This document shows, piece by piece, positions 1 to 45,144 of a stretch of DNA of 45,144 nucleotides. Made by a program: the position numbers and the translations under genes. This stretch comes from Pseudomonadota bacterium (lineage in GTDB: Bacteria > Desulfobacterota > Desulfobacteria > Desulfobacterales > JBDRRP01). The DNA lies in assembly GCA_043825735.1 (NCBI GenBank), contig JBDRRP010000134.1, positions 1-45,144 on the forward strand, written 5' to 3'. The notes under the pieces were generated by a model, which worked only from the letters and a program-made list of their open reading frames with translations, had not been told where the DNA came from and did not search any database. The stretch's first letter is position 1; every line of letters begins with the position of its first letter.

Positions 1-111
1 GCGTGTGGCTGCCGCGCGGCCGCGGCCGCCCCCCCCCCCCCCGCCCTCCCCGCGCGCGGGAGCACAAAATCGCTTGCGCATAATTGCACCTCCCACAGAT
101 GGGCATATTGT

Positions 112-879
112 TTATATCAAGGTTGATCGAACCCCGTTCAACGTCTCCATGTCCGAACAAAAAAAATGATTAGCCAGATATTTACGCTCGTAAGACCTGA
201 CGTCATAGTGAATCCAGGTCGGGGCGATATCCGACGGCTCCAATGATTTCCGGTTTTTCGCGGACCATCCGATTTGGGCGTTTGCGCGTTCCACCAGCAC
301 GCCGCGAATCATCTCGCACCGGTTCATGTCGTCTCTTTTGTCTTCGCCCGGTTTCAAGACCGCGTCCACATCGATTGCCTTGCCGTGGTGATTTGTGCTG
401 GTGCGCCCTTTTTGCGCATTGTTTATGCTGCAGCGATAACCGGAGGTGATCACAAAGTCGAAATCATTCAAATAGAAGAAAAGCCCTCTGACGGCCCATA
501 GTAGCATGCGGTGTACGCCGGGATACTCATAGCGATAATATGCCTCTACGCTGGACATGCCGGAGCGATACTTTCCTTTGAATTTGCCTTGGCCGAATCC
601 GCCGCATTCCCCGCACGGGCATTTGAGCGCGTCAAAATCGATCGGGTATTGATCGGCAAAGGCATCGATGGCAGCCATCGTCTCCGGATCGGCGATCCCT
701 GTCGGCCTGGCCTTTTTCATATAATCTTTTTGGAAGGAGACAACCTGCAACTCAGTGCTGGGGCCGAACTGGCCATCGGGAATCGTGCCCCGAAAACCCG
801 CCAAACGGGTCTGCAATTCCACGATATCTTCACCGGAGAGCCCCTTTTTCAATTCTCTTTCACCATAGGTCATCGTCAT
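112..879 (-). CDS. Peptidoglycan-binding domain + M15-family Zn peptidase (D-Ala-D-Ala carboxypeptidase/endolysin-like)
   Basis: N-terminal PG_binding_1-like motif (LKKGLSGEDIVELQTRL...DGQFGPSTELQVVSFQ). C-terminal M15 motifs ITSGYRC, HHGKAID and WIHYDVR. Confidence 0.85.
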   Translation of the reverse strand: MTMTYGERELKKGLSGEDIVELQTRLAGFRGTIPDGQFGPSTELQVVSFQKDYMKKARPTGIADPETMAAIDAFADQYPIDFDALKCPCGECGGFGQGKFKGKYRSGMSSVEAYYRYEYPGVHRMLLWAVRGLFFYLNDFDFVITSGYRCSINNAQKGRTSTNHHGKAIDVDAVLKPGEDKRDDMNRCEMIRGVLVERANAQIGWSAKNRKSLEPSDIAPTWIHYDVRSYERKYLANHFFCSDMETLNGVRSTLI

Positions 880-938
880 CTTTCGTCATCCTCGGAATGG
901 GTTATCGATGAGTGATGATCAAATCGGTTTTCCCCCCG

Positions 939-1169
939 TCATTTCAAATCCTCACGGGAGACAATGTTGGCCGACTGGTATTTTTCATCGAACACGATAA
1001 CGGAAGAGCCCTGCCGAATCTGGCGCATCACCTGAGCCGCCCGCTCCTCGAGATCCAGTTTGATATATCCCGTGTCAGTGCCGTCCCTGGTAACGAATTC
1101 CTCGATCAGCTTCCGCAGGGCTTCGGGACTGAGCCTGTCATAGGGAATGATGATTCCGGTTTTGCTCAT
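939..1169 (-). CDS. yheU: YheU / UPF0270 family protein
   Basis: IIIPYDRLSPEALRKLIEEFVTRDGTD...LEERAAQV...VIVFDE matches the YheU signature. Start moved to the ATG at 1169 to avoid overlapping the upstream gene. Confidence 0.85.
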   Translation of the reverse strand: MSKTGIIIPYDRLSPEALRKLIEEFVTRDGTDTGYIKLDLEERAAQVMRQIRQGSSVIVFDEKYQSANIVSREDLK

Positions 1170-1179
1170 AGTCGACCGG

Positions 1180-1566
1180 TTAAAACCTGAAACCGATTTT
1201 GTAGAGCAGATAAATGACAAGGACCGGAGATCCGACGTAGAGTCCGATGTGGAACCAGGCCGGCGCCGGTACCAGTGAAATGGCCGTAGCCACTATCGAA
1301 GCAGAGAGGCTGGAAATAAACAGCGCCGTTGCGATGGTCCTGAATGAGCTTGTGATCTCTTCGAATTTCTCGGGAAATTTTTTTCTGTACACCGTTTTAT
1401 AGAAGACATACATCAACGCGCCAAAAGTGATGAACAATGAAAAGAAAGCATTTTCCTGGTGTGTATTCCTGTGGAGACCAAAGAAACTGACCACCAGGAC
1501 AGGCAACCCAAACCCCACCAAGACCGGAAACACCAGCACCCAGTATTCTTTTTTATCGATTTTCAT
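1180..1566 (-). CDS. Hypothetical integral membrane protein (about 4 TM helices)
   Basis: 128-aa ORF with four hydrophobic segments, co-oriented and closely spaced with yheU. Confidence 0.7.
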   Translation of the reverse strand: MKIDKKEYWVLVFPVLVGFGLPVLVVSFFGLHRNTHQENAFFSLFITFGALMYVFYKTVYRKKFPEKFEEITSSFRTIATALFISSLSASIVATAISLVPAPAWFHIGLYVGSPVLVIYLLYKIGFRF

Positions 1567-1804
1567 GTCAACGCCTATGATTTGGGTTTACCAAGCCGGA
1601 TATCAATCTATTTGTGATCTCAATGTAGCGGGTCCGGGTGTTCTTCGTCAACCAAGCACCGTCAGATAGCCTACTTTTCCCATGGCTGAACCGCCGGCAT
1701 TCCGGATGGGTCGTTCTTTTTCCATGGGATTCGCCTTCCGTGTCTTGCAGGCATAATAGAAAACGGTTAGAAACGATTTCAAAACCTTCAATTATGCGTG
1801 GCCG

Positions 1805-3046
1805 ATGATACTCAAACACCGCCGCTGGATCATTTACCTGATTTCCTGCCTGCTGTTCATACTGTCTCAGTTTTACCGATCTTCAATAGCGGTGATCTCA
1901 CCCAATCTGGTGGCAGAACTCAACCTTGACACAGAAGACCTGGGACTCATCTCGGCCGCTTTTTTTTATGCGTTCGCTGCGATGCAGATTCCGGTGGGGT
2001 ATTATCTGGACAGCGTGGGACCGCGGATTCTCATGACGGTCCTTTCTCTTTCCGCAGTCATTGGCGCCACCATTTTTGCTACCGGCGAATCGGCGGTTGC
2101 CCTCATTGCCGGCCGCCTGCTCCTTGGCGTTGGCATGGCCTGCAACCTGATGGGACCGCTGAAACTATTCACGACGTGGTTTTCTCCACTGTATTTTGCG
2201 ACCCTTTCCGCCATATTCGTTTCCGTCGGGACGGCAGGAAATATTGCGGCGGCAACACCGCTGGTGTGGCTTACCGAATGGTTCGGATGGCGAGCGACGT
2301 TTCTTCTCTTCGCCATGAGCAACCTGGCGATCGCGATCCTGTTCTATGTGATCGCAAGAGACCGCCCTGACGATGCCCCCGGCGGTCATCCCACCAAGGC
2401 TTCAGCGGGTAACACGCCGGTTGCACTGAGCGGTATCATCCAGCTCTTTTCACGCCGGGATTACTGGTTGATTTCGATGGGCACTTTTTTCCGCTACGGC
2501 ATCTATGCCTCGGTTCAGGCCCTGTGGGCGGCGCCCTTTCTGATGGCGGCAATGGGGCTGTCTCAGCTCATGGCCGGCAACCTGCTGCTCGCCATGAGCA
2601 TCGGGCTGATTATCGGCAGTCCAATGTGCGGATGGATATCCGATTCGCTGCTCCGCTCGAGGAAACACGTCATCATCGCCGGATTGGCGGCGATGGCCGG
2701 CATCCTGATCACACTGGCCGCGCTGCCGGTCGATACCGGACTGCTGATCCTGTTTGCTTTGTTCTTCGGATTTGGTTTTTCCAGCGGTTCCGGCCAGATC
2801 ATGTACGCGCACATCAAAGAACGCATGCCGCTTGAAAACGCCGGGGCCGCCATGACCGGCATCAACTTTTTTACCATGACGGGCGTCGCATTTTTTTTGC
2901 ACGGCGTCGGCTGGGCGATCAAAACGTTCTATCCTCAAGGCACGCCTTCCACCGAGGTTTTCAGAATGCCTTTCGTGATCTTTGGCATCTGTCTTGTCGT
3001 TACGGGGTTGCTTTATAATCTGACCGTCGATCACAAGCATTCTTGA
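1805..3046 (+). CDS. MFS transporter
   Basis: 413 aa with about 12 hydrophobic segments and MFS motif-A-like GYYLDSVGPR and GWISDSLLRSRK. Confidence 0.9.
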   Translation: MILKHRRWIIYLISCLLFILSQFYRSSIAVISPNLVAELNLDTEDLGLISAAFFYAFAAMQIPVGYYLDSVGPRILMTVLSLSAVIGATIFATGESAVALIAGRLLLGVGMACNLMGPLKLFTTWFSPLYFATLSAIFVSVGTAGNIAAATPLVWLTEWFGWRATFLLFAMSNLAIAILFYVIARDRPDDAPGGHPTKASAGNTPVALSGIIQLFSRRDYWLISMGTFFRYGIYASVQALWAAPFLMAAMGLSQLMAGNLLLAMSIGLIIGSPMCGWISDSLLRSRKHVIIAGLAAMAGILITLAALPVDTGLLILFALFFGFGFSSGSGQIMYAHIKERMPLENAGAAMTGINFFTMTGVAFFLHGVGWAIKTFYPQGTPSTEVFRMPFVIFGICLVVTGLLYNLTVDHKHS

Positions 3047-3060
3047 GAATCGGAATCAGA

Positions 3061-4326
3061 CTAAGTCGATTTTTTGATCATGAATGACAGCGCCAGGCAG
3101 GCAGTGATGCCGATGAGGCAAGTCGTAAATGCGGTTTGAAATCCGGCCACCGGATAAATGTCGCCGATACGTCCGGCATGATCGAGGATGGCGCCCGTGA
3201 GCACCTGGAAGGCGGCCACCCCTAAAAACGGAGCGGGATTGAGCAGACCCGAGGTGAGCCCAAGAATCTCCGGCGGGGTGGTTTCCTGTATCAGCCCCCA
3301 CAGGGTGCTGATAAAACCGCCGGCGGCAATGCCCATGATCAAGAGCATTGCAGAAATGCCGACTGAACCCAGCGGGCCGTGGAAAAAGATTATCGCCACC
3401 CAGGTAAGACCGTAGCCGACGATGATACCAATGACGGTATTGCGCTTGCACAGCTCCAACCGGTCGGTGAGCCACCCGAAAAAGGGTGCGCCGATGATCA
3501 CGCCGATGGGAATGAGCATGTTGAGCTGACTGGCGCGGATGCGGCTTATGCCCAGCACCGACATCAGGTATGGCGTGGCCCACAGCCCCTGGATTGTGAC
3601 GACCGTTCCATAGACGCCGAAAAACACTATTGAGATGATCCAGAACTGCCGCCGCACCAGCACGCGGCGCACATTGGTCCACACGCCGGCAGGTGATTCG
3701 CCGGTCGTTTCTGCAGAAGGCGTCTCTTTGGTGGTGCCAGGATCGCGATAATCGTGCGTTAGAAAAAGTACGTACATCGCCAGCACCAGAGTGATACCGC
3801 CGATGAGAAAAAACGTCGGCCGCCAGCCCAAGGTTCCCGCGGCCCAGGCCAAGGGCGTGGTGGCGATCACTGCGCCCACGTTACCCACCGACATGAGCAC
3901 GCCCAGCTTGGTGGTGAATTCCTCTCGCCTGAACCACAGACTCAGCGCCTTGATCGCCGGCACGTATACCCCGCCGACGCCCAGACCGATCAACGCCCGG
4001 CCCGCCGAAGCCCAGCCAATGGTCGGTGCGATGCCGAACAGCAGACAGCCGGCTGCGGCCGCCACGGACCACCAGCCGATCACCCGGCGGGGCCCGATCC
4101 GGTCGGCCAGGTATCCGACCACCGGCTGCTCTGCCGCATACAGGTAAAAGTACATCGACGACATGAAACCCAGCGCGGTGGCGTTGGTCTGAAAGGCATC
4201 GAGCAGGTCGGTAACGATCACCGACGTGGACACCCGGTGAAAATAGACAAAGAAATAGACCAGACAAACGCTGACAAAGACCACCCAGCGGTGGGGATCG
4301 GTGCTTTTGGCGGCAGGGCTGGTCAT
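3061..4326 (-). CDS. MFS transporter
   Basis: 421 aa with motif A GYLADRIGPRR and second-half GWLTDRL. Convergent with the related MFS gene, 14-bp gap. Confidence 0.9.
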   Translation of the reverse strand: MTSPAAKSTDPHRWVVFVSVCLVYFFVYFHRVSTSVIVTDLLDAFQTNATALGFMSSMYFYLYAAEQPVVGYLADRIGPRRVIGWWSVAAAAGCLLFGIAPTIGWASAGRALIGLGVGGVYVPAIKALSLWFRREEFTTKLGVLMSVGNVGAVIATTPLAWAAGTLGWRPTFFLIGGITLVLAMYVLFLTHDYRDPGTTKETPSAETTGESPAGVWTNVRRVLVRRQFWIISIVFFGVYGTVVTIQGLWATPYLMSVLGISRIRASQLNMLIPIGVIIGAPFFGWLTDRLELCKRNTVIGIIVGYGLTWVAIIFFHGPLGSVGISAMLLIMGIAAGGFISTLWGLIQETTPPEILGLTSGLLNPAPFLGVAAFQVLTGAILDHAGRIGDIYPVAGFQTAFTTCLIGITACLALSFMIKKST

Positions 4327-4357
4327 AAGAAGGTGTGCTTATCCATTGATTTACCGT

Positions 4358-4696
4358 CTACAGTTCAATTTTCGTTCCCAGCACTTTCAGGAATTTGGCC
4401 AGCCAATCGGGATGCGCCGGCCACGCCGGAGCGGTGACCAGGTTGCCGTCGACGTGAGCCTTGTCCACGGCGATGTCAACAAACTCGCCGCCCGCGCCGG
4501 TGACATCGGGTCCCACGGCCGGATAGGCGGAGCAGGCCCTGCCTTTGAGGACGCCGGCCGCTGCCAGCACCTGAGCGCCGTGGCAAATGGCGGCAATGGG
4601 TTTTTTGGCCTGCGAAAAATGCTGCACGATTTTCAGCACGGTCTTGTTCAGGCGGATGTATTCGGGCGCCCGCCCGCCGGGAATCACCAGCGCATG
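4358..4696 (-). pseudogene. 5'-truncated DJ-1/PfpI family protein
   Basis: [15 protein letters not shown]...AAICHG...[15 protein letters not shown] is the C-terminal ~110 aa of PfpI. Similarity stops at ~4695, about 10 bp from the mazF stop, so the N-terminal part of the family is missing. Confidence 0.8.
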
Positions 4697-4704
4697 GAAT
4701 GGTC

Positions 4705-5025
4705 TTATAGACCCAGTTGAGTGGTGATGGCGCGCCCGATATCTTCCATTTCAGAGCCGGTGACAGAGCCCGCTGCCGATAACAAGCGTTTTTTGCTCAC
4801 GGTGGTCAGTTGATCGGCCATCGCCTTGGCCTTTTTGCCTTGAAACATGACGTAGGCCTCACTGGGGTAAAGTCTGTCAATGTTGCCCGTCAGGGGAACA
4901 ACCTGGACTCTGTTCAAGTAATGGCTGGCAGCATCGTTGCTGATGATCACGGCTGGCCGCTGTTTGCGGATTTCGCCACCGACAGAAGGGTCGAAATCGA
5001 CCCACCAGACTTCAGCACGCTTCAT
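4705..5025 (-). CDS. mazF: Type II toxin, PemK/MazF endoribonuclease
   Basis: [31 protein letters not shown]...VVPLT...[12 protein letters not shown] is a canonical PemK/MazF pattern. Confidence 0.93.
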
Positions 5026-5242
5026 CGTTCAAATCTCCAATCGTGCCTTCGGCCCAGTCCAGCGCCTCGGTTTCTCGGATCTGATCCGCAGCCATTTCCT
5101 TATAGGCGGCATACATATCATTTTTTATTACGTGAGGGCGCACCAGATCCTCGATGAACCGGCTGATCTTACGCGGCCCGATGACCGCTCGCAGGCCATC
5201 ATAGACCGCTTCGTCGATGGTGACCGTCAGTTTTTTCTGCAT
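5012..5242 (-). CDS. Cognate antitoxin (RHH/CopG-like N-terminus, acidic C-terminus)
   Basis: 76 aa starting [14 protein letters not shown] after RBS GGGAGG. Overlaps the toxin start, and has an acidic tail. Confidence 0.8.
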
Positions 5243-5263
5243 AACGCACACCTCCCTCGATAT

Positions 5264-5299
5264 TGCACGTACAGTAACACGTGCAGCGCATTCACGCAA
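5264..5299 (-). promoter_or_regulatory. Sigma70 promoter and palindromic operator of the TA operon
   Basis: Minus strand TTGCGT-17 nt-TACTGT with an extended TG. The -10 box lies inside the perfect inverted repeat TGCACGT-N8-ACGTGCA (5264-5285). Confidence 0.65.
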
Positions 5300-5441
5300 G
5301 GCGCCAAAATTCCTGATTAATAGCTATCTTATCGATATATATCGTTATTTCATGGTTTCATGGATTTGTGGATTGGTCGCCTGCGGGTTGCGGCGGATTC
5401 AGAAAAACAGAAGAGTCACCCGCGCCCATGACATCAGGCCC

Positions 5442-5587
5442 CACTTCGGTCATGATTCATGTTTCGAGAAAAGCGCCCGAAGCAGCGCCGGTCCCAAGAG
5501 TCTTCGGGCTGGACCACTCGGTCAGCCTCACGCACAGCCCGGTATCCAGAAAGTAAATCTTCGGCGACTTGATCAAACGCTTAAGGC
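5442..5587 (-). pseudogene. Fragment of AAA+ ATPase DUF4143 domain
   Basis: Minus strand reads LKRLIKSPKIYFLDTGLCVRLTEWSSPKTLGTGAASGAFLET*IMTEV, with the KxPKxYFxDTGL signature and an internal TGA at 5457-5459. Not in the ORF track. Confidence 0.7.
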
Positions 5588-5683
5588 TGAATGCAGTTCA
5601 TACAATGGTTCGCAGGGTCATGGATGACGATGCGGAGTCTTTCAGTTCGGGCCTAATCCGGGCCCAGACGTTGGCAGTTTTTC

Positions 5684-5740
5684 AATGGCGGCACGGTCGA
5701 TGTTCCGGCCTGGGACATCGAGGTCGCCGATCCGTCGTAA
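5684..5740 (+). pseudogene. 3' remnant of a putative phage structural gene
   Basis: Reads NGGTVDVPAWDIEVADPS*, recalled as the C-terminus of a widespread phage hypothetical family. The stop is followed directly by the RBS of the next gene. Confidence 0.45.
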
Positions 5741-5755
5741 AGGGAGGTGATCGAT

Positions 5756-6100
5756 ATGGGTGAGCAGATTTTATCCCAGGATGCGGATGAAGAAAGCACG
5801 ATCCTGATCAGCGCGGACTTTGCCGATGAAGACGGAATCGCGGTCGCCCCGCTCACTATGTCGTGGAAGCTGACCGATTCTGCAGGAGCGGTTATAAACG
5901 ATCGGTCGGCCGTCGGGATTGAAGTGCCGGCGGCCTCGGTCAATATCGTTTTGACCAGCGATGACCTGGGCATTGCCGGCAGCGGCGATGTTGTCAGGAT
6001 CTTAACCCTGTGGGGGACCTATAACAGCGCCAGCGGGTCGGCCTTGAAATTTACCGCCGGCGTCAGGTTCAAGATCAACCAGCTTATCGGCATCGCATGA
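5756..6100 (+). CDS. Hypothetical beta-rich protein, probably phage-derived
   Basis: Strong RBS (AAGGGAGGTG) and 114 aa with alternating beta-strand pattern. Lies between a phage-like remnant and an integrase fragment. Confidence 0.6.
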   Translation: MGEQILSQDADEESTILISADFADEDGIAVAPLTMSWKLTDSAGAVINDRSAVGIEVPAASVNIVLTSDDLGIAGSGDVVRILTLWGTYNSASGSALKFTAGVRFKINQLIGIA

Positions 6101-6651
6101 TAGCGGCCCCTGACAGCGTCGAGATGAGCCTTCCACTCGAGCAGTGCTTGCCGGGTTCGCGGCATGAGAAACTCGGTACGTTCGACACCGTTCTTGGTCC
6201 GAAAAAAGGTGATCAGCCCCTCCTCAAAATCGAAGGTGATATCCTGCCACCTCAAGGACAAGGCCTCCTGCCGACTGGCGCCGTGTTCCGCACCGAGGTA
6301 GATCAACAGCGGCATATAGTGCCTTGCCTTGGTTTTCTGGCTGCACTCAACCAGCGTGTTGAGCATCTCGGGCAACAGGAAACGATTCCGGCGATGTTTG
6401 AGCTCGCTCAGGTAACCGATGTCGCTGGCGGGGTTTGAATGTACGGCCCCCATCTTCAATGCGCGCTTGAAGACTTGCTTGATGACAAAGAGGTACCGAT
6501 TTGAGGAGGCCGGAGAATGCTCGGCATTGTATTTGACCTGGATGTCCTCGACGTCCCTTTCCGTGAACCCCGTCATGAACCGTTTGCCATAAAGGGCATC
6601 GAGCCTATCCAGCCGGCAGGCATAACCCTCGTAGGTATCCTTGGCGATGTC
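6101..6651 (-). pseudogene. Tyrosine recombinase/integrase internal fragment
   Basis: The frame is open from 6651 (DIAKDTYEGY...) through SNRYLFVIKQVFKRA...SNPA...GASRQEALSLRWQDI...RTKNG. It lacks the N-terminus (cut at the ISL3) and the C-terminal HxxR/Tyr region (cut near 6100). Confidence 0.85.
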
Positions 6652-7890
6652 TTACACAAAGGAGGGCACGCATGTCCACAAGTTTGCTGTATCACGCTTT
6701 TCGTATCCGCGGCTACAAGTTCGTCAGATCGTTTTTCGACCGTGGTCGTATCATTTTCAGAGCCCGCCAAGAGCGGCACCAGCTGCGCTGTCCCGTGTGC
6801 AGATCGAGAAGAATCAACCTTAAGGGCAGCATCAAAAGAACGTTCGGATATGCGCCGATCGTTTTCAAACCGGTTTTCATCGAGTTCGCAATTCCGCGTA
6901 TTGAGTGTCTGGACTGCGGGGTGATCCGACAGGTCAAACTCGGATTTGCCGATGAACGAAGGTCCTACACGCGACAGTTTGAACGCCTTGCACTCGGGCT
7001 CTGTTGTCACATGACGATCAAGGACGTGGCCAATTTCCTGAGTGTCAGCTGGGACACGATCAAGGAGATCCAAAAACGGTATTTGAAAAGGCGTTTCTCG
7101 CGACCTTCGCTCAAGGGTATTAAACGGCTGGCCATCGATGAGATCTATATTGGAAGCAAGGAAAAGTATCTGACCATCGTCATGGATCTGGACCGTGGCG
7201 CCGTTGTTTTTGTCAGTGAAGGCAAAGGCGGAGATGCCTTGGTGCCCTTTTTGGAGGCGCCTTAAACGCGCAGACGCCCACGTCGAGGCTGTGGCCATCG
7301 ACATGTCGGCTGCATACATTGCCGCGGTTAAGGACCATTTGCCAAAGGTGGTGATTGTGTTCGATCACTTTCATATCGTCAAACTTTACAATGACGGCCT
7401 AACGAAGCTGCGCCGTGAGCTTTACCACCAGTGCACCAGCCAGTAGGAGAAAAAGGTCATCAAGGGGACCCGCTGGCTACTATTGAAAAATCCCGACAAT
7501 TTGGACGATACCCGTGATGAACCTGACCGCCTCAAGCAGGCCCTTGAAATCAACCAACCATTGGCCGCTGCATACTACATGAAAGAGGATCTGCGCCGTG
7601 CCTGGAATCAGCCAAACAAACAAAAAGCAGAAGAGTGTATCATCGATTGGCTATGGCGCGCTGGCAGATCGGGTATCAGAATGTTGGTAAAAATGGCCCA
7701 TACGATCGGAGCACACAGGCCAAGAATTCTTTCGTACTACGATTACCCGATCTCAACAGGCCCCCTTGAGGGCACAAACAACAAAATAAAAACCGTCAAA
7801 CGACAGGCCTACGGCTACCGAGATCAAGAATTTTTCAAACTCAAAATCATGTCACTTCACACAACCAGGTACGCTTTAGTCGGATGAACC
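6652..7890 (+). mobile_element. ISL3-family insertion sequence, defective (no left end; transposase 6672-7887 with frameshift and nonsense codon)
   Basis: zf-ISL3 motifs (CPVC...CLDC), LAIDE, VAIDMS, FDHFH, STGPLEGTNNKIK..KRQAYGYR. Extra T in the run at 7248-7252, in-frame TAG at 7444-7446. Right end GGATGAACC at 7890. No matching GGTTCATCC on the left. Confidence 0.9.
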
Positions 7891-8128
7891 CGAAAAAAAC
7901 CGGGCCAGTCCTCGTCGAGCTTTTGTCGTCGTTTCGGGCTCATGAACTGCCAGGGGTCGAACAAATGTCGTTGTTTGCGGCCGTTTGCCCTGAGCATATC
8001 AAAACCTACCTTAAGGCATTGTTATTGTTCATGATGTTCTACTAAAACGGCCGTTTGACGTCAACCGGAAAATTCAATTTTTCCTGATATTTCTATATGT
8101 TATAGCTGGTAGACTTTTTGCGAACGAG

Positions 8129-9157
8129 TCAATATGCCTCATCATAAGCCAGTTCTTCATCAGTAATCTTTCCCGAAAAGGTCTTGTAGGCCCACGCCTG
8201 ATAAGCCAATACAATGGGAACGAAAATCAGCGCTACCACCAGCATGACCTTCAATGTCAACGGGCTGGAGGATGCGTTGTGGGCCGTTAAGCTGAACATT
8301 GGATCGAGGGTTGATGGAAACATATTGGGATAGAGCCCCAGGACGCCGTAAAAGGTGGCGCCGATAATCGTCAGGGCTGAAGCAAACCAGGCCTTGAACA
8401 TGGCTTGTTTTTGAAGAAACAGTTTGACCCCCAGCAGGCCGGCCACAGTCGCCAGAATCACGATAAACAGGGCGGGATGCGCCAGATAGTTGTCGTACAA
8501 CCGGGTGGCGAAAAAACTGGCCGCAAGAAAGATGACCGCCACCAGCAGCAGCACCGGCCACAACTTGTTGGCTGTCGCCAACGCCCGATCATGAAGCTCT
8601 CCTTGGGATTTGATGGCCAGCCAGATGGCGCCGTGGATCAAAAACAAAAGGACAAAAAGCACGCCTCCCAGCAACCCATAGGGATTCAGCAGGGTCAGCA
8701 GGTTCCCATGATAAATGCCGTCGGCATCGATGGGCAACCCCCGGAAGATGTTGGCAAAGGCGACGCCCAGCAGCAGGGCCGGCAAAAAACTGCCCACGCA
8801 AATGCAGATATCCCAGATTTTACGCCAGCCGGGGGATTCGACCTTGCCGCGGAATTCAAAAGCCACGCCGCGCACGATCAGAGCAAAGAGCAGCAGCATC
8901 AGCGCTGAATAGAGCGAGGAGAACATGACCGCATAGACCGTCGGAAAGGCGGCGAAGGTTACACCGCCGGCCGTTAAGAGCCACACTTCGTTTCCATTCC
9001 ACAGCGGTCCCATGGCATTGAGCATCACCCGCCGATCGGTGTCGCTTTTCCCAAGGAATAGGTAAAGGGACCCGATTCCCAAGTCAAAACCATCGGTTGC
9101 AAAATATATTGCCCACAAAAGCCCCCAAAGTATAAACCAGATCAGTTGAAGCTTCAT
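8129..9157 (-). CDS. cydB: Cytochrome bd ubiquinol oxidase subunit II
   Basis: DGFDLGIG, GPLWNGNEVWL and RGVAFEFR motifs, downstream of cydA. Confidence 0.96.
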   Translation of the reverse strand: MKLQLIWFILWGLLWAIYFATDGFDLGIGSLYLFLGKSDTDRRVMLNAMGPLWNGNEVWLLTAGGVTFAAFPTVYAVMFSSLYSALMLLLFALIVRGVAFEFRGKVESPGWRKIWDICICVGSFLPALLLGVAFANIFRGLPIDADGIYHGNLLTLLNPYGLLGGVLFVLLFLIHGAIWLAIKSQGELHDRALATANKLWPVLLLVAVIFLAASFFATRLYDNYLAHPALFIVILATVAGLLGVKLFLQKQAMFKAWFASALTIIGATFYGVLGLYPNMFPSTLDPMFSLTAHNASSSPLTLKVMLVVALIFVPIVLAYQAWAYKTFSGKITDEELAYDEAY

Positions 9158-9354
9158 GGTTACCTCCCAATAATCAATTTAATTGTCCGGTAGTTGCCAC
9201 CGTTTTTCGGTCGCAAGTGAAGCGCTCCGAAAAGACGGAAATTGCGTTCAAAGCTTCCCGTTGGGTCGCTCTTAAAGCATCCTGGTCGAGCACCGGCCGA
9301 CACTTTGCCGGCGGATTTTCCCAAGCGAGCAGGGCGACTTCTTTCGATCCTGGA

Positions 9355-10683
9355 TTAAGCGGTGCCCGTCACCATATTGGTCTCCGCCATCGGTCCTTTG
9401 CGGGCATATTTGGCCAGCAGGTAAAAATCGACAGCGCCCAGCAGTCCGTAAACCACGAGAAACCCGACCAAGGTCATTGCCACCTGGATGGTATCGATGG
9501 GTGAGACCGCCTGGGGTGTGCGCATCAAGCGGTATACGATCCAGGGTTGGCGGCCGACCTCAGCCACCAGCCACCCGAATTCGATCGCCAGGTAGCTCAG
9601 GGGCAGCGACCATACCATCAATTTCAGATATCCCGGACTCTCCATCAGGCGGTTGCGTTTAAAAAAGCCGATGAGGGTCATGAGAATGAAATAGGTACCG
9701 AGTGCCACCATGAGGCGGAAGGATATGAAGGTCAGAAGAACCGGCGGACGCTCATCTTTGGGGAAATCCTTAAGACCCCTCACCTCGGCGTTGACATCAT
9801 GGTAGCCCAAAAAGCTGAGAACTCCGGGAATGGTGCCGATCTGCACAACATTTTTTCCATCTTCCTGGCTCGGAATGGCCAGCAAGTGAATGGGCGCCCG
9901 GGTACTGGTTTCCCAGTGGGCCTCCATAGCCGCCAGTTTTTCAGGCTGCGTTTGGGTGACATTGACAGCATGCAAGTCGCCTTCGATGGCGATGAAAATG
10001 GAGAACACCAGCCCGAAGGTCAGTCCGATCTTAAAAGATCGGGTAAAAAAGTCGACATGCTGCTTTTTAAGGAGGTGATAGGCGCTGATCCCCATAACGA
10101 AGAAGGCCGAGAGAATGTAGGCGGCCGGCAAGGTGTGCAGGATCGTGAGAATACCGAACTGGTTGAATACCACGGCCGCAAAATCGGTCAGCTCCGCGCG
10201 GCCGTTTCGGAGGGTAAACCCCACCGGATGCTGCATCCAGCTGTTGGCGATCAGAATCCAGATGGCGGAAAGGTTGGTGGCGCCGGCCACCAGCCAGATC
10301 ACAACGGCGTGGGCTTTCTTGGACAGTTTTTTCCATCCGAAAACCCATACGCCAACAAAGGTGGATTCCAGGAAGAAGGCTGCGGTGGCTTCGATGGCCA
10401 GAAGTGACCCAAAGATGTCACCGACATAAGCGGAATAGCGAGACCAGTTAGTGCCGAACTGAAATTCCAGGGTAATACCGGTGACCACGCCCAGGGCAAA
10501 GTTGATCAAAAACAGCTTGCCCCAGAACTTCGTCATGGCCAGGTAGGTCTCATCCCCTGTTTTGACGTATTTGGTTTCCATCCAGGCGACAAGAACGGAA
10601 AGCCCCAGAGTCAACGGAACAAACAGGAAATGGAACATGGTGGCTGCTGCAAACTGCAGCCGTGAGAGTAGCAAAACATCCAT
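9355..10683 (-). CDS. cydA: Cytochrome bd ubiquinol oxidase subunit I (short Q-loop)
   Basis: LSRLQFA..HFLFVPLTLG, EFQFGTNW, QPEKLAAMEA and EVGRQPW motifs, 442 aa. Confidence 0.96.
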   Translation of the reverse strand: MDVLLLSRLQFAAATMFHFLFVPLTLGLSVLVAWMETKYVKTGDETYLAMTKFWGKLFLINFALGVVTGITLEFQFGTNWSRYSAYVGDIFGSLLAIEATAAFFLESTFVGVWVFGWKKLSKKAHAVVIWLVAGATNLSAIWILIANSWMQHPVGFTLRNGRAELTDFAAVVFNQFGILTILHTLPAAYILSAFFVMGISAYHLLKKQHVDFFTRSFKIGLTFGLVFSIFIAIEGDLHAVNVTQTQPEKLAAMEAHWETSTRAPIHLLAIPSQEDGKNVVQIGTIPGVLSFLGYHDVNAEVRGLKDFPKDERPPVLLTFISFRLMVALGTYFILMTLIGFFKRNRLMESPGYLKLMVWSLPLSYLAIEFGWLVAEVGRQPWIVYRLMRTPQAVSPIDTIQVAMTLVGFLVVYGLLGAVDFYLLAKYARKGPMAETNMVTGTA

Positions 10684-10768
10684 AAACCAGCCTCCTTTCT
10701 AAGTGGGGGGATTGTGCTAGGGTGAATCATCTCACAGCACTGGTGGTTCATGGTATGCCAGTGCAAAA

Positions 10769-11215
10769 TCACCTTTTTTCTTCTTGACTCTCGCCAAGCA
10801 AATCAAAGCAGCTGGGTTCCGCAAGAAGGGTGGCAAAGGTCGTCTCTTCCAGCGTTTGGCGGAGCTGACGCCGCACCTTTTGCCAGACCTGATTAACGGT
10901 GCAGGTGGGGCTGCGGAAGCAGCTTTCCGGACGCATCAGGCAGTCGTTCAGAAAAATCTCTCCGATGACGGCCTCGATAACACCGAGCAGTGTTACTTTT
11001 TCCGGGGGCACGAGCAGCCGGAATCCGCCCTTGGGCCCTTGAACGATTTCGATGTAGCCTGCCCGGGCCAATTGCTGGGCGATTTTGCCCAGGAACTGGG
11101 CCGGAATATCCATGGCGCTGGCAATTTCCATGCGACTGCCGATGGAGCCCACCTCAAGGCAGGAAAGAAACAGCATACAGCGGACCGCATACTCACCGGC
11201 TCTGGTTAATCTCAT
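10769..11215 (-). CDS. Rrf2-family transcriptional regulator (three Cys, probable Fe-S)
   Basis: MRLTRAGEYAVR...FLGKIAQQLARAG...GPKGGFRL and CLMRPESCFRSPTC. First gene of the cydAB operon. Confidence 0.92.
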   Translation of the reverse strand: MRLTRAGEYAVRCMLFLSCLEVGSIGSRMEIASAMDIPAQFLGKIAQQLARAGYIEIVQGPKGGFRLLVPPEKVTLLGVIEAVIGEIFLNDCLMRPESCFRSPTCTVNQVWQKVRRQLRQTLEETTFATLLAEPSCFDLLGESQEEKR

Positions 11216-11236
11216 ATCTTGTCACCATGGTAACTC

Positions 11237-11299
11237 GGAATAAATATGATATATTGGATCTTATTTATCCTGCTTATGCGAACCGTTCCCCTCTGTCAA
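11237..11299 (-). promoter_or_regulatory. Putative promoter and AT-rich operator of the rrf2-cydAB operon
   Basis: Minus-strand TTGACA (11294-11299), 17 nt, weak -10 TAAGCA. Followed by the imperfect inverted repeat GGAATAAATATGAT-N7-ATCTTATTTATCC (11237-11270). Confidence 0.5.
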
Positions 11300-11570
11300 C
11301 CGATTTTTCTTAATGGCCACCGTGTTACGAAAGAACCTCGGCTAAATGCGATTGCGCCCGCATGGATTTGCGTCCCGCTGTTTCATGCCCCGAATGCGCC
11401 GTCAGAAAGCCATCAACAACATTCCTTCTTGAGAGACACGACGGGCGATTCGGTCTATTCCATCGACTGGTTTGTGGACTGAAATCCATTGACATTTACC
11501 GGCATCCTTCGATCCGGAACCGGTTCAATGCATGGTTGGTTGCACGCACGATGGTGGCGGTCTAACCATA

Positions 11571-11599
11571 TTGACAACGCATTCAAAACCCAAGATAGT
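11571..11599 (+). promoter_or_regulatory. Putative sigma70 promoter facing the signalling island
   Basis: TTGACA-17 nt-GATAGT. Confidence 0.45.
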
Positions 11600-11764
11600 G
11601 AGACATTCCACTGCAGTGATCTGATTCTACACAAAGAGTAAGGCAAGCGTAAGATCTGACCGCGTGAGTACCCGGAGTACCGAAATACGATTTCTTGCAC
11701 CCTTCATTTTTTCTTTTTCAGACGCGACAAACTAAAGGGCCTGATTGCCGACGACATGTTTTTC

Positions 11765-12055
11765 AGCGCCTTGAAACTCACCGAAACCCGGCAGCAAGTC
11801 CGGGTCGACATCGGGTTGCTGCCCGGGCAGTAATGCGAAGCCGTGTTTTTTATGCACGATCAAAACGAGGGGTTCGACATCGCGTTAGCGAACAAACTCT
11901 TCGGCGTGTTCCAGCGCCTGCATCGCGCCGAGGACTCCGAGGGCACTGGTATCGGGCTGGCCGACGTGCGCCGCATCATCGCTCGGCACGGCGGCCGGAC
12001 CTGGGCGGAGGGAAAAGTGAATCAGGGGGCCATGTTCAGCTTCCCGTTTCCCTAA
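11765..12055 (+). pseudogene. Degenerate HATPase_c remnant (sixth copy of the island's kinase transmitter)
   Basis: SALKLTETRQQVRVDIGLLPGQ*CEAVFFMHDQNEGFD...[23 protein letters not shown] aligns with the paralog C-termini. Internal TAA at 11831-11833, eroded G1 box, no HisKA. Confidence 0.85.
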
Positions 12056-12070
12056 ACCACCGGAGGAAAA

Positions 12071-12979
12071 ATGAATCACAAAGTCTTGATATCCCTGCTA
12101 CTGCTCGCAACGTTTCTGGGCTGCAACGGGGAATCCGGAGACAAAGGGCCTCGGTTTGGTGAGCGGCCGCCTTCTGCGGGCGTTCCGGTGTACAAACTCG
12201 CGGTTCATCCCCTTCACAATCCCGCCAAACTCCTGCAGGCGTATCAGCCGCTCGTCGATTTTCTGAACGGCAGGCTGCGGGGCGCACGCCTGACCCTCGA
12301 GGCATCACGGGACTACGCCAACTTCGAGGAAAAGTATCAGGCCCGCAAACCCGCGTTTCTCCTCCCCAACCCCTGGCAGACCCTGCAGGCCATGCGGATC
12401 GGCTACCAGGTCATCGCTATGGCCGGCGAGCCGACCGATTTCAAAGGCATTTTCGTGGTACGCAAAGACAGCGGCCTGAAACAACCCGCGGATCTGAAGG
12501 GAAAATCCGTGAGCTATCCCTCGCCAACGGCCCTGGCGGCCTGCATCATGCCGCAGTGGTTCCTTTATGAACACGGGATCGATGTGAATGCCGATATCCA
12601 AAACCACTATGTCGGGTCCCAGGAATCCGCGATCATGAATGCCCACCTGCGAATCACGGCTGCCGGCGCCACCTGGCCGCCCCCCTGGCGGGCTTTTCAA
12701 AAGGAACATCCCCGCGAGGCAGCGGAGCTGAGCGTTCTCTGGGAAACGGACCCGCTCATCAACAACTCGGTGATGACGCGCGACGATGTGCCTGCCGATG
12801 TGCGGGAGCAGGTCCGCGCCATGCTGATTGGACTGGATGGAACCCGGGAGGGCGGGCCGATTCTTGCCGGCATGGAAACGGCCCGCTTTCTTCCCGCCAG
12901 GGACGCGGACTACGACGTGGTGCGGCAATTCGTCTTGCGCTTCGAGGAAAAGGTTCGGCTTGTGGAGGCGCGAAAATGA
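12071..12979 (+). CDS. PhnD-like (phosphate/phosphonate-type) solute-binding lipoprotein
   Basis: Lipobox FLGC, PhnD-like motifs (YQPLVDFLN, DLKGKSVSYPSPTA, VGSQESA). ATGA overlap with the downstream kinase. No permease or ATPase nearby. Confidence 0.85.
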   Translation: MNHKVLISLLLLATFLGCNGESGDKGPRFGERPPSAGVPVYKLAVHPLHNPAKLLQAYQPLVDFLNGRLRGARLTLEASRDYANFEEKYQARKPAFLLPNPWQTLQAMRIGYQVIAMAGEPTDFKGIFVVRKDSGLKQPADLKGKSVSYPSPTALAACIMPQWFLYEHGIDVNADIQNHYVGSQESAIMNAHLRITAAGATWPPPWRAFQKEHPREAAELSVLWETDPLINNSVMTRDDVPADVREQVRAMLIGLDGTREGGPILAGMETARFLPARDADYDVVRQFVLRFEEKVRLVEARK

Positions 12980-15693
12980 TGCAGACGCTGTATAATTTTC
13001 TGTTTGGTACGCTCCGCGGTCGCCTCATTATCAGCGTGGCCGCGGTGCATGCGGTGATGATGGCCCTTTTCATCGTCGATCTGACCGTCCGTCAGCGCAG
13101 CATGCTCCTGGACCGACAGATCGAGGAGGCGACCGCGCTGTCCCAAGCCCTCGCCACCTCCGCCGCAGGCTGGCTCGCGGCGAACGACGTCGCCGGCCTC
13201 CAGGAGATCGTGGAGGTTCAGCGCCGTTATCCGGAGCTTCTCTTCGCCATTCTTGTGGACGAAGAGGGCCGCGTGCTGGCCAGCACCAAGGTGTCTGAAC
13301 AGGGGCAATACATGCTCGATTTGCCCCGCGAAGCGCATCAGAAGATGCTCTCCCGCACACCTGCGCTGGTGGATGTCGCCACGCCGGCGATGATTGGACA
13401 ACAGCACGTCGGCTGGGCACGCATTGGCATCGGGCAGGCCGCGGCGGGCAAAACGCTGGCGGAGATCACCCGGAACGGGGTGATTTACGCACTCGCCGCG
13501 ATCCTCATCGGCTCGGTCATCGCATGGTTTATGGGGCGGAAGATCAGCCGAAGGCTCTATGCCGTCCAGGAAACCATCGACGCCGTTCGCGCCGGCAACC
13601 ACCTGGCCCGCTCTGCACTTGCCGGCGACGACGAGTCTGCTGTCATGGCCCGTGAGTTCAACGCCATGCTGGATGCCTTGGCGGAGCGGGATGCCGAGCT
13701 GCGTGCCGGTGAGGGAAAGTACCGGTCGCTCATCGGTGCAGTTCAGGCGGCCATCGTGGTTCATGACGGCCAAGGCCACATCCTGACCAGCAATCCCCTG
13801 GCACAGGAACTGCTCGGCCTTTCCGAGGATCAACTGCTCGGCAGGGCCCTGATCGATCCTCAATGGCATTTTTTGCGGGAAGAGGGTTCTATTATGCCGG
13901 TTGCTGAATATCCCGTAAGTCTGGTTCTTTCCAGCCGGCAGCCACTCCGGGATTATGTGACGGGGATCAGCCATCCGGACCGGGATGAGGTCGGCTGGGC
14001 GCTGGTCAATGCCGAGCCGGAATATAACGCGGCAGGCGCAATCGAGCAGGTTATCGTTTCTTTTATAGACATCACTGAACGCAAGCGGGCGGAGAAAGCG
14101 TTGCGGGAAAGCGAGGAAAGGTATCGACTGGTTTTCGAAAACTCGCCGGTCTCGATCTGGGAAGAGGATTTTTCCGGTGTAAAGCGCTTGTTTGATGGTC
14201 TTCGACAGAAGGGGGTCGGCGATATCGAAACCTACTTTGCCCAACATCCCGAAACCCTGCGGCAGTGCGCTGATTTGATCAAGATCGTTGATGTGAACCG
14301 GGCCGCCCTGGCGCTGCACGGGGCGGCGACCAAGGCGGAATTGCTGGCGGGCCTGGTCGACACGTTTACGCCGGCGTCTTTTGATACCTTCCGGCAGGAA
14401 CTGGTCTGCCTGTGGAACGGGGGGACGGCGATGAACAACGACGCCGTCGTCCAAACCCTGGCAGGCGATCCGCGCAACGTGAGCGTCTATTTCTCGGTGG
14501 GCCCCGGCCACGAGCAAACGCTTGACAAAGTCCTTGTTTCACTCGTCGATATCACCGAGCGCAAACAAATAGAAAATGCATTGAGCGCGTCCGAAGCGGA
14601 ACTGCGCACTTTAATTAATGCCATGACGGATATCATCATCGTCAGCAATGCAGAAGGGCGCTACCTGAAGATCGTTGATACGAGACCATCTCTGCTCTAC
14701 AAACCGCCAATTGAATTGTTGGGAAAGACACTCCACGAGGTGTTTCCCAAGGATCAGGCCGACTTTTTCCTGAACCACATCAAACACGCCCTTGACACGC
14801 AACAGTCGGTCAATTTCGAATACCGTCTACCCGTTGGCAATAACGAAATCTGGTTCAATGCTACGATTTCTCCCATTTCCGATCATGAGACCCTGATGGT
14901 GGCCCGCGACATCAGCGACCGCAAGCAGGCGGAAGAGAAGCTTTCCAGGTACCGCGACCAACTCGAGGCCTTGGTGCGGGCGCGTACGGCGGAATTGGAA
15001 GCGACGAACAAGGAATTGGAGGCCTTCGCCTATTCCGTCTCCCACGATCTGCGCTCGCCGCTGCGTCACATCGACGGATTTCTGGTACTGCTGCAAAAGA
15101 AAGCGGGAGCGGCGCTGGACGACCAGAGCCGGCACTACATGGATACCATTTCCGATTCGGCCAAGAAAATGGGCCTGTTGATCGACGATCTGCTCGCCTT
15201 CTCCCGCATGGGGCGTCATTCCGTGACGATGGAACCGGCGGACCTTGGGGATTTGGTGCGCGAGGCCATCCGGGAATTCGAACCCGATGTGGCCGGCAGG
15301 GACATCGATTGGTGGATCGGTGATCTGCCATCGGTGACCGGGGATGCGTCCATGCTGCGGATCGTGATGACCAACCTGATCGCCAATGCCCTAAAATTCA
15401 CCAAGTCCCGGCAGAAGGCCCGAATCGAAATCGGGGCCCTGCCCGGCCAGGAGGCCGAAGCCGTGATTTTCGTGCGCGATAACGGCGTGGGCTTCGACAT
15501 GGCCTATGCGGACAAGCTCTTCGGCGTGTTCCAGCGCCTGCACCGCGCCGAGGAGTTCGAGGGCACCGGCATCGGCCTGGCCAATGTGCACCGCATCATA
15601 GCCCGGCACGGCGGGCGGACCTGGGCCGAGGGAAAAGTCAACTACGGGGCCACGTTTTATTTCGCGTTGCCGTCATCTGGCCAGGGATCATAA
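12976..15693 (+). CDS. Membrane sensor histidine kinase (TM-periplasmic-TM-HAMP-3xPAS-HisKA-HATPase)
   Basis: Two TM helices, HAMP (DDESAVMAREFNAM), three PAS/PAC units ending DITERK/DISDRK, SVSHDLRSPLRHI, DNGVGF, GTGIGLA. Confidence 0.93.
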   Translation: MMQTLYNFLFGTLRGRLIISVAAVHAVMMALFIVDLTVRQRSMLLDRQIEEATALSQALATSAAGWLAANDVAGLQEIVEVQRRYPELLFAILVDEEGRVLASTKVSEQGQYMLDLPREAHQKMLSRTPALVDVATPAMIGQQHVGWARIGIGQAAAGKTLAEITRNGVIYALAAILIGSVIAWFMGRKISRRLYAVQETIDAVRAGNHLARSALAGDDESAVMAREFNAMLDALAERDAELRAGEGKYRSLIGAVQAAIVVHDGQGHILTSNPLAQELLGLSEDQLLGRALIDPQWHFLREEGSIMPVAEYPVSLVLSSRQPLRDYVTGISHPDRDEVGWALVNAEPEYNAAGAIEQVIVSFIDITERKRAEKALRESEERYRLVFENSPVSIWEEDFSGVKRLFDGLRQKGVGDIETYFAQHPETLRQCADLIKIVDVNRAALALHGAATKAELLAGLVDTFTPASFDTFRQELVCLWNGGTAMNNDAVVQTLAGDPRNVSVYFSVGPGHEQTLDKVLVSLVDITERKQIENALSASEAELRTLINAMTDIIIVSNAEGRYLKIVDTRPSLLYKPPIELLGKTLHEVFPKDQADFFLNHIKHALDTQQSVNFEYRLPVGNNEIWFNATISPISDHETLMVARDISDRKQAEEKLSRYRDQLEALVRARTAELEATNKELEAFAYSVSHDLRSPLRHIDGFLVLLQKKAGAALDDQSRHYMDTISDSAKKMGLLIDDLLAFSRMGRHSVTMEPADLGDLVREAIREFEPDVAGRDIDWWIGDLPSVTGDASMLRIVMTNLIANALKFTKSRQKARIEIGALPGQEAEAVIFVRDNGVGFDMAYADKLFGVFQRLHRAEEFEGTGIGLANVHRIIARHGGRTWAEGKVNYGATFYFALPSSGQGS

Positions 15694-15769
15694 CGATTGA
15701 ACTCATTCTTTCTGGTCGGGGACAAAGTGAAAGTCAATTTTTACAGAAATTTTAACAGGAGGAACTAAA

Positions 15770-16426
15770 ATGCATATTAAAACATCAGCCCTTGAAGAAT
15801 TGCAGCTTGGCATTGGCAGTTATTCCTGCAATTGGGGAACGCATATTTGTGGTCTGTATGAAACTGAGCAAGAGCGCGATGAAATTGTTTTCGGATATTT
15901 GGGGCAAGGCTGCATCGACAATGACAAGCAGATTTTCATTCACAGCGAACAAACCGAAGAACATTTCTGGCAAACCCTGCATGTGGAATGCCCTGCATGC
16001 ACTGCAAGTAAAGAAAACCCTGGGCGATTGGATGTGAAAAAGGCCAGGGAACTGTATTATCCGGAGGGCGTTTTTGACCCCTGGTACATGGATAAAGCGG
16101 TAAACGGGTATTTTGATTATACTCAGGCCGACGGGAAGAACAATTTGCGGGCCGTTGCCGAAATGGCGTGGGCTCTACAAGCCATTAAAGGGGTGGAGCA
16201 TTTGTTTGCCTATGAGTCGCGATTGAATTATTTCGTGCAAGGCAGGACGGTACTCAGTCTGTGTTTATACAATATCTCAAAAATATCAGGCGAAACCGTG
16301 ATGAATGTCTTGCGCACACACCCTTTTACCATCAACGGAGGCGTGATTACCGCAAATCCGTTTTATGAAGAACCGGATACATGGCTCGCAAAAAATGCTC
16401 CCCAGTTTTTGAACAAAGAAGGATAA
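15770..16426 (+). CDS. Stand-alone MEDS (DcmR-like sensory) domain protein
   Basis: WGTHICGLYETEQE...LRAVAEMAWAL...YESRLN...LCLYN...VLRTHP...NPFY matches MEDS. Abuts the next gene (TAA-ATG). Confidence 0.85.
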   Translation: MHIKTSALEELQLGIGSYSCNWGTHICGLYETEQERDEIVFGYLGQGCIDNDKQIFIHSEQTEEHFWQTLHVECPACTASKENPGRLDVKKARELYYPEGVFDPWYMDKAVNGYFDYTQADGKNNLRAVAEMAWALQAIKGVEHLFAYESRLNYFVQGRTVLSLCLYNISKISGETVMNVLRTHPFTINGGVITANPFYEEPDTWLAKNAPQFLNKEG

Positions 16427-18544
16427 ATGATGAAAACCCATGCCCAGGAATTATTTCTCTTAACTGCGACCTTATCGCAATTAAGCAGTAGAGAAAAGAT
16501 CATTCAGCTTTTTACTGAAAGCATGAATGATATATTTCACGAGTATTCCTTTGCATGGTTTTCGGAGAAACCCGTTGAATGCGATACCATGCTTGAGGTT
16601 TGTACAAGGCACAAAAACTACGGCTATCTTTCGTTCACAACTAATCGCCGGACAGATACAACAATCCATCATCTGATTTATAACGCAACGCAACTTCTGG
16701 CTATCTTTCTTGAAAAAAGAGAAGAAGAGAATTTATTGCTGGATCAAACAAACCACCTTCAAATATTGGTTGAAAAAAAAACATCCGAATTGAGACAGAT
16801 CAATATCCAACTGGCGAAAGAGCTTAACGAACGCAAACAGGCAGTGGAGGCATTCCGGAAGAGTGAAAGAAGATATCGAGACTTGATTCAAAAAGTTCAA
16901 ACCGCCATTGTACTCCACGACGGCCAGGGGCAGATCCTGGACAGCAACCCCCTGGCCCAGGATCTGTTGGGACTTTCCGAAGACCAGCTTCTTGGCAAAT
17001 CTCTGATCGATCCGGAATGGCAGTTCCTGCGGGAGGATGGCACCAAAATGCCTGTTGCTGAATACCCGGTGAGCATGGTGCTCTCCTCGCAACGGGCGCT
17101 CAAGGGGCATGTGACTGGAGTCAGCCGCCCGGATAGAGAGGATATCGCTTGGATGCTTGTGAATGCCGAACCCGAATATGGCAGCACTGGAGAGATATCG
17201 CTGGTGATCGTATCCTTTATGGACATTACCGAGCGCAGGCAGGCAGAAGAAGAGGTCGCATGGAACCTGTCCATTAATCAGGTACTATCCTCATTATACA
17301 TTCCTCTTGTGACGACCGGCACCAGCGTTGAACAAATCGCTAGCATCGTACTGGATAAAAGCAGACAATTGACAAACAGCGCTCACGGTTTCGTGGGCGA
17401 AATCGATCCGGCGACTGGAGACCTGATCGCTCACACCAACACAAAAATGCTCGAAACTGAATGCACGGTGGCAGAAAACGAGCTGCGTAAAGTCAGATTC
17501 CCCCGCAGGGCGGATGGGCTCTATAACGGATTATGGGGGTATGCGTTGAATACCAAGGAGTCGTTTTATACCAATGATTCAACGAAACATCCTGCTTCAG
17601 TTGGCGCCCCGAAAGGGCACTTGACAATTGATGGATTTCTGTCGGTTCCTGTTTTACTGGCCGGGGAACTGGTCGGACAGATTGCGCTATCGAATTCAAC
17701 CCGGGCGTATACGGATCGGGATTTGGACGCGATCAATCGTATTGCCGAATTTTTTGCACTAGCCATTCAGCACAAGCGGGCGGAGGAAGAGATCCACAAA
17801 CTCAATTTTGAACTGGAGCAGCGCGTCAAAGACCGCACCGCCCAACTGGAAACTGCTAACAAAGAGCTCGAAGCCTTTGCCTATTCCGTCTCCCACGACC
17901 TGCGCGCACCCCTGCGTCACATTGATGGATTTATGGAACTGCTGCAAAAGAAAGCTGAGGCGACACTGGACAAACAGGGCCGGCACTATATGGACGTCAT
18001 TTCCGAAGCGGCCCAGAAAATGGGGCTGTTGATCGACGATCTGCTCTCGTTCTCCCGTATGGGGCGCCATGCCATGTCAGCCCAACCGGTGGCGCTGGAG
18101 CCCCTGGTGCACAACGTTATCCGGGAACTTGAGCCCGATACCGCCGGAAGGGAGATCGAATGGCGCATCGGCGACCTTCCCGCGACGAACGGCGATCCCG
18201 CCATGCTGCGCATAGTGCTGGCCAACCTAGTCCTCAATGCCCTAAAATTCACCCGGCCCCGGGAAAAGACCCAAATCGAAATCGGGTCGCTCCCCGGCCA
18301 GGAGGCCGAAACCGTGATTTTCGTGCGCGACAACGGCGTGGGGTTCGACATGGCCTATGCGGACAAACTCTTCGGCGTGTTCCAGCGCCTGCATCGCGCG
18401 GAAGAGTTCGAGGGCACCGGCATCGGGCTGGCCACTGTGCGACGCATCATCGCCCGGCACGGCGGGCGGGTCTGGGCCAAGGGACAAATTGACCAGGGCG
18501 CAGTCTTTTACTTTTCATTGCCGCAAATCATACAGGAGGCATAA
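16427..18544 (+). CDS. Cytoplasmic sensor histidine kinase (N-terminal domain-PAS-GAF-HisKA-HATPase)
   Basis: PAS, GAF (GLWGY...FLSVPVLLAGELVGQIALSN), [13 protein letters not shown] and N/G boxes. Confidence 0.93.
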   Translation: MMKTHAQELFLLTATLSQLSSREKIIQLFTESMNDIFHEYSFAWFSEKPVECDTMLEVCTRHKNYGYLSFTTNRRTDTTIHHLIYNATQLLAIFLEKREEENLLLDQTNHLQILVEKKTSELRQINIQLAKELNERKQAVEAFRKSERRYRDLIQKVQTAIVLHDGQGQILDSNPLAQDLLGLSEDQLLGKSLIDPEWQFLREDGTKMPVAEYPVSMVLSSQRALKGHVTGVSRPDREDIAWMLVNAEPEYGSTGEISLVIVSFMDITERRQAEEEVAWNLSINQVLSSLYIPLVTTGTSVEQIASIVLDKSRQLTNSAHGFVGEIDPATGDLIAHTNTKMLETECTVAENELRKVRFPRRADGLYNGLWGYALNTKESFYTNDSTKHPASVGAPKGHLTIDGFLSVPVLLAGELVGQIALSNSTRAYTDRDLDAINRIAEFFALAIQHKRAEEEIHKLNFELEQRVKDRTAQLETANKELEAFAYSVSHDLRAPLRHIDGFMELLQKKAEATLDKQGRHYMDVISEAAQKMGLLIDDLLSFSRMGRHAMSAQPVALEPLVHNVIRELEPDTAGREIEWRIGDLPATNGDPAMLRIVLANLVLNALKFTRPREKTQIEIGSLPGQEAETVIFVRDNGVGFDMAYADKLFGVFQRLHRAEEFEGTGIGLATVRRIIARHGGRVWAKGQIDQGAVFYFSLPQIIQEA

Positions 18545-18698
18545 ACATTTAGACACTTGAACGTCTCCCAGGGCAAGAAGGAAAAGTCCGATTTGCTTTC
18601 CACGAGTCCATCACCTTGTTCGATGAAAAGGCATAAGGGGTCCTGAGAAATCAGAGGGGAAAGACAAAGATCGTTAACAGTGTTTGGAGGAAAGCAAA

Positions 18699-19838
18699 AT
18701 GCACCAGCGAATCGCCATCTTGATGATCATTGCCGCCGTACTGTCCGGCCTGTTGCTGCCGGCTTGTGACAACGTTCAGCAGCCGAACCGGGAACCCATC
18801 AAGCTGGGATGGATTGGCGCGCTCTCGGGCACCAACGCCATCCTGGGGCAGTGGGACACGCACGGCATCGAACTGGTGATTGACGAAGTCAATGCCATGG
18901 GCGGCGTGTGTGGCGGGCGCAAGCTGCAAATCGTCAAATATGATGACGCAGCCGATCCGACAAGATCGGTAACTCTGGCGCAAAAGCTGTCAATACAGGA
19001 TCAGGTGCTACTGGCCTTTGCCACCACCAACAGTAATACAGCCCTATCGGATTTGCTTGTATTCACCAATGCCCGGGTTCCCCAACTGACTCAGGCGTCC
19101 AGCGCGGACCTAACCGCCAAGGGCAGCTTTTACATTTTTCGTTACACCAGTGCGGGCGCCGTCTTTGAGTTCACGGTGGTTGACTACCTGGTCAAGAACG
19201 GCTTGAGAAAGTTTGCCATCATCAGCGACACGTCAACCTACGGCAAGGGCCAAGGGGATTATGAGCAGGCCGCGCTGCACAAGAATGGCCTAAAAAGCCT
19301 GATCCGTGAGACGTATAATATTGAAGACACGGACTTCACCCAACAGCTCACTCGCATTGTCGGTGCCGACCCGCAAGTGCTGCTGTTGGCTGGGTCAGAG
19401 ATCGCAGCAGGCCTGATTGCCCGGCAAGTCCGGCAGCTCGGCTTCACCAGTTTGATCGCCGGTGGGCCGGCGCTCGGCACGCCCAAGTTTGTCGAGGTGG
19501 CCGGCGATGCAGCCGAGGGAGTCATCTTTTCCAGCCCATACATTGACAACACCATCAATGAGCAGGCGCGGGATTTCGCCCGGCGCTACAAGACCAAATG
19601 GGGCTATGAACCGGAACAACACGGGGCCAAAGGCTACGACGGCGCCATGATAGCCATCGAGGCGATCAAGCGTTCATGCAACAACCTGACCCGTGAAGAG
19701 ATCACCAGACAACTGCATGCCACAAAAGACTTTCAGGGCTTACAGGGCAGATTCTCTTACCAGGACAGCGGCGAGGGTATCTCCCGGGCTCAAATCGGTC
19801 GCGTCAAGAACGGCCAGTTGACAGTGATCCAAGAGTAA
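18699..19838 (+). CDS. LivJ/LivK-like (type I) solute-binding lipoprotein
   Basis: Lipobox LPAC, IKLGWIGALSG, GGVCGGRKLQIVKYDD, YGKG, DFTQQLTRI, GYD. RBS GGAGG before the ATG at 18699. Confidence 0.88.
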   Translation: MHQRIAILMIIAAVLSGLLLPACDNVQQPNREPIKLGWIGALSGTNAILGQWDTHGIELVIDEVNAMGGVCGGRKLQIVKYDDAADPTRSVTLAQKLSIQDQVLLAFATTNSNTALSDLLVFTNARVPQLTQASSADLTAKGSFYIFRYTSAGAVFEFTVVDYLVKNGLRKFAIISDTSTYGKGQGDYEQAALHKNGLKSLIRETYNIEDTDFTQQLTRIVGADPQVLLLAGSEIAAGLIARQVRQLGFTSLIAGGPALGTPKFVEVAGDAAEGVIFSSPYIDNTINEQARDFARRYKTKWGYEPEQHGAKGYDGAMIAIEAIKRSCNNLTREEITRQLHATKDFQGLQGRFSYQDSGEGISRAQIGRVKNGQLTVIQE

Positions 19839-19853
19839 TATCGAGGATGTGCT

Positions 19854-22250
19854 ATGCGTGTTTCTGACTTTCGTTCGGTTAGGCCGCGGGTAATACAGCC
19901 AGGGCGTTCTTCGGAACGCCCATTTGGATGGTACATCTTGCGCACCAAACTGGTCATCGCCTTCATGGCTGTCGCCCTGATCCCGCTCAGTTTGTTGTTT
20001 TACCTGAACGATCAGTACTCGCGTGTCACCCTGACCGACAATGCCAACCGAGCGCTTCTGGCAGCGGCGTCGGAAACAGCGCTCCATGTGGACTTGTTCA
20101 TCAGCAACAACTTGAACGCCATTGCCACCGAGGCGCAGTTGCCGGATTTTATCAAGTACCTTAGCTTGCCGGCCGGCCGGCGGAAAGGCAGCGCGGAAGA
20201 GGTCGAAGCCACGTCCGCCTTGTTCGCGCTCAGCCGCAAAGATCAGGCAAATATCGCGTCGTATGCGTTGCTGGATCGCCGGGGACTCACCCTGATCGAT
20301 ACGTTTACCCCGGATATTGGCGTGCCCAAGTCCGACCAGGACTATTTCCGGTTCGCAGCCAAAGGGGGCGAGCCGTATGCCTCGCCGGTCCTGTTTTTAG
20401 AGACGGGCAATGCGTCCATCTATTTTAGCGCCGCGGTGCGCGACACCGCCGCCGGAGAAATCATCGGCGTGCTGTACGCGCGCTACAGCGCGAGCGTCCT
20501 GGAACAAATCATTGTCCAGAAAGGCGAGCTGGCCGGCCGGCAATCCTACGCCATTTTGCTGGACGAAAACCATGTTAGGCTGGCGCATGGCACTAACACG
20601 GACCTCATTTTCAAAGCGGTGGTGTCCCCCGACCCGATCCGCGCTGCGGAACTGCAAGCCGCCCGGCGCTTACCGCACCAACCGATCAAAGAACTGGTCA
20701 CTAACCAGCCTGTTTTTGAGCAGGGACTGCTCAACGCGGACAAGCAGCCCTTCTTTACGGCCTACCTCGGTACTACTGACAGTAAACTGAACTCGGCTGC
20801 CGTGGCAAAGTTGAGGACCCAACCCTGGCTCATCGTCTTTGCCCAGCCTCAGGCTGTTTTCCTGGCATCGGTCCAGACACAGGGCCGCATGGTGTTGCTG
20901 CTGGGTCTGGGGGTTGCCGCGGCAGTGGTTGTTGTAGCAATCGGCATGGCCCGGCTATTGACCCGCCCTGTCGTTCACCTGACGGCCGTGGCGCGTCAGG
21001 TTTCCGAAGGGAATCTCGACGCCAAAGCCCGGGTTGAATCACAAGATGAAATTGGTGTTCTGGCGGAGGCGTTTAACTCTATGACCAGCCGACTGGTGGA
21101 AACGCTGCAAGGGTTGCGCGCGAGCGAGGAAAGCTATCGGGGCATCTTTGAAAATGCCGTGGAAGGCGTCTTCCGGACCTCGGTCGAAGGGCAACTGTTA
21201 AGCGCTAATCCAGCGATGGCTCGCATCCTGGCCTATGATGCGCCTGACGAGTTGGTAGCAAGTCTATCCGATGTCAGGAGGAAACTCTATGTCCATCCCG
21301 AGGACCGTGATGTCTTACTCGGCGCGATTCTCGATCAGGGAACTGTGAACGGACTCGAGTTTCAATTCCGCCGCAAGGACAAGCAAACGATCTGGGCTTC
21401 CATCAACGCGCGCCTGGTGCGCAACAATGCCGGAGCGCCACAGTTCATTGAGGGCTTCATCACCGACATCACCGAGCGCAAGCGGGCGGAAGAAGAAATC
21501 CGCATGCTCAATCAGGAACTCGAACAGCGCGTCCTTAACCGCACGGCGGAACTGGAAACGGCCAACAAGGAGATGCATGCCTTTACCTACACGGTGTCCC
21601 ATGACCTCAGGGCGCCACTGCGCCATATCGACGGTTTTCTGGGACTTCTGGAAAAGAAAATAAGGACGGCGCTGGACGAACAAAGCCGGCAATACATGAA
21701 CACCATTTCCGGGGCCGCCAACAAGATGGGGCTGCTGATCGACGATCTGCTCTCGTTCTCCCGTATGGGGCGCCATGCCATGTCAACCCAACCGGTGGCG
21801 CTGGAGCCCCTGGTGCACAACGTCATCCGGGAACTTGAGCCCGATGCCGCTGGCAGGGACATCGACTGGCGCATCGGCGACCTGCCCGCGGTGCGCGGCG
21901 ATGCAGCCCTGCTGCGGATGGTGCTGGACAACCTGATCGCCAATGCGGTCAAATTCACCCGGCCCCGGCAGCAGGCCCAAATCGAAATCGGGTTCTTGCC
22001 CGGCCAGGACGCCGAAACCGTGATATTCGTGCGCGACAACGGCGTGGGGTTCGACATGGCCTATGCGGACAAACTCTTCGGCGTGTTCCAGCGCCTGCAT
22101 CGCGCGGAAGAGTTCGAGGGCACCGGCATCGGGCTGGCCAATGTGCGCCGCATCATCGCCCGGCACGGCGGCCGGGTCTGGGCCGAAGGAGAAGTTGATA
22201 AGGGCGCGACATTCTATTTTTCACTGCCAAAACCTGTTCAAGCAGATTGA
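19854..22250 (+). CDS. Membrane sensor histidine kinase (TM-dCache-like-TM-HAMP-PAS-HisKA-HATPase)
   Basis: Cache-like periplasmic region (SDQDYF...YASPV...IYFSAAVRD...IIGVL), HAMP ([13 protein letters not shown]), [16 protein letters not shown]. Confidence 0.93.
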
Positions 22251-22257
22251 GGCCAAA

Positions 22258-25200
22258 ATGAAAGCCAAAATCTTATCAGAGGACATCATCGTGCTGGCTG
22301 TTATCGGCCTGTTCAGCCTGGGTGTCGTCACAGCCGGCACCTATGCTCAAGGCGGTAGTGAATCATCGCCTCAGACCCACACGGTCCTGCAACGCCAACA
22401 GAAAGAGCCCGTCTTTCACCATCTGACGATTGATGACGGCCTGTCTGACAATTCGGTCAATCACGTACTCCAGGACCGCCTGGGCTTTATCTGGGCCACC
22501 ACCGTCCAGGGCATCAACAAGTACGATGGGATGACGTTCACCACGTTTATGCCCCAGGCGTCGGGGAGCAGCCAAAGCACACCGCAATTCTACCAGAACA
22601 TGCTCGAAGACCGCGACGGCATCCTGTGGTTTTGCAACTATGGCGCTGGTCTGGTCCGCCATGACCCTGTGCTGAACACCTGGAAGTTCTATCAGCATGA
22701 TAAAAAGAACCCCAATAGCCTGGCCCATAACACCACATGGTTCGTGCTTCAAGACCGCGACGGCATCCTGTGGTTCTCAACCTTTGGCGGCCTGAGCCGT
22801 TTCGACCCGGCCACGGAACAGTTCACCAACTATCGCAGCGACCCGGGCAACCCGAATAGCCTGGGGTATGACACCCTTTCCCAGGTCAAGCAGGACGCTG
22901 CCGGCATGCTGTGGATCGGTACCTACGGCGGCGGTCTGGAAAAATTTGACACGGCCACCGGCGTCTTCACCCACTACCGTCATGACCCGGACAAGCCCGA
23001 AAGCCTCAGTGACAACCGGGTACAGAGTGTCTGGATCGACCCTGACGGCAGCATCTGGGTCGGCACCGACAACGGCCTCAACCACTTCGACCCGGACAGC
23101 GTGCGCTTCGACCGTTATTTCCACGATGAGAACGATCCAACCAGCCTGAGCCACAACATGATCCTGCAGGTGCAGCGCGACAGCCGCGGTCAATTGTGGG
23201 TCTCGACCTCCGGGGGAGGGATCAACCGTTTCGACGGACAGCGCTTTATCCGCTACCAGAACGACCCGCACAACCCCGACAGCTTGAGTACCAACACCAG
23301 CCCAAATTTCTCCGAAGACCGCACCGGGGCCCTCTGGTTCGCAACCTTTGGCGGAATCAACGTCTACGACCCCGGCAGCCAGCGCTTCATACGCTACCGG
23401 CATCTGCCCGGCAACCCCAATTCGTTGCCGCCGGGCCGGGTGCAGGCGATCACCCAGGATAAGGAAGGCATTTTCTGGATTGGCTTGTGGGAGCAGGGGC
23501 TGGTGCGTTTCGACCGCGAGAAGAACACCTACACCCGCTACCAGGCCAAGCCGAACAATCCCGGCAGCTTGAGCAACGACAACATCTTCGCTATCCGCTA
23601 CGACCCGCGCGGCTGGCTGTGGGTTGCCACGATCGCCGGACTGAACAAGTTCGACCTGACCACCGAGACATGGACACAGTACCATGGCGCCCCGAACAAT
23701 CCCAACGCCCTGGCCGACGACTGGGTCTCGGGCGTGGCTGTGGACGCTCACGGCGACCTTTGGCTGGCGGTTTATGGCGCGGGGCTGCACCGTTTCAACC
23801 CGGCCGGGGAAACCTTCACGCGCTACCCGAACGACCCGGACAATCCCGACAGCATCGCCAGCAACAATCTCAACTACGTGATGGTCGCGGCGGACGGCAA
23901 GCTCTGGATCGGCGGCGATGGGTTGATCAGCCGTTTCGATCCGGCGACTGAAAAAGCCGTTAACTTTACGCCCGAGCAGCACGGACTCAGCGGCCTCACC
24001 AGCGATCAGTGCTTCCAGGACCGTCAGGGGTCGATCTGGGTGGCAACGGATAGCGGGGTGAACAGGTTTGATCCGGACAGCAATCGCTTTACGCCCTACC
24101 CGGATATCCGCGCAGTGCTGGTGGACGATGCCCAGGGAAAGCTGTGGGTGATCGCCGGCAAGAGCCTGGCACGTTTCGACCCGAAAACCGGCAGCCTGCG
24201 CCGCTATGACGCGTATGACGGCCTGCTTAGCAATGCCCTGGAACCGACGGCCGGGTACGCCAGCCCTGGCGGCGAGATTTTCATCGGCGGGGCCAAGGGC
24301 TTCAACAGCTTCTTCCCCGATCAATTGCCCGACAACCCGACGCCGCCTCCGGTGGTCCTAACCGAGTTTGAACTGCGCGACAAACCGGTCGCCATCGGCG
24401 GTGACTCACCCCTGCAAAAGCACATCAACGTCACCAAGCGAATCACCCTGCCCTACGACTACACCGCTCTCACCCTCAGATTTGCCGCCCTCAATTACCG
24501 TTCACCCCAAAAGAATCGATACGCCTATATCCTGGAAGGTTTTGATCAAGACTGGATATATACCGACAGCCGGCATCGATCCGCTACCTACAAAAACCTG
24601 AGCCCCGGCAAGTATAGGTTCCGGGTCAAAGCCACCAATAATGACGGTGTGTGGAACGCGGAAGGAACGTCGCTGACCATCAAAATCACGCCACTCTGGT
24701 GGAAATCGTGGTGGTTCAGAAGCCTGGCCGGACTGGCGCTGGTGTGCCTGGCCGCTGCCGGGTTCGGCTATCGCATGAGGAGTCAGCGCCGGCGAACCGA
24801 GGAACTTGAGCGGCAAGTAACCGAGCGCACCCGGGAGCTCGTCGTGTCTAACCAACTATTGCAGGTCGCCAAGGAAAAGGCCGAGCTGGCCAACCAGGCC
24901 AAAAGCGTTTTCCTGGCGAACATGAGCCACGAACTGCGCACGCCCCTGAACGCGGTGATAGGCTTTTCGCAGGTGATGAAGAATTCTCCGGATGTTACAA
25001 TGGGCCAGATTGAGAACCTGAACATCATTGCCCGCAGCGGGGAACACCTGCTGAACCTGATCAACAACGTGCTGGATATATCCAAGATCGAATCCGGCCG
25101 GGTGGAACTTGAAGAGTCACACATCGATCTGAACCAGTTGCTGCAGGAAATGAAATCAATGATGGTCGTGCGGGCGCATGAGAAAGGGCTGCTCTTCACG

Positions 25201-26409
25201 CGGGAGCAGTCCCCGGGCCTCCCCCGGCATATCATCGGCGACGCCGGCAAGCTGCGGCAGGTCCTGCTCAACCTGATCGGAAACGCCATCAAGTACACAA
25301 CCAGCGGCGCTGTCATCCTGCGGGCCATAGCTGCAAACAAGGAAGGCGCAGGCCCCATAAGGGTGCGATTCGAGGTTGAGGATACCGGTCCCGGCATTCG
25401 GACAGAAGATAAGGAGCGGGTATTTTCTCCCTTTATGCAATTGGAGGACCGAACGCCCGCGGAGGCCGGGACCGGCCTGGGGCTCGCCATATCCAAACAG
25501 TATGTCGCGCTGATGGGAGGGGAGATCGGTGTCGCCGGCGAACCGGGTAAAGGCTCGATCTTCCATTTCGAGATTCCGGTGACCGCGCTGCCGGCCGAGG
25601 CGATCCCCGTTGCGTCGCAGCGCGGTCGCGTCAGCGGGCCGGCACAGGAGCAGCCACGCTATCGGCTCCTCATCGCCGAGGATCATCCGGAGAGCCGTCT
25701 GCTGCTTCACAAGCTGCTCGAGCCTCTCGGGTTCGATCTGCGGGAAGCCGTCAACGGGCAGGAGGCGGTGGCTATATTCACGGAGTGGCATCCCCACCTG
25801 ATCTTCATGGACATGCGCATGCCGATCATGGACGGGTTGGAGGCGACAAGGCGCATCCGCGCCCTGGAGCTCAAAGTACATAGCTCAAAGGAAAAAACAG
25901 AAGAACAGGGAGTCAAAGAGGGAAAACCCGCTGAGCTATCAGCTATCAGCTATCTGCCATCTGCCCGATCGGAACATGTTCCGATCGTCGCCCTCACCGC
26001 CCATGCTCTGGAAGAGGAACGGCGCGAAATCCTGGCGGGGGGCTGTGATGATTTCATCCGCAAGCCCTATAAAGATACCGAGATATTCGATGCCTTGACA
26101 AAACAGCTCGGCGCCCGCTTTGTCTACGAGGAAGAGACGCTCTCCGCTGTCGACGATGAGCTCCCGCTGACCGCGGCGGCCCTGGCCGGCCTCCCCGATG
26201 AATTGTTGAAGGGCCTGGAACAGGCGCTTGCCCGGCTCGACATCGGCGCGGTGGACAAGGCGATTGAAGCGATACGCGTCCATCATCCATCCATGGCGGA
26301 TGCCTTGGCGCCGGAGGCCAAAGGCCTTCAATTCGGCCGGATTTTACGGTTGATCAACCCCTCCCAGGGTGAAACCAGCCGGGAGGACCAGGCAGGAGCA
26401 AAGAAATGA
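22258..26409 (+). CDS. Hybrid histidine kinase with beta-propeller (Reg_prop)/Y_Y_Y sensor, HisKA, HATPase and REC
   Basis: Repeated SL(S)xN...QDxxGxLW.GTxxG blades, [12 protein letters not shown]...[40 protein letters not shown] (IFMDMRMP). Start set at ATG 22258 because the longer ORF overlaps the previous gene. Confidence 0.93.
25867..25965. repeat. In-frame heptamer-repeat insertion in the receiver domain
   Basis: AGCTCAA/AGTACAT/AGCTCAA on the left and (AGCTATC)x3-TGCCATC on the right, roughly inverted. Adds about 30 low-complexity residues between RRIRAL and VPIVALTA. Confidence 0.6.
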
Positions 26410-26440
26410 GCAGCGGACACTTCGACAGGCTATTGGCTAA

Positions 26441-26532
26441 GTGCTCCCATTCATAAATACGATGGCATTCGATTGCCGATGCATCTCGGCTCGACAATCT
26501 CGGTGCGTCACCGTATTTAAGAACAGGAGCAC
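26441..26532. mobile_element. 92-bp MITE-like palindromic element with TAA target duplication
   Basis: TAA|GTGCTCCCATTCATAAATACGATG...CACCGTATTTAAGAACAGGAGCAC|TAA. The terminal inverted repeats match at 20 of 24 positions, with further internal pairing (GATTGCCGA/TCGACAATC). Confidence 0.7.
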
Positions 26533-26546
26533 TAAGGAGAAGCAAG

Positions 26547-27809
26547 ATGACAGCCGGTTATTGGCAACGTAATTCAGGTACAGTGTGGCGTTTCGGAGCC
26601 TTTGCGCGCGGCATCTTTTTTTGCCTGTTTTTAATTCTTTTGACCCGTCCGATAGCGCAAGCCGCATCCGACATCTGGGTGGGCGCGATTTTCGACCACA
26701 CCGGCGGCATCCATATCTATGGAATCCAGCAGAGCAAAGCGATTCATTTGGCTCTGGACAACATCAACAGGAAAGGCGGCTTGCTCGGACGGAAATTGAA
26801 ACTAATCGAGTACGATTCGCAATCGGATCTCGGCAAATATGCTCAATATGCCAATACCATCATTTTGCGTGACCGAATCACGGTCCTGTTTGCGGGGCTA
26901 ACCAGCGCATCCCGTGAAGTTGTCAGACCAATCATCAGAAAACATAAAATGCTCTATTTCTATAGTTGCCATTATGAGGGGGGCGCATGTGACAAGTATA
27001 CGTTTGTAACCGGCGTAAGCGCTTCTCAGCAGATGCGGGTCCTCATCCCATGGGCCATTAAGAAGTGTGGTCCTAAAATTTACATTGTGGGGCCTGCCTA
27101 TAATTTCGGCACCATATCGGCAATCTGGGTACATTATTATGCCAAACAATATGGCAGCGAGGTCGTGGGAGAGGAATTTTTGCCCCTAACGATGACCGAC
27201 TACGCGCCTACGATCCAAAGGATACAGGCAGCTAAACCGGATTTCGTGTTCGCACTCCCTGTTGGGCCGCATCAAAATGGTTTTCTTGAGCAATTTGGGG
27301 CTGCGGGCCTCAAGGATAAAATCGGCCTGGTTTCCACCAACTATGGTTCGGGAAACCAGCAAATCGCGGTGTCCCCAAATGCAAGCGAAGGGATTGTGTC
27401 TTCGCTTGAATATTTCCACTGGGTAAAGGAACTTGGCAACGACAAGCTCAAAATGCTTTGGAAAGAACGTTATGGTTCGGATGAGGCCATCATTGCTCCG
27501 GCAGTTAACGTTTGGAATGCTGTCCACCTTTGGGCCGAGGCTGTGCAAAAGGCAGGCACCGTAAAAACAGACGACGTTATAGCAGCCCTTGAGAGCGGGC
27601 TTTCTTTTGACGGCCCGAATGGTAATGTAACCTTGCGGCCTCGCTCGCACCATCTCAGGCAAAATATATATATTGCGCGCGGTAATCGCCAACGCGGCTT
27701 TGATATCCTCGAAGTACACAAAGGCGTAGACCCCTTCTTCGAGGATGAGGTGTGTGACCTGATCAAACATTCCGAGACAGCTGAACATTTCACCCCAAAA
27801 GGTTATTAG
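26547..27809 (+). CDS. UrtA/FmdD/AmiC-like (urea/amide-type) solute-binding protein
   Basis: VGAIFDHTGG, GGLLGRKLKLIEYDSQSD, TSASRE, YEGG, YNFG motifs, signal-like segment ending AQA. No urt permeases nearby. Confidence 0.85.
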   Translation: MTAGYWQRNSGTVWRFGAFARGIFFCLFLILLTRPIAQAASDIWVGAIFDHTGGIHIYGIQQSKAIHLALDNINRKGGLLGRKLKLIEYDSQSDLGKYAQYANTIILRDRITVLFAGLTSASREVVRPIIRKHKMLYFYSCHYEGGACDKYTFVTGVSASQQMRVLIPWAIKKCGPKIYIVGPAYNFGTISAIWVHYYAKQYGSEVVGEEFLPLTMTDYAPTIQRIQAAKPDFVFALPVGPHQNGFLEQFGAAGLKDKIGLVSTNYGSGNQQIAVSPNASEGIVSSLEYFHWVKELGNDKLKMLWKERYGSDEAIIAPAVNVWNAVHLWAEAVQKAGTVKTDDVIAALESGLSFDGPNGNVTLRPRSHHLRQNIYIARGNRQRGFDILEVHKGVDPFFEDEVCDLIKHSETAEHFTPKGY

Positions 27810-27823
27810 AAGCTATCTCAAAA
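27806..27823 (+). repeat. Isolated copy of the IS5-remnant left end
   Basis: TTAGAAGCTATCTCAAAA is identical to 41455-41472 and overlaps the SBP stop codon. Confidence 0.55.
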
Positions 27824-27837
27824 AGAGGAAAAACACC

Positions 27838-29904
27838 ATGGATGAGCCAAAAACCGAAAGACAGTCCGGCCGGATTCTGGTGGTTGACGATACCAGCGCG
27901 AACCTGCAGCTTCTGACCAATCTGCTGATCGAGCACGGCTATACCGTTCATCCAGCCTCCGACGGCGAATTGGCCCTGGCGTTTGTCCGGTCAACTCTGC
28001 CCGACCTCATTTTGCTGGATATCCGAATGCCGGGGATGGACGGTTTCGAGGTTTGTCGCCGGCTCAAGGCGGATGAAAGAACAGCATCCATTCCCATCAT
28101 TTTCATCAGTATCCTGGAAGATGAACACGATAAGGTGAAGGGGTTGCAGGCCGGTGCGGTGGATTATATAACCAAGCCGTTTCAGGCCGAAGAAGTACTG
28201 GCCCGGATAGGGACCCACCTGCATCTGCGGGAACTGACCGAACATCTGGAACATATGGTCGCCGAGCGAACCGCAGAACTCCACGCCGCCAATGCGCAGT
28301 TGCAACGCGAGCTGGCCGAACGCAAACAGGCGGAGGCGGCCCTGCGGCAAAGCGAAACGCTGCTCAATGCCACGCAGCGACTGGGCAAAATCGGCGGGTG
28401 GGACTGGGATGTCGAACAGCAGACCTCCTTCTGGACCGAAGAGACCTTTCGCATTCACGGCTTCGCGCCGGAGGTGTCCGCGCCGGGGTCATCCGGCTAT
28501 ATTGACCGCAGCCTGACGTGTTATGACCCGGCCGATCGTTACATCATTTCCGAAGCGTTTCAGCGTTGCGTACAACAGGGGGACGGCTATGACCTGGATT
28601 TCCCGTTCACATCCGCTGATGGCTGCCGAAAATGGATTCGAACCACCGCCGCCGCAGTCCAAGAAGAGGGCCGGATTGTTAAGGTTATCGGCAATATCAT
28701 GGACATTACCGAACGCAAGCGAGTCGAGGAGGAACTTGCCAGGCACCGCGATCACCTCGAGGAACTGGTGCAGATGCGCACGGCGGAATTGGAACAGGCA
28801 CGCAACAAGGCCAGGCAGTATTTGGACATCGCGGGCGTCATCCTGGTGGCGATCGATGCCGACCGGCGGGTGACCCTGATCAACCAGAAGGGCTGTGAGG
28901 TTTTGCAAGGCACCTCGGCGGAAATCATCGGTAAAGACTGGTTCGAGACATTTGTACCGGAACAAATACGCGGTGAGGTCATCGCAAGCTTTCACCGGCT
29001 CATGGCCGGAGAGATCGAGCCCGTGGAATATTACGAAAACCCGGTGTTGACAATTGGCGGCCAGGAGCGGCTTGTCGCCTGGCATAATGCTCTGCTCAGG
29101 GATAATAATGAAAATATCACCGGCACACTTAGTTCCGGAGAGGACGTCACGGAGCGCAAACACACCGAAGAACAAATCATCAACTTGAATCGGGATTTGC
29201 AAAAGCGGGCCGCAGCACTTGAAGCCGCGAACAAAGAGCTGGAAGGATTTACTTACTCGGTGTCCCATGACCTCAGAGCGCCGCTGCGCCATATCGACGG
29301 TTTTCTGGGACTGCTTAAAAAGAAAGCGGGAACGGCGCTGGACGACCAGAGCCGACATTACATGGACACCATTTCCAGCGCGGCCAACAAAATGGGGCTG
29401 TTGATCGATGATCTGCTCTCGTTCTCCCGCATGGGGCGCCATGCCATGTCAGCCCAACCGGTGGCGCTGGAGCCCCTGGTGCACAACGTTATCCGGGAAC
29501 TTGAGCCCGATGCCGCCGGCAGGGACATCGACTGGCGCATCGGCGACCTGCCCACGGTGCTCGGTGATGCGGCCATGCTGCGCATGGTGCTGGAAAACCT
29601 GATCACCAACGCCCTGAAATTCACCCGACCAAGGCAGCAGGCCCAGATCGAGATCGGGTCGCTTTCCGGCCAGGATGCCGAAACCGTAATATTCGTACGC
29701 GACAACGGCGTGGGGTTCCTCATGGCGTATGCGGACAAGCTGTTCGGCGTGTTCCAGCGCCTGCATCGAACGGAGGAGTTCGAGGGCACCGGCATCGGGC
29801 TGGCCAATGTGCGCCGCATCATCGCCCGGCACGGCGGCCGGACCTGGGCCGAGGGCGGACCGGACCTGGGGGCGACCTTTTACTTTTCACTGCCGCATAC
29901 GTAA
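27838..29904 (+). CDS. REC-PAS-PAS-HisKA-HATPase kinase
   Basis: N-terminal REC (ILVVDD, ILLDIRMP, KP), PAS_3, [16 protein letters not shown]. Confidence 0.93.
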   Translation: MDEPKTERQSGRILVVDDTSANLQLLTNLLIEHGYTVHPASDGELALAFVRSTLPDLILLDIRMPGMDGFEVCRRLKADERTASIPIIFISILEDEHDKVKGLQAGAVDYITKPFQAEEVLARIGTHLHLRELTEHLEHMVAERTAELHAANAQLQRELAERKQAEAALRQSETLLNATQRLGKIGGWDWDVEQQTSFWTEETFRIHGFAPEVSAPGSSGYIDRSLTCYDPADRYIISEAFQRCVQQGDGYDLDFPFTSADGCRKWIRTTAAAVQEEGRIVKVIGNIMDITERKRVEEELARHRDHLEELVQMRTAELEQARNKARQYLDIAGVILVAIDADRRVTLINQKGCEVLQGTSAEIIGKDWFETFVPEQIRGEVIASFHRLMAGEIEPVEYYENPVLTIGGQERLVAWHNALLRDNNENITGTLSSGEDVTERKHTEEQIINLNRDLQKRAAALEAANKELEGFTYSVSHDLRAPLRHIDGFLGLLKKKAGTALDDQSRHYMDTISSAANKMGLLIDDLLSFSRMGRHAMSAQPVALEPLVHNVIRELEPDAAGRDIDWRIGDLPTVLGDAAMLRMVLENLITNALKFTRPRQQAQIEIGSLSGQDAETVIFVRDNGVGFLMAYADKLFGVFQRLHRTEEFEGTGIGLANVRRIIARHGGRTWAEGGPDLGATFYFSLPHT

Positions 29905-30086
29905 CAAGGGGATAATTGGCACGCTGTGCAGTTGGCAGCTAGTTGGTGTCCATCCAGAAATAGCCCTTTTCCGGATGGAGGTGATAGGCGTTAGCAATTA
30001 GCGGTTAGCATTAAAAAATGAAATCACAAGAATGGGGAAACCGAACCACGAAGTCTCGGTGCACACCACACCAAGAGGTAGCTGAT

Positions 30087-32522
30087 ATGAACATTTTTTC
30101 GCAACCGATTGCCATGGCAGAAACCATGCTGGCCGACTCACCGGCGGGCATCCTCGTCTATGAAGGTGATACGGGGAACTGTGTGCTCGCCAACCAGGCG
30201 GTTGCGGATATGCTCGGCGAGTCCGCTGCTGAACTGCGACTCCAAAATTTCCGCGCACTTGCATCCCGGTGCCAAGCCGGCCTGGACGACCTGGCCAAAG
30301 CGATTTTGCATGGCGGATTGTCGCGGCATCATGAGGTGATGTTGCAAACCGCTTCCGGCAGGATCGTCTCGCTCGACTGCTCCATCTCCCGATTCGATTG
30401 TGAGGATAAACCGTTTCTGTTGTTTATTGTCGCGGACATCACGGCGCGCAAACCGGAGCAGGAAAAACTCGTGAAGGAGCGTTCCCTGTTGCGCTGCCTG
30501 ATCGACGCCGTCAACGACCTGATCTTTATCAAGGACCGGGACAGTGTCTATCGCGGCTGCAACAAGGCGTCCGAAACATTCATCGGCCTGCCGGAATGCG
30601 AGCAGATCGGCAAGACCGACTTTGATTTTTTCGATCGCGAGAAGGCCGCGGAGATTCAAAAGGCTGACAGACAGGTGCTTGAGGATGGCAAGCCCCTGCG
30701 CATCGAGGAGTGGGTGACCGGCCGGGATGGCCGTCGCTTGCTGATGGATACCATCAAGGCCCCTTATTACGATCCGGATGGTAAACCCCTGGGGCTTGTG
30801 GGGATTGGCCGTGACATCACGGAACGCAAGCGAGCGGAACAAGAACGTCTGGCGCATCTTGAGTTCTTTGAAAACATGGACAGGGTCAACCGGGCTATCC
30901 AGGCAAACAACGACCTGGAGCAAATGATGAGTGAAGTGCTCGGCGTGGTGCTTGCGGTCTTTGAGTGCGACCGGGCGTTTCTCATGTATCCCTGCGATCC
31001 CGAGTCACCTACTTGGAGCGTTCCCATGGAGCGCCACAAACCCGAATATCCAGGCCTTAGGGAGTTGGCGCCGGAGAAGCGAATGGACCCGCAGGTTGCG
31101 GAGACGCTTCGTATTGTGCTGACCACAGGTGGTCCGGTAAGCTTCGGTCCGGGTACGGCACATGCGCTGCATGGGGAAGTGGCGGAACAATTCGGCATTC
31201 AGTGTTTCATGTCGATGGCCCTTTACCCAAAAACCGGCGGCCCGTGGCAATTCGGGATTCATCAGTGCGCTTATGCCCTTGTCTGGTCAGCGGAGGAGGA
31301 ACGGCTCTTCCAGGAAATCGGCCGGCGCTTGGTGGACGGCCTGAGCACCCTGCTGGCACACCGCGACCTGCAGCGCAGCATGGAAAGGCTCGAGGAAGCG
31401 CAACACCTCGCCCATATCGGCAGTTGGGAATTGGATTTGATACACAACGTCCTGACCTGGTCTGATGAAATCTTTCGCATATTCGAGATCGATTCCGAAA
31501 AGTTCGGGGCTTCCTATGAGGCTTTTTTAGATACCATTCACCCCGATGACCGGGAAGCCGTTCACTTGGCCTATACCAACTCGGTTGAAACCAGAACCCC
31601 CTATGCCATCGACCACCGGCTTCTTCTTCCCGACGGCCGTATCAAATACGTCCGCGAGCAGTGTGAAACATATTATGAGGGCGATACACCCGTTCGCTCC
31701 ATTGGAACCGTTCAGGACAACACCGAGCTAAAAGCTGCCGATGAAGCGCTCCAGCGGCTCAATACGGAGCTTGACCAACAGGTCAAAAAGCGGACCGCCG
31801 AGTTGGAGACGTCGAATCGAGAGCTTGAGGCCTTCGCCTACTCGGTGTCCCATGACCTGAGAGCACCGCTGCGCCATATTGACGGCTTTATGGAATTGCT
31901 CCAAAAGAAAGAAAAAACCGCGTTGGACGACAAGAGCCGCCACTATATGGACAGCATTTCCGCCGCGGCCCAAAAAGCGGGACTGTTGATCGACGATCTG
32001 CTCTTCTTCTCCCGCATGGGGAGCCACACCCTGTCGTTCCAACCGGTGGCGCTGGGGCCCCTGGTGCGCGAGCTCATCGGCGAACTTGAGCCCGATACCG
32101 CCGGCAGGAACATCGCCTGGTGCTTCGGCGATCTGCCCACGGTGCGCGGCGATGCCCCCATGCTGAGGATGGTCCTGGCCAACCTGATCGCCAATGCGGT
32201 TAAATTCACCCGGCCCCGGGAGCAGGCCCAAATCGAAATCGGATCGCTGCCCGGACAGGCTTCCGAAACCGTGATTTTCGTGCGCGACAACGGCGTGGGC
32301 TTCGACATGGCCTATGCGGACAAGCTGTTCGGCGTGTTCCAGCGCCTGCACCGAACGGAGGAGTTCGAGGGCACCGGCATCGGGATGGCCAATGTGCGCC
32401 GCATCATCGCCCGGCACGGGGGGCGGACCTGGGCCGAAGGCATGCTGGACCAAGGTGCGACGTTTTACTTTTCTCTGGCGCACAAACTGCAATGCGGCGG
32501 GGATGAGGTGGCAGTGAAATAG
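30087..32522 (+). CDS. PAS-PAS-GAF-PAS-HisKA-HATPase kinase
   Basis: Domain motifs as named plus [13 protein letters not shown]. Start set at ATG 30087 after GAGGT; the ORF is open from 30018. Confidence 0.9.
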   Translation: MNIFSQPIAMAETMLADSPAGILVYEGDTGNCVLANQAVADMLGESAAELRLQNFRALASRCQAGLDDLAKAILHGGLSRHHEVMLQTASGRIVSLDCSISRFDCEDKPFLLFIVADITARKPEQEKLVKERSLLRCLIDAVNDLIFIKDRDSVYRGCNKASETFIGLPECEQIGKTDFDFFDREKAAEIQKADRQVLEDGKPLRIEEWVTGRDGRRLLMDTIKAPYYDPDGKPLGLVGIGRDITERKRAEQERLAHLEFFENMDRVNRAIQANNDLEQMMSEVLGVVLAVFECDRAFLMYPCDPESPTWSVPMERHKPEYPGLRELAPEKRMDPQVAETLRIVLTTGGPVSFGPGTAHALHGEVAEQFGIQCFMSMALYPKTGGPWQFGIHQCAYALVWSAEEERLFQEIGRRLVDGLSTLLAHRDLQRSMERLEEAQHLAHIGSWELDLIHNVLTWSDEIFRIFEIDSEKFGASYEAFLDTIHPDDREAVHLAYTNSVETRTPYAIDHRLLLPDGRIKYVREQCETYYEGDTPVRSIGTVQDNTELKAADEALQRLNTELDQQVKKRTAELETSNRELEAFAYSVSHDLRAPLRHIDGFMELLQKKEKTALDDKSRHYMDSISAAAQKAGLLIDDLLFFSRMGSHTLSFQPVALGPLVRELIGELEPDTAGRNIAWCFGDLPTVRGDAPMLRMVLANLIANAVKFTRPREQAQIEIGSLPGQASETVIFVRDNGVGFDMAYADKLFGVFQRLHRTEEFEGTGIGMANVRRIIARHGGRTWAEGMLDQGATFYFSLAHKLQCGGDEVAVK

Positions 32523-32627
32523 GGTAAAATAGTCTGGGCTATAAAATAAAATGGAAATCGGGTATTCTCAAAATGTTCGGTCTATCGGATAAGCTTTGTT
32601 TGCCGATAGAACGAAACGTTTACCAAA

Positions 32628-32752
32628 ATGGGAGAAGGAAGGTTTCAGAAAATAAAAGCGCAGACAGGGGATGTGGAGAGAATGCGAAAAGCATTGATAA
32701 AATCCTTTGGAAAACAAACACTTGGATCCTTGAATCCTGGAACCCTGGGACC
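32628..32752 (+). pseudogene. Degenerate 3' end of a four-helix-bundle (23S rRNA IVP-like) gene with octamer repeats
   Basis: GDVERMRKALIKS, then LENKHLDP* after a 1-nt shift. Overlaps the tandem octamers CTTGGATC-CTTGAATC-CTGGAACC-CTGGGACC (32721-32752). Family assignment is from recall. Confidence 0.5.
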
Positions 32753-32826
32753 CTTTCTCCCAACGAATTGGGAGAAGAACCAAAAGTTTTACTTTTCACC
32801 GCCACAGACACCCATAGGAGGGGGAC

Positions 32827-33279
32827 ATGCACACCATTAAGCGGATCCTGCTGGTCGAGGACGACCCCAAGGATATCGAGTTGACCCTTGCGGCGCTTGC
32901 CGAGTACAATCTGGCCAACGAAGTTGAGGTTGCCCGAGACGGGGTGGAGGCGCTGGACTATCTGCACCGGCGGGGATCATACGTGCAGCAACGTACCGGC
33001 AACCCGGTGGTGATCCTGCTCGATCTCAAAATGCCCCGGCTGGACGGCCTTCAGGTGCTGCAGCAAATCAAGGCGGACGAGCAATTGCGCCTGATCCCGG
33101 TGGTCGTCCTGACCTCGTCGCACGAATCATTCGACCTGGAGCAGTGCTACAAGCTTGGCGCCAACGCCTATGTGGTCAAACCGGTCCGCTTTATAGACTT
33201 TGTCGATGCCGTAAAGCAAACCGGTGTGTTCTGGGCGCTGCTCAACCAGTCGCCACCTGACAATGCCACCAAGAAGTGA
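32827..33279 (+). CDS. Single-domain response regulator, Rcp1/CheY-like
   Basis: ILLVEDDPKDIEL...DGVEALDYL...ILLDLKMPRLDG...IPVVVLTSS...CYKLGANAYVVKP is the Rcp1-type signature. Confidence 0.92.
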   Translation: MHTIKRILLVEDDPKDIELTLAALAEYNLANEVEVARDGVEALDYLHRRGSYVQQRTGNPVVILLDLKMPRLDGLQVLQQIKADEQLRLIPVVVLTSSHESFDLEQCYKLGANAYVVKPVRFIDFVDAVKQTGVFWALLNQSPPDNATKK

Positions 33280-33397
33280 TGCTCCTCCCGCAAAGTGGTA
33301 GGCATCAGGATGCACTCTCAAAGGGGGCTGACACCCAACTGGAGCTTTGTATTGTATGGGTTCTTTTTCAAATCAAACCCTAAAAACCGTTTTCTCG

Positions 33398-33421
33398 CGC
33401 AGAGACGCAAAGACGCAGGGA
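33398..33421. repeat. Short tandem octamer repeat
   Basis: CGCAGAGA-CGCAAAGA-CGCAGGGA in the intergenic gap. Confidence 0.45.
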
Positions 33422-33498
33422 AAACCACATGTTGTTTCCAGCTACACGGGATCAAAATCAAGAAGCAAAGGCGCACTGAGGGAAAGGAATGCTGAAGC

Positions 33499-35814
33499 AT
33501 GGAAACCTCGATCCATATTCTGCACCTGGAAGACGACCCGGCCGACGCGGAGCTCGTGCAGGCCGCGCTGGTGGAAGCCGGTCTGGCTTGCCGCGTTGAC
33601 CGTGCCCAGACGCGGGCTGAATTCGAGACCGGTCTGGGCGATAGCGGAACGGATATCATCCTGGCGGATTACAAGCTGCCGGCCTACGACGGCCTATCCG
33701 CGCTGCGCCTGGCGCAGGAGCACTGCCCCGAGATTCCGTTTATCTTTGTCTCCGGCACCATGGGTGAAGAGGCGGCCATTGAGGCGCTGACCCACGGCGC
33801 CACCGATTACGTGCTCAAACAGAATTTGGCGCGCCTGGCTACAGCGGTTCAGAGGGCGCTGCAGGAGGCGCGAATTTGGCGCGAGCGCAGACAGGCCCGG
33901 GAAGCGTTGCACAGTTCCAATGAAATGCTGAAAGCATCGGAAGCCAGATATATCGATCTCTACGACAACGCCCCGGATATGTATCTGTCGGCCGATGCCC
34001 AAACCGCAGCGATCACCACCTGCAACCAGACCCTGGCCGATACCCTGGGATACCCGAAAGCAGAGATCATTGGCCGGTCAATATATGAAATCTATCACCC
34101 GGCTTGTCTGGACCGGGCAAAACAGGCTCATACGGAGTTTCTGGAGAGGGGCGAGATCCATGACAGAGAGCTTCAATTGCGGAAAAAAGACGGCTCCAAA
34201 CTGGATGTCAGCCTGAACGTGTCGGCGGTACGTGCCAAGGACGGCGCCATTGTTTCCAGCCGGGCGACCCTGCGCGATATCACCGAGCGCAAGCAGGCGG
34301 AGGCGTCCATCCGCCAGCTCTCCCAGGCCATCGAACAGAGCCCGGTATCCATTGTCATCACCAATACTGCCGGTTCGATCGAATTTGTCAATGCCAAATT
34401 TACCCAGGTCACGGGATATGCGGTTGCCGAAGCCCTGGGCCAGAACCCCCGCATCCTGAAGTCGGGGGAAACGGCGGCCGATGAGTATGAGCGGCTTTGG
34501 AAAACCATCAGCTCGGGCGGGGTATGGCGCGGAGAATTTATCAACCGCAAAAAGAACGGCGAGCTGTTCCGGGAACAGGCGACCATCGCCCCGGTCAGAA
34601 ATGCGGACAACCTCATCACGCATTACGTAGCGGTCAAGGAGGATATCACCGAGCGCAAAAATCTCGAAGCGCAGCTCAGCCAGGCCCAGAAAATGGAGGT
34701 GGTCGGGCAGTTGGCCGGCGGCGTGGCCCATGATTTCAACAATATGCTGGGCGTGATTATCGGCTACACGGAGATGCTTCTGGAGCTGGAAGATCTGGAT
34801 GATTTGCTGCGCGAGTATCTTGACGAAATCCTGGCGGCCGGTCATCGTTCAACGGATATCACACGGCAGTTGCTGGCCTTTGCCCGCAAGCAGACCGTTG
34901 TGCCCAAGATCCTTGACCTGAACGAGACTGTCGAGCGAATGCTCAAGATGCTCCGGCGGCTTATCGGAGAGCATATCGAACTTGCCTGGCTGCCGGGGGC
35001 GAAGCTATGGCCGGTCAAAATGGATCCCTCCCAGATCGATCAGATTCTGGCCAACCTTTGCGTCAATGCCAGGGATGCCATCGCCGGGGTGGGCAACGTC
35101 ACCATCGAGACACAAACAGCCGATTTCGATGAGGTGTACTGTGCCGACCATCGGGGATTTATCCCCGGTGAGTATGTGGTGCTGGCGGTGAGTGACAACG
35201 GCAGCGGCATGGATAAACCGACGATGGACAAGATTTTCGAGCCTTTTTTCACCACCAAACCGGTCGGCAAGGGCACTGGCTTGGGGCTGGCCACGGTATA
35301 CGGCATCGTCAAGCAGAACGACGGCTTCATCAATGTGACCAGCGGGCCGGGTCATGGCTCGACCTTCAAGATTTACCTGCCCCGGTATACCGTCGCAGTC
35401 GGGCAGGCACTGGCGGCGCGGCACACCCCTTCCGGCCTGATGGGTCACGCGACCATCCTGATCGTGGAAGATGAAATCTCACATTTAACGATGGTGAAGC
35501 TGATACTTGAAGGATACGGGTATCGGGTGTTGGCCGCATCAACGCCGGATGACGCTCTCCTTATGGCCAGCGAGTACAGCGGGGGGATCCACCTGCTGCT
35601 GACCGATGTGGTCATGCCCGAAATGAACGGTCTGGCGCTTGCCAATAAGATGACCGCGCTTTTACCCGATATCTTGTGCTTGTATATGTCCGGCTACTCG
35701 GGCGACATCATCGCTCATCATGGGATTATTGAAGCGGGTGGCCATTTCATTCAAAAGCCATTTTCAAAACAGGCCCTGGCTGAAAAGGTCAGGGAGGTGC
35801 TGGCCGGCAAATGA
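33499..35814 (+). CDS. CckA-like hybrid kinase (REC-PAS-PAS-HisKA-HATPase-REC)
   Basis: ILHLEDD...[56 protein letters not shown]. Confidence 0.93.
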
Positions 35815-35881
35815 AGTCCGCCTGAAGAGTCCCGGTCTTACCATCCGACGGTTCTGGACCAAAGCGAGGATTAAAAAGACC

Positions 35882-37279
35882 ATGGCCAACATATTGATTG
35901 TAGACGATGAGAAATTGCTCTGCGAAATGGTGAGCAAAAAACTAAGTAGTCTGGGGCACGCGAGCACCTGTGCGCATACGCTGGCCAAAGGGTTGAAAGC
36001 GGTGTCTGAATCGGCATTTGACCTGGTGCTGCTGGATGTGCATTTGCCCGATGGAAGCGGTCTTGAGGCGTTATCCAAATTCAAGTCTTCACATTCTCAA
36101 CCTGAGATAATTATCATCACCGGTGAAGGCGATCCTGGCGGCGCGGAGCTGGCCATTGAAACCGGGGCCTGGGATTATATCGAAAAACCGCTGTCCATAA
36201 GAGAAATCACCCTGCAAGTCACCCGGGCGCTGCAGTACCGCCAAGAAAAGACGGCCTTCAGACCGGCAAAACTGCTGAAAAGGGAAGGCATCATCGGCGG
36301 CGATCCCAAAATGGAAGCGTGTCTGGAGCAGGTCGTCCAATGCGCCGGAACAGACGCCCCGGTGCTGGTTGTCGGGGAAACCGGTACCGGAAAGGAGCTT
36401 TTTGCCCGGGCCGTGCATGTCAACAGCAGCCGGTCAAAGGGCCCTTTCGTGGTGCTCGATTGCACTGCGTTTCCTGAAAATCTTGTGGCCAGTATGCTTT
36501 TCGGACATCGCAAGGGGGCCTTTACCGGGGCCGATCGAACCCGCCGCGGGCTGATCCTGGAGGCAGACAAAGGAACGCTTTTCATGGACGAAGTGGGTGA
36601 ACTGCCGCTCACGATCCAGAAGTCTTTTTTACGGGTGCTTCAGGAACATCGCTTCCGTCCGGTGGGTGGACAGCAGGAGACGGTCAGCGACTTCAGGTTG
36701 GTCGCCGCCACCAATCGGGATCTTGAAAAGATGGTCCACGGCGGTCTGTTTCGAAAGGATCTCATGTACCGGCTCCGGTCCGCCATCATTCATCTGCCGC
36801 CACTGAAAGAAAGAAAGGCAGACATCTATCCACTGGCCCTGCATTACATATCCGGCTTCTGTATACGGTACTCGATGGGTGTCAAAGGGGTTTCACCGGA
36901 ATTCTTAGAGGCCCTGCAAGCTTATGCATGGCCCGGCAATGTCCGCGAATTGATCAATGCCATGGACTGTGCCATCGCCAATGCGCAAAAGCACGATGTG
37001 CTGTTTCCCATGCATCTGCCGGCAAACATCCGCATCAGCCTCAAACAGCAAACGATCCGGGCAAAGAAAGCCGCCCATGCCCCGCAAACAAAACCGATGC
37101 CAACAGATGCGTCTCTGTCCAGCTTGAAAGCGTCGCTTGAAAACGCGGAAAAACGCTATCTTGAAGCTCTCATGATCCACTCGAGCGGGGATATACAAGC
37201 GGCGTGCCGGATATCCGGCCTGTCGCGATCGGGGTTGTACGCCCGCCTGAAAAAGTACGACATCGAACGCCCTGTCTGA
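35882..37279 (+). CDS. NtrC-family sigma54-dependent response regulator (REC-AAA+-HTH)
   Basis: MANILIVDDE, GETGTGKE, GAFTGA, LFMDEVGE, WPGNVREL and a Fis-type HTH. Start set at ATG 35882. Confidence 0.95.
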   Translation: MANILIVDDEKLLCEMVSKKLSSLGHASTCAHTLAKGLKAVSESAFDLVLLDVHLPDGSGLEALSKFKSSHSQPEIIIITGEGDPGGAELAIETGAWDYIEKPLSIREITLQVTRALQYRQEKTAFRPAKLLKREGIIGGDPKMEACLEQVVQCAGTDAPVLVVGETGTGKELFARAVHVNSSRSKGPFVVLDCTAFPENLVASMLFGHRKGAFTGADRTRRGLILEADKGTLFMDEVGELPLTIQKSFLRVLQEHRFRPVGGQQETVSDFRLVAATNRDLEKMVHGGLFRKDLMYRLRSAIIHLPPLKERKADIYPLALHYISGFCIRYSMGVKGVSPEFLEALQAYAWPGNVRELINAMDCAIANAQKHDVLFPMHLPANIRISLKQQTIRAKKAAHAPQTKPMPTDASLSSLKASLENAEKRYLEALMIHSSGDIQAACRISGLSRSGLYARLKKYDIERPV

Positions 37280-37290
37280 CTTTTCGCCGC

Positions 37291-37486
37291 TCATTTTTCC
37301 GTCACGCCTGCTGTCCAAGACTTTGGACGAATTCGGCAATTCGGCCTTTTGGGGTCTATAACTCTGGACAGCCGTCTTTTTTACCAGAATGTCAATGCGC
37401 TCCTGATTACCGCCAATATTCTGTAATAAAAGACAATCCACACCCGACTGCATCTAAAAGCACCTTTGGCAGAGGATTTGCTATCT
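37291..37486 (+). promoter_or_regulatory. Sigma54 promoter cassette copy A (three enhancer-like palindromes plus -24/-12)
   Basis: GTCCA-N6-TGGAC (37313-37328), a degenerate middle box, GTCTA-N6-TGGAC (37354-37369) and TGGCAGAGGATTTGCT (37467-37482). Directly downstream of the NtrC-family gene. Confidence 0.8.
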
Positions 37487-37588
37487 TTCGTCCTGGAGCG
37501 TCGCCCTGAATTGATAAAGATTAAATCCAGGTGCCTTGAATCATCAAATTAGGATCTTGGTATGCCAAGTGAAAAAGAAGGATCCAGG

Positions 37589-40500
37589 ATGACCCCCTTG
37601 ATCAACATTGTGCATCTTGAAAATGACCCGTCCGATGCGGAGCTCGTTCGGGCCACGCTCGCTGAAGCCGGTTTGGCTTGCCGCATAACCATCGCCCAAA
37701 CGCGGGATGAGTTTGAGACCGCCCTGCGCGATGGCGGAATGGACATCATTCTGGCCGACTACCGACTGCCGGTGTATGACGGTATGTCGGCGCTGCGGCA
37801 GTCACAGGAAGTGCGGCCGGAGGTACCCTTCATCTTTGTATCCGGTACCATGGGCGAAGAGATGGCCATCGCAGCGTTGACCCGGGGTGCCGTCGATTAT
37901 GTGCTCAAAACGAATCTGTCGCGCCTCGCACCGGCTGTCCACCGAGCCTTGGCGGAAGCCCGCAACCGGCGCGAACATAGACAGGCCCAGGCGGCGCTGC
38001 AGCGCGCCAACAGGATCAATGCGGCCCGTCTCCGCCTGATGCAATTTGCCGTCACCCACACACTGGATGAGCTGCTGGAGGAGACCGTCAATGAAGCCGA
38101 GAAAGTGACCGAAAGCCTGATCGGATTCTTTCATTTTGTGGACGACGATCAGCAATCGCTGACCCTCCAGAACTGGTCCACCCGCACCAAGGCGCAGTTT
38201 TGCAAGGCCCGAGGCAAAGGGTTGCATTACCCCATCGCCGATGCGGGCGTCTGGGTGGATTGCGTCCGTGAGCGCAAGCCGGTCATCCATAACGATTACG
38301 CGTCCCTGATCCATCGCCGGGGCCTGCCCGAGGGGCATGCCGAGGTCATCCGCGAATTGGCGGTGCCGGTGATGCGGGGAGAGAAAATCAAGGCCATCCT
38401 GGGGGTGGGCAACAAGGCAACCGATTATTCGCAAAAGGACGTGCAGGCCCTGTCCCTGCTCGCCGACCTGGTCTGGGAGATCACGGAGCGCAAACAGGCG
38501 GAAACGGCACTTGCTGCGCGCGAACATGAATTTCGTACGCTGGCGGAGAATCTGCCGGACAACATCGTCCGTTACGATCGAAAAGGCCGGGCTGTTTACA
38601 TCAACCCGGTTCTCGAGAAAACCCTGGGTGTTGCCGCGGCAGACAGGATCGGCATGCGTGTCCGCGAATTCCATACCGATGGGAGTTACGAAGTCTACGC
38701 CCAAGCCGTGGACCGGGTTCTCACCAGCGGCGAGAACAGCGGATTTGAGTTTATATTACCCGCCGCGGGCAAGGCGCCGCCAGTCTATCAAATGCGCATG
38801 ATCGCCGAACGCAACGAACATGGCGAAGTGACCGGCGTACTCGCCATCAGTCGCGATATCACCGAGCGCAAACAGGCCGAGCGCGAGCGAGTGGCTACGC
38901 TCAAGTTTTTTGAAAACATGGACAGGGTCAACCGGGCCATTCAGGGTGCCGATGATTTCGAAAAAGTGATGCAGGATTTACTCGACGTCGTGCTTTCGAT
39001 CTTTGATAGCGACCGGGCGTTCCTTGTGTTCCCCTGCGATCCCGAGTCGCCAACATGGACCAGCCCCATGGAGCGCCACAAGCCGGAATATCCCGGCCTG
39101 GCGGATTTGAAGATAGAAATGCCGATGGACGCACAAATTGCAAAGAAGCATCGTATCCTGCTGTCCGCGGATGGTCCGGTAGCCTTCGGTCCGGGTGCGC
39201 CCTATGGGTTGCCCGAGGATGTGTCGAAGCAATTCGGCATTAATAGTATGCTGGCGATGGCCATTTACCCCAATACCGGCCGGCCGTGGGAATTCGGCAT
39301 CCACCAGTGCGGCTATGCCCGTGTCTGGACAGCGGAGGAGATAAGGCTGTTCGAAGCAATCGGCAGGCGTCTGGCCGACAGCCTGAGCAGCCTGCTGAGT
39401 CATCGCGACCTGTGCCAGAATGAAGAATTCCTCGATAACGTTGTGGAACACATTCCCAACATGATCTTCATAAAGGATGCCCAGACCCTTAGGTTCGTCA
39501 GATTCAACAGCGCCGGCGAACAGCTGTTGGGATACGCGCGGGAAGAACTGCTGGGGAAGAGTGATTACGACTTCTTTCCCAAAGAGGAAGCGGACTTCTT
39601 TACGGCCAAGGACCGGGAGGTTCTGGATACCCGGGCGCTTGTGGATATCCCCGAGGAGAGCATCCGCACCCGGAACAATGAGGAGCGGATTCTGCATACC
39701 CAGAAAATACCCCTTCTGGACGAAGCCGGAGCCCCGCAATACCTGCTGGGCATATCCGAGGATATTACCGAACGCAAGCAGGCGGAGGCGTCCATCCGCA
39801 AGCTCTCCCAGGCCATCGAACAGGGCCCGGTCTCCATTGTCATCACCGATGCGGCCGGTTCGATCGAATTCGTCAATGCCAAATTCACCCAGATCACGGG
39901 GTATACTTCTGCTGAGGCCCTGAATCAGAATCCCCGCTTCCTGAAGTCCGGCGAGACACCGGCCGAAGAATACAAACGGCTTTGGGAGACCATCAGTTCG
40001 GGCAGCGTCTGGCACGGAGAGTTCCACAATCGCAAAAAGAACGGCGAGATGTTCTGGGAACGGATCACCATCGCGCCGGTCAAAGACGCGGACAATGTGA
40101 TCACCAATTACGTGGCGGTCAAGGAGGATATCAGCGAGCGCAAAAAACTCGAAGAGCAGCTTCGTCAGACCCAGAAGATGGAGGCGGTCGGCCAATTGGC
40201 CGGCGGCGTGGCCCATGATTTCAACAATATGCTGGGTGTGATCATCGGCTACGCGGAGCTGGCCCTGACAAGGGCGGACCTGGATGATGCACTGCGCAAC
40301 AATCTTGAACGAATCCACGCCGCCGCTCTGCGGTCAACGGAAATTACGCGGCAGCTGCTGGGCTTTGCCCGCAAGCAGACCATTACGCCCAAGATCCTCG
40401 ACTTGAACGAGGTTGTCGAGGAGATGCTCAAACTGATCAGGCGACTTATCGGCGAGGATATCGACCTGCTCTGGCTGCCGGGGGCAACGATAGGGGCGGT

Positions 40501-41299
40501 CAAAATGGATCCCTCCCAGATCGATCAGATTCTGGCCAACCTGTGCGTCAATGCCAGGGATGCCATCGACGGGGTGGGCAAAGTCACCATCGAAACGCGC
40601 AAAGCTGTTTTCGACAATGCCTGCTGTGCCGAACATAGGGGGTTTTCCCCTGGTGAATATGTGATGCTGGCGGTGAGTGATAACGGTGACGGCATGGACA
40701 AAGCGACCATGGGCAAGATCTTCGAACCCTTTTTCACCACCAAGGGCTTGGGCCAGGGCACCGGACTGGGGTTGGCCACAGTCTACGGCATCGTCAAGCA
40801 GAACGAAGGCTTCATCAATGTGTACAGCGAACCAGGCCATGGCTCGACCTTCAAGATTTACCTGCCCCGGTATGCAGACCGAACCCGTCAAGAACCAAAA
40901 GCAAGCCCTGATCCTCAAGACCTGAGCGGTCATGAAACCATTCTGGTGGCGGAAGATGAGGTTCTGAGTTTAGAATTGCTGGAGCAGGTGCTTAAAGGCT
41001 ACGGATATCAAGTATTGGCCGCATCTTCTCCAGGCGAGGCGCTTCTTGCAGCCAAAAAGCACACCGGTAAGATCCACCTGCTGCTGACCGATCTGATCAT
41101 GCCTGAAATGAACGGGCGGAATCTGGCGAAGGAGATGGCCGCGCTTTACCCCGGCATTTTGTGCCTGTTCATGTCCGGTTACACGGACGACGTCATCGTT
41201 CACCATGGTGTTCTTGACGAGGGTGTCCAGTTTATTCAAAAGCCGTTTTCAAAACAGGCCCTGGCCGCCAAGGTCCGTGAGGTGATAGACGCCGATTAG
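37589..41299 (+). CDS. Large CckA-like hybrid kinase (REC-GAF-PAS-GAF-PAS-PAS-HisKA-HATPase-REC)
   Basis: Domain motifs as named plus AHDFNNML. N-terminal REC and C-terminal part closely paralogous to 33499-35814. The ORF is open from 37562. Confidence 0.92.
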   Translation: MTPLINIVHLENDPSDAELVRATLAEAGLACRITIAQTRDEFETALRDGGMDIILADYRLPVYDGMSALRQSQEVRPEVPFIFVSGTMGEEMAIAALTRGAVDYVLKTNLSRLAPAVHRALAEARNRREHRQAQAALQRANRINAARLRLMQFAVTHTLDELLEETVNEAEKVTESLIGFFHFVDDDQQSLTLQNWSTRTKAQFCKARGKGLHYPIADAGVWVDCVRERKPVIHNDYASLIHRRGLPEGHAEVIRELAVPVMRGEKIKAILGVGNKATDYSQKDVQALSLLADLVWEITERKQAETALAAREHEFRTLAENLPDNIVRYDRKGRAVYINPVLEKTLGVAAADRIGMRVREFHTDGSYEVYAQAVDRVLTSGENSGFEFILPAAGKAPPVYQMRMIAERNEHGEVTGVLAISRDITERKQAERERVATLKFFENMDRVNRAIQGADDFEKVMQDLLDVVLSIFDSDRAFLVFPCDPESPTWTSPMERHKPEYPGLADLKIEMPMDAQIAKKHRILLSADGPVAFGPGAPYGLPEDVSKQFGINSMLAMAIYPNTGRPWEFGIHQCGYARVWTAEEIRLFEAIGRRLADSLSSLLSHRDLCQNEEFLDNVVEHIPNMIFIKDAQTLRFVRFNSAGEQLLGYAREELLGKSDYDFFPKEEADFFTAKDREVLDTRALVDIPEESIRTRNNEERILHTQKIPLLDEAGAPQYLLGISEDITERKQAEASIRKLSQAIEQGPVSIVITDAAGSIEFVNAKFTQITGYTSAEALNQNPRFLKSGETPAEEYKRLWETISSGSVWHGEFHNRKKNGEMFWERITIAPVKDADNVITNYVAVKEDISERKKLEEQLRQTQKMEAVGQLAGGVAHDFNNMLGVIIGYAELALTRADLDDALRNNLERIHAAALRSTEITRQLLGFARKQTITPKILDLNEVVEEMLKLIRRLIGEDIDLLWLPGATIGAVKMDPSQIDQILANLCVNARDAIDGVGKVTIETRKAVFDNACCAEHRGFSPGEYVMLAVSDNGDGMDKATMGKIFEPFFTTKGLGQGTGLGLATVYGIVKQNEGFINVYSEPGHGSTFKIYLPRYADRTRQEPKASPDPQDLSGHETILVAEDEVLSLELLEQVLKGYGYQVLAASSPGEALLAAKKHTGKIHLLLTDLIMPEMNGRNLAKEMAALYPGILCLFMSGYTDDVIVHHGVLDEGVQFIQKPFSKQALAAKVREVIDAD

Positions 41300-41361
41300 G
41301 CGATGAAACATAGTAGGCTGGAGAAATATTGCAGGCTACCGTGGTTACTCTGGAGGCGATC

Positions 41362-41484
41362 ATGAAATTTTTTAACTCACTTAAAGACATTATGACCATA
41401 AATTCGATCCTTGATATTGAACAGCGTATTTCGGGAATTGATTATTTGAAGAAGTTAGAAGCTATCTCAAAACCTCTTAGGTAG
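41362..41484 (+). pseudogene. 5' stub of an AT-rich gene interrupted by the IS5 element
   Basis: RBS GGAGG, then MKFFNSLKDIMTINSILDIEQRISGIDYLKK reading into the IS end and stopping inside it. Confidence 0.4.
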
Positions 41485-41884
41485 TGGTGCTCGAATTATT
41501 TAACACAATATATAGTATATTCAATATGTTATAAAACTAGACATCCCTCGCATTTTTGTGTATTAGGCTATTGGAGGTGCTCCGATGCCCAAATACACTG
41601 GCTTCATAAATGACAAGCACTGGGAAATGCTGGAACCACTGCTTCCCAAAACCAAACCCAATCCGAAGGGTGGCCGTCCCCCGGCCGGTAACCGCGAAGT
41701 TCTTGGAGGTATTTTGTGGATATTGCGGACCGGCGCACGATGGCAGGATCTTCCCGATCGATATCCAAGTCCATCCACCTGTTGGCGACGACTACGGCTT
41801 TGGGTGGACCAGGGGGTTTTGCTCGATGTGTGGCGTAAGTTTCTGTCAATATAAGATGAAAAGCATCTAATAGACTGGCTATAG
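41455..41884 (+). mobile_element. IS5-family remnant (left end plus truncated DUF4096 transposase N-terminus from 41585)
   Basis: DKHWEMLEPLLP...GGRP...REVLGGILWILRTGARWQDLP..YPSPSTCWRR. TAA at 41852-41854, then DEKHLIDW, then loss of similarity. No DDE part. Confidence 0.85.
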
Positions 41885-42120
41885 GTTCTCTCCTTAATAT
41901 CCCTTCTTTCCTACCAAAAATCTCACGATAACTTACCAATCAGTGAGACCTCCTGGTAACCGATATTAAGAATTATTGGGTAAACGCGGCTGCGACGGGC
42001 ATGGGACTGGCGCGCCTGCTACGGACCTGGCAGTAATGAACGCATTGCCGTGGCGCGTTATGAATGCCGCAACCCGGCCCCCCGCTGCGCTGCGTGACAA
42101 GCACCCGCAATGGACGCCGA

Positions 42121-42398
42121 TACCTTCCCAGCGTTCCACCACCAACCACGTGGTGCGCTCCAACATCGCTTTATCAGCCAACTCTCAGCGTGCCGGGCGA
42201 TTTTCTGACTTCGCCATGAATGAGCAAAGCTCGTCACAACACCCCGCCGAATCGAGTTCGTTATCCTGCGGACCGCTGGTTCGCTTCCGGTTGCTCTCCA
42301 TCCCACCTCACGGTGACGCAGTTACCTTCAGCTACGGGGCCTTGGCTTACCCCGACACGGACTCACACCGTGCCAATATGGCGCCTTCACAGGCGCAC
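42121..42398 (-). ncRNA. 5' fragment (domain I region) of a bacterial group II intron
   Basis: Minus strand begins GTGCGCCTGTGAAGGCGC (GUGYG 5' splice site) and continues GTAGCTGAAGGTAACTGCGTC...GAGCAACCGGAAGCGAA...AACGAACTCGATTCGGCGG. No RT ORF or domain V seen. The lower boundary is approximate. Confidence 0.75.
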
Positions 42399-42496
42399 TC
42401 ATCCCGGCGAAAGCCGGGATCCCGGAATTTCGAATACTTCTATACTCCGGCCTTCCACCGTCGGCAAGGCTTCGGCGGACAGGCCGCCGGAGTGAT
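42399..42496. repeat. REP-like two-hairpin element with a nested palindrome
   Basis: Hairpin ATCCCGGC-GAAA-GCCGGGAT (42401-42420). Second arms ACTCCGGC...GCCGGAGT (42444-42493) enclose an extra ~34-bp palindromic piece containing CCGTCGGCAAGGCTTCGGCGGACAGG. Confidence 0.7.
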
Positions 42497-42537
42497 GGCG
42501 CTTGAAACTTTACGGGGCCATCGATTTTCTACCGCCT

Positions 42538-42731
42538 TCATTTTTCCGGCACGCCCCCTATCCAAAAAATTGGACGAATCCAGCAATTCGGACTTCTTTG
42601 GTCCATAGCTTTGGACTACCCTCTTTCTAACCATGCGCCGGCGCCGCCTGGTTTCCTTCAATATGCTGTAATAAAATACAATACACACGATAGTGCATAT
42701 AGAAGCCCCTTTGGCAAAGGATTTGCAATCT
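42538..42731 (+). promoter_or_regulatory. Sigma54 promoter cassette copy B
   Basis: ATCCA-N6-TGGAC, ATCCA-N6-CGGAC and GTCCA-N6-TGGAC (42560-42616), then TGGCAAAGGATTTGCA (42712-42727). Homologous to copy A along its length. Confidence 0.82.
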
Positions 42732-42789
42732 CTTAGGTGGCAGCAAGGAGCAACTTGCATTGGTATAAGTATTTAGAGGAAGGGCAAAA

Positions 42790-43161
42790 ATGAAAGTCAT
42801 ATTTTATTCTACAACAATGAACGGGTGCATCGATAGATTGAAGCCCATGTTGCTCTCGCTGGTATCAGAGAAGCACATGGCGTTCACTAATGACATTGAA
42901 GATTTCACACGTGCACTTGTCAAATACCGACCCGTTAGGCCGATTGTGGTGATTCATGTCAACAGCGATGAGGATGTTGCCGAAGTCAAAGAACTGGATA
43001 ACATGTTGGACGATCTGTTTCTGATCATCATTACCGAAAACGATAGTAAGGCGGTGCTTATGAGCTGTCGCCGGCTCTATCCAAGATGGCTGAGCCATGC
43101 TGATGACGATCTCGGGATTGTTACTGCCGTGATTGAAAAACGGTTGGCTGATCACGGTTAA
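42790..43161 (+). CDS. Hypothetical 123-aa alpha/beta protein, possibly a degenerate receiver domain
   Basis: RBS GAGGAAGG. Hydrophobic strands VIFYS, IVVIHV and FLIIIT are spaced like a REC fold, but there is no acidic pair, phospho-Asp or KP motif. Confidence 0.65.
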   Translation: MKVIFYSTTMNGCIDRLKPMLLSLVSEKHMAFTNDIEDFTRALVKYRPVRPIVVIHVNSDEDVAEVKELDNMLDDLFLIIITENDSKAVLMSCRRLYPRWLSHADDDLGIVTAVIEKRLADHG

Positions 43162-43224
43162 AACAATTCCAGAACAGTATCCATCATTTAATACACCATG
43201 AAATTCGGAAAAGGAGACATTGAA

Positions 43225-45144
43225 ATGAAACTCTCAAGATTGATGACAATTGCCTGGGTGCTGCTTGCTGGCTTTGTACTGACAACAAACATTCAGGCGG
43301 CCTCGAAGCCGCCTCCGGAACAGGTCCTTCAGATGCTCGTCGAGGGCAATCAGCGATTTGCTGAAGGAAAATCCATTCATCCGCATACCGGTAATGACAG
43401 ACTCCACCAGGCCGGGACACAAAACCAGGGGGACCATGCTTATGCAACCATAATTAGCTGCTCTGATTCCAGGGTGCCGGTGGAGCGGATATTTGACGCC
43501 GGTGTGATGGACATTTTTACCATTCGCGTGGCCGGCAATGTAGTCGATACGGACGAGGCCGGATCCATTGAATATGGCCTGGCGCATGTCCACACGCCGG
43601 TGATGGTCGTTCTCGGGCATACCCAGTGCGGTGCGGTGACGGCCGTAGCCCGTTCGATCCATGGCAAAGGCCATGCCCTTGAGATCAATATCCCGCCACT
43701 GGTAGACAATATCGAGCCGGCGGTAAAGCGGGCGATGGCACAGCATCCCGGCATCCACGGTGACGACATTATCCCGCACGCGATCGTTGAAAATGTCTGG
43801 CAGGGCGTCGAGGACCTTTTCACTAAGAGCCCCGCAACGCGAAATCTTGTCAATAGCGGCACGGTTAAAGTCGTCGGTGCTATTTATAATGTGGGCACCG
43901 GCCGGGTCGAATGGCTGCCGGAGCTACCGGTGGCCCAAATTCTCAAAAAGGTTGAAGCGAACCCGCAGCGGCAGCTCAATGCCATGGCCGGCGGGCATGG
44001 CGATGGAGTCGCGCACACGCCCCATGCCGGCGCCGCATCCCACGCCGGCGTCAGCCAGGCAGACCGGGAGGCGGTCGTCGGTATCCTGAGAACATTGGGA
44101 AATGACCATCAGGCAGCCGCAACCTACCAGAAGAAAATCTCAGACGCAGGCCACACGAACACCGGTTTCTTTATTCTGGGGCTGGTGGTGTTGCTCGTTT
44201 CAATCGGCCTGACCATTTTCTACGCCCGCGGCAAGGATGAGCATGGCGTTACCCGCCTGCAAAAAAGCCTGGGGGCCAAACTGGTGGCCAGTTTTTCCGT
44301 CATTGTCCTGCTGCTGGCAGGTTCGGCCATTTACGCCCTGGTCGCCATAAGCGGCATCGGCGATGAAATTGCGGAGCTTGCCGAAGAGGTCATTCCCGTA
44401 ACGGACAGAGTATCAACAGTAGGAACGCTGATGCTCGAACAGGCCGTGAACCTGGAGCGTACGTATCGTTTTGGTGAAGAAGCGGGTGCGCATGCCAAAG
44501 AGGGCTTTGAAAAAAGTGTCGCAGCGTTCGAGCATTTCGGCAAAGAGGTCGGCCGGGAACTGGCGGCCGGTATCAAGCTGCTCGAGGAACTACCCGCTCA
44601 CAATGCCGAAGGTGCCCAGACAATGGTTGAAAGCTTGAATGCACTGGCCACCATAAACGACCACCACCACAAATATGAAATACTCGGCCTGAAGGTCATT
44701 GAACTTTTGAAAGCGGGCATGACGGGGCAGGCCCGGCTGCTCGAAGAAGCTGTCGAACAAGCCCAGGATAACCTCGCTCATGAAATCGAGGCTTTTGTTG
44801 CCGAGATGCACAAGCGCTCCGAAGGGGCGGCCCATAAAGCTGAAATGGATGAAAAAAGGGCCGCCAAAATTATCTGGATTATATCTCTTATGGCTGTTGT
44901 CGCGGCTTTTTCTATCGCCGTCCTTAATACCCGATCGATCATTAACCCCATCAACCGGGTTATTGCAGGTCTCAACGAGGGCGCCGAGCAGGTGGCGTCG
45001 GCCTCGAGCCAGGTCTCCACGGCCAGCCAGTCCCTGGCCGAAGGCGCCTCCGAGCAGGCGGCCTCCATCGAGGAGACCTCCTCCTCCCTGGAAGAGATGT
45101 CTTCCATGACGCGCCAGAACGCCGACAACGCCACCCAAGCCGAT
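43225..45144 (+). CDS. Beta-carbonic anhydrase / methyl-accepting chemotaxis protein fusion (3'-incomplete, >=640 aa)
   Basis: Hand translation from ATG 43225 (RBS AAGGAG) finds no stop to the window end. Order: signal peptide; beta-CA (EGNQRF, C79-S-D81-S-R83, IRVAGNV, GSIEYG, LGH132TQC135GAV, GAIYNVGTG); His-rich linker; TM; basic loop; TM; helical LBD; TM; MCP coil (GAEQVASASSQVS...SLAEGASEQAASIEETSSSLEEM). Confidence 0.92.
   Translation, partial: MKLSRLMTIAWVLLAGFVLTTNIQAASKPPPEQVLQMLVEGNQRFAEGKSIHPHTGNDRLHQAGTQNQGDHAYATIISCSDSRVPVERIFDAGVMDIFTIRVAGNVVDTDEAGSIEYGLAHVHTPVMVVLGHTQCGAVTAVARSIHGKGHALEINIPPLVDNIEPAVKRAMAQHPGIHGDDIIPHAIVENVWQGVEDLFTKSPATRNLVNSGTVKVVGAIYNVGTGRVEWLPELPVAQILKKVEANPQRQLNAMAGGHGDGVAHTPHAGAASHAGVSQADREAVVGILRTLGNDHQAAATYQKKISDAGHTNTGFFILGLVVLLVSIGLTIFYARGKDEHGVTRLQKSLGAKLVASFSVIVLLLAGSAIYALVAISGIGDEIAELAEEVIPVTDRVSTVGTLMLEQAVNLERTYRFGEEAGAHAKEGFEKSVAAFEHFGKEVGRELAAGIKLLEELPAHNAEGAQTMVESLNALATINDHHHKYEILGLKVIELLKAGMTGQARLLEEAVEQAQDNLAHEIEAFVAEMHKRSEGAAHKAEMDEKRAAKIIWIISLMAVVAAFSIAVLNTRSIINPINRVIAGLNEGAEQVASASSQVSTASQSLAEGASEQAASIEETSSSLEEMSSMTRQNADNATQAD

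What the first reader, a model, noticed from the sequence alone, without database searches (positions are those of the whole stretch)
43225..45144. Chemoreceptor with a built-in exported beta-carbonic anhydrase: candidate enzyme-coupled CO2/bicarbonate/pH sensor
Seen: one uninterrupted frame of 640 codons, absent from the ORF track because it has no stop inside the window. It encodes a Sec-type signal peptide and a complete beta-CA domain retaining the Zn ligands and catalytic dyad (CSDSR at 43459, HTQC at 43618). Next come a His/Gly/Ala-rich linker, an extra TM helix (~44167-44223) and a short basic loop. The rest is a normal MCP: TM1 (~44281-44350), a helical four-helix-bundle-like LBD, TM2 (~44869-44925) and a signalling coil. 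The three-TM topology is self-consistent and puts the CA and the LBD on the same periplasmic side. Established: beta-CAs use Cys-His-Cys Zn ligation to interconvert CO2 and HCO3-/H+ and are oligomeric; MCPs signal as dimers through CheW/CheA. Inference: the enzyme makes or reports HCO3-/H+ beside the sensor domain, or is itself the sensor, giving taxis to inorganic carbon or pH. I know of no characterised receptor with this architecture but cannot search to confirm that.
Basis: partly seen in the sequence, partly recalled or inferred. Interest (0 to 1): 0.92.

Follow-up and report, generated by a model that had tools for sequence, protein, structure and literature searches.

The report
Chemoreceptor fused to periplasmic carbonic anhydrase
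A bacterial swimming-control receptor carries its own carbonic anhydrase on the outer face of the cell membrane; many uncultured bacteria share the design, which probably lets them steer by CO2, bicarbonate or pH, but it has never been tested.

Summary
43225-45144 (+) is one open 640-codon frame: signal peptide, complete beta-carbonic anhydrase (CA) with all catalytic residues, variable His-rich linker, extra membrane helix (TM0), short basic loop, TM1, four-helix-bundle ligand-binding domain (LBD), TM2 and the start of an MCP signalling domain. It stops only because the contig ends in a roughly 3x repeat shared with paralogous MCP genes. The fusion is no artefact. 87 of the 120 listed homologue clusters carry Pro_CA plus MCPsignal, some on contigs over 100 kb and in several phyla. 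The CA is the best-conserved part.

New here: the same LBD family also occurs behind unrelated alpha-class CAs with the same topology (61 of 120 listed relatives of one such protein). It also occurs on a CA-less form of the same receptor body; one such gene sits 16 bp after an exported gamma-class CA gene. Recurrent pairing with non-homologous CAs argues that CA activity, not one fold, is selected.

Best reading (about 0.5): a tethered enzyme converts CO2 quickly to HCO3-/H+ beside the sensor. Function is untested. Nine literature searches found no description.

The parts
43211..43216 (+). Ribosome-binding site AAGGAG, 8 nt before the ATG at 43225
   Evidence: Read directly. It favours 43225 over the upstream in-frame ATG at 43198.
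43225..45144 (+). CA-MCP fusion gene, 640 codons, 3' end missing because the contig ends
   Evidence: Closest full-length relatives are P0002 (848 aa) and P0004 (887 aa), each 59% identical over 96-98% of the query.
43225..43299 (+). Sec-type signal peptide, residues 1-25: K2/R5, a hydrophobic core, then I-Q-A before a predicted cut
   Evidence: Hydropathy segment 1-19 and helix 2-20. The cleavage site is my reading of the sequence; no signal-peptide predictor was available.
43312..43959 (+). Beta-class carbonic anhydrase domain (residues about 30-245; Pfam core 74-228 = 43444-43908) with C79, D81, R83, H132, C135
   Evidence: Pfam E 1.4e-36. Best solved relative is 2a5v/1ym3, E 2e-25. All five residues are invariant in 49 aligned fusions. 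pLDDT is mostly above 90.
43960..44160 (+). Periplasmic tether (residues 246-312): disordered His/Gly/Ala-rich stretch 255-274, then a confident amphipathic helix 278-293
   Evidence: pLDDT below 50 at 255-274 and helix 278-293. The stretch from CA end to TM0 is 63-143 aa (median 84) in 49 fusions, with median His 5.6% against 2.5% for whole proteins. The helix motif recurs in CA-less relatives.
44161..44226 (+). Extra transmembrane helix TM0 (residues 313-334), running from outside to inside
   Evidence: Hydropathy 314-332, score 2.67; helix 313-334. Present at the same place in nearly all fusions.
44227..44280 (+). Short basic cytoplasmic loop (residues 335-352)
   Evidence: Five K/R against two D/E in the sequence. 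The loop motif is shared with CA-less relatives.
44281..44361 (+). TM1 (residues 353-379)
   Evidence: Hydropathy 357-375; part of helix 349-418.
44362..44859 (+). Periplasmic four-helix-bundle ligand-binding domain (residues 380-545)
   Evidence: AlphaFold2 on residues 376-548: pLDDT 95.2, four helices. Foldseek top match is the Vc1313 LBD (TM 0.72), followed by Tsr, Tar, MCP2201 and PcaY, all with E above 1e-3. Pfam 4HB_MCP_1 reaches only E 0.069.
44860..44934 (+). TM2 (residues 546-570)
   Evidence: Hydropathy 549-567, score 2.74; part of helix 500-610.
44935..45144 (+). Start of the cytoplasmic MCP signalling domain (residues 571-640); no HAMP domain detected; the last 177 bases are a repeat shared with paralogues
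   Evidence: weak MCP matches; no HAMP; repeat, depth about 3x.

Best explanation
The gene encodes a transmembrane chemoreceptor (MCP) with an active carbonic anhydrase tethered to its own periplasmic face.

Shown:
- The signal peptide and the TM0-loop-TM1 arrangement place the CA in the periplasm, beside the receptor's four-helix-bundle LBD.
- The CA keeps every catalytic residue and is the most conserved part of the protein.

Inferred mechanism:
- CO2 is uncharged, crosses membranes freely and is hard to bind specifically. Its uncatalysed hydration takes tens of seconds, longer than a swimming cell's comparison time of a few seconds. Both figures are recalled textbook values, not tool results.
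- The tethered CA brings CO2 into rapid local equilibrium with HCO3- and H+ at the receptor.
- The LBD, or the His-rich tether next to it, reads one of these products.
- The signal passes through TM2 to the cytoplasmic signalling domain and on to CheW/CheA.
- The result is taxis along gradients of CO2, inorganic carbon or pH.

Beta-CAs are obligate dimers and MCPs are homodimers, so one receptor dimer can carry one CA dimer (inference).
For: 1. Architecture and topology are real and self-consistent.

2. The fusion is conserved:
- 87 of 120 listed homologue clusters carry PF00484 plus PF00015 by the Pfam column; my own phmmer count gives 89 of 120.
- They come from NCBI, JGI, ENA and Logan assemblies named Phycisphaerales, Eisenbacteria, Zixibacteria, Chitinivibrionales, Desulfobacula and Desulfobacteraceae. 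Several lie on contigs of 100-400 kb.

3. The CA is under the strongest constraint:
- Mean top-residue frequency is 0.77 for the CA core, against 0.42 for the LBD and 0.58 for the signalling part.
- C79, D81, R83, H132 and C135 are invariant in 49 of 49 aligned fusions.
- CxDxR occurs in 119 of 120 and HxxCG in 118 of 120 listed homologues.

4. Unrelated CAs ride on the same receptor family:
- An exhaustive search with the LBD alone listed 150 representatives. Nine are beta-CA fusions, this protein among them; five are alpha-CA (PF00194) fusions.
- The alpha-CA fusions have the same order of parts: signal peptide, CA, TM0, TM1, LBD.
- I ran Pfam on 24 of the listed proteins whose LBD starts late. 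The only N-terminal domains it found were alpha- or beta-CA.
- Relatives of one alpha-CA fusion include 61 of 120 with PF00194 plus PF00015.
- They keep the alpha-CA signature motifs, which I recalled from human CA II: 60, 57 and 62 of 62.

5. On an LBD tree neither CA class forms one group. Starred branches force at least 6 changes of the beta label and at least 3 of the alpha label. This is a FastTree only.

6. The tether is disordered and varies from 63 to 143 aa. That fits a leashed enzyme better than a rigid allosteric link.

7. A CA-less member of the same receptor body lies 16 bp downstream of a Tat-signal, Cam-type gamma-CA gene, whose match to PDB 1qq0 has E 2.8e-75. This is a single case.
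Against: - No function was measured. No ligand is known for this LBD family.
- The conserved polar residues of the LBD (P391, Q406, E411, R412, H481, E511, E540, E543) are as conserved, or more so, in the 45 canonical two-TM receptors that lack any CA. The LBD may therefore read something unrelated to CA products.
- 37 of 89 beta-CA fusions and 23 of 62 alpha-CA fusions do not match this LBD profile and carry a longer helical LBD. No single product-binding site can explain all fusions.
- The genome already has a separate Tat-exported beta-CA, so periplasmic CA activity as such does not need the fusion.
- The fusion is rare. 0 of 30 relatives in the same order and 1 of 300 other sampled genomes of the phylum have it.
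- The gamma-CA adjacency was seen at 1 of 23 gamma-CA loci. No gamma-CA-MCP fusion appeared among 43 longer gamma-CA homologues.
- The gene neighbourhood holds histidine kinases and a sigma-54 activator; it shows no carbon-metabolism link.
Confidence: 0.5

Rival explanations
1. The CA domain is itself the sensor. Binding of CO2/HCO3-, or a pH-dependent change in its active site or oligomeric state, is passed mechanically through the conserved linker helix, TM0 and the basic loop to the TM1/TM2 bundle. The four-helix bundle then serves only as a structural relay or as a second input.
For: - The closest solved relative is the M. tuberculosis beta-CA Rv3588c (2a5v/1ym3, E 2e-25). From memory, not from any call, that enzyme shows a pH-dependent switch of active site and oligomer.
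- The CA is the most conserved part.
- A confident helix (278-293, pLDDT about 90), TM0 and the loop motif are conserved even in CA-less relatives. This suggests that the N-terminal membrane module matters for signalling.
Against: - The segment between CA and TM0 is disordered over 255-274, poorly conserved and varies from 63 to 143 aa. That is a poor conduit for a conformational signal.
- Alpha-CAs, which have a different fold, occupy the same position on the same LBD family. A fold-specific switch cannot be the common principle.
- CA-less forms keep the whole receptor body.
Confidence: 0.15
2. The CA is a passenger, not part of the stimulus pathway. The receptor merely anchors it. It could place CA at the polar receptor arrays, or hold periplasmic pH/bicarbonate near equilibrium around the LBD so that sensing of some other ligand stays robust.
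For: - The conserved LBD residues are the same in CA-less canonical receptors.
- CA fusions carry at least two LBD types: the four-helix bundle and a longer, weakly HBM-like helical domain.
- Close stand-alone exported homologues of this CA (67-71% identity, ORFs 235-318 aa) exist in 5 of 30 relatives with no MCP match on the fetched loci, which reach about 1.5 kb to each side.
- CA fusions to membrane transporters are common elsewhere, for example SulP plus gamma-CA.
Against: - Two non-homologous CA classes were fused repeatedly to chemoreceptors with the same three-TM solution.
- No N-terminal enzyme other than alpha- or beta-CA turned up among the 24 LBD relatives scanned with Pfam.
- Simple anchoring would need only the signal peptide or one TM helix, not a chemoreceptor of roughly 850 aa or more.
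Confidence: 0.2
3. Artefact: a chimeric assembly or a sequencing frameshift joined a CA gene to an MCP gene.
For: The genome is a fragmented assembly of 160 contigs, and this contig ends in a repeat.
Against: - Coverage across the junction is uniform, with 0 differences on another assembler's contig. That run may be the source sample.
- Homologues align end to end at 59% identity over 96-98% of the query.
- The same architecture occurs in 87 of 120 listed clusters and in a 1019-aa ORF on a 335-kb contig of another genome.
- The junction lies about 1 kb upstream of the repeat.
Confidence: 0.01

Closest known systems
Canonical four-helix-bundle chemoreceptors (E. coli Tar/Tsr, V. cholerae Vc1313, C. 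testosteroni MCP2201, P. putida PcaY_PP)
   Same: The LBD has the same fold: Foldseek TM 0.72 to 8bsa and 0.64 to Tsr. The LBD sits between TM1 and TM2, and the signalling domain is of the same kind.
   Different: - This protein has an N-terminal exported enzyme, an extra TM helix and a cytoplasmic loop before TM1.
- No HAMP domain is detected.
- No significant sequence match exists to any solved LBD.
- The ligand is unknown.
Stand-alone exported beta-carbonic anhydrases (close homologues in relatives, loci L077-L081; solved relative Rv3588c, PDB 2a5v/1ym3)
   Same: Same Pro_CA domain, Zn ligands and dyad. Same conserved tail after the CA, ending in a His-rich stretch.
   Different: The stand-alone forms stop at 276-311 aa in the His-rich tail. 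Here the chain continues through TM0 into a chemoreceptor.
Alpha-CA-MCP fusions
   Same: Same order of parts (signal peptide, CA, TM0, TM1, helical LBD, TM2, MCPsignal). The LBD is homologous, with E 1e-11 to 5e-08 to this LBD.
   Different: The enzyme is an unrelated fold (PF00194). These fusions lie mostly in another part of the LBD tree.
Helicobacter pylori TlpA
   Same: [quoted passage not shown]
   Different: It has a dCache LBD, no attached enzyme and the canonical two-TM topology.
M. tuberculosis PhoPR and its beta-CAs
   Same: CA activity is proposed to lower periplasmic pH and so activate a membrane sensor. I read only passages of the Discussion of PMC13343901, which cites Johnson 2015 and Dechow 2025; I did not read those two papers.
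   Different: Enzyme and sensor are separate proteins. The sensor is a histidine kinase, not a chemoreceptor. The link is still a hypothesis there.
SulP transporter-CA fusions
   Same: A CA is fused to a membrane protein that handles its product. Gamma-CA plus PF00916 proteins appear.
   Different: Those are transport fusions, not signalling ones.
Animal CO2 chemosensation through carbonic anhydrase (sour-taste cells with tethered CA IV; olfactory GC-D neurons with CA II)
   Same: The principle: a CA converts CO2 to H+/HCO3-, which a nearby receptor detects. This is recalled from memory; no call bears on it.
   Different: Eukaryotic, with separate proteins and no homology in the receptor.

Membership tests
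Beta-class carbonic anhydrase (Pfam PF00484 Pro_CA) | Profile match above the curated cut-off over the whole domain | tested here: met
   126.6 bits against a cut-off of 25.7, profile positions 1-156 of 156.
Beta-class carbonic anhydrase (Pfam PF00484 Pro_CA) | Zn ligands Cys-His-Cys and the Asp-Arg dyad (CxDxR ... HxxC) | tested here: met
   C79, D81, R83, H132 and C135 are present and invariant in 49 of 49 aligned fusions.
Beta-class carbonic anhydrase (Pfam PF00484 Pro_CA) | CO2 hydration activity and bound Zn | not testable with these tools
   Needs an enzyme assay.
Methyl-accepting chemotaxis protein (Pfam PF00015 MCPsignal) | Cytoplasmic signalling domain with the conserved hairpin tip | tested here: inconclusive
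   Only about 70 residues lie in the window and Pfam gives no call. Weak NCBIfam and PDB MCP matches cover residues about 573-639. Close homologues of 840-1076 aa carry PF00015. Candidate 3' ends lie at the starts of contigs C31 and C135 but cannot be assigned.
Methyl-accepting chemotaxis protein (Pfam PF00015 MCPsignal) | Periplasmic sensor domain flanked by two TM helices | tested here: met
   TM1 357-375 and TM2 549-567 flank a bundle of about 170 aa.
Methyl-accepting chemotaxis protein (Pfam PF00015 MCPsignal) | HAMP domain after TM2 (common but not universal) | tested here: not met
   No HAMP hit in P0001. Some fusion relatives have PF00672.
Four-helix-bundle MCP sensor (Pfam 4HB_MCP_1 / TarH) | Profile match above the cut-off | tested here: not met
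   4HB_MCP_1 gives E 0.069, 13.1 bits against a cut-off of 27. Relatives P0046 and P0076 do pass.
Four-helix-bundle MCP sensor (Pfam 4HB_MCP_1 / TarH) | Antiparallel four-helix-bundle fold | tested here: met
   The model has pLDDT 95.2 and four helices. Foldseek TM is 0.72 to the Vc1313 LBD and 0.64 to Tsr, but the best E is 5.9e-03, above 1e-3.
Sec-exported protein | N-terminal signal peptide with a cleavage site | tested here: inconclusive
   A basic n-region, a 14-residue hydrophobic core and I-Q-A before the predicted cut. No dedicated predictor was available. An uncleaved anchor would leave the CA periplasmic all the same.

The most novel reading that the evidence does not exclude
This would be the first recognised bacterial CO2-taxis receptor, one member of a broad and unrecognised class of enzyme-coupled chemoreceptors. 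Carbonic anhydrase of whichever class is at hand forms the front end: alpha or beta fused, and gamma perhaps in an adjacent gene. It converts an unbindable gas into ions on the time scale of swimming. The four-helix-bundle family behind it, including its many canonical CA-less members with the conserved E/Q/E-R/H/E cluster, would be a bicarbonate or proton sensor. The His-rich tether may act as a local proton collector. This would be a bacterial counterpart of the CA-coupled CO2 senses of animals.
Probability: 0.4. Interest if true: 0.9.

Novelty: new variant of a known kind. Interest (0 to 1): 0.78.

Why it matters
- Bacterial chemoreceptors are thought to work by binding ligands directly or through binding proteins. 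A receptor with a built-in enzyme that makes its own ligand from the stimulus would be a different sensing principle.
- How, and whether, bacteria steer along CO2 or inorganic-carbon gradients is largely open. That question bears on anaerobes of sediments and groundwater, where such gradients mark zones of mineralisation, and on autotrophs that need CO2.
- The comparative pattern found here (two unrelated CA classes on one receptor family, and a CA-less form beside a third) gives a sharp hypothesis. It can be tested with standard chimeric-receptor kinase assays.
- The pattern also points to a large family of orphan four-helix-bundle sensors as candidate bicarbonate or pH sensors.
- A CA-coupled receptor could also serve as a CO2 biosensor module.

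Tried and rejected
- **The search for related loci on genome contigs.** The scan was swamped by the generic MCP pattern. Of 68 loci, only L009 held a CA match, and it is not fused. The scan gave nothing on taxonomic spread.
- **Complex prediction, LBD (376-548) against CA plus linker (27-312).** No verdict: scores 0.31 and 0.30 against a mark of 0.32, and the controls were not run.
- **Expression.** No RNA holder is listed. The two metatranscriptome runs of the same study matched only the conserved last 130 bases or so, at 90-95% likeness, so they say nothing.
- **Sequence search of the LBD against solved structures.** Only chance-level hits (best E 0.032, riboflavin synthase).
- **Recurrence of the gamma-CA link.** Only 1 of 23 Cam-type gamma-CA loci in 301 genomes of the phylum (300 plus this one) has an MCP within about 1.5 kb. 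None of 43 longer gamma-CA homologues carries MCPsignal. I keep it as a single-case lead only.
- **Sigma-54 promoter idea.** There are 4 matches with at most 1 mismatch against 2.04 expected, and 13 of 100 shuffles do as well. That is not above chance as a count.
- **Assigning the missing 3' end.** C31 starts about 31 residues after the C134 break, and C135 starts with another MCP tail. With about three copies of the repeat, neither can be assigned.
- **Alternative start at 43198.** Rejected in favour of 43225 because of the ribosome-binding site.
- **Chimeric assembly.** Rejected.
- **Literature.** Nine full-text searches found no paper describing a CA-chemoreceptor fusion. The library holds open-access papers and bioRxiv only, and I opened no supplements.
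Full report
**1. The observation**

Window 43225-45144 (+) reads as 640 codons without a stop. The ORF list shows it open at its 3' end. An AAGGAG site eight bases upstream favours the ATG at 43225 over the in-frame ATG at 43198.

Pfam finds one domain, Pro_CA (PF00484), at residues 74-228. The match covers the whole profile at E 1.4e-36.

A hydropathy scan gives four segments, at 1-19, 314-332, 357-375 and 549-567. AlphaFold2 with a 49-row alignment gives mean pLDDT 86.5:
- a confident CA at about residues 30-245;
- a disordered stretch at 255-274;
- a confident helix at 278-293;
- TM0 at 313-334 and a short hairpin loop;
- four long helices from 349 to 610, and a further helix at 616-639.

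The last 70 residues or so match MCP signalling domains only weakly, because the domain is cut off.

**2. Why the frame is open, and whether the fusion is real**

The window is the whole of contig C134. Its last 177 bases are 98% identical to the end of the 2185-base contig C135. C135 holds an MCP tail, a CheW-like gene by my reading of its translation, and the start of a second MCP. Contig C31 begins with an MCP signalling domain about 31 residues further on.

One run, a groundwater metagenome, may be the source sample and so is not independent. There, another assembler's contig covers 43100-45033 with no differences at depth 18.7. Positions 45004-45144 lie on a short contig at depth 51.6. 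The contig therefore breaks in a repeat of about three copies shared by paralogous MCP genes. The CA-MCP junction lies about 1 kb upstream of it and is covered evenly.

Homologues settle the matter:
- 644 candidates scored E <= 1e-3, and the best 120 are listed. Of those 120, 87 carry both PF00484 and PF00015 by the Pfam column. My phmmer count gives 89.
- The best two, P0002 and P0004, align at 59% identity over 96-98% of the query.
- Several lie on contigs of 100-400 kb.
- Another genome of the same phylum has an uninterrupted 1019-aa ORF with Pro_CA, HAMP and MCPsignal on a 335-kb contig.

An assembly chimera is excluded for practical purposes.

**3. Anatomy and conservation**

Across 49 aligned fusions the CA core is the most conserved region. 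Its mean top-residue frequency is 0.77, against 0.42 for the LBD and 0.58 for the signalling part. C79, D81, R83, H132 and C135 are invariant. CxDxR is present in 119 and HxxCG in 118 of the 120 listed homologues. The closest solved structure is the M. tuberculosis beta-CA Rv3588c, at E 2e-25.

The segment between CA and TM0 is poorly conserved and 63-143 aa long. It is enriched in His, with a median of 5.6% against 2.5% overall.

The LBD modelled alone is a four-helix bundle with pLDDT 95.2. It resembles the Vc1313, Tsr, Tar, MCP2201 and PcaY sensor domains at TM 0.5-0.78, but no Foldseek E-value falls below 1e-3. It has no significant sequence match in the PDB. Pfam 4HB_MCP_1 stays below its cut-off for this protein but passes in the relatives P0046 and P0076. 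No HAMP domain is found.

The topology is self-consistent. The signalling domain must be cytoplasmic and the LBD periplasmic, so the basic loop (five K/R) is cytoplasmic. TM0 then brings the chain in from the periplasm, where the signal peptide has placed the CA.

**4. What the relatives add**

*Stand-alone CAs.* Close stand-alone homologues of the CA occur in 5 of 30 genomes of the same order, at 67-71% identity with ORFs of 235-318 aa. None of the 30 has the fusion. They share the conserved tail after the CA and stop in the His-rich stretch.

*Rarity.* Among 300 other sampled genomes of the phylum, 12 have a match at E <= 1e-60. Eleven of these are stand-alone CAs and one is a fusion. The fusion is thus rare and patchy within the phylum, yet it occurs in several phyla by the source names.

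*The LBD family.* I searched the LBD alone (173 aa) against 1.84 billion representatives. This found 371 relatives at E <= 1e-3, of which 150 are listed. They break down as follows:
- 9 are beta-CA fusions, counting this protein; one has two CA domains.
- 5 are fusions to alpha-class CA (PF00194), an unrelated fold, with the same signal peptide, CA, TM0, TM1, LBD layout.
- 23 have the LBD starting after residue 75 without a CA. Sixteen of these show three hydrophobic segments before the LBD.
- 113 are canonical two-TM receptors.

Many of the CA-less long forms share a recognisable body: signal peptide, His/Gly/Ser-rich stretch, a conserved amphipathic helix, TM0, a conserved basic loop and TM1. 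I ran Pfam on 24 of the late-starting proteins. The only N-terminal domains it found were alpha- or beta-CA.

*Alpha-CA fusions.* Relatives of the alpha-CA fusion P0194 include 61 of 120 listed with PF00194 plus PF00015; my phmmer count gives 62. Source names include Desulfobacteraceae, Thermodesulfobacteriota, Sterolibacterium, Magnetoovum and Leptospiraceae. They keep the alpha-CA signature motifs, recalled from human CA II, in 60, 57 and 62 of 62.

*LBD tree.* I built a FastTree of 165 TM1-LBD-TM2 segments: 56 beta-CA, 42 alpha-CA, 22 CA-less long forms, and the best 45 of 96 eligible canonical rows. Rows with partial LBD coverage were dropped.
- This protein falls in a starred group of 57 rows: 39 beta-CA, 17 CA-less and 1 alpha-CA. 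Its nearest neighbour is the CA-less P0075, at 55% identity.
- Most alpha-CA rows lie in the other part of the tree, mixed with canonical receptors and a second set of beta-CA fusions.
- Starred branches force at least 6 changes of the beta label and at least 3 of the alpha label.
- The tree is unrooted and quick, so gains cannot be told from losses.

*Gamma-CA lead.* One CA-less member, a 738-aa ORF in another genome, lies 16 bp downstream of a 297-aa gene with a twin-arginine signal. That gene is a Cam-type gamma-CA: PDB 1qq0 at E 2.8e-75, and NCBIfam carb_anhyd at 314 bits, below its cut-off of 380. This was 1 of 23 gamma-CA loci checked. No gamma-CA-MCP fusion appeared among 43 longer homologues. 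It is a lead, not a pattern.

**5. How it most likely works**

Shown: an apparently competent CA is tethered in the periplasm beside a four-helix-bundle sensor of a chemoreceptor, and CA enzymes of two unrelated folds have been joined repeatedly to this receptor family.

Inferred: what is selected is CA activity at the receptor. Uncatalysed CO2 hydration takes tens of seconds at neutral pH, while swimming cells compare concentrations over a few seconds (both recalled textbook values). A receptor that reads HCO3- or H+ could follow a CO2 gradient only with a CA at hand. I therefore favour, at about 0.5, a tethered enzyme that converts the stimulus into the species the sensor reads. The disordered, length-variable tether fits a leashed enzyme.

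Which product is read, and by what, is open. The LBD family has a conserved polar cluster (Q406, E411, R412, H481, E511 and others). That cluster is as conserved, or more so, in the canonical CA-less members. Either the whole family reads a CA product, or the LBD reads something else and the CA adds or conditions a second input. Also, 37 of 89 beta-CA and 23 of 62 alpha-CA fusions carry a longer helical LBD instead.

Rivals:
- The CA itself is an allosteric sensor (0.15). The flexible tether and the alpha/beta interchange weaken this.
- The CA is a passenger that is anchored, or that conditions the local pH (0.2).
- The fusion is an artefact (0.01).

**6. Comparison with what is known**

The parts belong to known families. 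Beta-CA membership is met on every sequence criterion. MCP membership is met for topology but inconclusive for the truncated signalling domain. The four-helix-bundle fold is met by the model but not by the Pfam cut-off.

The closest functional parallels:
- H. pylori TlpA, for which bicarbonate and acid are reported signals (abstract). It has a dCache domain and no enzyme.
- The proposal that beta-CAs act upstream of the PhoR kinase in M. tuberculosis by lowering periplasmic pH (passages of PMC13343901). There the proteins are separate.
- SulP-CA transporter fusions.
- The CA-coupled CO2 senses of animals (recalled from memory).

Nine full-text searches found no paper describing a CA-chemoreceptor fusion. 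The library is open-access only, and I opened no supplements. Automatic annotations do name the architecture.

**7. Verdict**

The finding is a new variant of a known kind: a chemoreceptor with a built-in enzyme. It is backed by a comparative pattern that makes the hypothesis directly testable. Interest 0.78.

Noticed in passing
window 42117-42317 (-): Match to the group II intron D1-D4-3 family (RF02001), 42.9 bits against a gathering score of 32, E 7.8e-07, full model length. It lies in the 1.9-kb stretch between the hybrid kinase gene and the CA-MCP gene. The two ORFs there (41976-42608 and 42790-43161) have no Pfam family. No other Rfam family reached its gathering score in 41200-43300, so this is probably an intron fragment.
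   Followed up: partly
window 42712-42727 (+) and 37467-37482 (+): Two sigma-54-type -24/-12 sites, each with 1 mismatch and sharing GGATTTGC. One lies 78 nt before ORF 42790-43161, which directly precedes the CA-MCP gene. The other lies 80 nt before the hybrid kinase gene at 37562. A sigma-54 activator gene sits at 35720-37279. The CA-MCP gene of another genome also neighbours a PAS-containing sigma-54 activator. The number of sites is not above chance (4 against 2.04 expected). No sigma-70-like promoter was found in 42500-43300.
   Followed up: partly
window 27838-41299 (+): A run of signalling genes on one strand. It comprises four PAS/GAF-rich histidine kinases, three of them with receiver domains (27838, 30018, 33499, 37562); a single receiver (32827); and a sigma-54 activator (35720).
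   Followed up: no
window 42790-43161 (+): A 123-aa ORF with no Pfam family, 63 nt upstream of the CA-MCP gene on the same strand. It may be co-transcribed.
   Followed up: no
own genome, contigs C135 (whole, 2185 bases) and C31 (start): C135 holds an MCP C-terminal tail, a CheW-like gene (my reading of the translation; no family scan was run) and the first part of a second, canonical-looking MCP that breaks at the same repeat as C134. C31 starts inside an MCP signalling domain. Both tails end in the same acidic/aromatic pentapeptide. Their order relative to C134 could not be settled.
   Followed up: partly
own genome, C139:33272-33724 (-): A second beta-CA in a 253-aa open frame, with a twin-arginine signal, 36% identical to the CA of the fusion. 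The cell thus has another exported CA.
   Followed up: partly
proteins P0003, P0012 (and P0129): Secreted proteins of about 520-540 aa with two tandem Pro_CA domains are close relatives of this CA. One MCP fusion carries two CA domains (P0129, 1134 aa).
   Followed up: no
locus L093 (another genome of the phylum), 310-1203 and 1219-3435 (+): A Tat-signal Cam-type gamma-CA gene lies 16 bp upstream of a CA-less member of the same receptor body, which has a very His-rich N-terminal periplasmic stretch. This was seen at 1 of 23 gamma-CA loci checked.
   Followed up: yes
LBD family (residues 391-543 of the window protein): A cluster of conserved polar residues (Q403 in most relatives but M in this protein; E405, Q406, E411, R412, H481, E511, E540, E543) is shared by beta-CA, alpha-CA, CA-less and canonical members. 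It reaches 0.9-1.0 frequency at several positions in the 45 canonical rows. This suggests a family-wide ligand or metal site of unknown specificity.
   Followed up: partly
locus L092 (another genome of the phylum), 9209-10152 (-): A split IS1595-type transposase (Zn-ribbon and DDE parts in two ORFs) lies directly upstream of that genome's 1019-aa CA-MCP gene. This may bear on the patchy distribution.
   Followed up: no
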